Origin: a virus
Strand: one strand, 5' to 3'
Virus record (IMG/VR): IMGVR_UViG_3300021957_000009
Coordinates: 1 to 64,000 of that record
Length of the DNA stretch: 64,000 bases
The position numbers and the translations under genes were made by a program. The notes under the pieces were generated by a model. The model was given only the letters and a program-made list of their open reading frames with translations. It was not told the origin of the DNA and did no database searches. Each line of letters opens with the position of its first letter. The first letter of the stretch is position 1. Shown one piece after another: positions 1 through 64,000 of this stretch.

Positions 1-3000
1 TCCCATCGATCAGTTGCATAGTTATATACAATACTGTGAGCACCAGTTACGTTACTAGCAACACCACTTGGACTTGTGATTGGACCAACTTCTAAACCAA
101 AACCACCCGTTGATGGTTCTGATGATAGGCTATTACCAGCAAGAACTAATGTATCTTCAACAGTTAAAGTCTCAGTGTTTAGAACTGTTTGTGTACCTTC
201 AACTTGTAAGTTTCCACCAACATACAAATTCTTACCAATAGATGCACCACCCGCAACAATTAATGCTCCGTCTGTTGCACTGTTTTCTGCTGATTGGGTA
301 GTATTTGTTATTGTAGTAATACCATCAATAGTTACTGTTGAATTAAGATCTGTATGACCATCGACTCTACCAGTTCCTTTAGCAACAAAGTTACCACTAG
401 AAGCAGTAACATTAAACTTAGTTGCTCCTACTTCAAAGTTTCCATCAACATCTAACGTACCATCAATTTGAGTATTACCAGAAGTTGCTGTTACATTAAA
501 CTTATTATTACCAACTCTTAAGTTGCCATCAACACCTAGTGTTGAATCTAATTCAGTAGCTCCGGTAACACCTAATGTTGAAGCTAAAGTTGTAGCTCCA
601 GTAACACCTAATGTACCACCAACGCTTGTATTACCAGAAGCTGAAAGACTAGATACCGAAGTATGTAGACTTACGCCAAGTGTTCCGTACACTGTAGTAT
701 TACCGTTAGAAGCAGTCACAGTAAACTTACTTTCATCTCCAGCGCCAACTCTAAAGTTACCATCAATTCCAGTAGCGCCATCAACTTCAAGAGTTCCATC
801 AATTTGCGTATTACCAGAAGATGCTGTCACATTAAACTTGTCTGCGCCAACTCTAAAGTTTCCATCAACACCTAGTGTTGAATCTAATTCAGTAGCTCCA
901 GTAACATTTAATGTTGAAGATAAAGTTGTAGCTCCTGTTACTCCAAGCGTACCTCCGACAGAAGTATTTCCTGTTACTCCAAGTGTACCACCTACAGAAG
1001 TATTTCCAGTAGAAGCAGCTACGGTAAAGTGGCTACCGCCTGATACTCCAACTCTAAAGTTACCATCAACTCCAGCAGTACCATCTACTTCTAAATTATT
1101 GTCTACTGTTAAGTTATTAGCAAAAGTTGCATTTTGACCTGATGCTGTTAAGAATAAAGCACCTAAATGTCCAGCTTTTAATTGAAAATCTGTTCCGCTC
1201 TTTGTAAATCTAGCATATTCAACACCGTCTTTTTTCAACACAGTGTGATTTGTTCCATTGTCGAATACAATGTTGCCCGATGAATTTATCAGGAACGAAT
1301 TTGATGTGATAGTGAAAGGATTAGCACCGGCAGAAATTTCTCTTGTTGAAGCATCAAATATAGCTTCAATTTCATTAAGAGCTCCGACAATTGTGCCAGC
1401 GTCTAAAGTTAAACCATCGACATCTCCGATATCACCTTGAATTTCTGTGATACCAGTTACAGCTGTTGTCGCAATATAGCCTGGTGCGTCATTAATTTCT
1501 GTAACGTCACCAAGTTCTGCTCTTAGTTCATTAATACCCGCTTTAAAATTAGTAGCCGATAGATCAGTAAACGAAACACCAGAAGTATATAACTCGGTGT
1601 GCAATTCGTTAATTGCATCTACGATAGAAGTCTTATCTGAAGTCAATAAACTTGATCTAGTTCTTTTAGTTCCACCTTCAGCATTAAACAAATCTTGTTC
1701 CAATTCGTTGATCGCTCCAACTAAATGAGTAGCAGTTGTGTTGAGACCTGTTACATTTCCTGTCACATAAATATCATCGTAAGTATTTTGAAGAGCAGTA
1801 GTAATATCAGTACCTACTAAACTAAAATCAGTATCTCCAATTTCAGCATCAATAACATTTATTGCACTGGTTAGAGTTGTTGAATTAGCAGTATCTACAG
1901 GACCTAAAGATCCAAATACCATATTACCGATTTCACCATGTAAAGATTGTAATGCTCCAGTGAGAGTATCAGGAGAACCTATATTATTAATAGAGGTGCT
2001 ACCAATAAAACCAGACATTGTGTTAATCGCAGTCGTATGATCTGTTACTGTATATGTAATATCTGTCGGCAAATTATCTACAATCGAAGATGAACCAAGT
2101 TCAGCATGTAATTTTTGTAATGCACCTGTTACAGTATCTGTTGTTCCGATATTAGCAATAGAAGTATCACCAATAAAGCTAGACATTGTATTTGTTGCAG
2201 TAGTATGATCAGTTACATTATACGTAAAATCACTAGGTAAATTATCTGCAAGAGACGATGAACCGATCTCAGTATGTAATTGATTTAGCGCAGTTTTAAT
2301 TGTATTATTAGTAGAAGAAATCGCGTTGATATTATCATTACCAATTTGATCTTCATGTTCTCTTACCGCCGCCGTTAGGTTCGAAGCAGATGTTCCTAAG
2401 TTACTAGAAGTAACATCACCTACTTCAGCATGTAATTGATTTAGCGCACCAGTAATTGTGTTATTAGAATCTCCAGCATCGACCGTGCTAATACTTTCGT
2501 TACCGATCTGATCTTCATGTTCTCTGATAGCAGTACTTACAGTTGAAGCAGCTGTACCCATTGCTCCAGCAGTAATTGTTCCAAGTTCAGCATCGTGTTC
2601 ATTAATTGCTAAAACTAAATCATTAGCAGCAGTTGTTAAACTCTCAACCGTACCAATGTCATCTTGTAATTCGTTAATTGCAGCAACAACATCTAATGAG
2701 AAAACTTTAATTTGATCAGATCCTGCAGCAGGTGTTGTTAATTCGATGTAAGATCCGTAAGTGTTATCTATTGCAGTAAGACTTCCGTGTGTAGTAATTG
2801 TATTACTAGAACCTAAAGCTCTTATAGATGAACCAGCACCAGATGTAATAAAGTTTCCGTTGTAAGTTTTTACTCTAATAACTCCACCAGAAACTGAGTG
2901 TAGAGTACCATACCAATCAGCATTTGCTTCAACGCCAGCTTGAGTTGATTCTGAGCTACCTTGATAAACAGTAACTCCTCTTGTAAAGTTTGTAAGTGTT

Positions 3001-3596
3001 GGAGATCCAGTATGAGTGATTGTTGCTTTGATATCAGCTACGTGGAAACCGTTTGCTGTCATAGTCTGACTTAGCTCTGTTCCGTTTTTGTACACTCTTA
3101 CAATACCAACTGGATTTGCTTCAATTACAATTCTAGCTATTTTTGCATGAGCTATTGTATCAGGTGAAGCAGCACCAACTTTTAAATCAGTAGAAGTACT
3201 AAAGTTTCCAGAAGAATCTCTAACTAAAATTTTATCGGTTGAAGCCGAAACGATAGTCGCTGAATAACTAGCAGATCCAGAAGTACCTTGATAAATAATA
3301 GCTCCAGCAATATAACTACTTGCTAAAGAAGAAACACTTTCAAGGATAATATATCCTCCAGTATTATCCAAGGTATGTACAGGACTTGTTTCAAATCGAG
3401 CCGTTTTAGCTGGGGTTGAAGTATCAGAACCGGCAAATAATGTATCACCAGCTCCAGCACTATAGACGTAAGTCTTATCTGCCATTAACGAATTAAGCTG
3501 TTCGTTATCACCTAGATGCAGTGAAATCTCGTTAGACTTTTGCCTAAGAGTTTCTAGTGTATCTGATTTATAAATTCTAGTTTCTTTGTTAGCCAT
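1..3596 (-). CDS. Long tail fibre-like virion protein, 3' end truncated by the window edge (>1190 aa)
   Basis: Missing from the ORF track because it runs off the edge. ATG at 3596 overlaps the upstream TAA (TAATG) and reads MANKETRIYKSDTLETLRQKSNE. It carries helical repeats (AINE/LHAEIG) and G/T-rich beta repeats (TLGVTGAT, KFNVTA). It sits directly after baseplate genes. Confidence 0.75.
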   Translation of the reverse strand, partial: MANKETRIYKSDTLETLRQKSNEISLHLGDNEQLNSLMADKTYVYSAGAGDTLFAGSDTSTPAKTARFETSPVHTLDNTGGYIILESVSSLASSYIAGAIIYQGTSGSASYSATIVSASTDKILVRDSSGNFSTSTDLKVGAASPDTIAHAKIARIVIEANPVGIVRVYKNGTELSQTMTANGFHVADIKATITHTGSPTLTNFTRGVTVYQGSSESTQAGVEANADWYGTLHSVSGGVIRVKTYNGNFITSGAGSSIRALGSSNTITTHGSLTAIDNTYGSYIELTTPAAGSDQIKVFSLDVVAAINELQDDIGTVESLTTAANDLVLAINEHDAELGTITAGAMGTAASTVSTAIREHEDQIGNESISTVDAGDSNNTITGALNQLHAEVGDVTSSNLGTSASNLTAAVREHEDQIGNDNINAISSTNNTIKTALNQLHTEIGSSSLADNLPSDFTYNVTDHTTATNTMSSFIGDTSIANIGTTDTVTGALQKLHAELGSSSIVDNLPTDITYTVTDHTTAINTMSGFIGSTSINNIGSPDTLTGALQSLHGEIGNMVFGSLGPVDTANSTTLTSAINVIDAEIGDTDFSLVGTDITTALQNTYDDIYVTGNVTGLNTTATHLVGAINELEQDLFNAEGGTKRTRSSLLTSDKTSIVDAINELHTELYTSGVSFTDLSATNFKAGINELRAELGDVTEINDAPGYIATTAVTGITEIQGDIGDVDGLTLDAGTIVGALNEIEAIFDASTREISAGANPFTITSNSFLINSSGNIVFDNGTNHTVLKKDGVEYARFTKSGTDFQLKAGHLGALFLTASGQNATFANNLTVDNNLEVDGTAGVDGNFRVGVSGGSHFTVAASTGNTSVGGTLGVTGNTSVGGTLGVTGATTLSSTLNVTGATELDSTLGVDGNFRVGADKFNVTASSGNTQIDGTLEVDGATGIDGNFRVGAGDESKFTVTASNGNTTVYGTLGVSLHTSVSSLSASGNTSVGGTLGVTGATTLASTLGVTGATELDSTLGVDGNLRVGNNKFNVTATSGNTQIDGTLDVDGNFEVGATKFNVTASSGNFVAKGTGRVDGHTDLNSTVTIDGITTITNTTQSAENSATDGALIVAGGASIGKNLYVGGNLQVEGTQTVLNTETLTVEDTLVLAGNSLSSEPSTGGFGLEVGPITSPSGVASNVTGAHSIVYNYATDRW
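526..899. repeat. Exact 38-bp direct repeat (526-563 and 862-899) inside the fibre gene
   Basis: CCATCAACACCTAGTGTTGAATCTAATTCAGTAGCTCC is present twice and corresponds to the repeated peptide GATELDSTLGVDG. Confidence 0.85.
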
Positions 3597-3823
3597 TATT
3601 TTCCACCAATTAGTTTCTGTAACATTTTCTTAATCTCAGCAACGTCATCTTTAAGGTTATCTATATCAAGACTTTGCTGTTCATCAAGTTTTCGTTTTTG
3701 TTCTGTTGCTTTAATCTGAGCTCGCCTCATGAGGTAAGCATCTGTATTAGTATTTATAATAGCTTGATTGGCCATATCCCTAATAAGGTCAGGATTATTT
3801 TCAACTTTTTTCTTCTTAGCCAT
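3596..3823 (-). CDS. Small conserved T4-like phage protein (coiled coil)
   Basis: 75 aa with L.RD....AIIN motif and a C-terminal heptad repeat; GGAG RBS; typical position after the DUF4815-type gene. Confidence 0.7.
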   Translation of the reverse strand: MAKKKKVENNPDLIRDMANQAIINTNTDAYLMRRAQIKATEQKRKLDEQQSLDIDNLKDDVAEIKKMLQKLIGGK

Positions 3824-3838
3824 TTATATTATTCTCCA

Positions 3839-6800
3839 TTATGTCGCAGCTATCGCTCTAAAGTCTTTTATCGTTGGAGGTGTAGATGAGTTCTGAGATC
3901 TCAAAATTATTTTAAAGGCCATTGAACCAAAACTTCCAGTCGGATCAATACTATATTTAGCCTCGCTATAAACACCACCGTTATCAGTCGGTAAATCATC
4001 AGCGGGTGAAGCTTGAATCCAGTTTAATGAATTAAAGTCAACATCTGAACCAGCTGCTAAGGTTTTATAATATAAATCTATATTACCACCAGCTGGAATA
4101 TTAGCAGCAAAATAAACATCAATAACATCTGCTTCTTCAGCCAAATCAATTTTCTTAGTTATATATTTACAAAGCTCCGAACCACCGTAAGCATTTGTTT
4201 CAGCAGTAGTTCCATTATCACCGACTCTGTTTTGTACTAGAGTTGCGGATAATGTATCAGCGTCTAGTACAGGAGTTAAGTGAGTACTGTTACTCGTAAG
4301 TACACATTTAATTTTAAACGATTTACCAGCACCAGTAATCAAAGATTCATTTACTGAAGAAACTACAGTTTGTGGAACATTGAAAAATTGATTCATGTTC
4401 GGCAAAATTTCTATTGGCGTAGTTGGCATACTGTGAGCAACTTCGCTACCATTAATCGATTTTCCTGAACAAGGAGTTAAATAAAATCTTATATCAGTTC
4501 CTGGTACAATCATAGTCGCAGCAGTTAAATTGCATAAATCATAATGGTAATTTTCAGTAGCGGTTATTGTAGATCCACCACCTGAACCAGAAGCATTAGC
4601 GTTCGTGCTGCCGGCAGAAATTGTGTAAGTGTCATGAGTGACATTACCAATAGTATGAGTGCCATTAATATCATTTGCATTAATGTTATTAAATGTGACT
4701 GCTCCAGAAATAATAACTTTAGATGATCCGCCATGCAATCCGTGATTCTTATGTCTTACTGTGATACTAGTAGAACCACTAGTTGATTCTAAACAATCTG
4801 CTTTTAATTTTTTAACTGGTACAACGTCATTCACTAAATATAATTCTTTCTGAGATGAACCAAACTCAGCTCTGTTTAAAGTAAACTTAAGATCTTTACT
4901 TTGATCTGGAGTCCAAGTTGAAGCGTTTTGAGAAGTAAAGAATGAACCGCCGTGTGGTTGCTTATTAATTCTGTAATTAGTATTTGTTACATCAAAGCCA
5001 CCCATTTCAGCGACCCAAGCTTCATACTCATCACATTGTGATTGTATCACAATTGAATATTCTTGGTCTTGCATAAGGTAAACAGGATAGTCAAAAGTAA
5101 ATCGTGTCGCATTACTTGCTGTAGCCGATACGCTAACGTCTGCAGAAAACTTATCAACTTCAGTTCCTGGAATAGTAATCTGTGTGGGTGTGCCATTCTC
5201 ATTAGCTACGATGCTTACAGATACAGGTATATCAGTATCATCTCCACTCTTAATTGTAAATTTAGATTTAAAGAATAGATCAATAGAAGTTACAAATAGA
5301 CCGCCAGATTTTTCAATCAATATTGATTGAGCCAATGGATCTGCCCAAGTAGTAGTTTCATTTCTAAATGTTTCACTGATTACTCTAGAGTCACTTAATC
5401 TAGATGTTTCTAATCTAGGAACTTTAGTACTTACAATAGTTCTTTCAGTCGATTCAATTAGACCTTGTGCATGGAATAGAGTTTCCGCAGAAGTATCTTC
5501 AGCAACTCTATCGCCAGTAGAAGAATCCGACAATCTAAATTCTTTTACACCAGTTTTAAATTTAGTGCTATTATTTCTAGGTATAATAAATGTGCCAGTA
5601 ACCTTACCTTGATTATCTGTAGTTAATACTCCAGAACTTCCCTCTGGATGTGATGTTGCGCCCGCGTAATTAAGAACAGTACTTGTATCAGACCATTCTT
5701 GATAAGCTTCTTCTCTACAAAATGCAGTAACGTTAACGTCATTAAAGAAAGCGTATACTTTAGTGTTAGGCTTCATTCTAGAAGCTTTAAAGTAAATTTT
5801 CCTTGATCTCATAAATGGAACAAAGTTAACTTCAACAATTCTACTTCCAGTTTCTCGTGTTACAGTGTCAAAGGCAACATCAGTTCTTAATCCTGTTCTT
5901 GCTTGATTAGAAGTTACTGTAGTAGTTGCTATTGATGTTGTACCAACACGTCCTCCACGTCCACCGCCGAATCTAAATCCACCGTCTGTAAAGTTCCACC
6001 AATTACCACGTCTGCTTCTTGTCTCTACCTCTGTTTCTACTTGTCTTCCGGTCCAGTTTGTTTGCCACTCGTTCCATACGGTGCCAAGTATTCCTTCTTC
6101 TTCAGCTCTAGCAACAAACTGTTCATATTGTCCATTGTCATCTATTACAACATCGGGTCTAACATCAGTTTCTTTCCATTCATCAGAAGCCGGAGATAGA
6201 TGTACTCTACCGTCCCATGTAAACACATTATATGGGTTTACGTTAATAGCAACTGAAGCGTAAGGCTGTGTTGTATGCGCGACTTCAGTAAAGTTGAGTA
6301 TCCAATTAGAACCTCTTTTCTGGGCTATAGCAGACCCGCTTTGTGCTGGATCAGTAATTAAATTTATATTTTTACTAGGACATTCTGGCCTTAGTAATCC
6401 ATTTTGCTTATCGATTGATTCACTGCATTCTTTATGTGTAGAATCAATTACTGAGTGATCTTTAAATGAATCTACAATGATACCATTTTTAAATCTTGGA
6501 GTAGTACCATCAACCATATGAACATCTGCTGCTGATTGTTCTAGTAAAGATAAAGAAGTGTAATATTCTAGATTCTTGATTCTCTTATCTAGCTTACCAA
6601 TATCTTTCATTGTGTATCTTTTATTATCTTGAATTACTGGAATAATATCATTTAAAGTAAATACATAAGGCTTAAGTTTTAATTGATATAATGTCAAAGC
6701 ATCTTTCTTATCTGCTGGCGGTTGAGGGTATTCTGATGGAACACCTTTAATAACTTCGAATCCTCCATCTCTTTTAATTACGAGTTTATCGATCCTTGGA

Positions 6801-9034
6801 AGATAATAACTAATATCAGCAGTTAGTGCATGACCAACTTTTGGTGCACCTGATAAGCTTGATCCGGTAGAACTAAAACTTGTGCCTGCATCATTTTTTC
6901 TTGGTCTAAAGTCTATGCAATCTCTTAAGTCTAGATTTCCTGTAGCTCCAGCGAATGATTGAATATTTTTGTAATCAGCACTAGGATACGAATCAACGCA
7001 GAAATAATCTCCTGCACCATGAACGTAATACTTCAACGTTACTACCATATTGCCATTCACTACAGCTGCTGTACCACCATTCTTTACAATTTTAGCTACG
7101 TCATAAAAATTATCACGTTGACCGTCATCTAATGTAAAGTCGTTTGTAATATTAGTTCCTGCAGAATCTACAATAGAAACTATCTCAATAACATCAGCTA
7201 ATCCTAAATTGTAAGATGCAGTATTGCCGTTAGTAACATTAATTGTTACTGTATCAGTTGTATTTGTTTTGGATTTTGGTGCTATTGTCTTTTTAATAGT
7301 AGCAATTATACTACATGCAATATTATTACCAATACCAATCCCATTAGTAAACTCTACTGACGTTGTACCATTTCCTGTTCCATCGACTTTGTGTGCACTT
7401 AAATTTGTTTTTACATCTTGTCCAGCTGGTGCTATAATAACATCTGTATCATCTGTAAACAATCCAGTAGAAGTAGAAAATGTTAATGTTCCAGTACTAC
7501 TAGTACTTGCTGAAAAAATTCTTTTTATTTTATATGTAGTATCTCCAAACGCATTACCTAGAGGATTAGTTCCAGATAATGATTTAATTGCTGACTGTGG
7601 CAATTTAAATACCGCAGTGTTAGTACCAACATTAAATCGTGTTCCTGCGTCAGAAAGAGTAGCAACAAAACTATTAGCTCCAGAAACGTTATCAACATCG
7701 CTAAATGTTTTTCCAGCTGTTGTAATAGCAATATCAAATAAATATAATCTTATATGGTCGGTTTTGAATTCCATACCACGAACTCTTGCAGTACCAATCG
7801 AAGCCCCAGAATCTTTAAGAGTAATGGTTGAAAAGCCTTCTAAATCAGGAACTCCTCTAAATCCGGTAGTACTACACTTAATATAGTTACCAAAGTTTAT
7901 TTGAGTGTTAGCTTCATTCTGAAATCCTGCCGCATCGTCGCCTCTTGGCTTATCAATGTTTACGTATGTTGTTCCAACTTTTTGGTTCCTATAACCTTGA
8001 ACATATGCGGTGGAAGGTTCGATGCCTAATGCGATTTTATCATCATCACCTCCGTCACCTGCCAGATACTTACCAAAGTTTGTGGTTGTATCTAAGTGTT
8101 CTAAAATCTCTAGCTCAAAAGGCTTAACAACGTAATCACCAGATTCGTCATGTGTTCTTTGTGCAAGTCTTAATGATAAACCAGTATCTTCGGTTTTATC
8201 AGTTTTATCTACGTTAACTTCTCCGTTATCAACGGTGATTAAAGAAATATAGTTATTAACGGTTCTTGATGCAATTGCAATTGGTTGCTTAATTAGTGTC
8301 GTAGTAATTTGATATCTATTAGCACCAGGAGCCGAAGTGTTTGGTACGCCTTGAGCATTATCTACTAATGAACCATCATCTCCAGAAGAGATTACATTTT
8401 CATTGACCTGTAATCCAATAATATAAGAAGGATTATTACTATATTTGTCAAGTATAAGAGTTGATGCTGGAACATATGTAAAACAACCAGATATAAAATA
8501 AACACCTTCTGAAATAGATACAGTAGAACCTTTACCTACAGCCGGATCTGACTCAGAAGTCGTTGTCCTAACTTGTCCTGCTTTAGACGTTGAAGCATTA
8601 GAAGCAAAATTATCTCCTGCAGCAAACACGCCAACAGTACCATTAGTACTATCGGATTTTATATATTTAATATATAATGTATCCGGATTTGCAGCGTCAA
8701 CGGCCGATACTGCTTGTAGCACAGTAGCTTTAACTCCGTTAGTTCCAGTGATAACAGTGTTTTCAAATAAGTTTAAATCAGATGTTGATTGTAGCTTTAT
8801 AAAATCATATTCTACATTAAGAGATACTTCTCCATTTACAACTCGTGAACCATCTTTAAATGCATATTGTCCATGTCGATCTATTTGAGCCTGCAATGAA
8901 GTTTGTAATTGAGTAAGCTCTCTTGCTTGTACTGCGTAACCTGGACGAAATAAAATTCTATGATAATTTTTACTTTCATCAAAGTCATCGTAATACGGAG
9001 ACTCGGAATATTTTTTAATTGAGGTTGTAGTCAT
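3839..9034 (-). CDS. Large virion structural/baseplate-associated protein (DUF4815/VrlC-like)
   Basis: 1731 aa; N-terminal PYYDDFD..K.YHRILFRPG.AVQARELTQLQ motif; RYTMKDIGKLDKRI..LEYYTSLSLLE; DPLAQS. Confidence 0.85.
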   Translation of the reverse strand: MTTTSIKKYSESPYYDDFDESKNYHRILFRPGYAVQARELTQLQTSLQAQIDRHGQYAFKDGSRVVNGEVSLNVEYDFIKLQSTSDLNLFENTVITGTNGVKATVLQAVSAVDAANPDTLYIKYIKSDSTNGTVGVFAAGDNFASNASTSKAGQVRTTTSESDPAVGKGSTVSISEGVYFISGCFTYVPASTLILDKYSNNPSYIIGLQVNENVISSGDDGSLVDNAQGVPNTSAPGANRYQITTTLIKQPIAIASRTVNNYISLITVDNGEVNVDKTDKTEDTGLSLRLAQRTHDESGDYVVKPFELEILEHLDTTTNFGKYLAGDGGDDDKIALGIEPSTAYVQGYRNQKVGTTYVNIDKPRGDDAAGFQNEANTQINFGNYIKCSTTGFRGVPDLEGFSTITLKDSGASIGTARVRGMEFKTDHIRLYLFDIAITTAGKTFSDVDNVSGANSFVATLSDAGTRFNVGTNTAVFKLPQSAIKSLSGTNPLGNAFGDTTYKIKRIFSASTSSTGTLTFSTSTGLFTDDTDVIIAPAGQDVKTNLSAHKVDGTGNGTTSVEFTNGIGIGNNIACSIIATIKKTIAPKSKTNTTDTVTINVTNGNTASYNLGLADVIEIVSIVDSAGTNITNDFTLDDGQRDNFYDVAKIVKNGGTAAVVNGNMVVTLKYYVHGAGDYFCVDSYPSADYKNIQSFAGATGNLDLRDCIDFRPRKNDAGTSFSSTGSSLSGAPKVGHALTADISYYLPRIDKLVIKRDGGFEVIKGVPSEYPQPPADKKDALTLYQLKLKPYVFTLNDIIPVIQDNKRYTMKDIGKLDKRIKNLEYYTSLSLLEQSAADVHMVDGTTPRFKNGIIVDSFKDHSVIDSTHKECSESIDKQNGLLRPECPSKNINLITDPAQSGSAIAQKRGSNWILNFTEVAHTTQPYASVAINVNPYNVFTWDGRVHLSPASDEWKETDVRPDVVIDDNGQYEQFVARAEEEGILGTVWNEWQTNWTGRQVETEVETRSRRGNWWNFTDGGFRFGGGRGGRVGTTSIATTTVTSNQARTGLRTDVAFDTVTRETGSRIVEVNFVPFMRSRKIYFKASRMKPNTKVYAFFNDVNVTAFCREEAYQEWSDTSTVLNYAGATSHPEGSSGVLTTDNQGKVTGTFIIPRNNSTKFKTGVKEFRLSDSSTGDRVAEDTSAETLFHAQGLIESTERTIVSTKVPRLETSRLSDSRVISETFRNETTTWADPLAQSILIEKSGGLFVTSIDLFFKSKFTIKSGDDTDIPVSVSIVANENGTPTQITIPGTEVDKFSADVSVSATASNATRFTFDYPVYLMQDQEYSIVIQSQCDEYEAWVAEMGGFDVTNTNYRINKQPHGGSFFTSQNASTWTPDQSKDLKFTLNRAEFGSSQKELYLVNDVVPVKKLKADCLESTSGSTSITVRHKNHGLHGGSSKVIISGAVTFNNINANDINGTHTIGNVTHDTYTISAGSTNANASGSGGGSTITATENYHYDLCNLTAATMIVPGTDIRFYLTPCSGKSINGSEVAHSMPTTPIEILPNMNQFFNVPQTVVSSVNESLITGAGKSFKIKCVLTSNSTHLTPVLDADTLSATLVQNRVGDNGTTAETNAYGGSELCKYITKKIDLAEEADVIDVYFAANIPAGGNIDLYYKTLAAGSDVDFNSLNWIQASPADDLPTDNGGVYSEAKYSIDPTGSFGSMAFKIILRSQNSSTPPTIKDFRAIAAT

Positions 9035-9059
9035 AAGTTCTCTCTTTTATATTTACTAA

Positions 9060-9067
9060 TATTTATA
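9060..9067 (-). promoter_or_regulatory. T4-type late promoter TATAAATA
   Basis: Exact TATAAATA on the minus strand about 25 bp upstream of the 9034 start. Confidence 0.75.
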
Positions 9068-10465
9068 TTAGAATTCTATAATAATTTTAATGTCTTCGAT
9101 CTGTGAAGAGATCCTATCAATTGGATTTCTGTTTTCAAGAAAGACGATGTCTCCAGAATGCTTATTAATATCTGCTGCAGTGTGGAATGTATTAGCCGCA
9201 GATGTTGGAGTTCCAGTTGCACCTGAAGTAGCACCAGTAACCGTTCCAGCCGTATGCAAGAAGTTTCCATATCCAGTTTTATTATTTTGGTTATAGTAAT
9301 AAACACCCGCACTAGTAATTTCGGTAATGAAAGCTTCTACTCTATTAGCACCAGTTCCTTGAGTGATAAGTTCGTCAACCTGGAATGTACCAGTTGTTGA
9401 AGCAAAGCTGATACCAGGAGTTGCTTTACGAGTTGCGCTTGTTGAAACCGCACCGCCTGATGTGTTTGTTGGATTTTTAATTAGGGTGATTTGTCTAAAA
9501 TCATTTCCTACTGTAAGGTCTTCTTCAGATCCACCGGTTCCATCCAACAAAGTGTTAACAGCGATAAAGAAAGCTCCTAGCTCTTTTACAGGATCTGTAC
9601 CGTGTCCACCTTGTGGAGAAATAACTGCACGTGCAGTAGCATCTGAACCACCGCCTCCAGAAATTAAAATATGAGCTGTTGAATAATCTCTACCTTTATC
9701 TGTAAGAGTTATACTTGTTACAGCCGTACCAGTTCTCGCTGCAGTAGCAGCAGCTGTAGTTCCAGCACCAGTAATAATAACCGTTGGATTGGAAGTATAG
9801 CCAGAACCACCAGCTGTTACTTCTATTCTTTCAATACCCGCAACTTTACTTGCATTAGTTGAAGCTTTTTGGTTTAAATACTGGGCATAGTCACCTTCTG
9901 ATAAAGCAGTTTCAGCTGCATCGTCATCGGAATATAAAGAAAGATCAATAGTTTTTACAGGCATGTAAGCTGTTGTAAGGAATTTTTCTGCATCGGCGAC
10001 GGCTACCGTATACATATATTTCCAAATGTAATTATCTGATTCACCTTGAGGGTCTGTTAATGTTTGTGCTGGTTCTTGAGTAGATGCGTTACCTGGAGCA
10101 TATATACATTTGTAAACTTTAAACTCAGAAGTAATAACATAAAACTTTTTATCAAAGATATCTGCATCATCAGAATCCCAGGCGACATAACTATTACCGG
10201 TTGTCCAAGTGTGTCTTGGTACAACGTGCGATACATCAGAAGCATTCAATAGCTTCATCGCGAATAAGTTTTCCCGAGCTTCTACCAACGAATCAATGGT
10301 ATCATACGGAGTAAATGGTGCTGCATCGGTCGTGTCAGATGTTGAGTTAGACCATACGTCGGTTTTACCAATACCAACAAATACACTTGTACCTGATGCC
10401 GCTATGTCTTCTTTGAAATTTTCTGCATTCAAAGTTCTGAATTTAGAAGTTACTATTGCCGTCAT
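9068..10465 (-). CDS. gp8: Baseplate wedge subunit gp8
   Basis: MTAIVTSKFR..NA; FYVITSEFKVYKC; D.YIWKYMYT; C-terminal ENR.PI.R...Q.EDIKIIIEF. Confidence 0.85.
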   Translation of the reverse strand: MTAIVTSKFRTLNAENFKEDIAASGTSVFVGIGKTDVWSNSTSDTTDAAPFTPYDTIDSLVEARENLFAMKLLNASDVSHVVPRHTWTTGNSYVAWDSDDADIFDKKFYVITSEFKVYKCIYAPGNASTQEPAQTLTDPQGESDNYIWKYMYTVAVADAEKFLTTAYMPVKTIDLSLYSDDDAAETALSEGDYAQYLNQKASTNASKVAGIERIEVTAGGSGYTSNPTVIITGAGTTAAATAARTGTAVTSITLTDKGRDYSTAHILISGGGGSDATARAVISPQGGHGTDPVKELGAFFIAVNTLLDGTGGSEEDLTVGNDFRQITLIKNPTNTSGGAVSTSATRKATPGISFASTTGTFQVDELITQGTGANRVEAFITEITSAGVYYYNQNNKTGYGNFLHTAGTVTGATSGATGTPTSAANTFHTAADINKHSGDIVFLENRNPIDRISSQIEDIKIIIEF

Positions 10466-10477
10466 TTTTATTTCCTA

Positions 10478-12895
10478 TTAATTGTTATGAATAAAAGAAT
10501 TCACGTTATATTTATTTATATCACTTATAGAAGTACTTTGCAATTCTACATCGCCTAATACTTCTAAAGTTTCGTTAAAATCGTACAACATACCAGACTC
10601 TAATATATTTGTTTTCTGATTGTAGTAGTTGTTTTCTATTTTAGTTCTATATCCAGCTGGAATAACATTTACATTATAACCACCCATTGCTTTATCACTT
10701 GCTGGAGTTGATTGCGTAATTGTCCAATTTTGACCAGACGTAAGAACACCTATCTTTAAAGGAGAACCATTATATAAAGTTCTTCCTCTTACTGAAGGAT
10801 TAGTCTGAACGGGATTTGTAACTTTATTAAACTCTGGATCTACGTCAGTATGATTAAGCTCTATTTGTTTCTTGAGCTGAACCTCTTTAACTCTATTCTC
10901 GTTTTTAGCTTTAGAACCAAGATATATAAATGGCTCAAAGATATAACCAAATCCAGGATTTGTAATAACAGTTGATGCAACTTCACTAGGAACTAATTGA
11001 GCAACAGCTGTTGCGTTACCAGCAATAGATATTGTTGGAACTTCTGTATAACCACTTCCAGGATTTATTATTGTAATAAAAGATACTAGGCCATTTTCTA
11101 TACGAGCTCTCGCAGTAGCTCCACTTCCGCCACCGCCAGTTATTGAAACATTAGGTTCACTACTATAACCAGAACCGCCTGATTGCATTTCTATTTTGTC
11201 CACCCCGGTAGGCTTCAATATATATTTAGCAGTTGCTGTAACGTTTGTAGATGCTAAGTTTCCATCTGCATCTAAAGATGTAGGATCTGTAAACGTTATT
11301 GTTGGTGGAGTTGAATATGTTCTAGTTGTATTAGGTGTGACCACTAAATTTGCAAGCTTAGATATATTTGGATTAGCTGCGGTGTTTGCAAACGCCGATG
11401 AGTAACCTCCGCCAGCATTAGTTATTGACGCTGATATTACTTTACCTTGACTGTCTAATGTGGTTGTAATAGAAGCTTGTGTAATTGATTGGCCTGTAAT
11501 ATTAACACCATTCACGACAACAGTAGGAGCTGTAGAATATCCAAAACCACCTTCAACTATTTCAACTGATGTAATCTTACCGTAAGTTCCACTAGAAGAA
11601 TTTTGATCAACCGTAAGTGCCAATCTTGCAGATGAATGAATATTAGCAGCCGTAAATGGCAAGAAGCTTGAAGCAAAAAGTTTTACTAGTAAAGGAATAT
11701 CCTCAATACCGATAACACCTGGTTGTAAATCTGGCATTGAAGATAATGTAAACCTATTAGTTCTTCCATATCCAGTAAAGCTTTCGCCGGTTGGTAAATT
11801 GTGATTAGGTCCGCCAATATGGTAGAGGTCACGAGCTATTTTCTGATCGTCACCAAGCTCATCACGTGTACCAAATAATTGTATTAGAATTTCGGCAAAG
11901 TATTTAAACCCGGCCGGATGTACTAGACGCTCATAGAAAAAATTCCATGAACTTAAATTTTGACCAGTACGAATAAGATACGAAAACTTTTGATATCTTA
12001 AACTATCTTGAATTTTAATTGTGTCAGATAAGAAACCTTTTTTATCTAAGTATATACCACCTTTAGGAAGACTAGCATTAACTTCCCAATTACCTGATGA
12101 CGGTATAAGTGTTTCATCCCATGGATACTCGACTTCAACTTCATCGTCAAATAGTAATCTAAAAAATACTTCGATTGAATCTGCAGATCCACGAATTTTA
12201 TAATAGTCTACAATAGCTTTATATAGGTTTCTTTTATTTACTTGAATTGATCGCGGAACAACAGCTGCAATTTCTTTTTGAATTAGTTCTAAGTATACTG
12301 CAGCTGTGCTATCAATATCCATTGACTCTTCAATTGTATTAAGAGCGTAGGATGCACCAGGGCCGGCCCAATATTTTACTGGGGTAATAAGAGTTGCTGT
12401 TTTAGTATTTTCGTTATTTTGAAAACCTGTTACTGTAAATGTCTTACCGATATCTGAAGTAGAATCGGCAAGAGATCCTGGAAGGTTATTACCATTAGTA
12501 ATAGAAACATTTAATTCACCTAGATTAAGAGCAGTAATATTACCGCTACTATCTCTTACAGTTAATGTAGAGTTTGCTCCGTCATCATCTGTAAAGAAAT
12601 GATCATTCTCATTTCGTGGATCGTTTACTCTGAAGACTGCTCTATTATCTAATATGACATCTTCGTATGTTTCTGTTTCTTGATATATAAACTCTTGTAA
12701 GTTCATATATTTGTAATAAGCATCTAATAATACTTGTACACCACCAGAATTTTCTAAAATCTCTGAAGGTATTAGCTCTTGAGTTCTTAAAGTTTCTTTC
12801 GTCTTTGTATTCGACGAAGCAATAGATTCTACATATCCAGGAGAGGATATGTTAGAACTAAAAAGAGTATTATTAGATTTATGAGTTCCAGCCAT
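10478..12895 (-). CDS. gp7: Baseplate wedge initiator gp7-like
   Basis: YK.RGS..S..VFFRLLF..EVEV.YP; IQDS..YQ.FSY.I; LVHPAG.K.F; repeated GSGY modules; lies between gp6 and gp8. Confidence 0.75.
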   Translation of the reverse strand: MAGTHKSNNTLFSSNISSPGYVESIASSNTKTKETLRTQELIPSEILENSGGVQVLLDAYYKYMNLQEFIYQETETYEDVILDNRAVFRVNDPRNENDHFFTDDDGANSTLTVRDSSGNITALNLGELNVSITNGNNLPGSLADSTSDIGKTFTVTGFQNNENTKTATLITPVKYWAGPGASYALNTIEESMDIDSTAAVYLELIQKEIAAVVPRSIQVNKRNLYKAIVDYYKIRGSADSIEVFFRLLFDDEVEVEYPWDETLIPSSGNWEVNASLPKGGIYLDKKGFLSDTIKIQDSLRYQKFSYLIRTGQNLSSWNFFYERLVHPAGFKYFAEILIQLFGTRDELGDDQKIARDLYHIGGPNHNLPTGESFTGYGRTNRFTLSSMPDLQPGVIGIEDIPLLVKLFASSFLPFTAANIHSSARLALTVDQNSSSGTYGKITSVEIVEGGFGYSTAPTVVVNGVNITGQSITQASITTTLDSQGKVISASITNAGGGYSSAFANTAANPNISKLANLVVTPNTTRTYSTPPTITFTDPTSLDADGNLASTNVTATAKYILKPTGVDKIEMQSGGSGYSSEPNVSITGGGGSGATARARIENGLVSFITIINPGSGYTEVPTISIAGNATAVAQLVPSEVASTVITNPGFGYIFEPFIYLGSKAKNENRVKEVQLKKQIELNHTDVDPEFNKVTNPVQTNPSVRGRTLYNGSPLKIGVLTSGQNWTITQSTPASDKAMGGYNVNVIPAGYRTKIENNYYNQKTNILESGMLYDFNETLEVLGDVELQSTSISDINKYNVNSFIHNN
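10513..10520 (-). promoter_or_regulatory. T4-type late promoter TATAAATA
   Basis: Exact motif within the end of gp7, about 48 bp upstream of the gp8 start. Confidence 0.55.
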
Positions 12896-12896
12896 C

Positions 12897-14762
12897 TTAT
12901 CTTAGCCTTGAGGTCGTTGTATAATTAATTGTTCCTGATGAACCTGATACTGATATTGTATCTATGCTCGGAGTAATAATAACTCTTAATGGATCAATTG
13001 CAATTAACTGATCTCTTTTAGGAGCTAGGTCCAAAGAATTAGGTACAACTGTGATTCTAATAGTTGTATCCGAATCACTATCAGGAGTAAATTTATTTAA
13101 TGTGATTGTACCTTTTAACGGATCAACAATTCCGCAATCATTAAGCACTGTAATATTTTGAGAATTTACTGTCTTATATGCAATCACTTGTCTATTAGTA
13201 GAACCGTCAATTGGTATATCACCAAAATATAATTCTTCATTATTGTACTTAAACTTAGTTGAACTGATAACGTGCTTCTCAGCAGAACCAGTATCGTAAA
13301 ATGGAGAAGTAAAATTTAAAGAAAAGTTATTATCTAATTGACTGCCGTTTAAGTTTGGTGTAATAGTCATAAACATATATGGTCTTACACTACTGTTTTG
13401 AATAGAGGGATCTGCATTATCAATTGCTTTTAATAATTGCGAATGTCTAAACACACCGTCAAATTTATTTAGTTCGTTAAAGTTATAATCTGAAATTGTA
13501 TCTCTTACAACAGCTTGCAACTCTACTGAACTTCTGTCTGTTAGGTTGGGATTATATTTAAAGAAGCAATCGATTTCCAAATACGTATAATTAGGATCTA
13601 CAATCACTGGAGTAATCGATACAACACTCTTACCTTTTAGAATAGTATTCATGATTTCATTCTTTTCAGCCGCAGTTAATATTTCATTTACGATTGGCTT
13701 AATAGAAATATATACAGCACCATAATCTGGTGGATCGTTATCTTCACCACCCCAGGTAGAAATGGAATTAATGTTTGTAAATTCTTTCTTAATGATTGCT
13801 CTATAATCATCTGATGTTACTGCTCTATTCTGAGAAGTAAAAGTAAGTGGAGCATTAAAACGAATCGATTCGTTTGTTTCTTTTTCAACACCGCCTGCAG
13901 CTTTTGATAAAGTTGAAATACTAATATTACTATAACCGCCAATATTATCTACCTTCGTAAATACATTAGCACCATTCGAATCGCCTGCATTTGTAAAGAT
14001 ATAATCTAGAGTTACGATATTATTATTAATTGGTTTCTTACCAGTTACTCCATCACCAAAGTATATCTCATAAAACTCATTTGAATTTTCTTGTATATAA
14101 TATACACGACTAGAAGAATCAACATTCAATAGAGATTCAAACTGTGTATAGTTATCGTATGAAGTACTTAATTCATTTGCCTGAATAAGAACTCTAAGTG
14201 TAGATGTATCAGCATCGTCGTCGGACAGCTGGAACTTTTGATTTTCAATATCGTTATCTACTCTATATAAGAGTTTCTTTCTTGTACCTTCAACAATAGT
14301 AACATTATCAAACACAAATGTTGAACTAGGTGATAGTAAAGCAGTTTGTTCGTTTAGTACCACATATCTGTAATTTCTTCCATCAACATTAGTGGTCAGT
14401 TTAGCACCTCGAGGAAGAGTTAATGTAGATGGTATATTAGACGAGTTTTCTCCTGAGACATCAACTGTAATATTGACAATGGCTCTCGGCGCTAAAACTG
14501 AACGGGGTATGTAACCTAATAACTTTGCACGTGATACAATGTTACCACGTATTTGTGCCGAATCAAGGAATGCTTCATTCAGAGCAAAGTGAGCAGCCAT
14601 CGCATTATAATGCGTATTGTATGCTAACACATCAAGCAGCGAAGATAAACCTGAACCTTCGAAGTCATGACTACTAAACTCTGTCTGAGTCTTTAGATAG
14701 TTTTTTAAATTACTTTTGATTTGATCAAAATCAAGTTCGGTTACATTTAAATTCGTTGCCAT
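12897..14762 (-). CDS. gp6: Baseplate wedge subunit gp6
   Basis: LDFDQIK..LK.YL; FEGSGLS.LLDVLAYNTHY; QNRAVT..DY; WGGEDNDPP.YG. Confidence 0.92.
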   Translation of the reverse strand: MATNLNVTELDFDQIKSNLKNYLKTQTEFSSHDFEGSGLSSLLDVLAYNTHYNAMAAHFALNEAFLDSAQIRGNIVSRAKLLGYIPRSVLAPRAIVNITVDVSGENSSNIPSTLTLPRGAKLTTNVDGRNYRYVVLNEQTALLSPSSTFVFDNVTIVEGTRKKLLYRVDNDIENQKFQLSDDDADTSTLRVLIQANELSTSYDNYTQFESLLNVDSSSRVYYIQENSNEFYEIYFGDGVTGKKPINNNIVTLDYIFTNAGDSNGANVFTKVDNIGGYSNISISTLSKAAGGVEKETNESIRFNAPLTFTSQNRAVTSDDYRAIIKKEFTNINSISTWGGEDNDPPDYGAVYISIKPIVNEILTAAEKNEIMNTILKGKSVVSITPVIVDPNYTYLEIDCFFKYNPNLTDRSSVELQAVVRDTISDYNFNELNKFDGVFRHSQLLKAIDNADPSIQNSSVRPYMFMTITPNLNGSQLDNNFSLNFTSPFYDTGSAEKHVISSTKFKYNNEELYFGDIPIDGSTNRQVIAYKTVNSQNITVLNDCGIVDPLKGTITLNKFTPDSDSDTTIRITVVPNSLDLAPKRDQLIAIDPLRVIITPSIDTISVSGSSGTINYTTTSRLR

Positions 14763-14768
14763 ATTATT

Positions 14769-15218
14769 TTACCTTAAACGCCTTAATACGATTTCTACAT
14801 CTTCTTGAGTATCGTATTCTTTTATTCTAAATTTTACAAGTATTCTATAAGAGTTTGCATCTGGTTCATCTACAATATTTACGAACACCACCTCAACTCT
14901 TTGTTCTCCTGCCTTTATACACCTTACAATATTCTTACGTAATGTTTGTTTTGTGATCTCATCTGCTGGTTCAAAGAGTAATGCTCTTAGATTTGCACCA
15001 ACTCCCAGGTTAAATGGCTTCTCATAAAAGTTAGTAAGAAGCAAATTACGTACTGCATATTTAATTGCTACATCATCCTTCAAAGGAATAATATCCTGTC
15101 GAATTGGATGAAGCGCAAGATTTAAATCTAGGTCAGTCCACTGTCGGCTACGAGCAGACCGTGACGCCTTTCTGACATCCCCTATAACTGATTTATCTGA
15201 TAATATTTGTGTAGACAT
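14769..15218 (-). CDS. gp25: Baseplate wedge subunit gp25
   Basis: DLDL....HP...DI..LKD..AIK.AVRNL.LTNFYEKPF...G.NLR.LLFEP. Confidence 0.9.
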   Translation of the reverse strand: MSTQILSDKSVIGDVRKASRSARSRQWTDLDLNLALHPIRQDIIPLKDDVAIKYAVRNLLLTNFYEKPFNLGVGANLRALLFEPADEITKQTLRKNIVRCIKAGEQRVEVVFVNIVDEPDANSYRILVKFRIKEYDTQEDVEIVLRRLR

Positions 15219-15223
15219 ACTAG

Positions 15224-15231
15224 TATTTATA
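15224..15231 (-). promoter_or_regulatory. T4-type late promoter TATAAATA
   Basis: Exact motif 5 bp upstream of the gp25 ATG (probably a near-leaderless transcript). Confidence 0.7.
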
Positions 15232-15235
15232 CCTC

Positions 15236-15973
15236 TTATCCGATTGTTTTGTTGCCATCTTCATCATATGTGACAGCTGTAGATCCGCCATATGGTACAG
15301 AAGTCATGGTTGTTGCCGGACTTGGAGACGATGCACCACCAGTTCCAGGAACTTCTTCGTGTTTATGTGTTGCCAGTGTCGGTGCATTACCTGCATCAGT
15401 TGATACATCACCAACAGAGTGTGTCGTACTCGAAACATTCAATGTACCGGTGATCGAAGTGTTACCGACGATATTCACAGTCTGGTTAGAGGACGACATA
15501 TTAATAGTACCATCGGCTTCCATTCTCAGGAAGCTCCCGGACGTATGCTTGATATGGACACGTTCGGCACCCGGTGTATTGTCGACCTCTATGAGATGGC
15601 CGGCTTCGGTTTTGTGTACCTTATTGGTAGGAGGGTTGAGTTGCGCTTCTACCGGTATGTCAATCGTCCCATCAGTCGTGGATGCGATCGACCCCAGTAT
15701 AATGGCATCCTGCGCACTTGGACCGTCACGGAAGAATCCCACGACCCAGGAGCCAACCATCAGCTCATGGTTCGAGCCGAACCCTTTAAAGGAAGAGGAG
15801 GTATTTGGCATCATGACCGTCGACCAGTTCAGATGCTTCTTATCAATCGTCTCATCATAGAAACCATATGGCATCACCTTCACTCTATTGGATAAGAGAG
15901 GATCGTCGATATCAACAACGGATCCAATGAACCAGGTAAACTGACTACCTATGAATTGATCTAAGTTTTTCAT
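15236..15973 (-). CDS. gp5: Short gp5-like baseplate central spike (OB fold + beta helix, no lysozyme domain, C-terminal HxH)
   Basis: F.WFIG.V.D.DDP....RVKV; GSWVVGFFRDG..AQ...ILGS; NKVHKTE.GH.IE.DNTPG.ER.HI.H.SGS; ATHKH near the C-terminus. Start set at ATG 15973, preceded by GGAGG. Confidence 0.85.
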   Translation of the reverse strand: MKNLDQFIGSQFTWFIGSVVDIDDPLLSNRVKVMPYGFYDETIDKKHLNWSTVMMPNTSSSFKGFGSNHELMVGSWVVGFFRDGPSAQDAIILGSIASTTDGTIDIPVEAQLNPPTNKVHKTEAGHLIEVDNTPGAERVHIKHTSGSFLRMEADGTINMSSSNQTVNIVGNTSITGTLNVSSTTHSVGDVSTDAGNAPTLATHKHEEVPGTGGASSPSPATTMTSVPYGGSTAVTYDEDGNKTIG

Positions 15974-16043
15974 CGCGGCCTCCACACCAGATTTTTACCC
16001 GGGAAAATTTTTTGAGAGCATATGTTTGAAAACAAATCCACGA

Positions 16044-17348
16044 TCACGCCCCCTCTATGTTATCTAATGACTCTATATAGGAGTCTTTCTTCAGTAATAC
16101 CTGCATGATATACTCATCTTCAAATCTATGATCAATAGAGGTAACAACATATTTACCTGATAGGTACTTGTCTTTACCACGCTTTTCTTTTGTACTCTCT
16201 ACAGACTTTATTACATTACAAGTAATTACCATACCCACACACAGTTTAAAGTCTCCGTATATATCAATGGTCAATACCGTACCATCCATATTCTCTATGT
16301 ATGCATTTGCCGAAAGGATATCACTATCACTTGGTGCATGGTAGTTAGACCCACCGCTGGCAGCTGAAGTGTTCAAACTCACATAAAAGTTAGTCGATTC
16401 GCGGTGGCTCTCAATGGCCCTATCATCGAACACTAGGTTACTGGGTAGCACGCCATTCTTATTCAACATAAGGTCCTTACCATACTCATACGTAGTCTTC
16501 TTATATGTCTTCTGCGCAATGTCAAGAGTGTGTAGTGTAGAAGAATAAGCTCCCGCTGCTGCATCTATATACTTCGACATGTTTAAATCGGTAGATATCT
16601 TTAATATCTTATTCTTTAATTGTTTATTATATTCATCTCCACCTGGTGTAGAACTAACAGAAGGCGAATGCACGAATTCATTATAGTTATCCTTATTGAT
16701 TATATTCTCATAGGAATCAAAGTGAATACCCTGGCCGAGTGTCTCATAGAAGAAGAAAGGACTTCCGTTGTCATAAGATCTCCTTGTTAACCAGTTAATA
16801 AGATACATTGGTCTCATCCGTGGGTATACGCCAGTGATTGTTTGTTTAGTTTCTGTATTGATTGATAGTTCTTTTGGGTCAATCTTTAGTTCGTCTGTAC
16901 ATATATTCTTGATCAACTGTCCAGGTACATTGTTAAAAGGTTTAGATATGGTCTTCAGTTGTGACATATACGCATGCTCAGAGATACATTTGAACACATA
17001 TGTCTGTGTGCCTGGCTTTAGTTTAGCAAACGAAGATACCTCTGCGATCCTAAACGTATGACTGTACTTGTCTGTTTCCCCTCCAGCTAGTCTTCTTGTG
17101 ATCAGTAGGTCCAGTACCTCTCCACTCACGACTTTTAGTTTTTCGAGCACATTTGCAGCATCCAGTATATTGATACTACATTGCAATGATCCTGCATAGA
17201 GACTCTCTCTTATACTGATTTGCCCTACCAGGTCTGTTATATTGCGCGCTTCACCCTTACTGGGTGTGAGTATTACCTCTGCCAGGTTATATGATGATGG
17301 TACTAATGCATCAGAGCCATTGGCCAGCTTACTATTGACTCTACTCAT
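16044..17348 (-). CDS. Putative baseplate hub protein (gp27-like)
   Basis: 434 aa between gp53 and gp5; I.E.LY...L.C...I.D, FFFYET, LSGKYVVTSI.H motifs typical of hub proteins. Confidence 0.6.
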   Translation of the reverse strand: MSRVNSKLANGSDALVPSSYNLAEVILTPSKGEARNITDLVGQISIRESLYAGSLQCSINILDAANVLEKLKVVSGEVLDLLITRRLAGGETDKYSHTFRIAEVSSFAKLKPGTQTYVFKCISEHAYMSQLKTISKPFNNVPGQLIKNICTDELKIDPKELSINTETKQTITGVYPRMRPMYLINWLTRRSYDNGSPFFFYETLGQGIHFDSYENIINKDNYNEFVHSPSVSSTPGGDEYNKQLKNKILKISTDLNMSKYIDAAAGAYSSTLHTLDIAQKTYKKTTYEYGKDLMLNKNGVLPSNLVFDDRAIESHRESTNFYVSLNTSAASGGSNYHAPSDSDILSANAYIENMDGTVLTIDIYGDFKLCVGMVITCNVIKSVESTKEKRGKDKYLSGKYVVTSIDHRFEDEYIMQVLLKKDSYIESLDNIEGA

Positions 17349-18204
17349 CGTTGATTATTGCCTCATACTTGTCTGCGAACTGTGTTATATACTTAGGATC
17401 TATTACTCTTATCTGTGATCTTGCCTCATTTACTTCGAATAAGAATGATCTGTTTGTTTGAAACTCTAGCTCGGATGGTGGTGTGCCTCCAGGTATGAAT
17501 ACATTGTTACTCTCTACCCTTCTGTCACTATACTTGAAGCCATTTGCCCAATTATATAGTGCTTCTTCCTCTACATTGTCTGGAATCATACGGAAATATG
17601 AATGTGGGGCGTCCAGATACTGATATACATCATACGTATCTACACTATCTTCTGATTTGTTGCCTGTTAATTTTTCTACGGTACCATTAGAGGATGACCC
17701 AACGAAGGTTCCTACTACATCTTGCAAGACTAATTGATTCATATCCGCATTCTTCTTGACCAACGTGCCGGTTGCCCCGCTCGTACTACCTGTCAGTGTC
17801 TCTCCTAACTGGAATCTACCCGATAGGCTATTAGGATAGTCGAATGTCACACCTGCATCAGGTGAATCTTTTACACTTGGGTTGGTTGTGATGACCACTC
17901 CGGCGAACTCCTCATCCATATGGGCATGTAGCTTCTCTTGGCTCATAGGCCAGGCAGCAAGACCATCATGTAGGAAGTCATTAATGATGAAGAAGGTCCA
18001 GTAATACTGTGTTGTGCCATATAGGCGTTGCGATACGATGTCTGGTCTCTCGCCATTCTTGACACCATAGAAGGAATATGCATTCAGATCATCAAGAAAT
18101 GCATCTAATGGACGTGCTGCCCTATAGATATTGACCACCTTTTGCAAGATACCATTACGATCGAAGTCGTAATCAAGCTTTGGAAACTGTCTGAAGTAAC
18201 TCAT
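17341..18204 (-). CDS. gp53: Baseplate wedge subunit gp53
   Basis: YF..FP...Y; GERPD.VS..LYG...YYWTFFIIN (LysM-like); WP.S; NE.RSQIRVI.P.YI. Confidence 0.88.
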   Translation of the reverse strand: MSYFRQFPKLDYDFDRNGILQKVVNIYRAARPLDAFLDDLNAYSFYGVKNGERPDIVSQRLYGTTQYYWTFFIINDFLHDGLAAWPMSQEKLHAHMDEEFAGVVITTNPSVKDSPDAGVTFDYPNSLSGRFQLGETLTGSTSGATGTLVKKNADMNQLVLQDVVGTFVGSSSNGTVEKLTGNKSEDSVDTYDVYQYLDAPHSYFRMIPDNVEEEALYNWANGFKYSDRRVESNNVFIPGGTPPSELEFQTNRSFLFEVNEARSQIRVIDPKYITQFADKYEAIINDE

Positions 18205-18205
18205 A

Positions 18206-19096
18206 TTATTGTCCTCCTGCTAGCTCGACACTTTTATCGACTGCAGTATTAGATAGATCGGCAGTATATGCGGCTGCTTCTCCAGGGGTATCTGCAGTTG
18301 CACCAACCACGTGGCCTGCATCGTCGTAACCATCCTTATATACAAGATCTTCGCCATATAGGTCATCTCTTGTGATTGCCCTTACCTCTTGGAAGGTCAT
18401 TGATATGTCTATTTCTGTTGGTGCTGCACCTAATACACCATCATTTTCATGGAATGCATTGCCTGTTGCGTTATAGTTTGCGGCCATTGTAGTGAGATAT
18501 GTGTCTATAATACGTGGCATATACTTATTTGGCCTGCCTCCTGACATGAATTCAATACGAAATGTAGGTGGATACTCTAATGAACCGGTTCCTCTCTCCT
18601 TTGGATACATGTATTTGCGAAATGCATTCTCTATCTTATGGGCAATCACTGACTCTTCTTTTGATGTTGGTACTAGCTTAAATGCAAATTCGAATGATCT
18701 TACATTGACTCCTTCGAAGGTTGTGGCAGTATATGGATTGACTACAAGGCCTGATTTGAGCTCGAATGCAGTTGCAAGACCGCCGGATACACCGCCCCCT
18801 GCCTTGAATTTGCTTGTGAGCTTTGCGACCAGGTCAGATCCAGTCTTTGATTTTGTACCGCCCGTGCCTGCTCTACCGCCGATTCTCTTATCCTGTGCAA
18901 TAGAACCAATTGCACCAAGCTCTGAACTACCATAATTCATGTTATCGCTTGTGGCCATACCGATTGGTATGAACAGATGAATGTCAGTAAACTCGCCGAC
19001 AGTGCCTCTGGCCATGGAAAATGACACATGTGGAAAGCCTTCTTGTGATACTTTTGACCTCAGAGTCTCTGGGAATGTTAATATTGTGTGTGACAT
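18206..19096 (-). CDS. gp48: Baseplate tail-tube cap gp48
   Basis: VNP.....FEGV..RSF.F.FKL.P.S..ES; L.YP..F.I; P.EI...MTFQE. Confidence 0.8.
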   Translation of the reverse strand: MSHTILTFPETLRSKVSQEGFPHVSFSMARGTVGEFTDIHLFIPIGMATSDNMNYGSSELGAIGSIAQDKRIGGRAGTGGTKSKTGSDLVAKLTSKFKAGGGVSGGLATAFELKSGLVVNPYTATTFEGVNVRSFEFAFKLVPTSKEESVIAHKIENAFRKYMYPKERGTGSLEYPPTFRIEFMSGGRPNKYMPRIIDTYLTTMAANYNATGNAFHENDGVLGAAPTEIDISMTFQEVRAITRDDLYGEDLVYKDGYDDAGHVVGATADTPGEAAAYTADLSNTAVDKSVELAGGQ

Positions 19097-19110
19097 ATGC
19101 CTTTTACCTT

Positions 19111-19151
19111 TATAAATAGTAATACATTTAATAACTATAGATCTATTTATA
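19111..19151. promoter_or_regulatory. Face-to-face late promoters: TATAAATA (+, 19111-19118) for gp4 and TATAAATA (-, 19144-19151) for gp48
   Basis: Both exact motifs lie in the short divergent gp48/gp4 intergenic region. Confidence 0.8.
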
Positions 19152-19594
19152 TGGCTTACAAGGGCAAATACACAGTAAAGAACAAAAAGAAATACGTTGG
19201 TGATCCTACCAAGGTAACATATCGGTCATTATGGGAGCGCAATGCATTCCGTTGGGCAGAGTCTAATCCGCAGGTACGTGCATGGAACAGTGAAGAGGTT
19301 GTTGTACCATATAAGTGCAAGACCGATAATAAGCTGCATCGTTATTTCGTTGATATGCTTATTGAAATGACCAATGGTGAGATTATCCTTGTTGAAATCA
19401 AGCCTAAGAAGCAGACAGTACCTCCCAAGGCTGCACGTAAGACCAAGAAGCATTTGAATGAGGTAACCACATACATCAAGAATACATCTAAATGGAATGC
19501 TGCACAGCAGTATGCCAAGCATAAGGGTTGGAAGTTTCAAATATGGACTGAAGATACTTTACGCAATTTAGGTATCAAAGTGTTGAAAGGATAG
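19151..19594 (+). CDS. gp4: Head completion nuclease gp4 (TnsA-like)
   Basis: MAYKGKY...N..KY.GDP....YRSLWER; SEE..VPY; HRYFVD; EIKPKKQ. Start set at ATG 19151. Confidence 0.9.
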   Translation: MAYKGKYTVKNKKKYVGDPTKVTYRSLWERNAFRWAESNPQVRAWNSEEVVVPYKCKTDNKLHRYFVDMLIEMTNGEIILVEIKPKKQTVPPKAARKTKKHLNEVTTYIKNTSKWNAAQQYAKHKGWKFQIWTEDTLRNLGIKVLKG

Positions 19595-19602
19595 TATAAA
19601 TA
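19595..19602 (+). promoter_or_regulatory. T4-type late promoter TATAAATA
   Basis: Exact motif 5 bp upstream of the gp2 ATG. Confidence 0.75.
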
Positions 19603-19607
19603 GTATC

Positions 19608-20198
19608 ATGGCAAGTTTATTCGACACATTACAAGCACAAGCATTCAGGGCTGGAGTCGCTCCTCGTACGAAGGACGCTCAGCAATGGTTTCAACGTAAC
19701 GTTAAGAAGTTGGGTGATGTAAATCGCCGAAGCCTTCTTAAAGATGACGCATTGGATGTAACCACTAAGCCGAAAGCAGGCGACATGCTTATGTATTTCT
19801 ATGATCCAAAGCATAAGGCAACACTACCATACTATGATAGATTCCCGCTTACAATCATGGTAGAACCTGCAGCAGGTGGATTCTATGGATTGAATCTACA
19901 TTACTTATCACCAGCGGTACGTGCAAGATTCCTTGATGAGCTAATGAAATTAGGCCCAAAGAACATGAATGACACTACACGTCTACAAAGAATGAGATAC
20001 AAAACACTCAAGGGTGTTACTAAATATAAAGAATTTAAGCCGTGTTTCAAGCATTACCTTATGAATCACGTAGAATCTAGGATGGTAAGAGTGCCTATGA
20101 CTGAATGGTCTATTGCAATCTTCTTACCAACAGAACAATTTAAGAACGTTAAAGCACAATCAGTGTGGAGATACTCAAGGAAACAATACGCATCATGA
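19608..20198 (+). CDS. gp2: DNA end protector gp2
   Basis: YFYDPK.K.TLPYYD.FPL; GLNLHYL; KPC.KHYL; W..A.FLP.EQF. Confidence 0.9.
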   Translation: MASLFDTLQAQAFRAGVAPRTKDAQQWFQRNVKKLGDVNRRSLLKDDALDVTTKPKAGDMLMYFYDPKHKATLPYYDRFPLTIMVEPAAGGFYGLNLHYLSPAVRARFLDELMKLGPKNMNDTTRLQRMRYKTLKGVTKYKEFKPCFKHYLMNHVESRMVRVPMTEWSIAIFLPTEQFKNVKAQSVWRYSRKQYAS

Positions 20199-20857
20199 AC
20201 AGCATAGACAACCTTAAGGCAACAATTGCAAAGAAAGGTGGAGTTGCAATGCAAAACCGCTTTCAAGTATTCTTTACACCGCCTACTGCAAATAGTGTTA
20301 AGTCATTATTGAACTCAGATCCTAAAGTATTAGTAGGTGACATTGCAAAGAACGCTATATCAGGCGGTAGTATTAGGAATATGATACCTGATCCACGTGA
20401 TATATCAATACTATGTGAGGCGGTCAACCTGCCTGGTAGACAGATCACTACAATTGAATACACTGCTGAAAAGCAATCGATTAAGATACCTTATGGTGCT
20501 ATAAACGAAGATGTTACTATGTCTTTCATACTCACTAATGATTACTTCATGAAGAAACTATTTGATTCGTGGCAATCAGGTGTATTTGATATGGAAAGAT
20601 ATAGAGCAGGATATAAAAAAGATTTTACGACTGATATAATTATACAACAATTAAATCAGCAAAATATTCCGGTCTACGGTGTTAAGTTGGAGAATGCATT
20701 TCCAGTTACCGTAAGCTCGATAAATATGGATAATAACAGTGAAAACACTATCCAGAAACTGAATGTGACTTTGAGTTACGAAAACTTTGTGACCGAGGAC
20801 ATAGTAGATACGATTAAATCGACTGCTGGTGTCGTTGGTGCAACACTTGGTATTTAA
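20195..20857 (+). CDS. Tail tube initiator gp54 / gp19-like protein
   Basis: GG.A..NRF.V; LCE...LPGR; YK.D....I.I.QL; L.NAFP..V. Start set at ATG 20195, overlapping the gp2 stop. Confidence 0.75.
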   Translation: MNSIDNLKATIAKKGGVAMQNRFQVFFTPPTANSVKSLLNSDPKVLVGDIAKNAISGGSIRNMIPDPRDISILCEAVNLPGRQITTIEYTAEKQSIKIPYGAINEDVTMSFILTNDYFMKKLFDSWQSGVFDMERYRAGYKKDFTTDIIIQQLNQQNIPVYGVKLENAFPVTVSSINMDNNSENTIQKLNVTLSYENFVTEDIVDTIKSTAGVVGATLGI

Positions 20858-20874
20858 TATAATAGGAGAATATA

Positions 20875-21582
20875 ATGGCTTTACCACAGCTAAATAATGC
20901 AAGATATGAGGTAACAATACCTTCAACAGGTCAAACGGTAACGTATAGACCATATCTAGTGAAAGAAGAAAAGATTTTAATGATGGCGATGGAGTCTAAT
21001 GATAGTAAAATGATCATGAAAGCTACAGGCGATGTTATTAAAGCATGTGTATATGAAGATATAGACGTAGATAAATTGGCGATGTTTGATGTTGAAACGT
21101 TGTTTTTAACACTAAGATCTAAATCAGTAGGCGAAAGCATTGATTTAAACATTAAATGTGATAAATGCGATTCAAGAAATGATGTACAAATAAGCTTTGA
21201 TGATATAAAACAACCAGTCGTTAATGATGAAAAACGTGTAATAATGGTAACTGACGATGTTGGAATCACCTTAAGATATCCATCATTTAAAGATGTTAGT
21301 TTAATTAAACCTGGCGATGATGAGTCAATTGAAGGTGCTATGAATTTAGTAGTGCAATGTATAGATAATATCTTTGATGACGATGGTGTATATGATGCAA
21401 AGAATGAAACAAAGAAAAGCTTAACTGATTTTGTAGAGTCTTTAAATAACGAACAGTTCATTAGGCTATCAGACTTCTTTCAGAGTTCTCCGTCATTATC
21501 ATACGATATGGAATTTAATTGTGTATCATGTAAAGAGCCGAATGTGCAGGAGCTTAGAGGTCTTCAAAGTTTTTTTACGTAG
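20875..21582 (+). CDS. gp26: Baseplate hub assembly protein gp26
   Basis: MALP.L....Y...IPSTG..V.YRPYLVKEEKIL; LRSKSVGE; two CxxC pairs; ends L.GLQSFF; AGGAG RBS. Confidence 0.88.
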   Translation: MALPQLNNARYEVTIPSTGQTVTYRPYLVKEEKILMMAMESNDSKMIMKATGDVIKACVYEDIDVDKLAMFDVETLFLTLRSKSVGESIDLNIKCDKCDSRNDVQISFDDIKQPVVNDEKRVIMVTDDVGITLRYPSFKDVSLIKPGDDESIEGAMNLVVQCIDNIFDDDGVYDAKNETKKSLTDFVESLNNEQFIRLSDFFQSSPSLSYDMEFNCVSCKEPNVQELRGLQSFFT

Positions 21583-21767
21583 GCCTCTCTCATGATAGCT
21601 TAGTTAATCACTATAAGACTAACTTTGCGATGATACAGCACCATAACTGGAGCTTAACAGAATTAGATCAGATGATGCCTTGGGAACGTGAGATATATGT
21701 TACTCTATTAGGCGAATGGATTAAAGAAGAAAATGAACGAATTAAGAAGGATCAAAGGAGACAATAA
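21570..21767 (+). CDS. gp51: gp51-like hub assembly protein in the -1 frame of gp26 (probable frameshift extension)
   Basis: Not in the ORF track. The -1 frame reads FFYVGLSHDSLVNHYKTNFAMIQHHNWSLTELDQMMPWEREIYVTLLGEWIKEENERIKKDQRRQ*. Its first in-frame ATG (21630) falls inside the conserved region. Confidence 0.75.
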   Translation, partial: FFYVGLSHDSLVNHYKTNFAMIQHHNWSLTELDQMMPWEREIYVTLLGEWIKEENERIKKDQRRQ

Positions 21768-22087
21768 TGTCTGAAGAAATTAAAAAGCTAGATCATCCCG
21801 CTGATACCAACGGTGATGGCAAAGTATCTGACGAAGAACATGATATGTATCTTGATGCAAAGCGTAAAGAGCTTGAAGATGCAGATGCAATGCGCGATGC
21901 TCAAAGAAATATGACATGGTTTGCATTGTTTGGATTAATACTATACCCATTTGCGGTAGTTGTAGCATCGCTTGTAGGGCTTGATGAAGCGGCCAAGACT
22001 TTAGGGTCCATGGCACCTACATATTTTGTTGCAGTTGCTGGTATTGTTGCAGCGTTCTTTGGCACTCAGGCAATGGGTAAAAAATAA
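21767..22087 (+). CDS. Small membrane protein with an EF-hand-like loop and two TM helices
   Basis: DTNGDGKVSDEE loop; two hydrophobic segments; AGGAG RBS. Confidence 0.7.
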   Translation: MSEEIKKLDHPADTNGDGKVSDEEHDMYLDAKRKELEDADAMRDAQRNMTWFALFGLILYPFAVVVASLVGLDEAAKTLGSMAPTYFVAVAGIVAAFFGTQAMGKK

Positions 22088-22096
22088 GGATAAGAC

Positions 22097-23884
22097 ATGG
22101 CAGAAGATAGCGGATTGACCCCAAATAGTTCTAATACACAAGAAAGAACACTCCTTGATGTTGTAAACGAGTTAAAAGAGCTTAACCAAGCTACGCAAGT
22201 CGCTCAAGACTCTGCAACATATACACAAGATCTAAGAGATTATGTCACAAGTCAAGGTGACAACCTATCTTCACGTCAATTAATGGCCATTAATGATCTC
22301 ATCTCTGCTATTAGTGATGGTGAATTAGATCAAATGGAAGCTGATAAAGAACGTATCAGAAGAAACGAAGATCGTAATGATCTATTAGAAAAGATTGCTA
22401 ATTCTACAAGTCTTAGTCTGGCTCAGTTGCAAGAAGAGTTTGGCGGTAAAGACCGTGGGTTTATTATGGGAGCTATTATTAATACGGCGATACGTGGTCT
22501 TCTCATTGGATTCTTTGCATCAGCATTCTTAGAACCATTTAAACTTATAGGGAAAGGTTTATCAGCAATTGGTACTAAAATTGGAAAGTTATTAGGTTTT
22601 ACGGGGTTCTTTAAAGGTTTAAAAGTAAGTATTCAAACTAATGTTACTAATGGATTTAAAGCATTTATGAATATATTTAAGTCAAAGGGAAATAAACCTC
22701 CTGGATTCTTAGCTAAAACTGCAATGGAACTCAAGAAAGTTTTAGTCGATACATTTAAAATTCTAACCACTGTAATTGGTAATGTTACTAAAGTGGGTGG
22801 AGCAGTTGCAGGTTTTCTTTCTGGAAGGTTTAAAGCATTAGAATCTTTGACTAAACTTAAGTTTAATTTTCCAGTAACCTCTAAATTAATGTCAGGTATT
22901 TCGAAAGGTCTTAATGCGTTTTTTAAACCATTAAATGGACTTAGGAAGTTGTTTAGTGGTCAAGCAAATGTTGTTGTTAAATCTATTGATCGCGCTGGTA
23001 AAGCTTTAGGATCTTCAAGTAAAGTTGTTGGTAGTTTAGGAACTTCAATAGTAAAATTCTTCGGTGCTTTAAAGCCAATAAAAACAGTATTTGGATTCTT
23101 ATCTAAACTTGGTAACGCGTTTAAAGGTGTAGGTAGAGTTCTTGGTAGATTCTTTGGAGTATTTAACTTTATATTTGGATTCTTTAAAGGATTTAAAAAA
23201 TATGAAGATGGGAGTTTTTTAACTAAAGTTTTTGCAGGTATTATGGGTGGCTTTAAACAAATGTTACTCATGGGTCCAGTATTTCTTCTTGATGGAATTA
23301 AATGGGTGTTAACTAAAATAACAGGAGCTCTTGGATTCGAAGGCCTTACTGATTTTTTAGAGAGTTTCTCATTCGCCGAGATTGTAGGTGGAGCATTTGA
23401 TTTTGTCACTGATACTATTATAAACTTCTTTGCACTTATAAGAGATACTATTGCTGATATAGGTATTGGTGGAATTGTAAAGAATATTGGTATTAATCTA
23501 TTAAAAGTATTTAAAAAGATTGCAATGTTTCCATCAGCCGTTGCTGCTGGTGGATTCGCTGCTCTTTCTGCTGCATTACCGGGTGGCGAAACACCAATGG
23601 AAGGATTTAAAAGAGGATTTAATGCAGTCTTTACAGCTGGAGATGCTGCTTTAGATAATCTTAAAGTAAAAGCTGATGGTATGACAGCATCTGGCGAAGA
23701 AATCAAATCAAAATCAGAAGAGAATGCAGCGGGACAAGCATCGCTCTCCTCAAAAGTTGCTGACGCAGGTGGTAACCTTGTCGATGCATCTAAAAATGCT
23801 GTTACTAACGTTGGTGAGACTATTATTAACACAGTAATGCCTCAAGACCGTACATCAGCTACGGTCGAAGGTCCATACGCATAA
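22097..23884 (+). CDS. Putative tape measure protein (gp29-like)
   Basis: 595 aa; helical N-terminus and long amphipathic G/F/K/L-rich central region; follows gp26/gp51; length close to T4 gp29. Confidence 0.6.
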   Translation: MAEDSGLTPNSSNTQERTLLDVVNELKELNQATQVAQDSATYTQDLRDYVTSQGDNLSSRQLMAINDLISAISDGELDQMEADKERIRRNEDRNDLLEKIANSTSLSLAQLQEEFGGKDRGFIMGAIINTAIRGLLIGFFASAFLEPFKLIGKGLSAIGTKIGKLLGFTGFFKGLKVSIQTNVTNGFKAFMNIFKSKGNKPPGFLAKTAMELKKVLVDTFKILTTVIGNVTKVGGAVAGFLSGRFKALESLTKLKFNFPVTSKLMSGISKGLNAFFKPLNGLRKLFSGQANVVVKSIDRAGKALGSSSKVVGSLGTSIVKFFGALKPIKTVFGFLSKLGNAFKGVGRVLGRFFGVFNFIFGFFKGFKKYEDGSFLTKVFAGIMGGFKQMLLMGPVFLLDGIKWVLTKITGALGFEGLTDFLESFSFAEIVGGAFDFVTDTIINFFALIRDTIADIGIGGIVKNIGINLLKVFKKIAMFPSAVAAGGFAALSAALPGGETPMEGFKRGFNAVFTAGDAALDNLKVKADGMTASGEEIKSKSEENAAGQASLSSKVADAGGNLVDASKNAVTNVGETIINTVMPQDRTSATVEGPYA

Positions 23885-23908
23885 AAAAAGGGACCCGAAG
23901 GTCCCTTT
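23883..23908 (-). terminator. Rho-independent terminator with a UUCG loop (probably bidirectional)
   Basis: Minus strand reads AAAGGGACC-TTCG-GGTCCCTTT-TTTT, between convergent genes. Confidence 0.88.
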
Positions 23909-23909
23909 G

Positions 23910-24005
23910 AGTGCCACACACTTTATCAGATATGCTCCAGACTGAACTGGGGTGGCCTTGTAAGCGGTATGGTATCAAAGCTTCCCGCTAAGCCCATACT
24001 CTTAT
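23910..24005 (-). ncRNA. Candidate structured RNA in the gp32 3' region
   Basis: GC-rich island with complementary segments GTATGG/CCATAC, AGCGG/CCGCT, GCCAC/GTGGC and CCAG/CTGG; family not recognised. Confidence 0.3.
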
Positions 24006-24014
24006 TATTACATA

Positions 24015-24920
24015 TTAGCCCTGTTGAGCTAGCTTATCGAAGTAAGACAATGTGTCTTCTTCACCCTCATCGCTAGTGTCAAACGGAGCACTATCAGCCG
24101 CAGGCATTGATACAGCTTCTACTACAGGAGCAGATTGCATCATTGGAGCGGTATCGAGTGACGCATGTCCTGCATCAACACCTAGTACTTTATTCAACTT
24201 AGCTTTGAGTTCGTCGTACGACTTATAGTTTTTAGGATCAGTGAAGTCTGCTAGAGAATATAGCTTATTGTATACCTCTTCTAGTTGACCTTCATCACCG
24301 TTATACAGTGCCGCTGCTGTAGCAAACTCTGACTTATCATAGTTTACCCAACCTTCAACCTTTCGAATCTTAAGTTTAAAGTCAGCACCTTCCCAAAAAT
24401 CATAAGGATTTACTGGTTGTTCATCTGCAAATTGTGGTTGCATTACATCCATGATTTTATCAAAGATCTTTTTACCAAATTTGTAAAGGAATACCTTTCC
24501 TTCGTTTTGTGGGTTAGCAGGGTCAGATACGACCAAGATGTTTGACGCATAGTGCAAACGTCTCTTTCTATCCCTTGCTGTTGCTTTATCCTCATCACGA
24601 CCAGAGTTCCATAACACAGAGTTCATCTCTGATACTGGATCATCTTGACCGATAGTAGTTAAGCTATTTTCGATATACCATAGACCAGTAGGACCTTTAA
24701 AACCATGATCCCAATACCTTACCCAAGGAAGATCTTCACCTTCTTTAGCTGGTAGGAATCTGATTACGGCATAACCGTTTCCTGCTTTATCTCTGGTTGG
24801 TTTCCAAAACCTATCATCGTCATATGACTTTGTTTCGGCTTTAGTAGACACAGCTTCCGCTGCTTGTACGAGTTTGTCGATTGACGAGCCTCGTGAGCTC
24901 TTTAGATTTGCAAATGACAT
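24015..24920 (-). CDS. gp32: Single-stranded DNA-binding protein gp32
   Basis: DDRFWKP..DK.GNGYAVIRFLPA; WYIENSLTT; GKVFLYKFGKKIFDKI; DFWEGA.FKLKIR; acidic tail ending LSYF.KLA. Confidence 0.95.
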   Translation of the reverse strand: MSFANLKSSRGSSIDKLVQAAEAVSTKAETKSYDDDRFWKPTRDKAGNGYAVIRFLPAKEGEDLPWVRYWDHGFKGPTGLWYIENSLTTIGQDDPVSEMNSVLWNSGRDEDKATARDRKRRLHYASNILVVSDPANPQNEGKVFLYKFGKKIFDKIMDVMQPQFADEQPVNPYDFWEGADFKLKIRKVEGWVNYDKSEFATAAALYNGDEGQLEEVYNKLYSLADFTDPKNYKSYDELKAKLNKVLGVDAGHASLDTAPMMQSAPVVEAVSMPAADSAPFDTSDEGEEDTLSYFDKLAQQG

Positions 24921-25005
24921 ATATTTTCTCCGTATTGCATTGTATTAAGACGTAATTGTCTTTTCTATTTTTATTGCTGAAATATCCACTTCATACATAA
25001 TGTAT

Positions 25006-25035
25006 ATTATAACACATTTGTGTTACTTTGTAAAC
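25006..25035 (-). promoter_or_regulatory. Early-type sigma70 promoter GTTTACA-N17-TATAAT for gp32
   Basis: -35 at 25029-25035, -10 at 25006-25011, 17-bp spacer, extended TG. Confidence 0.75.
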
Positions 25036-25613
25036 CCTTTTGTCAATAAACTTAAACATTTATCTCGATTAAAGTTTACAAATGGTTCATATTTCTCGAT
25101 CAATCTACGAGTATCAGGCCATACAATGGTATCCGATATGTTCTTAGACTCACGATCAATGAACTTAAATATGGCGTTAAGAATAACAACAGTCTCTAAA
25201 CTAATCTCTTCTTGCAGCCATAACTTTACCACAAGAGGATGTGCATTGTCACCTGTCTTAAACAAGTAATCAAATGACACATTCTCTTCTGTTAATCTAT
25301 TTATATCAATAGAAAACACACGATGAATACTTTCTTGAATTCGTTTGTGCTCTCTATAGTTTTGTTCTCCCTCTTCATCCATCATATCACCAATGTAACT
25401 TTTACCAGCTTTAAAGTTGGCGACATAATAGTCCTTTAGTTCTCCATTGTGCTTACGTCCAAGCTTTGCAAAAAAGTACTTATCCTTGCGTTTAAAGAAA
25501 GAGTTAGGTGTTACGTTAGACTTAAAATTATATTTAACTGCATCATAGCTAGACTCAAAGTGTAGCTTTAATGCATTATATAGCTTGTAAGATTCAAATG
25601 GATCTGTACTCAT
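25023..25613 (-). CDS. gp59: Helicase loader gp59-like
   Basis: Y..Y.ALK.HF...YD..KY; F.KRKDKYFF.KL; ISLET.VIL; lies between gp33 and gp32. Confidence 0.8.
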   Translation of the reverse strand: MSTDPFESYKLYNALKLHFESSYDAVKYNFKSNVTPNSFFKRKDKYFFAKLGRKHNGELKDYYVANFKAGKSYIGDMMDEEGEQNYREHKRIQESIHRVFSIDINRLTEENVSFDYLFKTGDNAHPLVVKLWLQEEISLETVVILNAIFKFIDRESKNISDTIVWPDTRRLIEKYEPFVNFNRDKCLSLLTKGFTK

Positions 25614-25849
25614 ATTGGTAGCTTATTACCCTTTTTGCCTCTGATTAAATTAAGTCTCATTGCTTCTGCTTCCATCTTATCTTTAAGAGAATCTGTTAGT
25701 AACTTTTTTAAGTTAGTATAATCCATACCTCTCTTTTCTATAATAAATGTAGCTGCGTCTATATAAGACATATTTCCCTTTGCCACTAATTGTTCTACGG
25801 CCGTGGAGAACCGTTTCCTTGTCATAATTTTTTGTTCTAAATCAATCAT
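25610..25849 (-). CDS. gp33: Late transcription coactivator gp33
   Basis: FS..VE..V....MSYIDA; LK.K.EAEA..LNL; ends KLPI. Confidence 0.85.
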   Translation of the reverse strand: MIDLEQKIMTRKRFSTAVEQLVAKGNMSYIDAATFIIEKRGMDYTNLKKLLTDSLKDKMEAEAMRLNLIRGKKGNKLPI

Positions 25850-26997
25850 AATACCCTAAGTAGTATGCAATCGGCATTAATTCTACCATTAGGAACACTT
25901 ACTTTCGTCGTTAGCGTATCCCACACTTGTTTGTCGATTTGCTTTATTGTTTTACTTAAGATCAATGGCAGTATATCGTCTGGCTTTCTTAAAGTAGTTG
26001 TCCTACTTTTATCGCACACATTCTTTATGGTAGTACCACTTACCTCAAACCCTTTAGTTGAATTTGAGTTATACTGAGTTAGCTTTCTAGTCTTAGTATT
26101 ATAAACAAATAGAACTTCTTTACCAGGAATCATAACAGGATTAATTGACATTAATTTAGCATCGATATCTTCAACCTTATACTTAATATTCTTAACCTGT
26201 ACATCAGAAGCTTTAGGCTTCTTTATCCTTGGAATTCTTGCTGCTTTATTAGCAACCTTTAATTTATCTAAATCTTCGAAGATGGTCTCCATAGTGGTTA
26301 TCATCTTATTTTGATTAGTTCTTTTAATATGAGAGAATGCTTCTACAGCTTGATCACACGTTTTGTCGTATGCATCTTTAACTGGTTGATACTCTTGTTC
26401 AACCATTGACTTAAACATATTAAGTGCTGAACCTTTTAAACCATATTGCTTAAATAGCTTATAGGCATCAAAGTTTACTTTAAAGTTTCCTTCTAACCAT
26501 CCATCAACAACTGCATCCCAATCATCCATAATAGTCTCAAGGATTTTTGCCTTTTGTCTTTGTTGTATTGTAACAACAGGTTTTGCAGCAGCTTTATCTT
26601 CGATCTCTTCAACGGTAACTAACGCTAATTCGTATAGCTCTTTGAATTTTTCTTCTGCTCCTGCTAACTCTTCTTCATTATATTCATAACCTCTATAATG
26701 AATCTTAGTTAACTTACCTAAGTAACCAAACTCATAGTCTTTTAACTTTTTAAAAGCTTTTATCTGATCTTTAGTGTATCCAAATTTTTCTTCTGCAAAC
26801 TGCAATATTGTAGGTACATAGTCTTTGGTCTTATAAAAATAATTATACCAGTGTGCTGCCTTCTGCCATTTAGTAAGACGACCTTCTACGCCTTCGGCAG
26901 TTTCACCTGGTTGAAAGATTGGCTCAGGTCCCATATACTTATCGTCAATGGTTACCCTGTTCTTTCTCATATTAGTTCTTACTTTATTTTCCGCCAT
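25846..26997 (-). CDS. Conserved T4-like phage hypothetical protein
   Basis: 383 aa; SI.P..I.G...L.VYNTK.RKL, GF.VSGTTI, TLRKP, NGRIN motifs; usual position upstream of gp33. Confidence 0.75.
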   Translation of the reverse strand: MAENKVRTNMRKNRVTIDDKYMGPEPIFQPGETAEGVEGRLTKWQKAAHWYNYFYKTKDYVPTILQFAEEKFGYTKDQIKAFKKLKDYEFGYLGKLTKIHYRGYEYNEEELAGAEEKFKELYELALVTVEEIEDKAAAKPVVTIQQRQKAKILETIMDDWDAVVDGWLEGNFKVNFDAYKLFKQYGLKGSALNMFKSMVEQEYQPVKDAYDKTCDQAVEAFSHIKRTNQNKMITTMETIFEDLDKLKVANKAARIPRIKKPKASDVQVKNIKYKVEDIDAKLMSINPVMIPGKEVLFVYNTKTRKLTQYNSNSTKGFEVSGTTIKNVCDKSRTTTLRKPDDILPLILSKTIKQIDKQVWDTLTTKVSVPNGRINADCILLRVL

Positions 26998-27026
26998 AGT
27001 TTGCTCCTTTCATAATATTAGAATAC

Positions 27027-27055
27027 ATTATAACACAGTCTTGCGCAAATGTACA
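27027..27055 (-). promoter_or_regulatory. Early-type promoter TGTACA-N17-TATAAT
   Basis: -35 at 27050-27055, -10 at 27027-27032, upstream of the 26997 start. Confidence 0.75.
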
Positions 27056-27057
27056 TA

Positions 27058-27110
27058 GGCAGGACACACTTTTTTCAAATGATAAGGAGTAGATTAAAGT
27101 GTGCCCTGCC
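27058..27110 (-). ncRNA. 15-bp hairpin with an anti-Shine-Dalgarno-like loop (candidate regulatory RNA)
   Basis: Arms at 27058-27072 and 27096-27110 pair fully on the minus strand (one G-U). The loop is AAUCUACUCCUUAUCAUUUGAAA and no U-tract follows. Confidence 0.45.
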
Positions 27111-27116
27111 ATAAAC

Positions 27117-27344
27117 TTATACCCTCTCGTAATTCTTGATGCCGCTAACATAATTCTCTGCAGCATTTTCTGCATACATTTCGTTATGAGCTTTATACCA
27201 TTCAATACCTAATGACTCTCCATCGATATACATACGTATACCGTAGTATGGATGATCTCCAAATGATCTTAATACTTCAGCTTTACGATTCTTAAATTCG
27301 CTAGAACCACTGTACTCACTGAGTAGCATATACTTACTTGACAT
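27117..27344 (-). CDS. Hypothetical early protein
   Basis: 75 aa; ends YAENAAENYV.G, a motif seen in small T4-like phage proteins. Confidence 0.7.
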   Translation of the reverse strand: MSSKYMLLSEYSGSSEFKNRKAEVLRSFGDHPYYGIRMYIDGESLGIEWYKAHNEMYAENAAENYVSGIKNYERV

Positions 27345-27546
27345 CGCCGTTTCCCCACATTTCTTTTAGTTTTACGTATGTTAATACGCGGATTTGTTCA
27401 CGATCTAGATCCGGATGTTTTTCTCGCAACTCTTTACGAACTTTATGTTTTACTTCGGAATCACGTATCATGAGATACGCACCTCCACATGTAAACGCGA
27501 AGAATACTAATCCGACTAGTGTGAATATTGTTGATAAAATTTCCAT
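27334..27546 (-). CDS. Hypothetical membrane protein
   Basis: 70 aa; N-terminal TM; AGGA RBS. Confidence 0.65.
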   Translation of the reverse strand: MEILSTIFTLVGLVFFAFTCGGAYLMIRDSEVKHKVRKELREKHPDLDREQIRVLTYVKLKEMWGNGDVK

Positions 27547-27547
27547 A

Positions 27548-27853
27548 TTATTTTCCTATATGTTCCACGTCTTTTCGTGGAATAACTTGATATGCACCTT
27601 TATTATATGCTGGTGCGACTGTGAAATTCTTGGATTCTTCTGCTTTCCAAGAGGTGTCTTCAGGAGTCTCGTACCGAGAACTTCCTGTATAAGATGGATA
27701 TTTGTTGTTAAACTCTTCCATCCTTATTTCTGCAAAAGACTTTTCCGTCTTAAGCGGTTTGAATTCTTGTTTGACCTTACGCTTTGGCGCAAGTGCTTTT
27801 GTTTTTCTTTTACGACCGTGTTGATCGTACCTTATTGAGCCTATGTAGTTCAT
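27548..27853 (-). CDS. Conserved hypothetical protein
   Basis: 101 aa; C-terminal TVAPAYNKGAYQVI motif common in T4-like phages. Confidence 0.75.
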   Translation of the reverse strand: MNYIGSIRYDQHGRKRKTKALAPKRKVKQEFKPLKTEKSFAEIRMEEFNNKYPSYTGSSRYETPEDTSWKAEESKNFTVAPAYNKGAYQVIPRKDVEHIGK

Positions 27854-28068
27854 ATGGTATTAGGAGCCTCAAGTAATAACTGACTAAGTGTTTTTTCTTC
27901 TGATACAATCACAAATGTGCCATCACGAAATTCACGCGTAACTAATCCAGAGTTATATGCTTTTTCTATATATCCCTTTTGTCCTAGAATATACTCAATT
28001 TGACCTGCCCATGACTCTACAGCCATTTTCCGCCTTTGATATTCTACCGCATCAGTGTATTGTGTCAT
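27850..28068 (-). CDS. Hypothetical protein
   Basis: 72 aa; AAGGAG RBS; stop overlaps the next start. Confidence 0.65.
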   Translation of the reverse strand: MTQYTDAVEYQRRKMAVESWAGQIEYILGQKGYIEKAYNSGLVTREFRDGTFVIVSEEKTLSQLLLEAPNTI

Positions 28069-28210
28069 ATGAACTCCTTCCTAATTCCGCTATTCTTATT
28101 AGCTCTCTTAACTTTTGATCCCATAGTTTCTTAAACTCAGGATTTTGCGCTCTATCACGAGCTTCTCTGAGAGCTATAACTCTTGCTATTGTTCTACTAG
28201 TCCCAGTCAT
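28052..28210 (-). CDS. Small hypothetical protein (52 aa)
   Basis: Read manually: MTGTSRTIARVIALREARDRAQNPEFKKLWDQKLRELIRIAE...; fills the gap between neighbours. Confidence 0.55.
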   Translation of the reverse strand: MTGTSRTIARVIALREARDRAQNPEFKKLWDQKLRELIRIAELGRSSYDTIH

Positions 28211-28466
28211 TCTTCATTTCATTGTATACATCCATATACGAAGATCCTGCAATATAGTCTTGGGTCTCCTTATCAGTGTAATACATGTTTTCTTCTTTAA
28301 AGCATTCCAGCGAACCTGGAGATTGACGTGCTGCTTTCTTCATTGAAGTAGTCAGCCTTGGAGCTTTATACTTTGGTTTAGAGTAAACTTTGTTTACTGC
28401 TGTTTTAAATTCTTTTGCTACGCGAGCCTTTTCTGCGGCCGCTTTAATCATTGCTAGTCTATCCAT
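28197..28466 (-). CDS. Hypothetical early protein
   Basis: 89 aa; AAGGA RBS; first gene after the promoter at 28493-28521. Confidence 0.7.
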   Translation of the reverse strand: MDRLAMIKAAAEKARVAKEFKTAVNKVYSKPKYKAPRLTTSMKKAARQSPGSLECFKEENMYYTDKETQDYIAGSSYMDVYNEMKNDWD

Positions 28467-28492
28467 AATCTATTCCTTTTAAATATTAGTAT

Positions 28493-28521
28493 ATTATATC
28501 ACAGTGTACAGTGAATGTACA
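28493..28521 (-). promoter_or_regulatory. Early-type promoter TGTACA-N17-TATAAT
   Basis: -35 at 28516-28521, -10 at 28493-28498. Confidence 0.75.
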
Positions 28522-28529
28522 CAGTTATT

Positions 28530-28748
28530 TTAATTAATTTCTTCTACAGTAATCCTGTATTTTTTGCCATTGATGTCTGAACATTCAATAGTCTTTTTTG
28601 TTGTTTGCATCCAACCTTCTTTATGAAGGTCCATCTTGACTCGATCAACACTATCAATCAAACCATTAGAGTTATCAGAATCTACCTGAAGTCCAGGTTT
28701 AATAATAGTGTGTGCAATGTAGTCACAATATGCCATAGTAAAAGCCAT
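28530..28748 (-). CDS. Hypothetical protein
   Basis: 72 aa; ends D.NGKKYRITVEE. Confidence 0.65.
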   Translation of the reverse strand: MAFTMAYCDYIAHTIIKPGLQVDSDNSNGLIDSVDRVKMDLHKEGWMQTTKKTIECSDINGKKYRITVEEIN

Positions 28749-29062
28749 TACGCCAAGTCCTCGTCTTCGTACTCGTTAGCATCAAAGTCCGCTGGATGGT
28801 CGAAACTTTCATCCATGACATAACCCATGGATTCCTCCATATCTGCCTGTTCGGCAGCATTTTGTGGTGGGAACAGACTAGCCCAATCTGCCGGCGTATA
28901 GCCGGAGATTAAGAACTCCCTCTGATCCACGGTCGCTTCAGGCATTGCATCCTGAATAAGAGCACCGCCTGCTTGCCACAGAGCAAATTGCTCTGGAGTA
29001 GCATTGACGCTCATGATGTTTTTTACACCAGTCATCGGACTTGTTTTTTCACATAAAATCAT
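28748..29062 (-). CDS. Conserved hypothetical phage protein
   Basis: W..G.LIQDAMP....DQREFLISG.TP..W motif; acidic tail. Confidence 0.7.
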   Translation of the reverse strand: MILCEKTSPMTGVKNIMSVNATPEQFALWQAGGALIQDAMPEATVDQREFLISGYTPADWASLFPPQNAAEQADMEESMGYVMDESFDHPADFDANEYEDEDLA

Positions 29063-29063
29063 A

Positions 29064-29285
29064 TTATTTCACCCATACTTTGTTATACTTTGACGGAAGA
29101 TTCTCACATGAGAACTCGTCGTTCTTTGCGTAATTTACTACGCCAACACACTCATTGGTAGTGTTAGACCAATATACGTCTGGAAGATCCAGAGCGGTTT
29201 CTAAGGCGCTTACGCTAAACCCTAGTACCATACCAGCTGCTGAACCTAGTACAACAGCTTTAATTTTGTCTTTATTAGTCAACAT
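29064..29285 (-). CDS. Hypothetical membrane-anchored protein
   Basis: N-terminal TM; PDVYWS...ECV.V and SCENLP.KY..VWV. Confidence 0.7.
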   Translation of the reverse strand: MLTNKDKIKAVVLGSAAGMVLGFSVSALETALDLPDVYWSNTTNECVGVVNYAKNDEFSCENLPSKYNKVWVK

Positions 29286-29286
29286 A

Positions 29287-29559
29287 TTACGCTACCTCCA
29301 ACATTCCAAGAGGACAGTTCCAAAGTTTACCGTCAATTCTCACAACAGCTTTTGTTCTGTTAATCTTAGTGACTTCACCAAATTCAACACCGTTTTTACT
29401 GTTGAGCTTTACTTGAACACCAACAAAAAGCGAAGACTTAACACCTTGAGCTTTAATCGCTCTTAGTTGTTTTTGCTTAATTTTAATCAGTTCGATAACC
29501 TCATTCATTTCATCAGTAGAGTTGATTGAGTTGATTGCGTTTAGTATAGATTTTTTCAT
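29287..29559 (-). CDS. Hypothetical early protein (helix + SH3/KOW-like C-terminus)
   Basis: 90 aa; G.V.KINRTKAVV....W..P..ML; TAAGGA RBS. Confidence 0.7.
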   Translation of the reverse strand: MKKSILNAINSINSTDEMNEVIELIKIKQKQLRAIKAQGVKSSLFVGVQVKLNSKNGVEFGEVTKINRTKAVVRIDGKLWNCPLGMLEVA

Positions 29560-29594
29560 AATTTAGATTCCTTATCAATTTTGTTTATGGGTAT

Positions 29595-29623
29595 ATTATA
29601 CCATGCTTTTTAGGGTTTGTACA
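29595..29623 (-). promoter_or_regulatory. Early-type promoter TGTACA-N17-TATAAT
   Basis: -35 at 29618-29623, -10 at 29595-29600, A-rich UP element. Confidence 0.78.
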
Positions 29624-29664
29624 CACTTTTTTAATAAATAGTATATAGTTTCTATACGTATTTG

Positions 29665-30081
29665 TTATATAAAACACTTTTTATATAACTCTTCTTCACG
29701 TTTGTATGCCTCACGTTCCCATGGAGCATTTTCATATTTGTAGTTACGTGGCTTTTTACCCTTCCACGAATGGTTATATCCATTCAGTTCACCACGCAAA
29801 TATTGCTTGGCATGTACCATTTCATGAGCTAGTGTTTGCATCATAGATTCGTATGAAAGCTTTTCACCGTCGGATTTGCGTGCTATAGACATATCAACAT
29901 AACCCTCTTTTGGATCGCCCCAACATAACCCTTGGCTATCGTTATCGAGAGTAGTTTTAAAGTTAATGAAGATACACTTTGAATACATGCGGTTGATACC
30001 AAGCTCTTTGCAAAGAGCATGTGCGTATTCGTAGACTTTCTTTTTGTCTTTGATTTGACCTTTGATTCTAATCTGTGGCAT
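29665..30081 (-). CDS. Zincin-like metallopeptidase (HExxH)
   Basis: TLAHEMVHAKQ and PWE.EAY motifs. Confidence 0.8.
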   Translation of the reverse strand: MPQIRIKGQIKDKKKVYEYAHALCKELGINRMYSKCIFINFKTTLDNDSQGLCWGDPKEGYVDMSIARKSDGEKLSYESMMQTLAHEMVHAKQYLRGELNGYNHSWKGKKPRNYKYENAPWEREAYKREEELYKKCFI

Positions 30082-30107
30082 GACTGACTCCGCGTTAATA
30101 TGTGTAT

Positions 30108-30136
30108 ATTATACCCCAGTTTCTAGTAGATGTACA
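30108..30136 (-). promoter_or_regulatory. Early-type promoter TGTACA-N17-TATAAT
   Basis: -35 at 30131-30136, -10 at 30108-30113. Confidence 0.72.
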
Positions 30137-30176
30137 CAACTATTTTAGCTATTTTTAGATCATTTTGTTATATAGA

Positions 30177-32021
30177 CTATAACTTTGGTGAATAAATGGT
30201 TATAAGCTCTTCTTTGCCCTTTACCTTGATTTTACCTATTTCCTTGCACTTATACTCATTCGGAAGCTGTTCTTGAGTATATGATGATATGATTGTCTTA
30301 TAGTCTACATACTCATGTCGTGCGGCAGTTGCCTCGAGACGGGCTGCAAGATTGACTGCATCTCCAATGACTGAGTAATCGAATCTGGATTCAGAGCCCA
30401 TGTTACCAACAATGCAATCCCCGGTGTTAACGCCAGTACCGACATTAATATCAGGAAGGCCTCTTGATTTATATACCTCTTTAAGTTCATTGGTTTTAGC
30501 CTCTATTTCTATTGATGATTTGACTGCCATTTCAGCATGGTTATCACAAGGCAATGGTGCATTCCAGAATGCCATGATACAGTCGCCCATGTATTTGTCT
30601 ATGGTTCCACCGTTGTTTAATATGATTTTAGTCATAGCATCTAAGAATTCATTAACCAATTCTACTAATCCTTCTGGATCGTCATTGTTTTTATAGTGCT
30701 CTGATATTGGAGTAAACCCACATATATCCATAAACAAGAAAGACATCTCTTTACGATCTCCTCCTAACCTTAACAACTCAGGATTCTTTTGTAGTAGATA
30801 CACCTGCTTCGGATCTAAGTAAGTTTCAAATTGCTTTTTGATCTGCTGTCTTAACATGAATTGCTTATAGAAATTACTGAAGCTTGATGAAGCAAATGTC
30901 ATTATATATAATATCATTGAGTAAGTCATATCAAGGAGAATCTGAGATTCGTACCAGAAGTAGAAAGAAGCGCCAACTGAAGATGCAACAGTCGCAAAGA
31001 AGATTATCATCGACCAAACAATTGGAAGGTGGTATACAGCTAAGACGATTACCAGAGCACCAATTGACATTACCAGGATTTCAAGAAGGTCTGTCCACAC
31101 AGGACGAGAGATGGAAACTTCATCCATTATTGACTGAATGGCAGCAGCCTGAATCTGATGAGCAGGCATTAATCCAGCTGGAGTTGGAATTTGTGAAGCC
31201 AGACCCTTTGCAGTCAGACCAATAAAGACAGCTTGACCACCAAGATTTGGTAACTCACTGCCGTATTCTATCTCTGTAAATTTATAGTTAGGATTAATCC
31301 AAAAAGAACCATTCGCATCTGAAGGTATTCTAAAAGGTCGTATTATAACTTCTTCCACACCTACTTCATTTACTTTTATTGTATAAGATAATCTATCCTG
31401 CATAACTCTTATTGTTTCTAATGCGAACGAAGGATATAATTCATCATTGATTTGTGACACAAGAGGAATTCTTCTTACTAATCCATCAACCTCTGGCATA
31501 GCATTAATTAAACCATGACCCCATGCTTCTTTTTCTAACTGAGGTATATTGGTAACAAGGCCATCATATTTGATTAACCAGTCTAATGGATCTCCGGAAC
31601 CAAATGTGACAGTACCAACATAAGGTGCAGTTTTACTTCTACCATCTGGATCTGCATCTTGAGCAAGTATAACACCATTAGAGTTTATCCACGAAGCAAA
31701 TACTTCATCACCAGCAAACCTATCAGCTTCCGGAAACATAATAGTAAATCCTATCATTCCGGCATTTGCTTCTCGTAAGTCTGATAACATTTGAGCATAT
31801 TGATGCCTTGGAAACGGGTATTGCCCATACTTGGCTAATGCTTCTTCACCGATATTTAATAGTACTACTCCGTTACCAAAATCAGTCTCTGGAATAGTTC
31901 TTATATAACTGTCAAAAGTGTTAAGTCTTAATTGTTCTACTGGAGTTGGATCTGACACTCTTATACCGATAAGCAAAGAGGCTAATATGATTGTGGTCCA
32001 TATTGATGTTAAGTATTTCAT
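30177..32021 (-). CDS. CHASE2-domain class III adenylate cyclase
   Basis: N-terminal TM; CHASE2 features (I.EEAL..YGQYPFPR, F.E.DR..GD, D.DG.VRRIPL); three TMs; cyclase motifs FMDICGFT, IDKYMGDCIMAFW, DYSVIGDAVNLAARLE. Confidence 0.93.
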   Translation of the reverse strand: MKYLTSIWTTIILASLLIGIRVSDPTPVEQLRLNTFDSYIRTIPETDFGNGVVLLNIGEEALAKYGQYPFPRHQYAQMLSDLREANAGMIGFTIMFPEADRFAGDEVFASWINSNGVILAQDADPDGRSKTAPYVGTVTFGSGDPLDWLIKYDGLVTNIPQLEKEAWGHGLINAMPEVDGLVRRIPLVSQINDELYPSFALETIRVMQDRLSYTIKVNEVGVEEVIIRPFRIPSDANGSFWINPNYKFTEIEYGSELPNLGGQAVFIGLTAKGLASQIPTPAGLMPAHQIQAAAIQSIMDEVSISRPVWTDLLEILVMSIGALVIVLAVYHLPIVWSMIIFFATVASSVGASFYFWYESQILLDMTYSMILYIMTFASSSFSNFYKQFMLRQQIKKQFETYLDPKQVYLLQKNPELLRLGGDRKEMSFLFMDICGFTPISEHYKNNDDPEGLVELVNEFLDAMTKIILNNGGTIDKYMGDCIMAFWNAPLPCDNHAEMAVKSSIEIEAKTNELKEVYKSRGLPDINVGTGVNTGDCIVGNMGSESRFDYSVIGDAVNLAARLEATAARHEYVDYKTIISSYTQEQLPNEYKCKEIGKIKVKGKEELITIYSPKL

Positions 32022-32093
32022 ACGTATATATCTATATATATTCCTCGACCACCATTAGGAGATCCGTACTTATAAAGAATATACCGAGCTCGG

Positions 32094-32864
32094 TTATTCT
32101 TGCAGTACTGATACATTACATCCACCAAAAGTCATACAATCAATGCTTAGATTATATGTTTGGTTCATAGTACTCATTTGTTTTAAAATTAAATCTGTTC
32201 CGTATAAACCATCAAGTGTTACGTTTGCGTTGTGTGTTGCACCGTTACCTTTTTGACGAATAAACACATCGTTCTCGTCATTATATATTGCTAAATCTGT
32301 GTTCTTACTACCGTTGCTTTGTTGCTTTATTTGAACTTTATTATTATCGCCTGCTAAGTGCAAATCAAAGTCATGGCCATCCGATGCACCAGTTTGGTTT
32401 GTTTGTTGAACTGCTAATTGATTGTAGTCACCGTACATAGTAATATCTATTTCGTGGCCACCACTCTCATAGTCATCCACCCACCAAGTTAAATCAGTAT
32501 CAGAATCAAGTGTAGTCCATGCAGCACCTTGAGCAAGTTTCATCTGATTACCTGTACCACTCAATTCATCAAAGGTGATTTCATTGGGAAGTCCACCTGT
32601 TGTTGTATTAATCTGCACTAAATACATATCTAGGCTTGATACTGTAATATATGAATTAGCGTCTAACATCTTAATATTATTATTAAAACCATATTGGTCA
32701 ACACCTAATTGAAGGTTATCGCCAGATTGTTCTAATGATATTACGTTATCATCAGCATTTGCAAATAGTGGTGCTATAAGTAGCGACAATACAATAATAG
32801 GCCAAAATAAAACACTTACCCATATTAAAGCTTTCATTGAATATTCTTCTAATTTATCTAACAT
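32094..32864 (-). CDS. Curlin-like secreted repeat protein (CsgA/CsgB-like)
   Basis: Signal peptide ending ANA; repeated Q.G..N / G..N...I.Q motifs; in the csgFG operon. Confidence 0.7.
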   Translation of the reverse strand: MLDKLEEYSMKALIWVSVLFWPIIVLSLLIAPLFANADDNVISLEQSGDNLQLGVDQYGFNNNIKMLDANSYITVSSLDMYLVQINTTTGGLPNEITFDELSGTGNQMKLAQGAAWTTLDSDTDLTWWVDDYESGGHEIDITMYGDYNQLAVQQTNQTGASDGHDFDLHLAGDNNKVQIKQQSNGSKNTDLAIYNDENDVFIRQKGNGATHNANVTLDGLYGTDLILKQMSTMNQTYNLSIDCMTFGGCNVSVLQE

Positions 32865-32865
32865 A

Positions 32866-33975
32866 TTAATTCACCTGATTTATATAGATGAGGATATCTT
32901 CACCCTCATTTCCTGTAATTATTCCATCCCATGTCGGTGTAATTGTATCTACTGTAAAGTTGCCGCCTGCTCCAAATTTAAGTCTAATTACGCCATTAAT
33001 GTTTCTATATAGTACTAAAGATCCGTCTTGTAAAAACACATTAAACTGTGATTCGTCGTTAAACCCTCTTGTCGCACCTTTGATATCAAATTCACCTAAT
33101 GTATCAAATAGATCTGAACTATCTATAATGTCTAATACATCAACTAAAAATTCTACATCTAATTCATCAATATCTAATTCATTGAATTCGTCAAGAGTAT
33201 CTTCTTCTAATTCGTCTTCTTCTAACTCAGTAAACTCTAAAAAATCTACATCTAATAGGCCTTGATCTTCATTCGTGTCGTCAGCCATTTCTTCTTTTAT
33301 CCTCTCCTTTACTTCTTCAGGAGGTGATACAATAAACATGTTGTCAATTAATGATGGTGTAATACCGTTAACTTTAATTGATTGTGTTGGTGATGAATCT
33401 AATGAAGATACCATTGTTGCGGCATAGGCTTCGTTTAATGTAACTACTCCACCTTCATTAGAAACTACTATCTCACCAGATGGATCACCATTCTCATCTG
33501 GTAGTAATATGATTAGGCTTCTACCTAATTCATCTACTGTTGTTGTAAAATCAGTTCCCCGTACGGCAATTGAGGCCGTAGGAGTCTTGATATCAATATT
33601 GGCTTTATTTACTAATCCTAATCTTCCGGATGCAAATCTAGCTGTACCCATTGTAAACTTCATACTCATCTTCGAGAGTGAAGGATCAGGGTCATAATAT
33701 ATTTCGTCTATTAGTACTTCAGAATGTTCTTTTAAAGATAGTTGAGCTTTATCTAAAAACTCAATAAGCATTCTTCCGTTACCAGTTTTTGCTTCATCGT
33801 TTAGTTCTATAGGTATCTGCTTAGATACTTTTATCTCTTCATTGTTACGCACAATCTGGCTTACGCCAGTCGACTCTACTATGTCACCAATGGAATCAGC
33901 ATAGGCGATTCCAGTGATGAATAGTAAGCTAAGAATCCCCAGCTGCGTCTTTTTGATTAATTTGTACAGTAGCAT
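32866..33975 (-). CDS. Periplasmic FecR-domain protein
   Basis: Signal peptide (AYA); D...TG.GR..I.F.D...L.L.E.S...ID; I.TPTA.IAVRGTDF; very acidic C-terminal region. Confidence 0.85.
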   Translation of the reverse strand: MLLYKLIKKTQLGILSLLFITGIAYADSIGDIVESTGVSQIVRNNEEIKVSKQIPIELNDEAKTGNGRMLIEFLDKAQLSLKEHSEVLIDEIYYDPDPSLSKMSMKFTMGTARFASGRLGLVNKANIDIKTPTASIAVRGTDFTTTVDELGRSLIILLPDENGDPSGEIVVSNEGGVVTLNEAYAATMVSSLDSSPTQSIKVNGITPSLIDNMFIVSPPEEVKERIKEEMADDTNEDQGLLDVDFLEFTELEEDELEEDTLDEFNELDIDELDVEFLVDVLDIIDSSDLFDTLGEFDIKGATRGFNDESQFNVFLQDGSLVLYRNINGVIRLKFGAGGNFTVDTITPTWDGIITGNEGEDILIYINQVN

Positions 33976-34669
33976 TGTCTGATGTAATATCTAAATTGAT
34001 GATAGCATTAGGAGTTGCACAAGGTGAACCTCCTACACAAGTACCTGAAATCTGATTAATATCAATGTCACCACTATCTCCATTCCACTCTACAGTCAAT
34101 GATTGAGAACCATCGTTTTGTAATGTGTTGAAGTTATTGCTGTCACCAGTAATATCAAAGTTCCAAGTTACATCATCAGATTCAAAATCTAAATCAAATA
34201 TATTTGAACCACCTAACAGAATTAAATCTGCATCTAATCTTTCTGCACTTGCACCAACTTTACCTTGATCTATATCAAATGTATTACTGTCTCCAGTAAT
34301 AGCGAAATCGTAGTTAGAATCGTCTGAACTTCCAGTGTATCCAATGTTCCAATCAACTTCGTTTGAATCACCTGTTAACGTAAAAGTTAAATCAGAGTTA
34401 TTCATGTCAATTGGTCCATATATCAAGTTTTGATTTCCTATCATATCGATATCGAATGTTAAACCTGAACCTACAATAGTCATATCAGAACCGGAACTAG
34501 TAAAATCTTCTAAACCGATTTTGTTACCATATCCAACCTGATCAATATACAACGTTAATGTATCACCGCTTTGTTCTATCATAATTTCGTTATCGTCAGT
34601 TGCTTGCGCGAAAATAGAATTTGCTGTAAATAGAAATAGCACTGCTGCTATACTAGTTAATTTCTTCAT
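33929..34669 (-). CDS. Curlin-like secreted repeat protein (CsgA/CsgB-like)
   Basis: Signal peptide MKKLTSIAAVLFLFTANSIFA; about 23-aa repeats (IEQSGD, DQVGYGN, ITGDSN). Start set at ATG 34669 after GAGGA. Confidence 0.75.
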   Translation of the reverse strand: MKKLTSIAAVLFLFTANSIFAQATDDNEIMIEQSGDTLTLYIDQVGYGNKIGLEDFTSSGSDMTIVGSGLTFDIDMIGNQNLIYGPIDMNNSDLTFTLTGDSNEVDWNIGYTGSSDDSNYDFAITGDSNTFDIDQGKVGASAERLDADLILLGGSNIFDLDFESDDVTWNFDITGDSNNFNTLQNDGSQSLTVEWNGDSGDIDINQISGTCVGGSPCATPNAIINLDITSDNATVQINQKDAAGDS

Positions 34670-35636
34670 TTTTCGTTTCCTCTTTGTTTGCATGCCTTTC
34701 GTTTTTCCCATCAACTTGATGAGGATGCCTATGGCCTGCGGTTAAATCCCAGAACTTACGGTCGTGGCCCTGGTAGATTAATTCCAGTACAGCAGCTTCA
34801 ATAGCTGACCGTACTGCATACGTCACTGACTCATTATTTCCCACTCCGTCCTCATACTCGATAAGTTGCGTGCCTTGTTCATAGAACCTAAACACATCAC
34901 CCGACGAGCCGTAAGAAAGTACCGATTTCTTAGCTTGGACGTTTAACAAAACTTCACCTGTCAATACAGACACTGCTCTCACAGATACTGTAACAACATC
35001 TTTACGATACATCCTACTAAAACCTATGCCAAGAGTTCTTGCGCCTCGGCCTCCAGTTTCCATATTCGTATCATAACCTATAATACCACCCTCAATAATC
35101 ATTCCTGCAAATAAGAGTGGGCCAACACCATTTGGTTCTACACCATTAGCTTTAGCGACATCTTGACGAGTAGATCTTACTATTTGTCTTTCTCGTACAA
35201 GATTGTCTATTCCTTGCCTTTCTACTACTCTAAACCAGGTTCCTCCACCTGCTGTTTTGAGAGCATCTATTAACATTTCAGTACCGCCTTGGGTAACTGC
35301 AGTAGAAAACGATGCTATATTATCTACTGATTTTCTTTGACCTGTTAAATCTTTAAATCCATACACTGCAACTACTGGTTGAACCTTTGCTGCCGGCAAA
35401 TTGAGAAGATCCACAAACGCTGGAAGCTTTACAGCTTCTGGGGCATCAACACATATATACTTTCTGGCCATTGCCTTTTGTATACCCATTTGCGCATGCC
35501 TATTAAAACCTTCATCATATTTGCCATCAAGATCATTGCAATCCTGAGGGTTATTACTCCACTGTGGAACAGATGCGCATCCACTAAGTAGTAGTAATAC
35601 TAATATGTACTTACCCACCGTCTGAATCCTGGCCAA
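34653..35636 (-). CDS. csgG: Curli secretion channel lipoprotein CsgG
   Basis: Lipobox LSGC; VAVY.F.D.TGQRK, FSTAVTQGG, WF.VVER.G..NL..ERQI.R, IEGGIIGYD.N..TGG.GAR.LGIG. Confidence 0.93.
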   Translation of the reverse strand: MARIQTVGKYILVLLLLSGCASVPQWSNNPQDCNDLDGKYDEGFNRHAQMGIQKAMARKYICVDAPEAVKLPAFVDLLNLPAAKVQPVVAVYGFKDLTGQRKSVDNIASFSTAVTQGGTEMLIDALKTAGGGTWFRVVERQGIDNLVRERQIVRSTRQDVAKANGVEPNGVGPLLFAGMIIEGGIIGYDTNMETGGRGARTLGIGFSRMYRKDVVTVSVRAVSVLTGEVLLNVQAKKSVLSYGSSGDVFRFYEQGTQLIEYEDGVGNNESVTYAVRSAIEAAVLELIYQGHDRKFWDLTAGHRHPHQVDGKNERHANKEETKNEEIN

Positions 35637-36111
35637 AGTTGCCAGTTCCTACTGGTATCTCAATAACTGTAGTTGTTCCATCGGAATCTACAATTGTCAT
35701 TTTAATAAACTCTGAACCATCTTCGTTTGTCATAACTTCATATGTTACTACATTACCTTCTAAAGTAAATGAGCCATATCGAACAGATCCATCATTACTA
35801 AACATAGATTCGACAAGTTGTTTAGACATTTGAGCATATATTCTACTCTCTAAATTACGTATAAACTTAGCCATAGTTGTATTTGCTTCTTCTCTTTCCG
35901 CTGCTTTTCTTGCTGCCTCTAAAGCATCTACTATAGCTTTTTTCCTTGTATGTTCTATATTATCAACTGTTAAATAATGTGCTCCAGTTCCAACTCCACT
36001 AAATGATGGATTTTTAAAGCCAAATTTTATTTCATCTGCTTGTACTACAAGGCTTTGTAAAGCCAATACAAACATTCCAGTTAACAATACATCTTCAATT
36101 TTTATCTTCAT
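35611..36111 (-). CDS. csgF: Curli assembly component CsgF
   Basis: Signal peptide followed by F.FKNPSFSG; F...L.SRIYAQ.S..L; ends TTVIEIP; directly upstream of csgG. Confidence 0.88.
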   Translation of the reverse strand: MKIKIEDVLLTGMFVLALQSLVVQADEIKFGFKNPSFSGVGTGAHYLTVDNIEHTRKKAIVDALEAARKAAEREEANTTMAKFIRNLESRIYAQMSKQLVESMFSNDGSVRYGSFTLEGNVVTYEVMTNEDGSEFIKMTIVDSDGTTTVIEIPVGTGNFGQDSDGG

Positions 36112-36373
36112 TTTTACTCTCATTTATCTTCTTCTGCCTTTCTCTATATTCTAAAACGACCTTTACCTTTTCTTGTAGTCGTATCATATCCTGATCAAGC
36201 ATTCTAATTTGATCAATAAGTCTTATAAGGCCCATGTGCATTTCTTCAAGCTTTGGATCTAGTTCTTCATTAATGAACTTCCATATAAAAAACACGAAAT
36301 AAGCCATTCCTACAATGGCTACAGTCGTAAATCCGTACTGCTCGATTAAAACCGCTGGATTTAAGGCGTCCAT
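36095..36373 (-). CDS. Small membrane protein (TM + coiled coil), paralogue of the upstream gene
   Basis: YGF...AIVGMAYFVFFIW, then LIDQIRMLDQDMIRL. Confidence 0.75.
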   Translation of the reverse strand: MDALNPAVLIEQYGFTTVAIVGMAYFVFFIWKFINEELDPKLEEMHMGLIRLIDQIRMLDQDMIRLQEKVKVVLEYRERQKKINESKNEDKN

Positions 36374-36374
36374 A

Positions 36375-36671
36375 TTAATCCCTTCGGACGTCTATTTTAC
36401 CGTCTTCCACAAAGTTTTCTGATCGAGCAATTCTATCGATAGGTGGAGTTAACTCTAAAGCACTAGATACTAACATATCGATCTTTATTATTTCGTTATT
36501 CATTGTTCGGGCTCTATTTTCTAGGCCCTTTGTGAATATATTAAGGGTGTCTATTTGGTCTAAAACTCCTGATAGCATTTGCTTTATAATCGTAAATATA
36601 AAGAACCCAGACGCTAAAGCGCCTGCAATGGGTAATCCTACATCACTGATTAAACCAAATATATCTGGCAT
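36375..36671 (-). CDS. Small membrane protein (TM + coiled coil)
   Basis: VGLPIAGALASGFFIFTII, then LENRARTMNNEIIKID; ends D.RRD. Confidence 0.75.
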   Translation of the reverse strand: MPDIFGLISDVGLPIAGALASGFFIFTIIKQMLSGVLDQIDTLNIFTKGLENRARTMNNEIIKIDMLVSSALELTPPIDRIARSENFVEDGKIDVRRD

Positions 36672-36916
36672 TAGCTACTTTTAGCGATACTGACAGCTTT
36701 AAGACCGGCACCACCTTCCAAGGTATCTGCTGGCATCTTAGAAACCAATTCAATTGCTTTACTTGGAATTGTCATAGTTCCTAAAACCACTGCACCCAAT
36801 TTTTGAGTCATGACAACATCCGCAGCAGTACTATTATATACTCTTACTAATGTCGCTTTACCCATATCGGTAGCTGATGTTAAGTCGCCCTGACTTCCTA
36901 ACAATTTAATTTTCAT
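36671..36916 (-). CDS. Small beta-rich hypothetical (possibly virion) protein
   Basis: 81 aa; A.LVRVYN, GT.TIP, K...DTL; AGGAG RBS. Confidence 0.7.
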   Translation of the reverse strand: MKIKLLGSQGDLTSATDMGKATLVRVYNSTAADVVMTQKLGAVVLGTMTIPSKAIELVSKMPADTLEGGAGLKAVSIAKSS

Positions 36917-36928
36917 CTTTTTCTCCTG

Positions 36929-37120
36929 TTATGAACTAACTAAATTTAGCTCTTCTAAACTTTTATGCCAATCTGAGTATCTGAAAAGTCCCTGCTTTTC
37001 ATGACACCAAAACCAACCTTTACTTTTTTGTTCTTCTTGCGGTATACTAGATTCGACCTTTAAAGGGCCTCTAGTCTTCCCATAAGTCGTTCTGCTCTGT
37101 TCGTTACTTGCTTGTACCAT
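36929..37120 (-). CDS. Small hypothetical protein overlapping the lysozyme 3' end (start uncertain)
   Basis: Fills the gap; GWFWCHE...FRYSDW looks protein-like, but the start lies inside the lysozyme gene. Confidence 0.35.
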   Translation of the reverse strand: MVQASNEQSRTTYGKTRGPLKVESSIPQEEQKSKGWFWCHEKQGLFRYSDWHKSLEELNLVSS

Positions 37121-37530
37121 CTTGAATCTCTCCCCTCAACAGCCGCAACCGGCCAATCACCACACTGCAGCGCTGCATTGTGCTTTTTAAATTTACTTAA
37201 GCGCGTAAGTCCCATGTTGAACATCATGTTCGCAATGACTTGTTTCACTTCTTGTGGATATCCATCCCATGCATCGTGTAATTTTTTACAATCTTCGATT
37301 ACTGTTTCTACATCCTTGGCAAAGCATGATATAACTCTATCCTCTGAGACATCAGTACCGACCGGAAGCCCAAATTCTGGGTCTCCTTCGATAACCAGGT
37401 GTCCAATACCAAATGTAGCATAACCGAGGTGATCATGATAAATTTCATTAACTTGTCCCTCGTCTATAATTAATTGTTCTCTTAATTGATCTACATCAAT
37501 CACCGTTTTTTCTTCTTTGTCCCAAAACAT
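37060..37530 (-). CDS. Endolysin, T4-lysozyme/GH24 family
   Basis: L..DEG....IY.D.LG..T.GIGHL catalytic E-D-T pattern; NM.FNMG..RL..FK; DSRWY.QV.NRA.RL. Confidence 0.9.
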   Translation of the reverse strand: MFWDKEEKTVIDVDQLREQLIIDEGQVNEIYHDHLGYATFGIGHLVIEGDPEFGLPVGTDVSEDRVISCFAKDVETVIEDCKKLHDAWDGYPQEVKQVIANMMFNMGLTRLSKFKKHNAALQCGDWPVAAVEGRDSRWYKQVTNRAERLMGRLEAL

Positions 37531-37628
37531 TTTCTTTCCTCTTAAATTTATTATTTATCTCAAATAATAATTGTTCTTTTTTAACAACCTGCCAAAACTT
37601 CTTATCTACTTCTTTAAATAAATCAGTC

Positions 37629-38492
37629 TTATACTGTTGTTCTTGTGTATGCTTTAACATGAGTAATTTCCTTAGATGTAGTATTATATACACAGCCCCA
37701 AATAAATAACATTGGCTCTATCGTATCATCATCAGTATCATACGGGAAGGTATAAGAGTTTGCTGTACACCATTCTCGTACTATTGTTGCATCTGCTTGA
37801 AAATAAACATCAACATTTGCATCAACATTATTAGACTTATCATGTATTCTAGCAAAGAATGTGTAACTACATGCAGGTAATAAATCATGTATTTCTTGCC
37901 ATGCATTAATGTCTGTATTTTTCATTTCTTCATCTGAAATTACAAACTTTGCCAAAACTGTTTCAGTTACTGTATCAAATTTAAGGCCGTACCAATCTTT
38001 ATATTCGTTATAAGTTGCGTTGAATGTTGTTTTAATTGTGTCTGTTGGAACATCAAAGTTATAGAATGAGATACTAGGATTACTATCATAAGGTGGTCTT
38101 GCTGCCGTATATTCTGCAACTAGATTCTGATTATTATTATCATAAGAAGCTACTTCATCTGGCCATGTAGCTTCTAATTTAGTTACTATAGCTTGGCCTT
38201 GTGTTGTACCCACAGCATAATCTACTCTTACTGAACTTCCACCCATGTAAGTAGTGTCCATAATTTGAGAAGTATCAATAGTCTCTATCCTTTCTAACTG
38301 AGAGTTTACCGAGCCTATCATTTCGTGATAAGCTTTTAATGCTTTTTTTTCAGACCATGTTTCATCTACTTCGATTCCAGTATTATTTAGCTCTGATGGA
38401 GTTTCTACTAATGCTCCATTACTATCGGTAATTTTAGTAGTAAATCCACTTGGGCTTTCTAAATTTTCTGTGTGTGTATATGTTATAGTCAT
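37629..38492 (-). CDS. Hypothetical protein
   Basis: 287-aa ORF abutting the upstream fibre/adhesin-like gene; no family recognised. Confidence 0.7.
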   Translation of the reverse strand: MTITYTHTENLESPSGFTTKITDSNGALVETPSELNNTGIEVDETWSEKKALKAYHEMIGSVNSQLERIETIDTSQIMDTTYMGGSSVRVDYAVGTTQGQAIVTKLEATWPDEVASYDNNNQNLVAEYTAARPPYDSNPSISFYNFDVPTDTIKTTFNATYNEYKDWYGLKFDTVTETVLAKFVISDEEMKNTDINAWQEIHDLLPACSYTFFARIHDKSNNVDANVDVYFQADATIVREWCTANSYTFPYDTDDDTIEPMLFIWGCVYNTTSKEITHVKAYTRTTV

Positions 38493-39782
38493 TTATTCTA
38501 TCTCTACAAAGGTTGAAGTTGAAGATGTACCAAAATAAGTTGCCAGTGAAAAAGCGTTTGAGTAAGTCCACTGTGCTAAACTCGAGCCGGAGCTGGTATA
38601 AAAAGTAAAAGATGTCCTAGCTAAAGTAAGATCCGGACTTCCACTGTTATTTGTTTGATTTAGCCAAAATTTTATATTAGTCCAACCACTGTTATTAAAT
38701 GTTCCAGTAGAGCTATCTGTTCGCGAAAAGGTGATGCCCATGGTTCCATTGAAATTACGCAAAATCGTAAGATCAACAGTATCACCGTCATATGTAAAAC
38801 TACTTCCGCTCCAGGATCCTTGAGATAGACCATCAACGTACCCGCTATACGCTGGCGAATATTGTGCAGGTGCACTGTAGTAGCTAGTCATTGTTCCGGA
38901 AGTTAGAGCTGTGACTATATCTACCTTTGTTTTACCTAAGAAGTCTGAAAACGCTATTTGTCCACTTGTTGGTATACCCGTTGTGTCATGTAAAGTACCT
39001 CCAGGTGTTCGATAGTAATCTGAAAGAGCAACATTAGAACTATCTGCTCCACCAAACTCTTCTGCAATTCCATTATTAACGGTTGTTGTAACATCAGGCC
39101 CCATAATTTCAAAACCTGATGTGCCAGAAGTATACATACTATCAATCCCGTTATTACTAGTTGTGCTATTATATTCCCATGCCCAAGCGGTGCAACCATT
39201 ACTACTAGAAGAATAGTGAGCGCTACTTCTAGTAAAAGTATAGGCAGTGCCACTACCAGTAAGTATAAGAGATTTAAATGTATTATCAGTATTAGGTACA
39301 CTAGTTCCATTTAATACAAATATTACCCAGTGTCTAGTGTTATTGGGTGAAGGTGAAGACCCAGGATTTCCAAAAATAATTGCTCTAATAGTTCTTGTAT
39401 TACTACTTGCGTCGGTATAGTACGTAGCGCCAATACTTCCAAATGTTGAGGTAGGTTCATAAATAAATGAAGGGATATTGCTCCTTACACCGTTGGCGCC
39501 GATTGGAAGTGAGTCTATCAATAGGCTGAGTATAGGAAGGGAAGTACCACTCATCCACCGTGTACTGACACTGGTACCGCTCTGATAGCCTCCTACTTGG
39601 CCTTGCCATTCCACCTTATTACCAAAAGTATCGCCGCCGGGTAATTCGTATTGGCACGTAACATTAGTATAAGTGTCCTGTCCACGAGTTAAAGCATCGC
39701 TTTCTAATGAATTAGCCGCAGTAGTAGAACTATTAGTTCCAGCGTCTTGTAGTGCTAGAGCTCCGGATGCTAGTAGTGTCAT
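38493..39782 (-). CDS. Putative tail adhesin/receptor-binding protein (S/T/G-rich)
   Basis: Split motif MTL..SGAL.L ... I.EEFGG....LSDYY ... IPTSG.I.FSDF.G, common in marine phage fibre-tip proteins; downstream of a late promoter. Confidence 0.55.
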   Translation of the reverse strand: MTLLASGALALQDAGTNSSTTAANSLESDALTRGQDTYTNVTCQYELPGGDTFGNKVEWQGQVGGYQSGTSVSTRWMSGTSLPILSLLIDSLPIGANGVRSNIPSFIYEPTSTFGSIGATYYTDASSNTRTIRAIIFGNPGSSPSPNNTRHWVIFVLNGTSVPNTDNTFKSLILTGSGTAYTFTRSSAHYSSSSNGCTAWAWEYNSTTSNNGIDSMYTSGTSGFEIMGPDVTTTVNNGIAEEFGGADSSNVALSDYYRTPGGTLHDTTGIPTSGQIAFSDFLGKTKVDIVTALTSGTMTSYYSAPAQYSPAYSGYVDGLSQGSWSGSSFTYDGDTVDLTILRNFNGTMGITFSRTDSSTGTFNNSGWTNIKFWLNQTNNSGSPDLTLARTSFTFYTSSGSSLAQWTYSNAFSLATYFGTSSTSTFVEIE

Positions 39783-40042
39783 TTAATAATCTCCGTAATT
39801 AAATCTTCAAACTGTTCTATTTTAGCCACTCTGTTTGGCCATAGAATATATTCCTTTTCAGGATTCTTTTTTAAATTTGTTAAAAGGGGAAGTATAGAGT
39901 TATAAAGCTTGTTTAGCTTATCCTCTAATTCTTGCGCGGTTGCTGAAGCTGTTGATGCCTCAGTCTTTACTGATTGTACGGCTTCAAGCTCGTTTTCATC
40001 AACGGCTGTAAAACCAAAATCAAAATCTAATAAATCACTCAT
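39779..40042 (-). CDS. Conserved T4-like late hypothetical protein
   Basis: FDFGFTAVDE and I.PLL.NLK.NPEK.YI.WPNR motifs. Confidence 0.8.
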   Translation of the reverse strand: MSDLLDFDFGFTAVDENELEAVQSVKTEASTASATAQELEDKLNKLYNSILPLLTNLKKNPEKEYILWPNRVAKIEQFEDLITEIIK

Positions 40043-40060
40043 ATAATTCTCCTGTACTGT

Positions 40061-40068
40061 TATTTATA
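40061..40068 (-). promoter_or_regulatory. T4-type late promoter TATAAATA
   Basis: Exact motif 18 bp upstream of the 40042 start. Confidence 0.78.
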
Positions 40069-40096
40069 CAAGTTAGAATGCTAAACTACTGATTTA

Positions 40097-40207
40097 TCAG
40101 TCAGAACATTGACGTTGCAGTTCTTTCAGTGTTTCTATGAGTTCTTCTATTGTACTAACATCCTGAGGATTCTCAGTGTCAATTTCTACGTTTATTGTTA
40201 TTTTCAT
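40097..40207 (-). CDS. Small hypothetical protein (36 aa)
   Basis: MKITINVEIDTENPQD...; ATG overlaps the upstream TGA. Confidence 0.55.
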   Translation of the reverse strand: MKITINVEIDTENPQDVSTIEELIETLKELQRQCSD

Positions 40208-40383
40208 AATCCAACTAAAGCCCAGCCATGATTGGCTATAGCGTTGAGTATAATAAACCAACATGTAGCCATATGAGTAAGCCACCAAACAGTCCTAATA
40301 CAAGCAACAATATTAGCTTGCTTATCTGTTTCTCCGACTTTTTCACCTAGACTCTTGGCCCATATTCTCCACCATTTATGCAT
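40204..40383 (-). CDS. Small membrane protein (59 aa)
   Basis: Read manually: MHKWWRIWAKSLGEKVGETDKQANIVACIRTVWW...; WAKSLGEK motif seen in marine T4-like phages. Confidence 0.65.
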   Translation of the reverse strand: MHKWWRIWAKSLGEKVGETDKQANIVACIRTVWWLTHMATCWFIILNAIANHGWALVGL

Positions 40384-40546
40384 TGCCGCGTCTTACTAAT
40401 TCGTTACGAATCTTTTGCTTCTTTTTATTTGGAGTATTATTGCTATCCATTGCAGATAATAGCTCATCTGTAGGAGTTGACTTCATATAAAAGTTTTGAA
40501 CAGATCCATTTCTGTTCTTAATTGTTTCTTTAAATTTTACAGGCAT
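40376..40546 (-). CDS. Small hypothetical protein (56 aa)
   Basis: Read manually: MPVKFKETIKNRNG...KKKQKIRNELVRRG. Confidence 0.6.
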   Translation of the reverse strand: MPVKFKETIKNRNGSVQNFYMKSTPTDELLSAMDSNNTPNKKKQKIRNELVRRGNA

Positions 40547-41140
40547 TTAACTTTCTCCAGTAATGTGATTATATATATGCTTCCATTTCCAGTATCTTGG
40601 AATATCACCATCATAATATGCGTTATGTTCATGAGCAACTAGTATTGAATTAAGTCCAAGCTTCTCACCAACTTCTGCATTTTCAGGTTTATCTTCTACC
40701 CAAAAACATTCCGTGCCTTTATACTTGGCAAGGGCTTCGTCTTTATCAGCGCCACATGGTAGATACACAAACTCATCAAAAATCTCTTTACCGAATAGTA
40801 ATTCAAGGTTTTGGGTTCTTAATCTTTGCGCATACTTATCTTTGCTTAAAGATGTAATGCAGTGGAATCTATATCCATGCAACATGTTAAGTCTTTTGAT
40901 GTAATACACCGCATCTCTTAATGGAGGCAAAAACGCAATAGAAGCCGAATCATTAAATTCTGCTACTACATTTTTTCCAAAATCTCCAGCCAAATTAAAT
41001 CTTTTTGCTACATTATACTGTGTTGAATCTGATGTAGGATAACCTTTATGGTTCATCCATTGTGTGAATGAATATTCCCAATCACATAAAACACCATCAC
41101 AATCTACTAAAATTATGTTCTCTTTCATATTCTCTCTCAA
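40547..41140 (-). CDS. HAD-superfamily phosphatase (5'-nucleotidase / T4 gp30.2-like)
   Basis: ILVDCDGVL motif I; ITS; WVEDK..NA; H..N. Confidence 0.85.
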   Translation of the reverse strand: MRENMKENIILVDCDGVLCDWEYSFTQWMNHKGYPTSDSTQYNVAKRFNLAGDFGKNVVAEFNDSASIAFLPPLRDAVYYIKRLNMLHGYRFHCITSLSKDKYAQRLRTQNLELLFGKEIFDEFVYLPCGADKDEALAKYKGTECFWVEDKPENAEVGEKLGLNSILVAHEHNAYYDGDIPRYWKWKHIYNHITGES

Positions 41141-41358
41141 TGAAACACTCTTTCCTTTCCGTCAATCACTAACTGGTCGACGTGAATATTACCTCTTAAG
41201 TCTATGAATCCTTGGCTAATAATCAACTCACAAAGTTGATCCCAAGCTCCATCGTCTTTAGAGACCGCTAAATCTACCATTTCTTTATTATATAATGGCA
41301 CTTCGACTAGTACATCCTCATTGACAACCAGTCTTCCTTTTATTACATTTTTACTCAT
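41137..41358 (-). CDS. Hypothetical early protein
   Basis: 73 aa; TAAGGA RBS; first gene after the promoter at 41387-41415. Confidence 0.7.
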   Translation of the reverse strand: MSKNVIKGRLVVNEDVLVEVPLYNKEMVDLAVSKDDGAWDQLCELIISQGFIDLRGNIHVDQLVIDGKERVFH

Positions 41359-41386
41359 TTATTTCCTTATCATTTAATATAGGTAT

Positions 41387-41415
41387 ATTATAACACACAA
41401 TAAATGATTTGTACA
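41387..41415 (-). promoter_or_regulatory. Early-type promoter TGTACA-N17-TATAAT
   Basis: -35 at 41410-41415, -10 at 41387-41392, A-rich UP element. Confidence 0.78.
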
Positions 41416-41429
41416 CACTTTTTTGCAAT

Positions 41430-41639
41430 TTATTTAAAATATTTTTCTAGCATGTTATACTTATCAACGTACTCAGCCATCATTCCAAGCTCTTTTTCAA
41501 GAGTTTCCATTTGATCTGAATGCTCTCCGACTGATACCTGATTACTCAAAATAATGTCAGCGTTCATTTGATGCTTTGCTGCTTGCGCTTGCATATATGC
41601 CATAGATGTTTTTACCATCTGATCTCTAAAATTTCTCAT
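41430..41639 (-). CDS. Conserved small hypothetical protein
   Basis: KH..N....L.N.V.VGEHSD..E..EKEL motif. Start set at ATG 41639 after GGGAG. Confidence 0.7.
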   Translation of the reverse strand: MRNFRDQMVKTSMAYMQAQAAKHQMNADIILSNQVSVGEHSDQMETLEKELGMMAEYVDKYNMLEKYFK

Positions 41640-41640
41640 A

Positions 41641-42324
41641 TTATCTCCCAAATAATTTTCTACGTTTGTATTCTGCTATTGTATCCAATAGCTTTGTTGT
41701 CCAGTTATCGCGGTGCTCGATAAATACTTGAGCTCCTTGATCACCTGCGATTAAGGTTACCAGTTGTGTAATAGGCATACCTGTTCTTTCTTCCCACATA
41801 ATCGCATATGCAGTTTCTTGAGTAAAGTAACCTTCACAATACTCTTTCTTCTTAGGTTTTGCTGAGGTTTTATAATCGATGATGGATGGTTTACCATTCC
41901 ATACACCAACACAATCCACTCTTCCTGCTACACCTAAATGCTCAGAATAAAGAGCAGCTTCTTGAGCGTAAACCGTTGTAAGGTTCTTATCAAGAATATC
42001 TTTTACTTCCATAAAGTTTGACTTAACAACAAGATTAGCATCTTGAAAATAGTCTTCTTCATTATCAACGTATCTTTCTAAGACTTCATGAACCGCTGTT
42101 CCACGTGTTGAAGCTCGATGAGAAACTCTATTGGCTTCTTCGTCTCCGACACGTGCTCTCCATCTTTGTATAGCTTCTTCGCTTAAGATTGAAAGTACTG
42201 TTGTAATAGAAGGATACTTAACACCATTAGGGGCGGCATATTTTCTGCCAGTATCAGTAGTGTTTGCCACCATGTCATCGTAGCCAAGATTAATTGATTC
42301 ATGTTTAAAGTTTCCTATTTTCAT
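41641..42324 (-). CDS. PD-(D/E)XK exonuclease (Cas4/RecB-like)
   Basis: YPSITTVL; RGT.VH; E..LYS..L..AGRVDC; IIDYKTS; Q..AYA.M.EE. Confidence 0.88.
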   Translation of the reverse strand: MKIGNFKHESINLGYDDMVANTTDTGRKYAAPNGVKYPSITTVLSILSEEAIQRWRARVGDEEANRVSHRASTRGTAVHEVLERYVDNEEDYFQDANLVVKSNFMEVKDILDKNLTTVYAQEAALYSEHLGVAGRVDCVGVWNGKPSIIDYKTSAKPKKKEYCEGYFTQETAYAIMWEERTGMPITQLVTLIAGDQGAQVFIEHRDNWTTKLLDTIAEYKRRKLFGR

Positions 42325-42988
42325 ATAATTCCTTTGTCATAATAAAGTCTCTTACAAATCCGCTTCGAACAATGTCTTCCCATTTAAATTCGATGTGATC
42401 AAAAGAGTTCATGTGTTGAATGATATTAATAAATTCTTTAATACCATCTTGATCACCCTTTCGAGTGAAGTCTGATTGATAATAATCACCAGACATAATA
42501 AATCTACAGTCTTCTCCAAGACGTGTAATTACAGAGCATAGTTCATGATAGTTACAGTTTTGTGACTCATCAACTATTACTATAGCATTTTTAATTGTAA
42601 TTCCTCTTATAAAAGAAGTAGTTAAAAACTCTATGGTCTTTCCTGAAGTTAGCTTTGTCCACGCTTCTTGATCTAAAAATAAATCGTTTACAATTGCTTT
42701 ATAAGGCGCAGTGTATGCATCTTCTTTTTCTTCCTGAGTTCCTGGTAAAAATCCCATGTCCCTTGTAGGAACAGCAGATCTTACAATGATTACTTTTTCA
42801 TAATCTTTATTAAGTACTGCTTCTAACGCAAGATAAAGCGATATAAACGTTTTACCAGTTCCGGCTGAACCATCTAAACATAAATGGTTACCTGAAGCAA
42901 AAGAATCAAAAGCTAATTTTTGATTTGCAGTCAATGGCTCTAGCTTTGTTAAATGCTCTAGCTTTAAACGTAAAGGTCTCTTATTCAT
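42305..42988 (-). CDS. phoH: PhoH-like ATPase
   Basis: GSAGTGKT Walker A; GFLPG...EK; FIRG.T; IVDESQN; ITR.G; DIVRSG.V. Confidence 0.92.
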   Translation of the reverse strand: MNKRPLRLKLEHLTKLEPLTANQKLAFDSFASGNHLCLDGSAGTGKTFISLYLALEAVLNKDYEKVIIVRSAVPTRDMGFLPGTQEEKEDAYTAPYKAIVNDLFLDQEAWTKLTSGKTIEFLTTSFIRGITIKNAIVIVDESQNCNYHELCSVITRLGEDCRFIMSGDYYQSDFTRKGDQDGIKEFINIIQHMNSFDHIEFKWEDIVRSGFVRDFIMTKELYENRKL

Positions 42989-43227
42989 TTTGTATCAATG
43001 TTTCCTCTTAATGAAGGTGGTAACCCACTCTTAATTCTTTGCTGAACTTCTTTCCAACCATCGCCAGCCTTTCGGCCAACTGATCCAGACACTTCACCAA
43101 TGATCTTTGGTGCACCAACAACTTGTTGAATGTTTGGATCTTTGACATACTCTTGCATGTCAGCAATAGACATCATCTTAGTTTCTATGTTACCTGTTTC
43201 TAAATTTTTAAAATCATACAATGGCAT
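42985..43227 (-). CDS. FmdB-like small protein
   Basis: MP.YDF.N.ETG N-terminus; GWKEV..RI. Confidence 0.7.
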   Translation of the reverse strand: MPLYDFKNLETGNIETKMMSIADMQEYVKDPNIQQVVGAPKIIGEVSGSVGRKAGDGWKEVQQRIKSGLPPSLRGNIDTK

Positions 43228-43783
43228 TAAACCACTCCGGTTGTTTACGTTTAGTCCAAAGCATTTTGAACCTATCTTGTTTTGTTTGATAGAAATTTTG
43301 ATAAGATTTTACTGCATCAGTACCACCTAATCCATGCACAATACATTCAGGATTTGAACTCATAGCTAACTTAAACGGAGTTCTCCCGCTTGTACGTACA
43401 ATATTATCTGGTAAATTTTTAAGTATCTTTCTTAGCTTAATATCTGTCGCATGTATCTTATCATATCTATAAGAATATTCGTCGCATAGTGCTATAAAAT
43501 GATTATAGTGCCATGTGTAATTACAACAACTTTCACGTGACCATACTGTAGATGGATGATTATAGTGACATGCCTTATATAAGATATCTTCTCTTTCATC
43601 ATCCAGCTTAAAATATTGTAACATAGAACCAGACTTTGAAGGTCTACGCTCCATAGTTCCATCAACCATACGATGCACCGTCGATAACATTTGTGCCGAC
43701 TCTACAATCATTTTGACCACGTGTTTATCACATTGCTCTTGTGCTGCAATTATTGGGTCTTCATTTAATACAAATATATTCAT
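43214..43783 (-). CDS. Pyrimidine dimer DNA glycosylase/DenV-like protein
   Basis: MNIF.L..DP..AA...CDKHVVKMI.ESAQMLST.H; H.NHPS..W; L..EY..RY.K.H. Confidence 0.75.
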   Translation of the reverse strand: MNIFVLNEDPIIAAQEQCDKHVVKMIVESAQMLSTVHRMVDGTMERRPSKSGSMLQYFKLDDEREDILYKACHYNHPSTVWSRESCCNYTWHYNHFIALCDEYSYRYDKIHATDIKLRKILKNLPDNIVRTSGRTPFKLAMSSNPECIVHGLGGTDAVKSYQNFYQTKQDRFKMLWTKRKQPEWFNAIV

Positions 43784-43825
43784 AATGTAACTCGCTTGGT
43801 TTACTTTTTTCGCGTTTAGAGTATT

Positions 43826-43855
43826 ATTATACTACATATCTGACGAAAAGTAAAC
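43826..43855 (-). promoter_or_regulatory. Early-type promoter GTTTACT-N17-TATAAT
   Basis: -35 at 43849-43855, -10 at 43826-43831. Confidence 0.7.
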
Positions 43856-43885
43856 CCCTTTTTGAAACTATTTTCGCCAAGGGGT
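43846..43885 (-). terminator. Possible intrinsic terminator overlapping the -35 box
   Basis: ACCCCTT...AAGGGGT stem followed by TTACTTTT on the minus strand, just after the 43892 stop. Confidence 0.4.
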
Positions 43886-43891
43886 CATTGC

Positions 43892-44062
43892 TTATTGTAA
43901 CTTGTTTATTGCCTCCATATCATTTAGGAAATGATTTAAATGCGCGATCTTTTTTTCCATCTTGTACGCTAGCACATCTTTTCCTTTTTTTATTAACTTC
44001 TTCTGATAGTATAGTGCCTCGTTTCTGTCTTTCTTTAGGCGTTCAATTTGAATATAACTCAT
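43892..44062 (-). CDS. Small hypothetical protein
   Basis: MSYIQIERLKKD...; GGAG RBS upstream of ATG 44062. Confidence 0.6.
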   Translation of the reverse strand: MSYIQIERLKKDRNEALYYQKKLIKKGKDVLAYKMEKKIAHLNHFLNDMEAINKLQ

Positions 44063-44127
44063 AAGCAATCTCCGGGTTAAGTGAATTGAAAAAACTATCA
44101 TGATATAGATTGTATCGTTAGGCTCTC

Positions 44128-44547
44128 CTATTTAGATATCAAGTTTGGAAATGCGGCTTTAACTAATGTCTTTGTAATGTACTTGTATTTTAAGTTTTTA
44201 TCTTTGGCATTACAGAAAAGAACTGCATCTTCCGGGTGAACAGATTCGAGCAAGTCGATGAAGACTGTCTCGCGTTTAAATTGGTTTAGGTTCGGCGAAG
44301 CGGCCTTTACGAAGTTTCTAAACTTAGGATATTCAAACCTGAGTTCTAGTAGAGTTCCTTTTACATCGGCCTTTTTGAAAGGTGGTTCACCTTCTGGTAA
44401 CGACAGTTCTATGGCATCATCTAAGCCAATACGTAGAATGTCTTTTAGAGCAGTACAATCGTGCTCCTGTAAATAAGCGATCCTTTTTTCTTTAGATCCT
44501 AGTTTGTTGGCAGCTGCCAATATTTCTGATATTAATGGTTTATCCAT
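44128..44547 (-). CDS. Conserved T4-like hypothetical protein
   Basis: LPEGEPPFK, KRE..FI.LLE..HP.DA motifs; follows rnh as in other T4-like genomes. Confidence 0.75.
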   Translation of the reverse strand: MDKPLISEILAAANKLGSKEKRIAYLQEHDCTALKDILRIGLDDAIELSLPEGEPPFKKADVKGTLLELRFEYPKFRNFVKAASPNLNQFKRETVFIDLLESVHPEDAVLFCNAKDKNLKYKYITKTLVKAAFPNLISK

Positions 44548-45394
44548 TATAAAATTCCTCCACACTTTCAATCAATAGATTGCATCTTTTTTTAATTAAA
44601 TAGTTTAACACTTTCATTTTCATTGGGACTTTTTGTCCGTTAAAAGTATTTATAACCTCGCTCTGAATAGATTCTGGTATTTCGTTTAGATCTATCAATG
44701 TTTTATTTCGTTGATAGTTTCTATACTCTTCCTCTGTCATAACTTCTTTTAAGTTATCTGAATTTTCAGCCCAATGTTGTATTTTCTTTTTAGTCATTGG
44801 TGACTGTCTAATCTCATCGATGATAGCGTTATCAGGAGATAAGATGTTAGGAATACCATCACCTTTATCACCTTTACATATATGCTCAAAGCAATACGTC
44901 CTAGGATTAGGATCAGATACCATTTTCTTTTGAATTGGTGAAAACTGTTTAACGTTAGTGTATTTGTGGAGTTGAATAAAGTCCTTATCCGAAGAGATAA
45001 TCATAACTGGTTCGTGTTGACCAAATTCTTGAGTTTGCATTGCGAGTGTTCCAATAACATCATCGGCCTCACAACCTTCTAAATGAATAACCTTATATGG
45101 AAGGTTTTCTCTAATTTCTTCTCTAACCAAATTTAAAATCCTAAATATTTCAGGCCAATCTTGATCTGATTCAGATCTATTCTTTTTACGATGAGCTTTA
45201 TACAAAGGAAAATAATCTTTTCTCCATGTATTCATTCCATCGGCACAAATTACCATTTGTCCGTATTCATTACGATATTTTTTGTTGTACATACGAATAC
45301 TATTAAGGATCATATGTCGTATCATATTCTCATCATTAAGTTTCTGTACTATAATATTTGATAGCGCTATCTGGCTATAGTCAAGTAAAATCAT
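44540..45394 (-). CDS. rnh: T4-type RNase H (5'-3' exonuclease, FEN family)
   Basis: MIL.D.SQI; WRK..FP.YK..R; EADDVIG; SSDKDF.QL; GD.GDGIPN.LS; RN..LIDL..IP. Confidence 0.92.
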   Translation of the reverse strand: MILLDYSQIALSNIIVQKLNDENMIRHMILNSIRMYNKKYRNEYGQMVICADGMNTWRKDYFPLYKAHRKKNRSESDQDWPEIFRILNLVREEIRENLPYKVIHLEGCEADDVIGTLAMQTQEFGQHEPVMIISSDKDFIQLHKYTNVKQFSPIQKKMVSDPNPRTYCFEHICKGDKGDGIPNILSPDNAIIDEIRQSPMTKKKIQHWAENSDNLKEVMTEEEYRNYQRNKTLIDLNEIPESIQSEVINTFNGQKVPMKMKVLNYLIKKRCNLLIESVEEFYNG

Positions 45395-45723
45395 TCTTTC
45401 GCTTCCATTATTTGTTCATATATTACGTCAAAGTTGTCATGTAAAAAATGACTTGCTCCGCCGTATCTCATTAACATCGAAGATATCATATTTATGATTA
45501 CGAACATGTCCCTTGATTCAGGTAATGACGAATCTCTAAAATCGATATATTCGAATGAGCTACTATCGTTTAATAATAGCTCTTCAATCATTAACAGTAT
45601 AACCTGAGAAGTATCTTTACATTCTTCAGTGAACGCTTCGTATTCTTCTCTTTCATACTCAAGCTCGTCTTCGATCTGTTGTATTCTTTCCTTAATAGGA
45701 AATTGAATTATATTGTCTTTCAT
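45391..45723 (-). CDS. Hypothetical protein
   Basis: 110 aa; NIIQFP N-terminus; follows an early promoter, probably as a leaderless transcript. Confidence 0.7.
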   Translation of the reverse strand: MKDNIIQFPIKERIQQIEDELEYEREEYEAFTEECKDTSQVILLMIEELLLNDSSSFEYIDFRDSSLPESRDMFVIINMISSMLMRYGGASHFLHDNFDVIYEQIMEAKE

Positions 45724-45731
45724 ATGTATAT

Positions 45732-45760
45732 ATTATAACACGCTTTTTAAGAAATGTACA
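45732..45760 (-). promoter_or_regulatory. Early-type promoter TGTACA-N17-TATAAT
   Basis: -35 at 45755-45760, -10 at 45732-45737; ATG only 8 bp downstream. Confidence 0.75.
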
Positions 45761-45768
45761 CAGTTTTT

Positions 45769-46374
45769 TTAATAATTTCCTGAGGCTAATACGATCTTAC
45801 ATATATGATCTAACCTTTCAACGTGCTCAAATGCTCTCCATGGGGTTTCGTCAATTGCCACAACGCCGTGGCCCTTAATACCTATAACATCAAAAAAGCA
45901 GGTTCCATCTTCCTGTAAACCTAATCTTTTAAATGTTTCATCTGCCAATTCTTGGCTTATTGGTGGAACATCTGGAACATTCTCAGCAACTCTTGAGTAT
46001 CTACCAAGTTCCGGGAATAATAGTACCAGATTATTTAATTGAATTCCAGCATGCATAGCCGCTACGATATACGTTGGATGTGTGTGTAACACTACTCGAG
46101 TATCTGTTGGAATGTTTTTTTGTAAGCCCCAGTGCAAAGGCAATTCACCTGTAGCTTTTAGGCCGGATGCGATATCAGTGAAATACATCTCTTCACAATC
46201 ATCGACTTTTAATTTTTTAAACATGTCGTATTGAATGACAGGTTTTCTAATGCCCGAAGGCGTAACATAGAAGTGATCTCTATCAGCATGTCGTATAGAC
46301 ACGTTACCATCTCTTGTACTTATCATACCTTTATCGTATGAATGCTTCATCACTTCACATATTGTTTCTAACAT
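45769..46374 (-). CDS. Class II aldolase/adducin family protein
   Basis: DGNVSIR; TPSG..K; E..LH; VLHTHP; GHGVV metal-binding motifs. Confidence 0.88.
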   Translation of the reverse strand: MLETICEVMKHSYDKGMISTRDGNVSIRHADRDHFYVTPSGIRKPVIQYDMFKKLKVDDCEEMYFTDIASGLKATGELPLHWGLQKNIPTDTRVVLHTHPTYIVAAMHAGIQLNNLVLLFPELGRYSRVAENVPDVPPISQELADETFKRLGLQEDGTCFFDVIGIKGHGVVAIDETPWRAFEHVERLDHICKIVLASGNY

Positions 46375-46383
46375 AATATATCC

Positions 46384-46806
46384 TTATTTAATTTTTTTAA
46401 TTGCGTTACCACCAAGTCGTATTTGAATAATACCATTATAATAATCATCCGTCAACAACACTTCTCTATCGAATTGCTCTTTAGCTTCCATGTATGAGCA
46501 TTCGCCTTTTGTTTTGCAGAGGTGCAATATCTCTCTGTAAAACGTATCTGGACCCATCTTTTCAACATCTTCGTTTAGATGTTTATTTGATCCATAATAA
46601 CTTTTCCAATCAGACTCAACTAACGTTTTCTTTCGGCGTTTTCGAGTCTTCGTTATCGGCAATGTTTTTTGACTCCAAAAAAACTTCTTGCCTATGTATT
46701 TCCGACCCGTTGCTCGATTCGTTATCATGTATACAAAGCCATACACGTCTTTGTGATTGAACTCTTCGGGTTCCTGCCATTCTGTGCCTTGATAATGCCA
46801 CGTCAT
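46384..46806 (-). CDS. GIY-YIG nuclease family protein
   Basis: GFVY.ITN...GRKYIGKK; ESDW..YYGS; F.REIL; E...QF...VL..D.YYN. Confidence 0.85.
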   Translation of the reverse strand: MTWHYQGTEWQEPEEFNHKDVYGFVYMITNRATGRKYIGKKFFWSQKTLPITKTRKRRKKTLVESDWKSYYGSNKHLNEDVEKMGPDTFYREILHLCKTKGECSYMEAKEQFDREVLLTDDYYNGIIQIRLGGNAIKKIK

Positions 46807-46810
46807 ATCC

Positions 46811-46951
46811 TTATTCGTTAAAATCTAGCTCATCTAGATCTTCGTCCTGTTTCTCACCACACATTGGACAAAATAAAACTATTTCGTCGTCTTCGTGGCC
46901 TATTATACTTTTATTATAACAATAATCACAATTGACGACTGTTCGTTTCAT
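46811..46951 (-). CDS. Small zinc-ribbon protein (46 aa)
   Basis: Read manually: MKRTVVNCDYC...FCPMCGE plus an acidic tail. Confidence 0.7.
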   Translation of the reverse strand: MKRTVVNCDYCYNKSIIGHEDDEIVLFCPMCGEKQDEDLDELDFNE

Positions 46952-46954
46952 ATT

Positions 46955-47176
46955 TTATCCTAGTAGTTGTTTTAAGTTATCGTACCCACCAATCTTTTCT
47001 TCATTTACTATAATCTGCGGAAACGTTCTTGCATTTGGAAATGTATCTAACATTTCGTTTCTACTAAAATCTATTCCGTAATGTTTATAGGTATATTCTA
47101 AACCTTTTAGTTCACATAAATTTTTAGCCATCACACAAAACGGGCATGGCTCTTTACCCCAAATTTCTATATTCAA
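46955..47176 (-). CDS. Glutaredoxin (NrdC-like)
   Basis: CPFC active site; RTFPQI; IGGY; downstream of nrdB. Confidence 0.9.
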   Translation of the reverse strand: MNIEIWGKEPCPFCVMAKNLCELKGLEYTYKHYGIDFSRNEMLDTFPNARTFPQIIVNEEKIGGYDNLKQLLG

Positions 47177-47367
47177 TTCACTACTCCATTAATTGTCCAA
47201 AATGATAATAACATAAAGCCAAATACAGCAACTTGAATTACTGCAGCCCAAAATATCTGTCTCATTGGATGTATTTCTGTTAATTTTTCTATCCACGATT
47301 CACTCGGTGATAGGTTTACTACTTGTAAAACTTTTTCCGGTTTTGTAAACCATGGTACATGTATCAT
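47173..47367 (-). CDS. Small membrane protein
   Basis: 64 aa; C-terminal TM; overlapping start and stop with its neighbours. Confidence 0.6.
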   Translation of the reverse strand: MIHVPWFTKPEKVLQVVNLSPSESWIEKLTEIHPMRQIFWAAVIQVAVFGFMLLSFWTINGVVN

Positions 47368-48437
47368 AGACTTAAACCGGCTAATGCGTTACTATCTATA
47401 TCCTGCTTTACGCCACCGATTACATATGAACTAATTTCAGTTTCTTGTGGAGCAACTTGTACGTTACCTCCGCCAATCCATTTTTCAGTCCATGGTAATG
47501 GATTTGCCTGTGGAGTTACATAAGGGCAAGGTAATCCAATTGCTCTCATTCTTTTACAACCAATCCACTCGATATAATCACTTAATATCTTCTCATTTAG
47601 TCCAATCATTGAACCGTTCTGAAATAGATATTTAGCCCATTCTTTTTCTTGATTAATTACCTCTTCATATAAAGCAATTGATTCTGCTTCTAATTCTTTT
47701 GCAATCTTTTCAAAATCTTTATCTTCTTTCTTAAGAAGTTTTAGCATAGTAGTAGTTGATGCTAAGTGTACATTTTCGTCACGAGCAATCAATTTAATAA
47801 TCTTCGCATTACCTTCCATCTTTTTAAGTTCAGCAAATGCCCATGAACACGCAAATGATACATAGAATCTTACACCTTCTAATGCATTAGCACTCATCAT
47901 AGCCATCCAAATTGCTCGCTTATGATCCATTTTATTTGTCGGACCATGATTCGCATCAATCAAATCATCATAGTATTTACCAATAGACTTACCACAATCC
48001 ATAATATTCTTTTGTGATAATAAATCATCAAATACAAAAGATGGATCTGGATAGATATTACGAATAATATGTGTGTATGATCTACTGTGAATTGTTTCAG
48101 AGAATGACCAGGTTTCAATCCAGTTCTCTACTTCAGGTAGTGATACTATAGGTAGAAATGCTAAGTTAGGCGCACGTCCTTGCACACTATCAAGTAGAAT
48201 TTGTCTTTTTAAATTGCTCGTAAAAATGTGTTGTTCATTTTCTGTAAGAGCATTAAAATCCTTTTTGTCTTTTGATACATCAACTTCTTCAGGTCTCCAA
48301 AAGAAACCTAATTGTTTATCTGTGATTTTATCCATCTGTGGATATTTTACTTCATCATATCGCTGAATATCAACCGCTTCATCAAGAAACATATTTTTCA
48401 GTAAGTGCGATTTTTTATTCTTCTTCAATACAGCCAT
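47364..48437 (-). CDS. nrdB: Ribonucleotide reductase class Ia beta subunit
   Basis: FFWRPEE; QILLDSVQGR; ETIHSRSYTHI; LEGVRFYVSF; IARDENVH; VAPQETEISSY. Confidence 0.97.
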   Translation of the reverse strand: MAVLKKNKKSHLLKNMFLDEAVDIQRYDEVKYPQMDKITDKQLGFFWRPEEVDVSKDKKDFNALTENEQHIFTSNLKRQILLDSVQGRAPNLAFLPIVSLPEVENWIETWSFSETIHSRSYTHIIRNIYPDPSFVFDDLLSQKNIMDCGKSIGKYYDDLIDANHGPTNKMDHKRAIWMAMMSANALEGVRFYVSFACSWAFAELKKMEGNAKIIKLIARDENVHLASTTTMLKLLKKEDKDFEKIAKELEAESIALYEEVINQEKEWAKYLFQNGSMIGLNEKILSDYIEWIGCKRMRAIGLPCPYVTPQANPLPWTEKWIGGGNVQVAPQETEISSYVIGGVKQDIDSNALAGLSL

Positions 48438-48588
48438 TCATTTTTCCTTGTTTTCTAAATCGTTTATTATAACCTTTCTTAATACTCTTTGTAACACCAG
48501 GGCTCGTCAAGTACTTATACCACTTTCTTGCCGGAGTAAGAGCATCAAACTCGTCACCGCCTTTTAAAGGTATTCTTTTTTTCTTCAT
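48415..48588 (-). CDS. Small basic hypothetical protein between nrdA and nrdB (57 aa)
   Basis: Read manually: MKKKRIPLKGGDEFDALTPARKWYKYL...KKGYNKRFRK; ATG overlaps the nrdA stop. Confidence 0.65.
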   Translation of the reverse strand: MKKKRIPLKGGDEFDALTPARKWYKYLTSPGVTKSIKKGYNKRFRKQGKMNGCIEEE

Positions 48589-50900
48589 ATCTTACATGAT
48601 TCACAATCATCTTCGTCCTCGTATTGTGAACTCTCTCCGTCATATGCGTGATGTGTTGTTTCGTCGACCATTTCTCCAGCACCATCAAAAGTGTTAAAGT
48701 AGTACAACTGCTTTAGACCGTATTTGTAAGACGTTACAAGATCAGTCAACATTACAGACATTGGTATCTTATTATCCTCATAGTGTTCTGGATTATAAGA
48801 AGTATTTACACTAATGCCTTGATCTATGTATTTTTGGAGAATAGCACAGATCTTAAGATAACCATCAGGAGATTTTTGATCCCACAATAAGTCATACTTA
48901 TTTTTTAAGTGATGATAGCCAGGAACAACCTGTGCCATCACACCATCTTTCGACTGTTTGTAACTAACTAATGCTCGAGGTGGTTCAATACCATTCGTGC
49001 TATTAGAAATTTGAGCGCTTGTTTCCGCTGGCATAAGTGCCATGAGTGTGGAATTTCGAGTACCTGTTTCTTTGAGTTTCTCACGAAGCTCGTTCCACGG
49101 TAGTCTTTCCGTATGCTCTATTAAATTATCTAGCTCTCGTTTATATGTATCAATTGGGAGAACTCCACCGGCATATTTTGTATCATTTTTTAAGTTTATT
49201 TCACCTTTTTCTACTGCTAATTTCTGTGAAGCTTCGATTAAGTAATATGACCATGCCTCTGCATATTCATCTACTGTTTCAAAGGCTCCTTCGTCATATT
49301 TAAGACCACGTTTGGCCAAAAAGTATGCTAGGTTAATAATACCAATACCCAGCGGTCTACGATTCATAGTCCCAACTTCAGCTGCGCGTACAGGGTAAGA
49401 CTGATAATCAAGCAACTCATCCAAAGCACGAACAGAAAGATCGCAATATTTTTTAAAGTCTTTGGGTTCATTGATTAATCCCCAATTGATTGCTGATAGT
49501 GTACATAGAGATATTTCACCTTCATCTGGATTGTCTGATAATGGACTTGTTGGTAGATCAATTTCACAACATAGATTGCTCATACGTATTGGAGCTTTTT
49601 TTGCAATAAAAGAACCGTGATCATTTGCATGATCTACATTCATAGTATATATTCGGCCTGTATCTTTTCGTTGTTGCATTAGAGTTGAGAATACTTCTGT
49701 TGCTGGTAAAGTCTTTTTACGAACAGAATATGCCCTTTCATATTTTTCATACAGTTCTCTAAATTTATCTTGATCGTCAAAGAACGACTCATATAACCCT
49801 GGAACATCATTAGGATCAAAGAAGGTTATATTACCACCAGTCAACAGTCTTTCATACATCAGCTTATTTAGCTGGAATGCATAGTCCATATGGCGAACAC
49901 GATTTTCTTCAATGCCTTTATTGTTTTTAAGTACTACTAGATCTTCAAATTCATAATGCCATATAGGTAGATATACTGTTGCTGCACCACCGCGGACACC
50001 ACCTTGTGAACAAGATTTTACCGCAGCTTGGAAATATTTTAAGAATGGTATTAATCCAGTATGTACAACTGAACCATCACCAACTCTTGCGCCCTCGCCA
50101 CGAATAGATCCAACTCCAATACCAATACCAGCTTTTTTACTAATATATTTTACGATGGAAGTTGCAGTAGCATTAATAGAATCGAGACTATCGCCAGATT
50201 CGATAAGCACACAACTTGAAAACTGACGGGTTGGAGTACGTACTCCTGCCATAATTGGTGTAGGTAACGAGATATAGAATAAAGAAATTGCATCATAATA
50301 GTCCTTCACGTATTTCATACGAGTTTCTGGTGGGTAATTAGAAAACAGCGTTGCAGATATCATCATGTACAATATCTGAGGAGTTTCGTAATGTTGCTTT
50401 GTTTTACGATCTTGTACTAAGTACTTACCTCTAAACTGTTCCATGCCAGCATAAGTGAAGGTATCATCACGATCGTGTTTAATATATGCATCTAGCTCGT
50501 CAATTTCATCGCGGTTATATAACTTCATGATATTGCCGTCATAAACTTCTCTATCGACATTATCGATAATAACACGAGCTAATGAATGCGGTTTAAAATC
50601 ACCATATACTTCTTTACGAAGCTTATATGAAACTAATCGAGCTGCTACAAATTGGTAATTAGGAGTGTGCTCAGAGATTAATTCTGCCGCTGATTTAATA
50701 AGAAGCTCATGTATATCATAAGCAGGTATTTTGTCGTACAGTTGTATATTCGCTTTAAGCTCGATCTCAGAGATTGATACTCCGGATATATCGGCTGTGG
50801 CCCATTCTAAAACTTTGTGTACTTTCTCTAAGTCAAAGTCTTGTGATGTTCCGTCGCGCTTGGTTACGTGCATCGTCATAAGTGGTTGTCCATCATTCAT
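48585..50900 (-). CDS. nrdA: Ribonucleotide reductase class Ia alpha subunit (with ATP cone)
   Basis: VTKRDG ATP cone; PTPIMAG; FSSCVL; SNLCCEI; LCTL; MPAETS; YYFNT; C-terminal CESC. Confidence 0.97.
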   Translation of the reverse strand: MNDGQPLMTMHVTKRDGTSQDFDLEKVHKVLEWATADISGVSISEIELKANIQLYDKIPAYDIHELLIKSAAELISEHTPNYQFVAARLVSYKLRKEVYGDFKPHSLARVIIDNVDREVYDGNIMKLYNRDEIDELDAYIKHDRDDTFTYAGMEQFRGKYLVQDRKTKQHYETPQILYMMISATLFSNYPPETRMKYVKDYYDAISLFYISLPTPIMAGVRTPTRQFSSCVLIESGDSLDSINATATSIVKYISKKAGIGIGVGSIRGEGARVGDGSVVHTGLIPFLKYFQAAVKSCSQGGVRGGAATVYLPIWHYEFEDLVVLKNNKGIEENRVRHMDYAFQLNKLMYERLLTGGNITFFDPNDVPGLYESFFDDQDKFRELYEKYERAYSVRKKTLPATEVFSTLMQQRKDTGRIYTMNVDHANDHGSFIAKKAPIRMSNLCCEIDLPTSPLSDNPDEGEISLCTLSAINWGLINEPKDFKKYCDLSVRALDELLDYQSYPVRAAEVGTMNRRPLGIGIINLAYFLAKRGLKYDEGAFETVDEYAEAWSYYLIEASQKLAVEKGEINLKNDTKYAGGVLPIDTYKRELDNLIEHTERLPWNELREKLKETGTRNSTLMALMPAETSAQISNSTNGIEPPRALVSYKQSKDGVMAQVVPGYHHLKNKYDLLWDQKSPDGYLKICAILQKYIDQGISVNTSYNPEHYEDNKIPMSVMLTDLVTSYKYGLKQLYYFNTFDGAGEMVDETTHHAYDGESSQYEDEDDCESCKI

Positions 50901-50928
50901 AGTCAGTTAATTAATTAATAATATATAT

Positions 50929-50957
50929 ATTATAACACAAAACCTAGGTTTTGTACA
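50929..50957 (-). promoter_or_regulatory. Early-type promoter TGTACA-N17-TATAAT for the nrd operon
   Basis: -35 at 50952-50957, -10 at 50929-50934. Confidence 0.72.
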
Positions 50958-50960
50958 TGG

Positions 50961-51278
50961 TTATTTTTTCTTTTTTTCGAGTTTCTCGATTCGTGCGATG
51001 AGTTCTGGGTATACTTCGAACTCGTGTAGTTCCTTGCAAGGATGTGAACACTTTTCAACTTCATCTAATCTCTGCGCAGCAAGGGGATACTGCTTTCTAA
51101 ACTTAGCGTCTTTCTTAGCAAGTTCAAGGTCGTACTTTTCTGCAAAGTGTTGCATAAATCTGTCTACTTGTTTTTGAAACCAAATGCCGCCAGTTGTGCC
51201 CTGAAACCAGTTATAGAATGATGATCCTATAACTGAACTAAGAATAGATTTTAATGATAGTATGAGTAGAAAGTACAT
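50961..51278 (-). CDS. Hypothetical protein
   Basis: 105 aa; hydrophobic N-terminus; repeated YP.L..R...E motif; coupled to the lipase gene by TAATG. Confidence 0.7.
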   Translation of the reverse strand: MYFLLILSLKSILSSVIGSSFYNWFQGTTGGIWFQKQVDRFMQHFAEKYDLELAKKDAKFRKQYPLAAQRLDEVEKCSHPCKELHEFEVYPELIARIEKLEKKKK

Positions 51279-52030
51279 TACTTTTCCTTAGCAAGCTTTT
51301 TAATAGCTTTAACGTAGTTAGGCATTCCATGATCTACAACTCCATCAAAGAATTTCCATCTTTTCCAAGAGTTAAGAATACCATAGAATGTATCAGTCCA
51401 AGTTGGCTTAAGTTGCTTATCACCAAATCTATTAAAGTAAATCATTTGACCGTGATGTCTAAATCCTAACCATGCAGGTGGGATTCTACATACGATATCG
51501 TTATTATTCATAAATCTATAATGATCTGCATTTATGTTTTTGATGAAGTGTTTACCACCGACTCTTGGTGAACCGAATGTAAATAACTCTTCTGGAGTAT
51601 AACGAGTTGTAGCAATAGTGGCCATAGCTGCACCTAAAGAATGTCCAGTAAAGTATACGTCTTTTCTTACTTTTAACTGGTCATTATGATCAAGTTCTTT
51701 TACAATGTCCATCCATACGTCATCGACTTCTTCTTGGAATCCACCGTGAACTTTACCACCGGCTTTTGCAGTGTTTTTAATCACCTTTAAATCTGCTAAT
51801 ACATCATTTAGCTTAGAAGGTTCTGTTCCTCTAAAAGCAAACCATAGATCATTTCTATCCTTTGCGATGAGTACTTCAGCACCATCTCTACTAATAATTT
51901 TACCTGACGCAAATCCTAATTTTTTACAGGCAGTGTCAGCCGGCTTAGGATTCATATAGGCAATTGCTGATAGCTTTGCTGCTACTTCTGCTCTTTCCCA
52001 TACCGTCATATCATCTTTCATTCTACTCAT
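51278..52030 (-). CDS. Lipase class 3 (alpha/beta hydrolase)
   Basis: FAFRGTE; VHGGF; TGHSLGAAMA nucleophile elbow; TFGSPRVG; NNNDIV..IPP; DH.M..Y. Start set at ATG 52030. Confidence 0.9.
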   Translation of the reverse strand: MSRMKDDMTVWERAEVAAKLSAIAYMNPKPADTACKKLGFASGKIISRDGAEVLIAKDRNDLWFAFRGTEPSKLNDVLADLKVIKNTAKAGGKVHGGFQEEVDDVWMDIVKELDHNDQLKVRKDVYFTGHSLGAAMATIATTRYTPEELFTFGSPRVGGKHFIKNINADHYRFMNNNDIVCRIPPAWLGFRHHGQMIYFNRFGDKQLKPTWTDTFYGILNSWKRWKFFDGVVDHGMPNYVKAIKKLAKEK

Positions 52031-52520
52031 TTTCTTTCTCCACTTTAATTTCCACTGCTCCGCCATCTTCATCATTTATTGTCACGTTCCTATAGTAAAC
52101 TATCACCTCACCGAGCTGATTAATATATCTTTTTATTTCTTGCGTATTATAAGACATTAGCTCATAATCAGCAACACTCATGGCAACAAAAACAATATCG
52201 CCTCCGTGTTTCTTTTTAATATCATCGATAAATCTATCGAGATATGTATACCCTTCAGGGTACAAATCTTCTCTACCTAATTTACAGTTTGATTTTTTAG
52301 TTTCAGGATCCTTAAGACAATTCTCAATTATTTTTGTATCTGAAACTACATACCATTTAGGTTCTTTTAAATCAATTGCTCTTGGCATCACAGGCTGAAC
52401 AATATCTATTTTTACTGGTTTTGTTATAATCTCAACTTCTCTTGGAGCCTGCTGTAATAGACTACAACCACTAATCGTTAAGAGAGCTAATACGCTGACT
52501 ATCTGCTTCAATCGCATCAA
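52023..52520 (-). CDS. Outer-membrane lipoprotein, putative o-spanin
   Basis: Lipobox ISGC; Pro-rich linker; overlaps the 3' end of the i-spanin-like gene. Confidence 0.65.
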   Translation of the reverse strand: MMRLKQIVSVLALLTISGCSLLQQAPREVEIITKPVKIDIVQPVMPRAIDLKEPKWYVVSDTKIIENCLKDPETKKSNCKLGREDLYPEGYTYLDRFIDDIKKKHGGDIVFVAMSVADYELMSYNTQEIKRYINQLGEVIVYYRNVTINDEDGGAVEIKVEKENE

Positions 52521-52863
52521 AGACCTCCTTCGTTTGAGCGTTTGCTCGGGTTTCTATCATACCAGGTTTTGCACTAGCAAGTTTAGCAATATTATGTCTT
52601 CTAAATATATCTAGATAATCTGCCATTTGTGTTTCGTATTGTTGATTTTGTACTTGTAAACCACTCAAGGCTTGAGTGGTTTGTGCTAGGTTATTTTGAA
52701 CTGCTTCAATAGTAGCTTTTTGTTCTTGATCTCTTAGATCTTGCGCTAAGATAACTTTAGTTTGTTCTTCGAGTTTGTTTTTCATAGGAACAACTGAGAA
52801 CTGATAATACATCATTCCGGATAAACCCATAGCAACAATAATTCCAATCAACAATTTACTCAT
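52471..52863 (-). CDS. Putative i-spanin
   Basis: N-terminal TM, long coiled coil, LA.AKPG..E.R.N motif. Confidence 0.65.
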   Translation of the reverse strand: MSKLLIGIIVAMGLSGMMYYQFSVVPMKNKLEEQTKVILAQDLRDQEQKATIEAVQNNLAQTTQALSGLQVQNQQYETQMADYLDIFRRHNIAKLASAKPGMIETRANAQTKEVFDAIEADSQRISSLND

Positions 52864-52864
52864 A

Positions 52865-53173
52865 CTACAATCTTTCTATATCTACACCAAGAACTTTTAA
52901 TACTACTTTACGTATTTTTTTATCATCTGTTCCCCAATGTTTACTGTATGAGTTAAACCTAATAGAATCTCTCCTAATATCTAAATCTTTACCATTAACA
53001 TCATATCCGGCCTGTTTAAATGCCTTTTCAACGTCATATCCGTGTGCGCCATTTCTAAGCTTAAGTTCCATACCACCGGATCTCCAGTACCTAAAGTCAT
53101 TTTTACTAAACTTATAAGCTTCGGTAATCTCTTCTTTAGACAGTTCTTCTTTTAATTGTTCAAACGTTTTCAT
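52865..53173 (-). CDS. Putative internal head protein
   Basis: Starts MKTFEQLKEE...ITEA (capsid-targeting-like leader). Confidence 0.65.
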   Translation of the reverse strand: MKTFEQLKEELSKEEITEAYKFSKNDFRYWRSGGMELKLRNGAHGYDVEKAFKQAGYDVNGKDLDIRRDSIRFNSYSKHWGTDDKKIRKVVLKVLGVDIERL

Positions 53174-53175
53174 AG

Positions 53176-53586
53176 TTATTCCTTTATCTTATACTTTTTA
53201 ATAAGTATTTCTTTAGCCTGATGCATCGCCATATTTGCAGCATCTGTATTCTTTATTGTATCAAAGATGATATCGCCGCCACCGTAATCAAAGAACCTTT
53301 CAACATCTCTTAGACTTTTAATTCTGTCTTTCTTAAAAGCTTTTTCAAGAGAAGGCATAACCTTTTTTACATCAGAGTTTACACTTTCTTTAACTTCTTT
53401 TTTAGCCTCAGCAGCTTTTCTTCTGTTTAAAATTCTTTCAACGAATCGTCTTCCGGCTTTAGTTCTACCATCATAGACTGTTTTGCTTTTCTTTTTCTTA
53501 TCGTGCACTGCATCAGATGGCATTGATACACCACCAGCTCCTACTGAATTAGCTGCGTCTTCCCATACATCTTTAAATGTTTTCAT
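53176..53586 (-). CDS. Putative internal head protein
   Basis: Starts MKTFKDVWED; AANSVGAGGV..P, YDGRTK; internal VKES. Confidence 0.65.
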   Translation of the reverse strand: MKTFKDVWEDAANSVGAGGVSMPSDAVHDKKKKSKTVYDGRTKAGRRFVERILNRRKAAEAKKEVKESVNSDVKKVMPSLEKAFKKDRIKSLRDVERFFDYGGGDIIFDTIKNTDAANMAMHQAKEILIKKYKIKE

Positions 53587-54179
53587 CTTTTTATATCCGC
53601 ACTCGTTATGAGTATTTGTTGTTTAGTTAAAACATGTTCTACTTGATACACGTTTAAACCAAAAATAGAACCGCTAGGTTCTGTAAAATCTAGTACGCTT
53701 ACCATACTATTTATATGTGCAATCACTTCAGCCGTTTGTGGAGATGCAATATCTTGCACTAATTTATATTTCCCTGGAGCGAGTTTGTTATCTTTCTCAA
53801 ACCATGCCGCGCTTTCAGACAAATCAATGTTTTCATCAAAGTCACCAAATATATCATTCAGCATTGTTTGTAGCTCAACGTCTTGTAATCCTGTTTCTTC
53901 TTTAACTAAAAATAAAGCAGAAGCGTATGTTGCTAGCTTAGTGCCTAATGTTCCAGGCACTTTATTCAACAATCTTTTAATGTTAAACACTAATCTATGG
54001 AAAATAGTAAAGGCCGATTTTTCCTGAGGTGTTTTACGGTCAACTTTTTTCTTAAGTATCTTTCCGTTTCCGTCAATGATACCAAGCCTATAAGCTTCCA
54101 TATTTTCCCAAGGTGTTACTAATAGCTTTAGAAACCTAAAGGCATAGAATAAATCACCTGTTCTCGAGATTACTCCCAT
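53583..54179 (-). CDS. Conserved T4-like hypothetical protein
   Basis: D..Y.FRFLKLL.TPW....AY.LGIID..G; FHRLVFNIKRLL; A.YA.AL.L.KE. Confidence 0.8.
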   Translation of the reverse strand: MGVISRTGDLFYAFRFLKLLVTPWENMEAYRLGIIDGNGKILKKKVDRKTPQEKSAFTIFHRLVFNIKRLLNKVPGTLGTKLATYASALFLVKEETGLQDVELQTMLNDIFGDFDENIDLSESAAWFEKDNKLAPGKYKLVQDIASPQTAEVIAHINSMVSVLDFTEPSGSIFGLNVYQVEHVLTKQQILITSADIKR

Positions 54180-54550
54180 TAAATTTTCCTCAGTCTCTCT
54201 ATTACGTTTGTGTCTAAAGGTATTTCAACCTTATAATCTTCTGGCAAATAATTTAAGAAAACTAAAAATGTCTTTAGTTGAGAATAATGCTCGGGTTCTA
54301 TTTTAAACCACATCATTCTGTTAGCAGCTTTAATACCAAATACATTATACAAAACTATAATGTGGTTTAATATAAGCCTTTCTTGCAAATCGCCGTGTTG
54401 TTCATAACGTCTAAGTAATCTTTTAAGATACTTAAACCTTGTTAAATCTTCTTTGAACTCTTCGACCTCAATACATTCCGGGTTATTGTAATGTTGAGAT
54501 GCGAAGAGTTCAAAGTTCCTACTAGTCAAAGTGTCAAATATTTTCATCAT
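54179..54550 (-). CDS. Conserved T4-like hypothetical protein
   Basis: NF..FA...Y.NP.C...EF.EDL.RFKY.KRL; L.ERLILNH.IVLYNVFG. Confidence 0.82.
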   Translation of the reverse strand: MMKIFDTLTSRNFELFASQHYNNPECIEVEEFKEDLTRFKYLKRLLRRYEQHGDLQERLILNHIIVLYNVFGIKAANRMMWFKIEPEHYSQLKTFLVFLNYLPEDYKVEIPLDTNVIERLRKI

Positions 54551-54571
54551 ATATTATCTATAAAAGATATT

Positions 54572-55744
54572 TTAGCTATATTCTTTCTGCAACTCTTTGA
54601 ATGTTTTACCTTCAAATCCCATAAAGTCTTGGAAATATTTAACTAGAGCTTTTTCATCACCGGTAAATATACCAGCATCTGAACCCATCATTCCGTCACC
54701 TTTACCTTTTTTAAATGAAACTTTAATCTTCATCTTTTTAGCAGCTTTGTCACCACCAACGTTTTTCATTTCATCTGAGTCAAAAGATGTTCTGATTTGA
54801 GCTTCTGCAATAGTTTCTTCTTTAACTGATTCATCTTTATCACTTTCGTTATCAGCTTCATAGTTCTTATCAACGTAATCAAAGAATTCTTTCTTTTTAT
54901 CGCCTTTAAGCTGAGCTGGAGAATCTACTCCAAATTTCTTAAGAGCAGACTTAAAGAATTTCTGATATCTTTCTTTATCTTCTTGCATCTTAGACTTAGC
55001 TTCGTTCATAGCGTGAGCTTCAGTTACTACTTCTTCAGTAACTTCTTCATTTGCCATTTGTAAAGCAGCTTTTACTTCTGGGTCGTCAGATAAACCTTTT
55101 TTCATCTTTTCGATTTTGTTAACAGCACCAGTCATATTACCACCCATCTTTAATGCAGTGTCGGTAGCTTTTTTCAATAAAGCTTTTGAAAACTTAGACT
55201 TAGCTTCCATTAATTCTGGAAAAAAGTCTTCAATATCTTCTGGATCCATATCGTAATCTTTTGATTGCAGATACGCCAAAATGTCTTTCTTTTGACCAGA
55301 AATATCGTATCCATCTCTTGTTTGCTTAAACTTAATTTTGAATTTTTTTGATGCCGCAGGAATTCCATCACCTGTATGATCAACATCAATTTTAGCTTTA
55401 CCTTTACCAGCTTTTAGTTTAGCTTCGTCAAGAGTAATGGTTACTTCTTCTTTAACCACAGAACCATCTTCTTTAGCGCCTGATTTTTTAACAGTATGCT
55501 TAGCTTTAAATTCTTTTTCGCCTTTTGCTTTTGGCTCAGCAACTTCGTCAACTTCAGGCTTTTCGTGTGTATAACCTTTATCAGCAAGTGCTTTATGTTC
55601 GGCTTCGTCTTTAGCTACTTCTTTTTTACCTGTTTCAGGATGGAACATATCGTGTGGATATTTTCCCTCTTCTTTTACTTTACCTTCAAGTACATCGCTA
55701 ACGGTTTCAGCAATGCTTAAAGTTGTGTTATCTTTAAGTTTCAT
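54572..55744 (-). CDS. Highly charged multi-module protein, putative prohead core/internal protein
   Basis: 390 aa; E/K-rich; many (L/I/V)xE sites; YQKFFKSALKKFGV.SP..L....KK.FF.YVD module. Confidence 0.6.
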   Translation of the reverse strand: MKLKDNTTLSIAETVSDVLEGKVKEEGKYPHDMFHPETGKKEVAKDEAEHKALADKGYTHEKPEVDEVAEPKAKGEKEFKAKHTVKKSGAKEDGSVVKEEVTITLDEAKLKAGKGKAKIDVDHTGDGIPAASKKFKIKFKQTRDGYDISGQKKDILAYLQSKDYDMDPEDIEDFFPELMEAKSKFSKALLKKATDTALKMGGNMTGAVNKIEKMKKGLSDDPEVKAALQMANEEVTEEVVTEAHAMNEAKSKMQEDKERYQKFFKSALKKFGVDSPAQLKGDKKKEFFDYVDKNYEADNESDKDESVKEETIAEAQIRTSFDSDEMKNVGGDKAAKKMKIKVSFKKGKGDGMMGSDAGIFTGDEKALVKYFQDFMGFEGKTFKELQKEYS

Positions 55745-55754
55745 ATTTTTTCTC

Positions 55755-56054
55755 CTAAGTTATGAAAAACATTCCTGTAATTGCTGTGGCTGCGCCTGCG
55801 ATTACTATCCAGAATAATTTATTTATTACGTTTACAGTTTGTGCATTCTCACGCACAAGTATTTCTAATCTATCAACTCTATTTATAAGAGTTAGTATCT
55901 GTTCTCCTTGTTGTTTACCGAATTCGGCCATTGTTGCAATTCTCTCTTCAGCTCTTGCTAATGAGATTATTACATCTGACATCCTATCGATTTTTTCTTC
56001 GATTCGATCAAGTCTTGCGGCTTGTTCTAATCTTTGCTCAGCTGCACTAGCCAT
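55755..56054 (-). CDS. Coiled-coil protein with a C-terminal TM
   Basis: RLDRIE.KID.....I.LARAEE; C-terminal hydrophobic helix. Start set at ATG 56054 after AGGA. Confidence 0.7.
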   Translation of the reverse strand: MASAAEQRLEQAARLDRIEEKIDRMSDVIISLARAEERIATMAEFGKQQGEQILTLINRVDRLEILVRENAQTVNVINKLFWIVIAGAATAITGMFFIT

Positions 56055-56316
56055 AGTTACATATCCTACATTTAAGCGGGGTTGCACCCTTGATTAATCT
56101 ATGATATTCTTCTTTCTTAATTCTGAACACCATACCTTTTTTGAGAAGCCACGGCAAACAATCCTGTAATTGAAACTGCCAGCCTTCGCCTTCTAAAATT
56201 TCTATTTCTCGGTCATCTTCATCACGATGCCATACGTATTCACGATCTTCTTTCGAAAGATCGAATTCTCTTATCGCACCGTCTTCCCAGTACGGTTTAC
56301 CAAAAGTAAGATCCAC
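56047..56316 (-). CDS. Small cupin-like protein (start uncertain)
   Basis: VWHRD..DR.I..LEG.GWQFQ....LP..L..G....I....YHRLIKG. GTG start inferred; the ORF-track N-terminus overlaps the upstream gene. Confidence 0.65.
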   Translation of the reverse strand: MDLTFGKPYWEDGAIREFDLSKEDREYVWHRDEDDREIEILEGEGWQFQLQDCLPWLLKKGMVFRIKKEEYHRLIKGATPLKCRICNYG

Positions 56317-56668
56317 CACCTTTAAGCCCCAAGTCTTTGGCGTATTTAGGCAATCTACATGCCCAATACCCCGGTTTAGTTTTATCAGTCTTAGTATCAC
56401 AATTATGACGTGATGCAAAATTCCTTGCTGCATCTCTATCATTAATTTTAGATGTAAGGCCACCCTTTTCGTCACCAAATTCGATCTTTTTCACATTACC
56501 CGTTTTAGGATTTTTTACATAAACCACATACTTCTTTTTACCGCTAGATCGTTTCGGTTTATTTAACTCTTGATCTTCATCAATTTCAATCATAGGTTGT
56601 TCTAAAGGTACATGTTGACCTTCGTATAAACCAAATCTTTCTTCAATGTGTTCTAAAAAACTATGCAT
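56297..56668 (-). CDS. Conserved hypothetical, putative internal head protein
   Basis: Starts MHSFLEHIEE; KKY.VYVK.P....KK..FGD, A..F..RH.C....DKT..GYW.C. Confidence 0.75.
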   Translation of the reverse strand: MHSFLEHIEERFGLYEGQHVPLEQPMIEIDEDQELNKPKRSSGKKKYVVYVKNPKTGNVKKIEFGDEKGGLTSKINDRDAARNFASRHNCDTKTDKTKPGYWACRLPKYAKDLGLKGGGSYFW

Positions 56669-57120
56669 TATTTACCCTTAATAGTCCTTACAACTTTACT
56701 TAATATCATTTTAACAGCAGTGTAGTATGCAAATCCATGACCCCATACTATATGAAATGTGTGGTTCTTTTCAATTGCTGATTTACCGCCAAACTTCTTA
56801 GTCCAGTTATCTACGTATTCGCCTTTATATCTCAATACCGCGTGTGATACTTTCCACTTACTAGGACCTACTAAGCATATACCGGCTTGATGCGTCAATA
56901 ACATCCACCACATTTTAAGATGGCTTTCACCGCATAATCTATAGAGAATAGAAAGAGAATAGTCTTCACAATCGCCTACAAGCTTTCCTTCAGCGTCTTC
57001 TGAGTAAATAATTTTCCATGCATCAGCCATACCGTATTGTTCTTTATCGTATCGATATTTCCACTTACTGTTAAATGATGATACAATTTTATCCCTCGCT
57101 TTTACTTCTTCTCTATTCAT
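56668..57120 (-). CDS. Transglutaminase-like cysteine protease
   Basis: Y..D.EQYG..D.W; GDCEDY; HAVL; VDN (Cys-His-Asp triad pattern of BTLCP/C93-like proteins). Confidence 0.75.
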   Translation of the reverse strand: MNREEVKARDKIVSSFNSKWKYRYDKEQYGMADAWKIIYSEDAEGKLVGDCEDYSLSILYRLCGESHLKMWWMLLTHQAGICLVGPSKWKVSHAVLRYKGEYVDNWTKKFGGKSAIEKNHTFHIVWGHGFAYYTAVKMILSKVVRTIKGK

Positions 57121-57608
57121 TTAACACCTCTTAATTTTTTTATACCTTTCTCTACCTCTTTATATGCTGAATCTAATTCTTTTTTTGCTTGAGCGATCTT
57201 GGCTTTGTTTAATGCTTTTTCATCAGCAGAAATTTCACCCAGTCTTTTACGTTCAGCTTCAATTCTTGATCTTGCGTCAAACAAATCTTCTTTAGACATT
57301 CTCAATTGAGTTAATCTATCTGCCTTTTTTATAGCTTTAGCTCTTTTACGATCTGCTACCGCTTGCTTAGAAAAATATTGTTGTAGTCCTTTACCACCTT
57401 TAACCGCACCTTTAGCACCAAGCTTAGCTACTATAGATCCATATTTAAATAGACCTTTTGTTGCTTTAATGCCTTGATCAACTACAAAATTAAGTGCTGA
57501 ATCTGCGGCACCTTCATTCATATCTAATTGCATATTAGCTTCATGCAATGGCATGTCACATATTTCTTCTAGTGTCTTGGCTTCTACGTGTTCAGCAAAT
57601 GTTCTCAT
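57117..57608 (-). CDS. Putative internal head protein, helical
   Basis: ATG 57608 gives MRTFAEHVEA; LEE/LHE/MNE sites; coiled-coil C-terminus. Confidence 0.6.
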   Translation of the reverse strand: MRTFAEHVEAKTLEEICDMPLHEANMQLDMNEGAADSALNFVVDQGIKATKGLFKYGSIVAKLGAKGAVKGGKGLQQYFSKQAVADRKRAKAIKKADRLTQLRMSKEDLFDARSRIEAERKRLGEISADEKALNKAKIAQAKKELDSAYKEVEKGIKKLRGVK

Positions 57609-58279
57609 TTTTGTCCTTTTATCCATTTTACAGCAATGGAATTTTCTGGGGCTTTAGCAGCCCAGGTTTTTATATCTTTATACGCTTCTAATGTTGAGGC
57701 TTCTATATCAGAACCTTTAGAATTATCAATAACAATCATGCGGTTACGAAAAAGGCCTTGAAACTTACCTATATTCTTTTGTACATCTTTCCACATTTTT
57801 GTTACTAAACTATCTTCTAGAGAACGTGGTCTCATTCTGTTTCTTTCCAATGCTGTATCCAAATCAGTGTTAACAAATAACATATGTACAGCATAACCAA
57901 GTGTTCTTAACAGATCAACTTGCTTTTTAATTTTAGCATAATCTTTACCAGTACCATCAACAACAATGCCCATTCTACCTTCTAAAGCTCTAGTCATAAT
58001 TTTACCAGTTAGAACTTTCGCTTTCGCTCTTACTGCTTGGCCCTGTGCAGATGCAATGTCATCAGCATCAGTAGTTAATCCAGCCCTTTTTAATCCTTTT
58101 TCAAAAGCATCATCAGAGTTAATTAATCTAAATCCTAATGCTTGTAAGGCAGTTTTACCTACAACAAATGATTTACCAGAACCTGGTCCACCTGCTAGGA
58201 ATACTGCTTTAAAAATAGAAGGATCATTTACACCTTCCATAAGTTCTAAATGTTCTTTAAAATTATCCACCGAATTCAT
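57605..58279 (-). CDS. P-loop kinase (zeta-toxin/AAA_33/polynucleotide-kinase-like)
   Basis: FKAVFLAGGPGSGKS; INSD..FE; IVVDGT; FV.T.L.TAL.RN..R.R lid; leader NFKEHLELMEG. Confidence 0.85.
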   Translation of the reverse strand: MNSVDNFKEHLELMEGVNDPSIFKAVFLAGGPGSGKSFVVGKTALQALGFRLINSDDAFEKGLKRAGLTTDADDIASAQGQAVRAKAKVLTGKIMTRALEGRMGIVVDGTGKDYAKIKKQVDLLRTLGYAVHMLFVNTDLDTALERNRMRPRSLEDSLVTKMWKDVQKNIGKFQGLFRNRMIVIDNSKGSDIEASTLEAYKDIKTWAAKAPENSIAVKWIKGQK

Positions 58280-58952
58280 GTCCTGCGACTCTCTTCATTT
58301 GCTTTTTAAATTCAGCAAAATCTGGTTTACTTTTGTAAAGTTTAATAGATATCTCATCTCTATCTTTACCCTTAATTCTCCACTTATAACCTTTATCTAA
58401 ATGTTCTGGCTTTGTGGTCTTTACTACTCTACGCTTAAATCCATCTTCCCAAGGCTCACTCTTACCTGTACCTTCTTCTAACTCTTCTTTCTTAGTTGTT
58501 AGTTTTTTACCTATAGACTTAATATCTAGAGATTTTAATTTTAATTTTTTACCACTACTCATTTTTAGTGCTTTAGCATAAATTTCTTTTGCTTTAGACT
58601 TATTCTTAACTGCTAAAACGCTTATCAATATAGTGCCTAGTGTTACAGTTCCTACAGCAACCGCTTTACTAAATATTAAAGTTGCAGTCTTGGCCGATAT
58701 CTCAACGCCTATCCATTTACCAACATCCATAATTAAACCAATACCGTATCTTTGTAGTTCAATTATTGCGTTTAAATCATATTTTTTTGCAATATTATAA
58801 ATTACGGTTCCTTTTATAAAACCCTTCATACTCAAAGGAGGTCCAGCTAGCTTTGCTATTTCCTTACCAATCTTTAAAGCGACAGGTAAAATAAAGTTAT
58901 AGGCCTCATCCAGATCCTGTTCATATAAAGAATGTTCCGCAAAAGTTTTCAT
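58263..58952 (-). CDS. Putative internal head polyprotein (two modules)
   Basis: Starts MKTFAEHSLYEQDLDEA; a second module begins after ELEE (WE.G.KRRVVKTTKPEH). Confidence 0.6.
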   Translation of the reverse strand: MKTFAEHSLYEQDLDEAYNFILPVALKIGKEIAKLAGPPLSMKGFIKGTVIYNIAKKYDLNAIIELQRYGIGLIMDVGKWIGVEISAKTATLIFSKAVAVGTVTLGTILISVLAVKNKSKAKEIYAKALKMSSGKKLKLKSLDIKSIGKKLTTKKEELEEGTGKSEPWEDGFKRRVVKTTKPEHLDKGYKWRIKGKDRDEISIKLYKSKPDFAEFKKQMKRVAGHEFGG

Positions 58953-59296
58953 TTCTTTAAGTCGTACCTAAATGATTTGCCTTTAGCTTGGCCGTCTTTA
59001 GTAACTTTAAACCTACCAATACGAGCTAGGTTATTTACGGTTTCAAGATTTCCCTTCTTCATTTGCTTTTCTAATTCAGGCTTTACTTTCTTCCATATAG
59101 TTTCTAATATATCTTTATCAGACATAACAAGCGGGGCTTCACTTAAGTTATCTTCATTCTGAAGCCTATAAGCTTTTTGCTTAACTCTAAAGGCCATCTT
59201 TTTCTTTAACTGATCTTGTGACAGTTTTTTCTTTTTGGCATTAGAAACGGTCTGCTTAGCAGATTTTTTTGCTTCTTGAATGTCTGAAAATTTCAT
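58949..59296 (-). CDS. Putative internal head protein, basic
   Basis: Starts MKFSDIQEA; internal LSEA. Confidence 0.6.
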   Translation of the reverse strand: MKFSDIQEAKKSAKQTVSNAKKKKLSQDQLKKKMAFRVKQKAYRLQNEDNLSEAPLVMSDKDILETIWKKVKPELEKQMKKGNLETVNNLARIGRFKVTKDGQAKGKSFRYDLKK

Positions 59297-59297
59297 A

Positions 59298-59822
59298 TTA
59301 ATCCCTTGGTGTAGGCTTAGCTAATATAGATCTAGCTTTTGATTTATCGTTTTTAAGTAAAGTTGCTGCATCTTGTAAATATCCTTCGGTCTCTCCGTAC
59401 TTAAGTTTTCTCCAAGATTTACCATCTTCATGTGCAAGGTATTTGGCTATTCTTAATCCGTCAAAGGCACCACCGTCATTAGCAGTATATCTTCCTTCCC
59501 TGAGTTTACCACTAGCAAGGTCATCAAGGTTTTTATCTAACCAATTAATAAATTCGTCTTCTTCTTTTCCACGAATCTCACCAGCATCTACTGCCCAACG
59601 CTCTAGTTCACGCGTTGCTTTATTAGATAATTCTAATTGACCTGTTTTTACTGCCTTTTGAAGTTCTTTTTTATACTTACGAGCTATGTCTTGAATTTTC
59701 TTAGCTTCTTCAACTGTTTCTTCAGGTACACAGTTTGGAACGTCTTTTCCGCCCTTCTTTTTCGTACCTACTTGCTTATACCCTTTCCAACAAGCCTCTC
59801 TAACATCTTTAAATGTTTTCAT
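59298..59822 (-). CDS. Putative internal head polyprotein
   Basis: Starts MKTFKDVREA; CWKGY...G.K.K.GK.VPNCVP module; VEEA and LREG junctions. Confidence 0.65.
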   Translation of the reverse strand: MKTFKDVREACWKGYKQVGTKKKGGKDVPNCVPEETVEEAKKIQDIARKYKKELQKAVKTGQLELSNKATRELERWAVDAGEIRGKEEDEFINWLDKNLDDLASGKLREGRYTANDGGAFDGLRIAKYLAHEDGKSWRKLKYGETEGYLQDAATLLKNDKSKARSILAKPTPRD

Positions 59823-60073
59823 TTTACTCTTTTTCCCTTTTTCAAGACAGCCATTGCATCTCTCTTATCCATTGCCATACTATTTTTATCTACTAGCCAC
59901 GCTAAAAGATCTTTGACATTTCCTGACACTTTAATAGTAGCATTTTTTCTGTCCCATCGATCTAGGTAAACACCGACATCTTGGAAATCGCCTTGATATT
60001 CCCTAGGATCATCCATGTCCCAATTAACTTCTATCTGCTTATTTGCTTCTCTTATTTCTTGAAATGTTTTCAC
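59819..60073 (-). CDS. Putative internal head protein
   Basis: Starts (GTG) MKTFQEIREA. Confidence 0.65.
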   Translation of the reverse strand: MKTFQEIREANKQIEVNWDMDDPREYQGDFQDVGVYLDRWDRKNATIKVSGNVKDLLAWLVDKNSMAMDKRDAMAVLKKGKRVK

Positions 60074-60074
60074 T

Positions 60075-60488
60075 TTACTTTTTTTCCTTAGACATCATTG
60101 CTGCTATCTTCATCAAAGTTTCTTTATCCTTATCTGAAATTTTATCTAATTGTTTTTTCTTGGCAATAGCTTCTAACGACTTTGCCCATGAAGCTGAAGA
60201 TTCTTCAACAGACTCTTTCTTAACCGCCTTTGAACTATTTTTGTTAATGAAATCAGCTGATTTATTTTGAGCACCACGATCGCCACCTCTAGCATATCCA
60301 TCTAAATATGCTTGAGCATGAGCTTCGGCGTGCTTAGGTGATTTCCAGCCAACTGATCCAAGGTACATCACTTTACCAGTTTTTTTGTTTTTAACTTCAG
60401 CTCGATAACCGCCGAATTTAGACTTTTCTGACCCTACAACATATTCTGCTGGATCAAATCTCTCTCTTAATTCTGTAAATTTTTTCAT
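60075..60488 (-). CDS. Putative internal head protein
   Basis: Starts MKKFTELRE; internal VEES followed by the ISDKDKETLMKIA module. Confidence 0.6.
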   Translation of the reverse strand: MKKFTELRERFDPAEYVVGSEKSKFGGYRAEVKNKKTGKVMYLGSVGWKSPKHAEAHAQAYLDGYARGGDRGAQNKSADFINKNSSKAVKKESVEESSASWAKSLEAIAKKKQLDKISDKDKETLMKIAAMMSKEKK

Positions 60489-60489
60489 T

Positions 60490-61671
60490 TTATCCCCTTA
60501 CTTTAGCAGCTAGGTCTTTATCAGCCCCGCCCCATGTTCCTTTTGATTTTGTTGCGAATGAATTAACTCGCGCTAATCCCCATTGAGTCGGATTTGTTCC
60601 TGGTCTATGGCTTGAACTCCAAGCCGCATATCCTCTATCAAATACCTTTTTTAATATACCATAAGGCATACCTGTTTTATCGGCCTTTTTCATAAGTGCC
60701 GCCTTTGCATCGGCTTCTTCTAATGATTGTGAGAAGCTTTTCATTTCACCAAACTTCTTTTTAAAATCTTTTGTGTGATCACTTTCTGGAGCATTTGGTC
60801 TTGGCTTATTGTGTGCTGCTTTTTCTTTTGCATTCATATCAGAATATTTCTTCTCTTCTAAATGCTCAACATCATCAAGCCAAACTCTTTTCTTCCAATC
60901 TCCAAACTCGACTACTAAAAAGTTAGTGCCGCATCTTTGTATAACACCAACTTGATTTGTTTCTTTAAGAACAACTTCGTCACCCTGTTTAAATAGATTG
61001 CCTTTAACAAACTTTTCTCTTTTCTCAGAGACCTTTTCTAATTCAATATGCTTACGTACTGATTCTTTTTTAAGACCCATGCCTTTACGTAATGCATAAT
61101 ATAATTTTTGTATACCATCTCCTGGTATTTCTAAAGAGTTATCAGCAAATCCTTGTAAATCACCAGATGCAACAAAGGCTCTTAGTTTAGATGCTGACAT
61201 ACCTGAAACACCTTCTGCATCAGGATCACGTTCTCCGGCCGAAATAACTTTGATTCCATCTTCGAAATTATAAAAACCATGACGAGCTTTTTGGCCATTA
61301 TACTTATTTAACAATGTCTCAAATTCTTTAACTCGATCACTACCAGCAACCATAGAAACTTTAGTATATCCTTGATCATACAATTTTACTGCAATATCAA
61401 TTACTGTTCTAACATCGGCATCTGCCATAATATTTCGAGCATGCTTAGGAAACATTTTACGCATAAACTTAATTTTTTCTTTAAACGTAAGAGGATTCTT
61501 TTTAGCATCTTGCGACTTAGACGCGTATATACGATATGAACCGCCTGAAACTTTTTTAAGTTTTTCAAAAAGCTTTTCATGGCCGGTAGTAGGAGGATTA
61601 AATCTACCAAAGACAAAGGTCATTTCACCCTTTGCTTCAGTCAGATAATCACTGAAACTTTTAAACTGCAT
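60490..61671 (-). CDS. HIGH-superfamily nucleotidyltransferase (cytidyltransferase-like) with C-terminal accessory domains
   Basis: FVFGRFNPPTTGHEKL; KNPL; VAGSDRV; SAGERDPD...GMSASKLR; C-terminal RG.AAW...HRPG....QW..ARVNSF domain. Confidence 0.85.
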   Translation of the reverse strand: MQFKSFSDYLTEAKGEMTFVFGRFNPPTTGHEKLFEKLKKVSGGSYRIYASKSQDAKKNPLTFKEKIKFMRKMFPKHARNIMADADVRTVIDIAVKLYDQGYTKVSMVAGSDRVKEFETLLNKYNGQKARHGFYNFEDGIKVISAGERDPDAEGVSGMSASKLRAFVASGDLQGFADNSLEIPGDGIQKLYYALRKGMGLKKESVRKHIELEKVSEKREKFVKGNLFKQGDEVVLKETNQVGVIQRCGTNFLVVEFGDWKKRVWLDDVEHLEEKKYSDMNAKEKAAHNKPRPNAPESDHTKDFKKKFGEMKSFSQSLEEADAKAALMKKADKTGMPYGILKKVFDRGYAAWSSSHRPGTNPTQWGLARVNSFATKSKGTWGGADKDLAAKVRG

Positions 61672-62054
61672 TATTCACCGCCCTTGCTTTTCAATTTTGC
61701 TCTATCTTTCTTTTTAATTCCAGGAAGAAGCTTCTTGGCTATTTTTGCAATCGCGCCTTTTTTGTTGGCTAGTTTCTTTTCTATACCGGCACGTGCGGAA
61801 AATGATAGGTCACTTTTCTTTTTATTTTTGAGGAGTTTTTTAATGAGTAATTCTCTAGCAGCCTTATTTGCTCTAGATTTTAACTTTTCCGGGGATGCTA
61901 ACTTCTTGGCTGCTTTCTTTTTGCCAAGTGCGATTTTAGCTTTGTTTTTTCGAAATGCAGCTTTCATCTTCATACGATGTTGAAGTGACATGGCTTCTGA
62001 AAAGTCTACGCTTTCTTCAGATATGTCTGCATTGTGTTCTTTGAACGATTTCAT
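61671..62054 (-). CDS. Very basic putative internal head protein
   Basis: ATG 62054 after GAGGA gives MKSFKEH...ISEE..FSEA, followed by K/A/R-rich helices. Confidence 0.65.
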   Translation of the reverse strand: MKSFKEHNADISEESVDFSEAMSLQHRMKMKAAFRKNKAKIALGKKKAAKKLASPEKLKSRANKAARELLIKKLLKNKKKSDLSFSARAGIEKKLANKKGAIAKIAKKLLPGIKKKDRAKLKSKGGE

Positions 62055-62072
62055 CTTATCCTCGGTTCCCAT

Positions 62073-63314
62073 TTAGTTAGGATTATCCCAACCTTTAATT
62101 ATATCTTTGCTAAAGTTGTTAGTAGAAAATTCTAATCTATCAACAAGCTTAACAGCTCCACCTTCCATACGATCTATAGCAACAAAACCTTCGGGGTTGG
62201 TTACTTTAAATCCGGACTTAGTCTTTACAAACGTACTAATTTTATTTAGTTTGTTTAGTTTATTTATAATAATTAATTTGCTATCTGTTACTAAATTATG
62301 TAAATCGAACACATTTTGTAGGTTTTTTATATTAGATTTGTCAAAAAATGCGAGTAATTGATCTCTTTTAGCTATCTGAACATCTTTACCCTTTTGACTG
62401 CTTCTCTTGTCAATTTCTTTTTGATACCGTGCATTTACCCACATTACTAAACCTGTTGCATGTTTCTTAGTATCAGTAATGCGTTGTCCGTCCCTTACTT
62501 TACTATTGTTATAAACATTAATCATAAGATTTAGTTCTTTATTAGATTCTATTTCTTTAAGAGTTGAAGCTGATATTTTTCGAAATAGTTTACCAGCATC
62601 AGAAAGCTTTTTATTTAGTGCATCTGTTTCTGACTTGGTTAGTGTTGCGGTTCCTGATAGATCATCTAATGTTGCATCTTGCATCCATACATCTTTAGAA
62701 GATCTAAGCTTGGTGACAATTTCTCTACCAAACTCAGCTCTCATCGTTTCGAACGTTGCTCCTGAGTAGGTTGTATGCCAAACAATTCCGATCTTAGCTG
62801 ATCCAATCGTCTTAGCGAGAGCACTACCAGTAGGTACTGCGTAAGCGATAGTGTTAGGATGAAACACAATATGACTAACTCCATTTATATTCTCCTTTTT
62901 AAGGTCCGACTTATCAAACATAAAGTCGCCTTGTATAACACCTTTAATTCCTAAAGGCTTAAGATAATCATATGCCATTTTTAATTTTTTAGATAGATCT
63001 CCACTTGTATCAGCATCTATATCTGCGTGTGATTTATATACTTTTGGGTCGGCATTAAATATGCCTTTTTTTGCTACGAAGAATTGACCATCACGTGGAT
63101 CTTCTCCTGCAAATACGGCGGGGGCACCGTCCCACTTTACGGTTACGTCTACTGCAGCTTTCGTATTACCGGATAACATATCTCGCAACGACCTGAGTGC
63201 GATGATAGCTTGGCGCGCCCCCTTAACTCCGCCGTCAATGATAAGATCCTCGATATGAATCATATGAGTGTTCTTTCCTGCGGCTTCTGATAATTGATTT
63301 TTAAATGATTTCAT
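62073..63314 (-). CDS. Conserved T4-like protein with ligase-type nucleotidyltransferase motifs
   Basis: Starts MKSFKNQLSEA; TVKWDGAP (motif I KxDG), IQGDFMF (III-like), PEGFVA (IV), AVKLVDR (V). Confidence 0.65.
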   Translation of the reverse strand: MKSFKNQLSEAAGKNTHMIHIEDLIIDGGVKGARQAIIALRSLRDMLSGNTKAAVDVTVKWDGAPAVFAGEDPRDGQFFVAKKGIFNADPKVYKSHADIDADTSGDLSKKLKMAYDYLKPLGIKGVIQGDFMFDKSDLKKENINGVSHIVFHPNTIAYAVPTGSALAKTIGSAKIGIVWHTTYSGATFETMRAEFGREIVTKLRSSKDVWMQDATLDDLSGTATLTKSETDALNKKLSDAGKLFRKISASTLKEIESNKELNLMINVYNNSKVRDGQRITDTKKHATGLVMWVNARYQKEIDKRSSQKGKDVQIAKRDQLLAFFDKSNIKNLQNVFDLHNLVTDSKLIIINKLNKLNKISTFVKTKSGFKVTNPEGFVAIDRMEGGAVKLVDRLEFSTNNFSKDIIKGWDNPN

Positions 63315-64000
63315 TTTAAGTACTCGTCGTAGTCTTCTGGATCGATACCAGCAAATGATACTGCACCACTTACTGCTCTTTTTTCACCTTCTTTTACACC
63401 GAAGGTTACAATAGTTTTTCCGGTGGGCCCTTTAATATTTAAAGTGACTCTTCCTTTTGGATTTTCTAATGTAATATTATCCATATCCAAGTCCGGATGT
63501 TTAGCTATAATTTGGCTTTTCTTTTCTGTTGTAATTGCCATTAACATTTTTGTTTCTTTATCGTTAAAACCCATAATGTTTAAAATGTTTGTAGAAAACT
63601 CTTTAGTTTTAGAATATGGTTTTAGTACTTCATACACAATAGCAGCAACTCTAGGATTTATCGGCTCTCGTGCAGCCTTTCTTTCTGTTTCAATTTGCTT
63701 TTGATCTAGTGCTTCTATTTGAGAGTCGGTCAAACCGCGCAAGCTTTTTAATCTGTTTGTGGCTTTTTCATCGCCTCGGAGGTGTTGCTTATGATCTTGT
63801 TTAATTTTATTAAGATCATTTGCTTTTTGGACTAGTTGGTTTAATTCAGAATCTCTTTTATAAACCGAATCAAATTCTTTAGCAGCTTTGTCACCAACCA
63901 GGTGATCGCACAATCCTCTCGCTGTTGTATTTGCTAAGCCAACTGATTTAGATGAATAGAGTTTTAGTGAATAACCATCAAGAATTTGTTTACCTTCTTT
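63311..64000 (-). CDS. Hypothetical protein, 5' end truncated (possible PD-(D/E)XK-like nuclease)
   Basis: The frame stays open to 64000 (KEGKQILDGYSLKLY...), so the ORF-track start at 63913 is not real. The SLK motif only weakly suggests a nuclease. Confidence 0.6.
   Translation of the reverse strand, partial: KEGKQILDGYSLKLYSSKSVGLANTTARGLCDHLVGDKAAKEFDSVYKRDSELNQLVQKANDLNKIKQDHKQHLRGDEKATNRLKSLRGLTDSQIEALDQKQIETERKAAREPINPRVAAIVYEVLKPYSKTKEFSTNILNIMGFNDKETKMLMAITTEKKSQIIAKHPDLDMDNITLENPKGRVTLNIKGPTGKTIVTFGVKEGEKRAVSGAVSFAGIDPEDYDEYLK

Follow-up and report, generated by a model that had tools for sequence, protein, structure and literature searches.

Curli-type gene blocks carried by phages have been described previously. 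Wittmers et al. 2022 reported the same gene order in SAR11 podophages and myophages (PMC9599517), and the complete eight-gene order is annotated in GenBank for Pelagibacter phage HTVC008M (KC465899, nt 6900–13807) and for Methylophilales phage Melnitz (MZ577097, nt 50118–56876). The region nt 30177–36671 of the window analysed in the current study (a 64,000-nt stretch of IMGVR_UViG_3300021957_000009) carries these eight genes in identical order, and shows no substantive difference from the pelagiphage T8SS region as represented by these two phages. The source, an uncultured marine T4-like phage, carries the published "viral curli" gene block intact. The block itself is already known, and the present phage adds another uncultured copy of the pelagiphage T8SS (curli) module, an identity that we regard as nearly certain. 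The eight genes, in the order in which they are read, are:

36375–36671, minus strand: TM1, a single-pass membrane protein of 98 aa with a helical tail (phrog_18771, E 2.6e-21)
36095–36373, minus strand: TM2, a single-pass membrane protein of 92 aa with a coiled-coil-like tail (phrog_18771, E 6.5e-25)
35611–36123, minus strand: CsgF homologue with a signal peptide (Pfam CsgF, 52.6 bits, cut-off 25.8; profile positions 5–132 of 132)
34653–35636, minus strand: CsgG homologue, outer-membrane lipoprotein channel (Pfam CsgG, 175.7 bits, cut-off 20.8)
33929–34669, minus strand: curlin-like A, a predicted exported beta-solenoid with a signal peptide and GDSN-type repeats (the ORF also opens at TTG 34714)
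32866–33975, minus strand: FecR-domain protein, predicted to be exported, with a signal peptide, a FecR/PupR-type domain, an acidic disordered linker and a small C-terminal beta domain
32094–32864, minus strand: curlin-like B, a paralogue of A with a signal-peptide-like N-terminus (likely start ATG 32837)
30177–32021, minus strand: CHASE2 receptor-class III adenylate cyclase fusion, predicted to lie in the inner membrane (Pfam CHASE2, 138.3 bits, cut-off 26.3; Guanylate_cyc, 71.8 bits, cut-off 21.9)

ORF calls confirm the eight co-oriented, tightly packed genes that an earlier, sequence-only reading of this DNA had recognised. All lie on the minus strand and either overlap or are separated by 1 nt, the sole exception being a 72-nt gap ahead of the cyclase gene. 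The CsgF, CsgG, FecR, CHASE2 and Guanylate_cyc assignments of that reading likewise held, all of them scoring above the Pfam cut-offs. Its expectation that the cyclase and FecR genes travel with csgFG was borne out by a survey of related viral loci, in which all 80 share the gene order and all 50 that extend far enough include the cyclase. The nearest non-viral relatives of the block are alphaproteobacterial, as would be expected if a piece of host DNA had been joined to a phage contig in error during assembly, but this explanation is vanishingly improbable and is already refuted by the cultured phages. The block is not a misplaced host fragment because phage genes flank it in all 80 viral loci as well as in HTVC008M and Melnitz, cultured phages whose genomes are complete; its G+C content (0.35–0.38) also equals that of the remainder of the window. 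No TATAAATA late promoter occurs within nt 25306–40060. On the minus strand, the closest one upstream lies at nt 40061–40068, 3.4 kb ahead of TM1, and sigma-70-like sites do not exceed their frequency in shuffled sequence.

The resemblance to the enterobacterial csgBAC-csgDEFG locus lies in the CsgG channel, the NPxFxG segment of CsgF and the putative repeat-built beta-solenoid subunits. In the E. coli CsgFG structures, an N-terminal CsgF segment of the NPxFxG type binds CsgG and inserts in its barrel. In 50 of 52 distinct viral CsgF homologues the signal peptide is followed by the corresponding motif, FKNPSFSG. A phmmer comparison of the phage CsgF with PDB sequences did not retrieve E. coli CsgF; it was the Pfam profile that matched. 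The phage CsgG has a lipobox, LSGC, near its N-terminus, and 41 of the 44 distinct viral homologues have a lipobox. With the CsgF motif and the CsgG lipobox kept in most homologues, and curlin-repeat matches in most of the curlin A family alongside a beta-solenoid model, the secretion parts look functional.

Unlike the enterobacterial locus, the phage block has no CsgE match and no recognised CsgC or CsgD, has very divergent subunits, and additionally contains the FecR-type protein and the cyclase. The earlier reading had recognised neither csgE, csgC, csgD nor Crp in the window, and for CsgE and Crp this stands for the whole 101-kb phage record, where CsgE gave no match at E ≤ 1 and searches for a cNMP-binding/Crp domain were empty. 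It has been suggested (PMC7029224, PMC9599517) that without CsgE the CsgG pore would stay open, admitting nutrients or cofactors or releasing small molecules, with the curlins secondary. The missing CsgE is consistent with such an open channel, as is a host without a T8SS of its own (according to papers including PMC9599517). Nevertheless, alphaproteobacterial curli loci generally lack CsgE as well (PMC9599517), so that CsgE does not define the wider T8SS family, and an open channel does not account for why CsgF, two fibre-like subunits, the FecR-type protein and the cyclase should be so strictly conserved. We consider it a very unlikely account of the module.

The curlin assignment of subunits A and B is weaker than the other gene calls, as it relies on sub-threshold repeats and a generic beta-solenoid fold. 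The two proteins score 19.4 and 18.8 bits with Curlin_rpt (B 18.8), both under the cut-off of 20.7, which leaves the earlier single-protein calls short of the profile threshold; the family-wide repeat matches and the modelled fold lend them support. Curlin_rpt is the sole Pfam match of the curlin A family, found in 18 of its 23 members (best E 7.7e-5), and B retrieves A by BLASTP with E 2e-10 and 33% identity. The AlphaFold model of curlin A (pLDDT 72) is all-beta. A Foldseek search of the PDB with this model found weak beta-helix matches but none at E ≤ 0.001, and although the Pontibacter curli protein CsgA (8c50_A) is tied among the top structural matches (Z 15.7, 19% identity, rmsd 9.0), other beta-helices score equally high.

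TM1 and TM2 were originally described as two paralogous membrane proteins, and this is correct, since both match phrog_18771, a family of no assigned function that is the sole match of either; no Pfam family was found in them. TM1 lies directly upstream of TM2 in 77 of 80 viral loci. The TM2 alignment shows a hydrophobic N-terminal segment followed by a conserved helix, LIDQxRMLDQDxIRLQ. The small proteins are labelled histidine kinase in PMC9599517, a label that finds no support here: there is no HisKA/DHp or HATPase_c match, and histidine is not conserved (10 of 42 distinct TM1 homologues have any, and that of TM2 is not invariant in the alignment). At 92–98 aa, both proteins are too short for an ATPase domain. 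In a protein atlas, TM1 falls only in viral clusters without a Pfam family, one of them auto-named MotA/TolQ/ExbB-like, which is an unsupported lead.

Among the copies compared, the TM1/TM2 pair heads the block in phages only, and TM1 as query found no match in the two bacterial genomes that possess the core of the block (described below). Such small single-pass membrane proteins at the front of the phage copies are what would be expected if, as proposed by Buchholz et al. 2022, the genes served lysis timing, with CsgG, with or without CsgF, acting as a pinholin-like or secretin-like pore and the small proteins as holin- or spanin-like helpers. A T4-lysozyme-like gene directly upstream of the block (nt 37060–37530), whose place is kept in 35 of 80 relatives, points the same way. 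However, CsgG is an outer-membrane lipoprotein rather than an inner-membrane holin, and CsgF retains its CsgG-binding motif, contrary to a parting of CsgF and CsgG. Two exported fibre subunits, a FecR-type protein and a cyclase are conserved alongside CsgG, and the same core occurs in bacterial chromosomes without lysis genes. A role in lysis timing is thus quite unlikely.

The FecR-domain protein matches Pfam FecR with 34.0 bits (cut-off 24). It opens with a signal-peptide-like helix (residues 2–20), directly followed by the FecR domain. In the predicted structure (pLDDT 79), residues 57–216 match the C-terminal signalling domain of PupR (6ovk_R; Foldseek E 2.5e-4, VIA Z 15.2, rmsd 3.0 over 137 residues), so the periplasmic FecR fold is common to this protein and the FecA-FecR-FecI and PupB-PupR systems. 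The differences from those systems are substantial, as the phage protein has no anti-sigma domain, no membrane anchor and no further Pfam match, and the block contains no visible TonB-dependent transducer or ECF sigma factor. The earlier reading of the protein as a relay component is not supported beyond its having a FecR domain. The small C-terminal domain (residues 296–369) was considered as a curlin-like repeat and rejected (the FecR and curlin A families, compared by hhalign, gave 0.4% probability); a protein atlas search with this domain returned nothing.

The last gene encodes a protein with CHASE2 at residues 16–324, hydrophobic segments on either side (those after it at roughly 312–390) and a cyclase domain at residues 424–608. 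Its best solved relative is CyaB of P. aeruginosa (3r5g, E 7e-33). Residues D432, K476, D480, D548, N557 and R561 show no variation across 22 homologues, viral and bacterial; the two metal-binding Asp, the substrate-specifying Lys and Asp, and the transition-state Asn and Arg are all present. The protein carries the full residue set of an ATP-specific class III enzyme, and cAMP synthesis is predicted. Nothing that might receive cAMP was found on the phage side, as searches for cNMP-binding/Crp domains gave no match in the 101-kb record, the whole HTVC008M genome and four large relatives. In Pelagibacteraceae, the likely host family, only 2 of 61 genomes have a cNMP-binding domain, which leaves the cAMP output with no known receiver.

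FecR and CHASE2 genes are found together in other settings. In Burkholderia, the BiofilmReg locus encodes a LysM-FecR protein beside a CHASE2 histidine kinase (PMC5192318), and in S. meliloti the gene for SMc02177, which has a FecR domain, adjoins that of the CHASE2 cyclase CyaD1 (PMC5498481). As in the phage, a FecR gene with a signal peptide stands beside a CHASE2 receptor gene in all of these; unlike the phage, the Burkholderia and S. meliloti pairs are without a T8SS, some have a kinase as output, and the LysM domain of the Burkholderia protein is missing from the phage protein. Using a 9-sequence FecR alignment as query, a CHASE2 gene was found within 3 kb of the FecR gene in 29 of the 70 FecR loci that have no CsgG, every one of which comes from an assembly labelled bacterial. 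In the window, curlin B alone separates the two genes. Given the recurrent adjacency of such genes in proteobacteria (PMC5192318, PMC5498481), the exported FecR-domain protein and the CHASE2 receptor probably form a sensor pair, and as these pairs are common without a T8SS, the pore would not be required for the pair to work. In S. meliloti, smc02177 is dispensable for signal perception by CHASE2 cyclases (PMC5498481). A complex prediction for FecR residues 27–225 with CHASE2 residues 22–312, with alignments as input, gave an ipSAE of 0.00 in both runs, which in runs without controls is silent for or against binding.

These observations bear on the trans-envelope circuit put forward in the sequence-only reading, in which fibre and CsgG/CsgF would supply an input that passes through the FecR protein to the CHASE2 cyclase, converting contact, aggregation or superinfection into cAMP. 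The parts do jointly span the envelope, the genes are inherited as a unit in phages and two bacterial lineages, and FecR-fold domains are able to bind outer-membrane transducers, as in the PupR-PupB structure (6ovk). Yet the step from pore to FecR protein is an analogy by name, because the phage CsgG has no signalling domain of the FecA/PupB type. The FecR-domain protein lacks the anchor and anti-sigma part, FecR and CHASE2 genes are often paired where there is no T8SS, and a cAMP receptor was found neither in the phage nor in five relatives, and in just the two Pelagibacteraceae genomes mentioned. Signalling across the whole envelope is plausible, but we rate this circuit as unlikely.

The distribution of the block extends beyond phages. 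FecR and cyclase genes have been stated to be absent from bacterial T8SS operons (PMC9599517). Contrary to this, the present analysis adds that they do occur inside bacterial T8SS clusters: csgF, csgG, curlin-like, FecR and CHASE2 cyclase genes are found together on the chromosomes of Henriciella (396-kb contig) and of a Caulobacteraceae MAG (loci L090, L091, L084 and L085), flanked by housekeeping genes. The order of the six-gene core is like that of the phage block, TM1 and TM2 being absent, and identity to the phage proteins is 55% for CsgG, 38–40% for the cyclase and 36–41% for FecR. By hhalign, their middle genes prove to be homologues of curlin A, at 95.8% and 97.5%. The core arrangement is rare in bacteria; among 401 sampled Alphaproteobacteria, 7 other genomes have a strong CsgG, and CHASE2 lies alongside in none of the 7. 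The T8SS-linked cyclases, viral and bacterial, form one clade (SH-aLRT 100). In maximum-likelihood trees the bacterial copies are nested among phage copies, but a single phage clade is not rejected by the AU test (p 0.42), so no claim is made on the direction of transfer. We infer that phages and a few bacteria have in common a six-gene core of alphaproteobacterial type. The two bacterial genomes with the core (Henriciella and the Caulobacteraceae MAG) have 4 and 7 cNMP-binding matches.

Overall, the explanation we favour, and hold to be somewhat probable, is a T8SS module that gives pore and fibres, together with a FecR-CHASE2 sensor that sets cAMP. On infection, a host without a T8SS would receive an outer-membrane pore and surface fibres from the phage, and the FecR-type protein and CHASE2 domain would jointly act as a periplasmic sensor setting cAMP synthesis, most likely in response to how subunit export is proceeding or to the condition of the envelope. 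As a mechanism, that fibres are made and the sensor pair operates is evenly balanced. No clumping was seen in Melnitz-infected cells (Buchholz et al. 2022), which counts against this explanation. A more specific version is possible but on balance doubtful: the T8SS-linked FecR/CHASE2 cyclase may be a distinct, monophyletic envelope-sensing unit common to phages and a few Alphaproteobacteria, in which the FecR-type protein reports curlin load or assembly state to the cyclase. In SAR11-type hosts, where class III cyclases and cNMP-binding proteins are almost always missing, the phage-made cAMP might then be read by an unrecognised kind of receptor, of phage or host, or act outside the cell.

The bacterial counterparts, especially Henriciella, a genus with cultured species, would offer a genetic test host for the link between FecR, CHASE2 cyclase and curli, which would be much harder to approach in SAR11. 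Should infected cells indeed form fibres, or use a foreign second messenger to sense their envelope, this would alter the effect of infection on aggregation, superinfection and carbon export.

The source record is a 101-kb IMG/VR sequence with a completeness of about 56%; it comes from a marine T4-like phage whose nearest cultured relative is Pelagibacter phage HTVC008M. The eight minus-strand genes picked out by the sequence-only reading (nt 30177–36671) were confirmed as ORFs that overlap or lie 1 nt apart, with a single 72-nt gap before the last gene; they share the G+C content of the remaining window, and give clear Pfam matches to CsgF (52.6 bits), CsgG (175.7), FecR (34.0), CHASE2 (138.3) and Guanylate_cyc (71.8). 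The order TM1, TM2, CsgF, CsgG, curlin A, FecR, curlin B is kept in 80 of 80 related viral loci, which were fetched with CsgG at 63–99% identity, and the cyclase gene is next in all 50 that reach far enough. Given this conservation, the two objections raised in advance, that the genes would not be syntenic in relatives or that they are contaminating host DNA, both fail.

The module is real and intact, and its conservation is strict, but it has been described before. In pelagimyophages, csgF and csgG were reported together with three neighbouring genes left unnamed (Zaragoza-Solas et al. 2020), and the same genes were found in OM43 phage Melnitz, where a role in lysis timing was proposed (Buchholz et al. 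2022). Exactly this arrangement has been reported from SAR11 podophages and myophages alike, in the order one or two "histidine kinases", CsgF, CsgG, CsgA/B, FecR, a second CsgA/B and adenylate cyclase, and was present at 65/65 GOV2.0 stations and in metatranscriptomes (Wittmers et al. 2022). The genes are annotated by GenBank in HTVC008M, and in Melnitz also with FecR and curlin names.

The two small single-pass membrane proteins that head the block, TM1 (nt 36375–36671) and TM2 (nt 36095–36373), match no Pfam family, but both match phrog_18771 (function not known), so their relation as paralogues is confirmed. There is no support for the published "histidine kinase" label: no kinase domain was matched, a length of 92–98 residues leaves no room for an ATPase domain, most TM1 homologues lack histidine altogether, and the histidine of TM2 is not invariant among its homologues.

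CsgG has the lipobox LSGC, and a lipobox is also found in 41 of 44 distinct homologues. Directly after the signal peptide of CsgF comes FKNPSFSG (50 of 52 homologues), which we take to be the segment seated inside the CsgG barrel in the E. coli CsgFG structures; its conservation argues against the published idea that CsgF and CsgG have separated in phages. The two curlin-like proteins are paralogues (E 2e-10), both with signal peptides, and their Curlin_rpt scores of 19.4 and 18.8 bits are just below the Pfam cut-off of 20.7. Curlin_rpt is the sole Pfam family matched within the curlin A family (18/23 members). The AlphaFold model of curlin A, an all-beta solenoid (pLDDT 72), gave no significant match by Foldseek; beta-helices lead its structural matches, Pontibacter curli CsgA sharing first place (Z 15.7, 19% identity), though at an rmsd of 9.0. 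With moderate confidence, both proteins are read as fibre subunits.

The product of nt 32866–33975 (minus strand) comprises a signal peptide, a PupR-like domain, an acidic linker that is disordered and, at the C-terminus, a small beta domain modelled with confidence (model pLDDT 79). Its FecR-type domain aligns structurally with the periplasmic signalling domain of PupR (Z 15.2), but as there is neither an anti-sigma domain nor a membrane anchor, it is a FecR-domain protein, not a FecR regulator. The N-terminal part of the model (residues 26–121) resembles the periplasmic domain that anchors the Marinomonas RTX adhesin MpIBP to the cell surface by retaining it at its outer-membrane pore (5ix9; Foldseek E 3.9e-3, 24% identity; VIA Z 6.9 over 73/76 residues). 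A Z this low does not exclude a common arrangement, and the likeness is a lead only.

Among 70 FecR loci without CsgG, every one from an assembly labelled bacterial, a CHASE2 gene lies no more than 3 kb away in at least 29 (single tblastn query), with a cyclase as output in 13 and another or undetected output in 16. A LysM-FecR gene adjoins a CHASE2 kinase in a Burkholderia biofilm operon, and the FecR/CHASE2 pairing has likewise been described beside cyaD1 of S. meliloti. The FecR-type and CHASE2 proteins may therefore act as one periplasmic sensor, for which this recurrent adjacency is the best support. The sequence-only reading went further, proposing a trans-envelope circuit in which fibre and pore would signal through FecR to the CHASE2 cyclase, and so to cAMP, upon contact, aggregation or superinfection. 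As an account of the parts this is reasonable; the gene linkage supports its second half, from FecR to CHASE2 to cAMP, while the fibre or pore input and the trigger are without support as yet.

A search with the FecR alignment, taking one genome per species, returned 80 loci. The core cluster was present in two Henriciella assemblies and two Caulobacteraceae MAG contigs, in three of which the order is csgF, csgG, one or two unnamed genes, FecR and CHASE2 cyclase; a curlin B-like match, FecR and the cyclase are all that can be seen in the fourth (L091, on a contig cut upstream). One of the Henriciella contigs has a length of 396 kb. Housekeeping genes flank both clusters examined (L090 of Henriciella and L085 of Caulobacteraceae), and the unnamed genes of these are curlin A homologues by hhalign (95.8% and 97.5%). 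[quoted passage not shown] The T8SS-linked FecR/CHASE2 arrangement is rare: a strong CsgG match was found in 8 of 401 Alphaproteobacteria sampled, with CHASE2 alongside in none of the seven others.

Six further loci with the block (L086, L087, L088, L089, L092 and L094) bear the labels of bacterial MAGs, namely Pelagibacter, Flavobacteriaceae, Luteolibacter, Polynucleobacter and two Bacteroidetes, and four of the six also have TM1/TM2. The two checked, L088 and L094, carry T4-like replication genes and have strong PHROG matches (neighbours include clamp loader, ligase and endolysin), and hence are phage contigs binned with bacteria. The loci L139 ('Proteobacteria bacterium UBA2136') and L154 ('Kordia sp. 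TARA_039') have identical CHASE2 cyclase genes, and seem to be the same DNA under two phyla. TM1/TM2 were seen in phage contexts only, and are the sole phage addition to the bacterial core.

The cyclase tree unites all T8SS-linked copies, from viruses and bacteria, in a single clade (SH-aLRT 100), within which marine viral copies have their own (100), and FecR-linked CHASE2 cyclases without T8SS stand apart. The marine viral clade of the FecR tree is sister to the bacterial copies (97). These trees indicate that FecR and cyclase have moved together with the T8SS genes. In both, some phage copies lie outside the bacterial-plus-marine-viral group, and a single phage clade is not rejected by the AU test (p 0.42).

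The late-promoter sequence TATAAATA does not occur between nt 25306 and 40060. The copy at nt 40061–40068 could give a long minus-strand transcript running via a lysozyme-like gene into the block, the neighbours of which are:

29665–30081, minus strand, 138-aa protein with zinc-peptidase motif HEMVH, directly downstream of the cyclase
36671–36916, small ORF between the lysozyme-like gene and TM1, phrog_19805
36929–37120, second small ORF between the lysozyme-like gene and TM1
37060–37530, minus strand, T4-lysozyme-like gene (PHROG endolysin and tail-lysozyme families), 390 nt upstream of TM1

The lysozyme-like gene keeps its upstream position in 35 of 80 relatives, and is the sole support for a link between the block and lysis. 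The HEMVH protein has weak SprT-like and Peptidase_M91 matches (phrog_16532, phrog_10499) and no signal peptide; its gene also comes after the cyclase in 21 of the related viral loci, and could be either part of the block or separate from it.

P. aeruginosa CyaB is the closest relative of the cyclase domain (E 7e-33), whose two metal-binding Asp residues, ATP-specifying Lys/Asp pair and Asn/Arg pair do not vary among 22 homologues. Neither this record, nor the complete HTVC008M genome, nor four large relatives yielded a cNMP-binding domain. Among 61 Pelagibacteraceae genomes, such a domain occurs in only two and a class III cyclase in only three, one of these with seven in-frame TGA codons. 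Some of these cyclase matches may be binned phage contigs. The two core-block bacteria have 4 and 7 cNMP-binding matches, none beside the block. If the host is SAR11-like, cAMP would be a foreign molecule there without a recognised reader.
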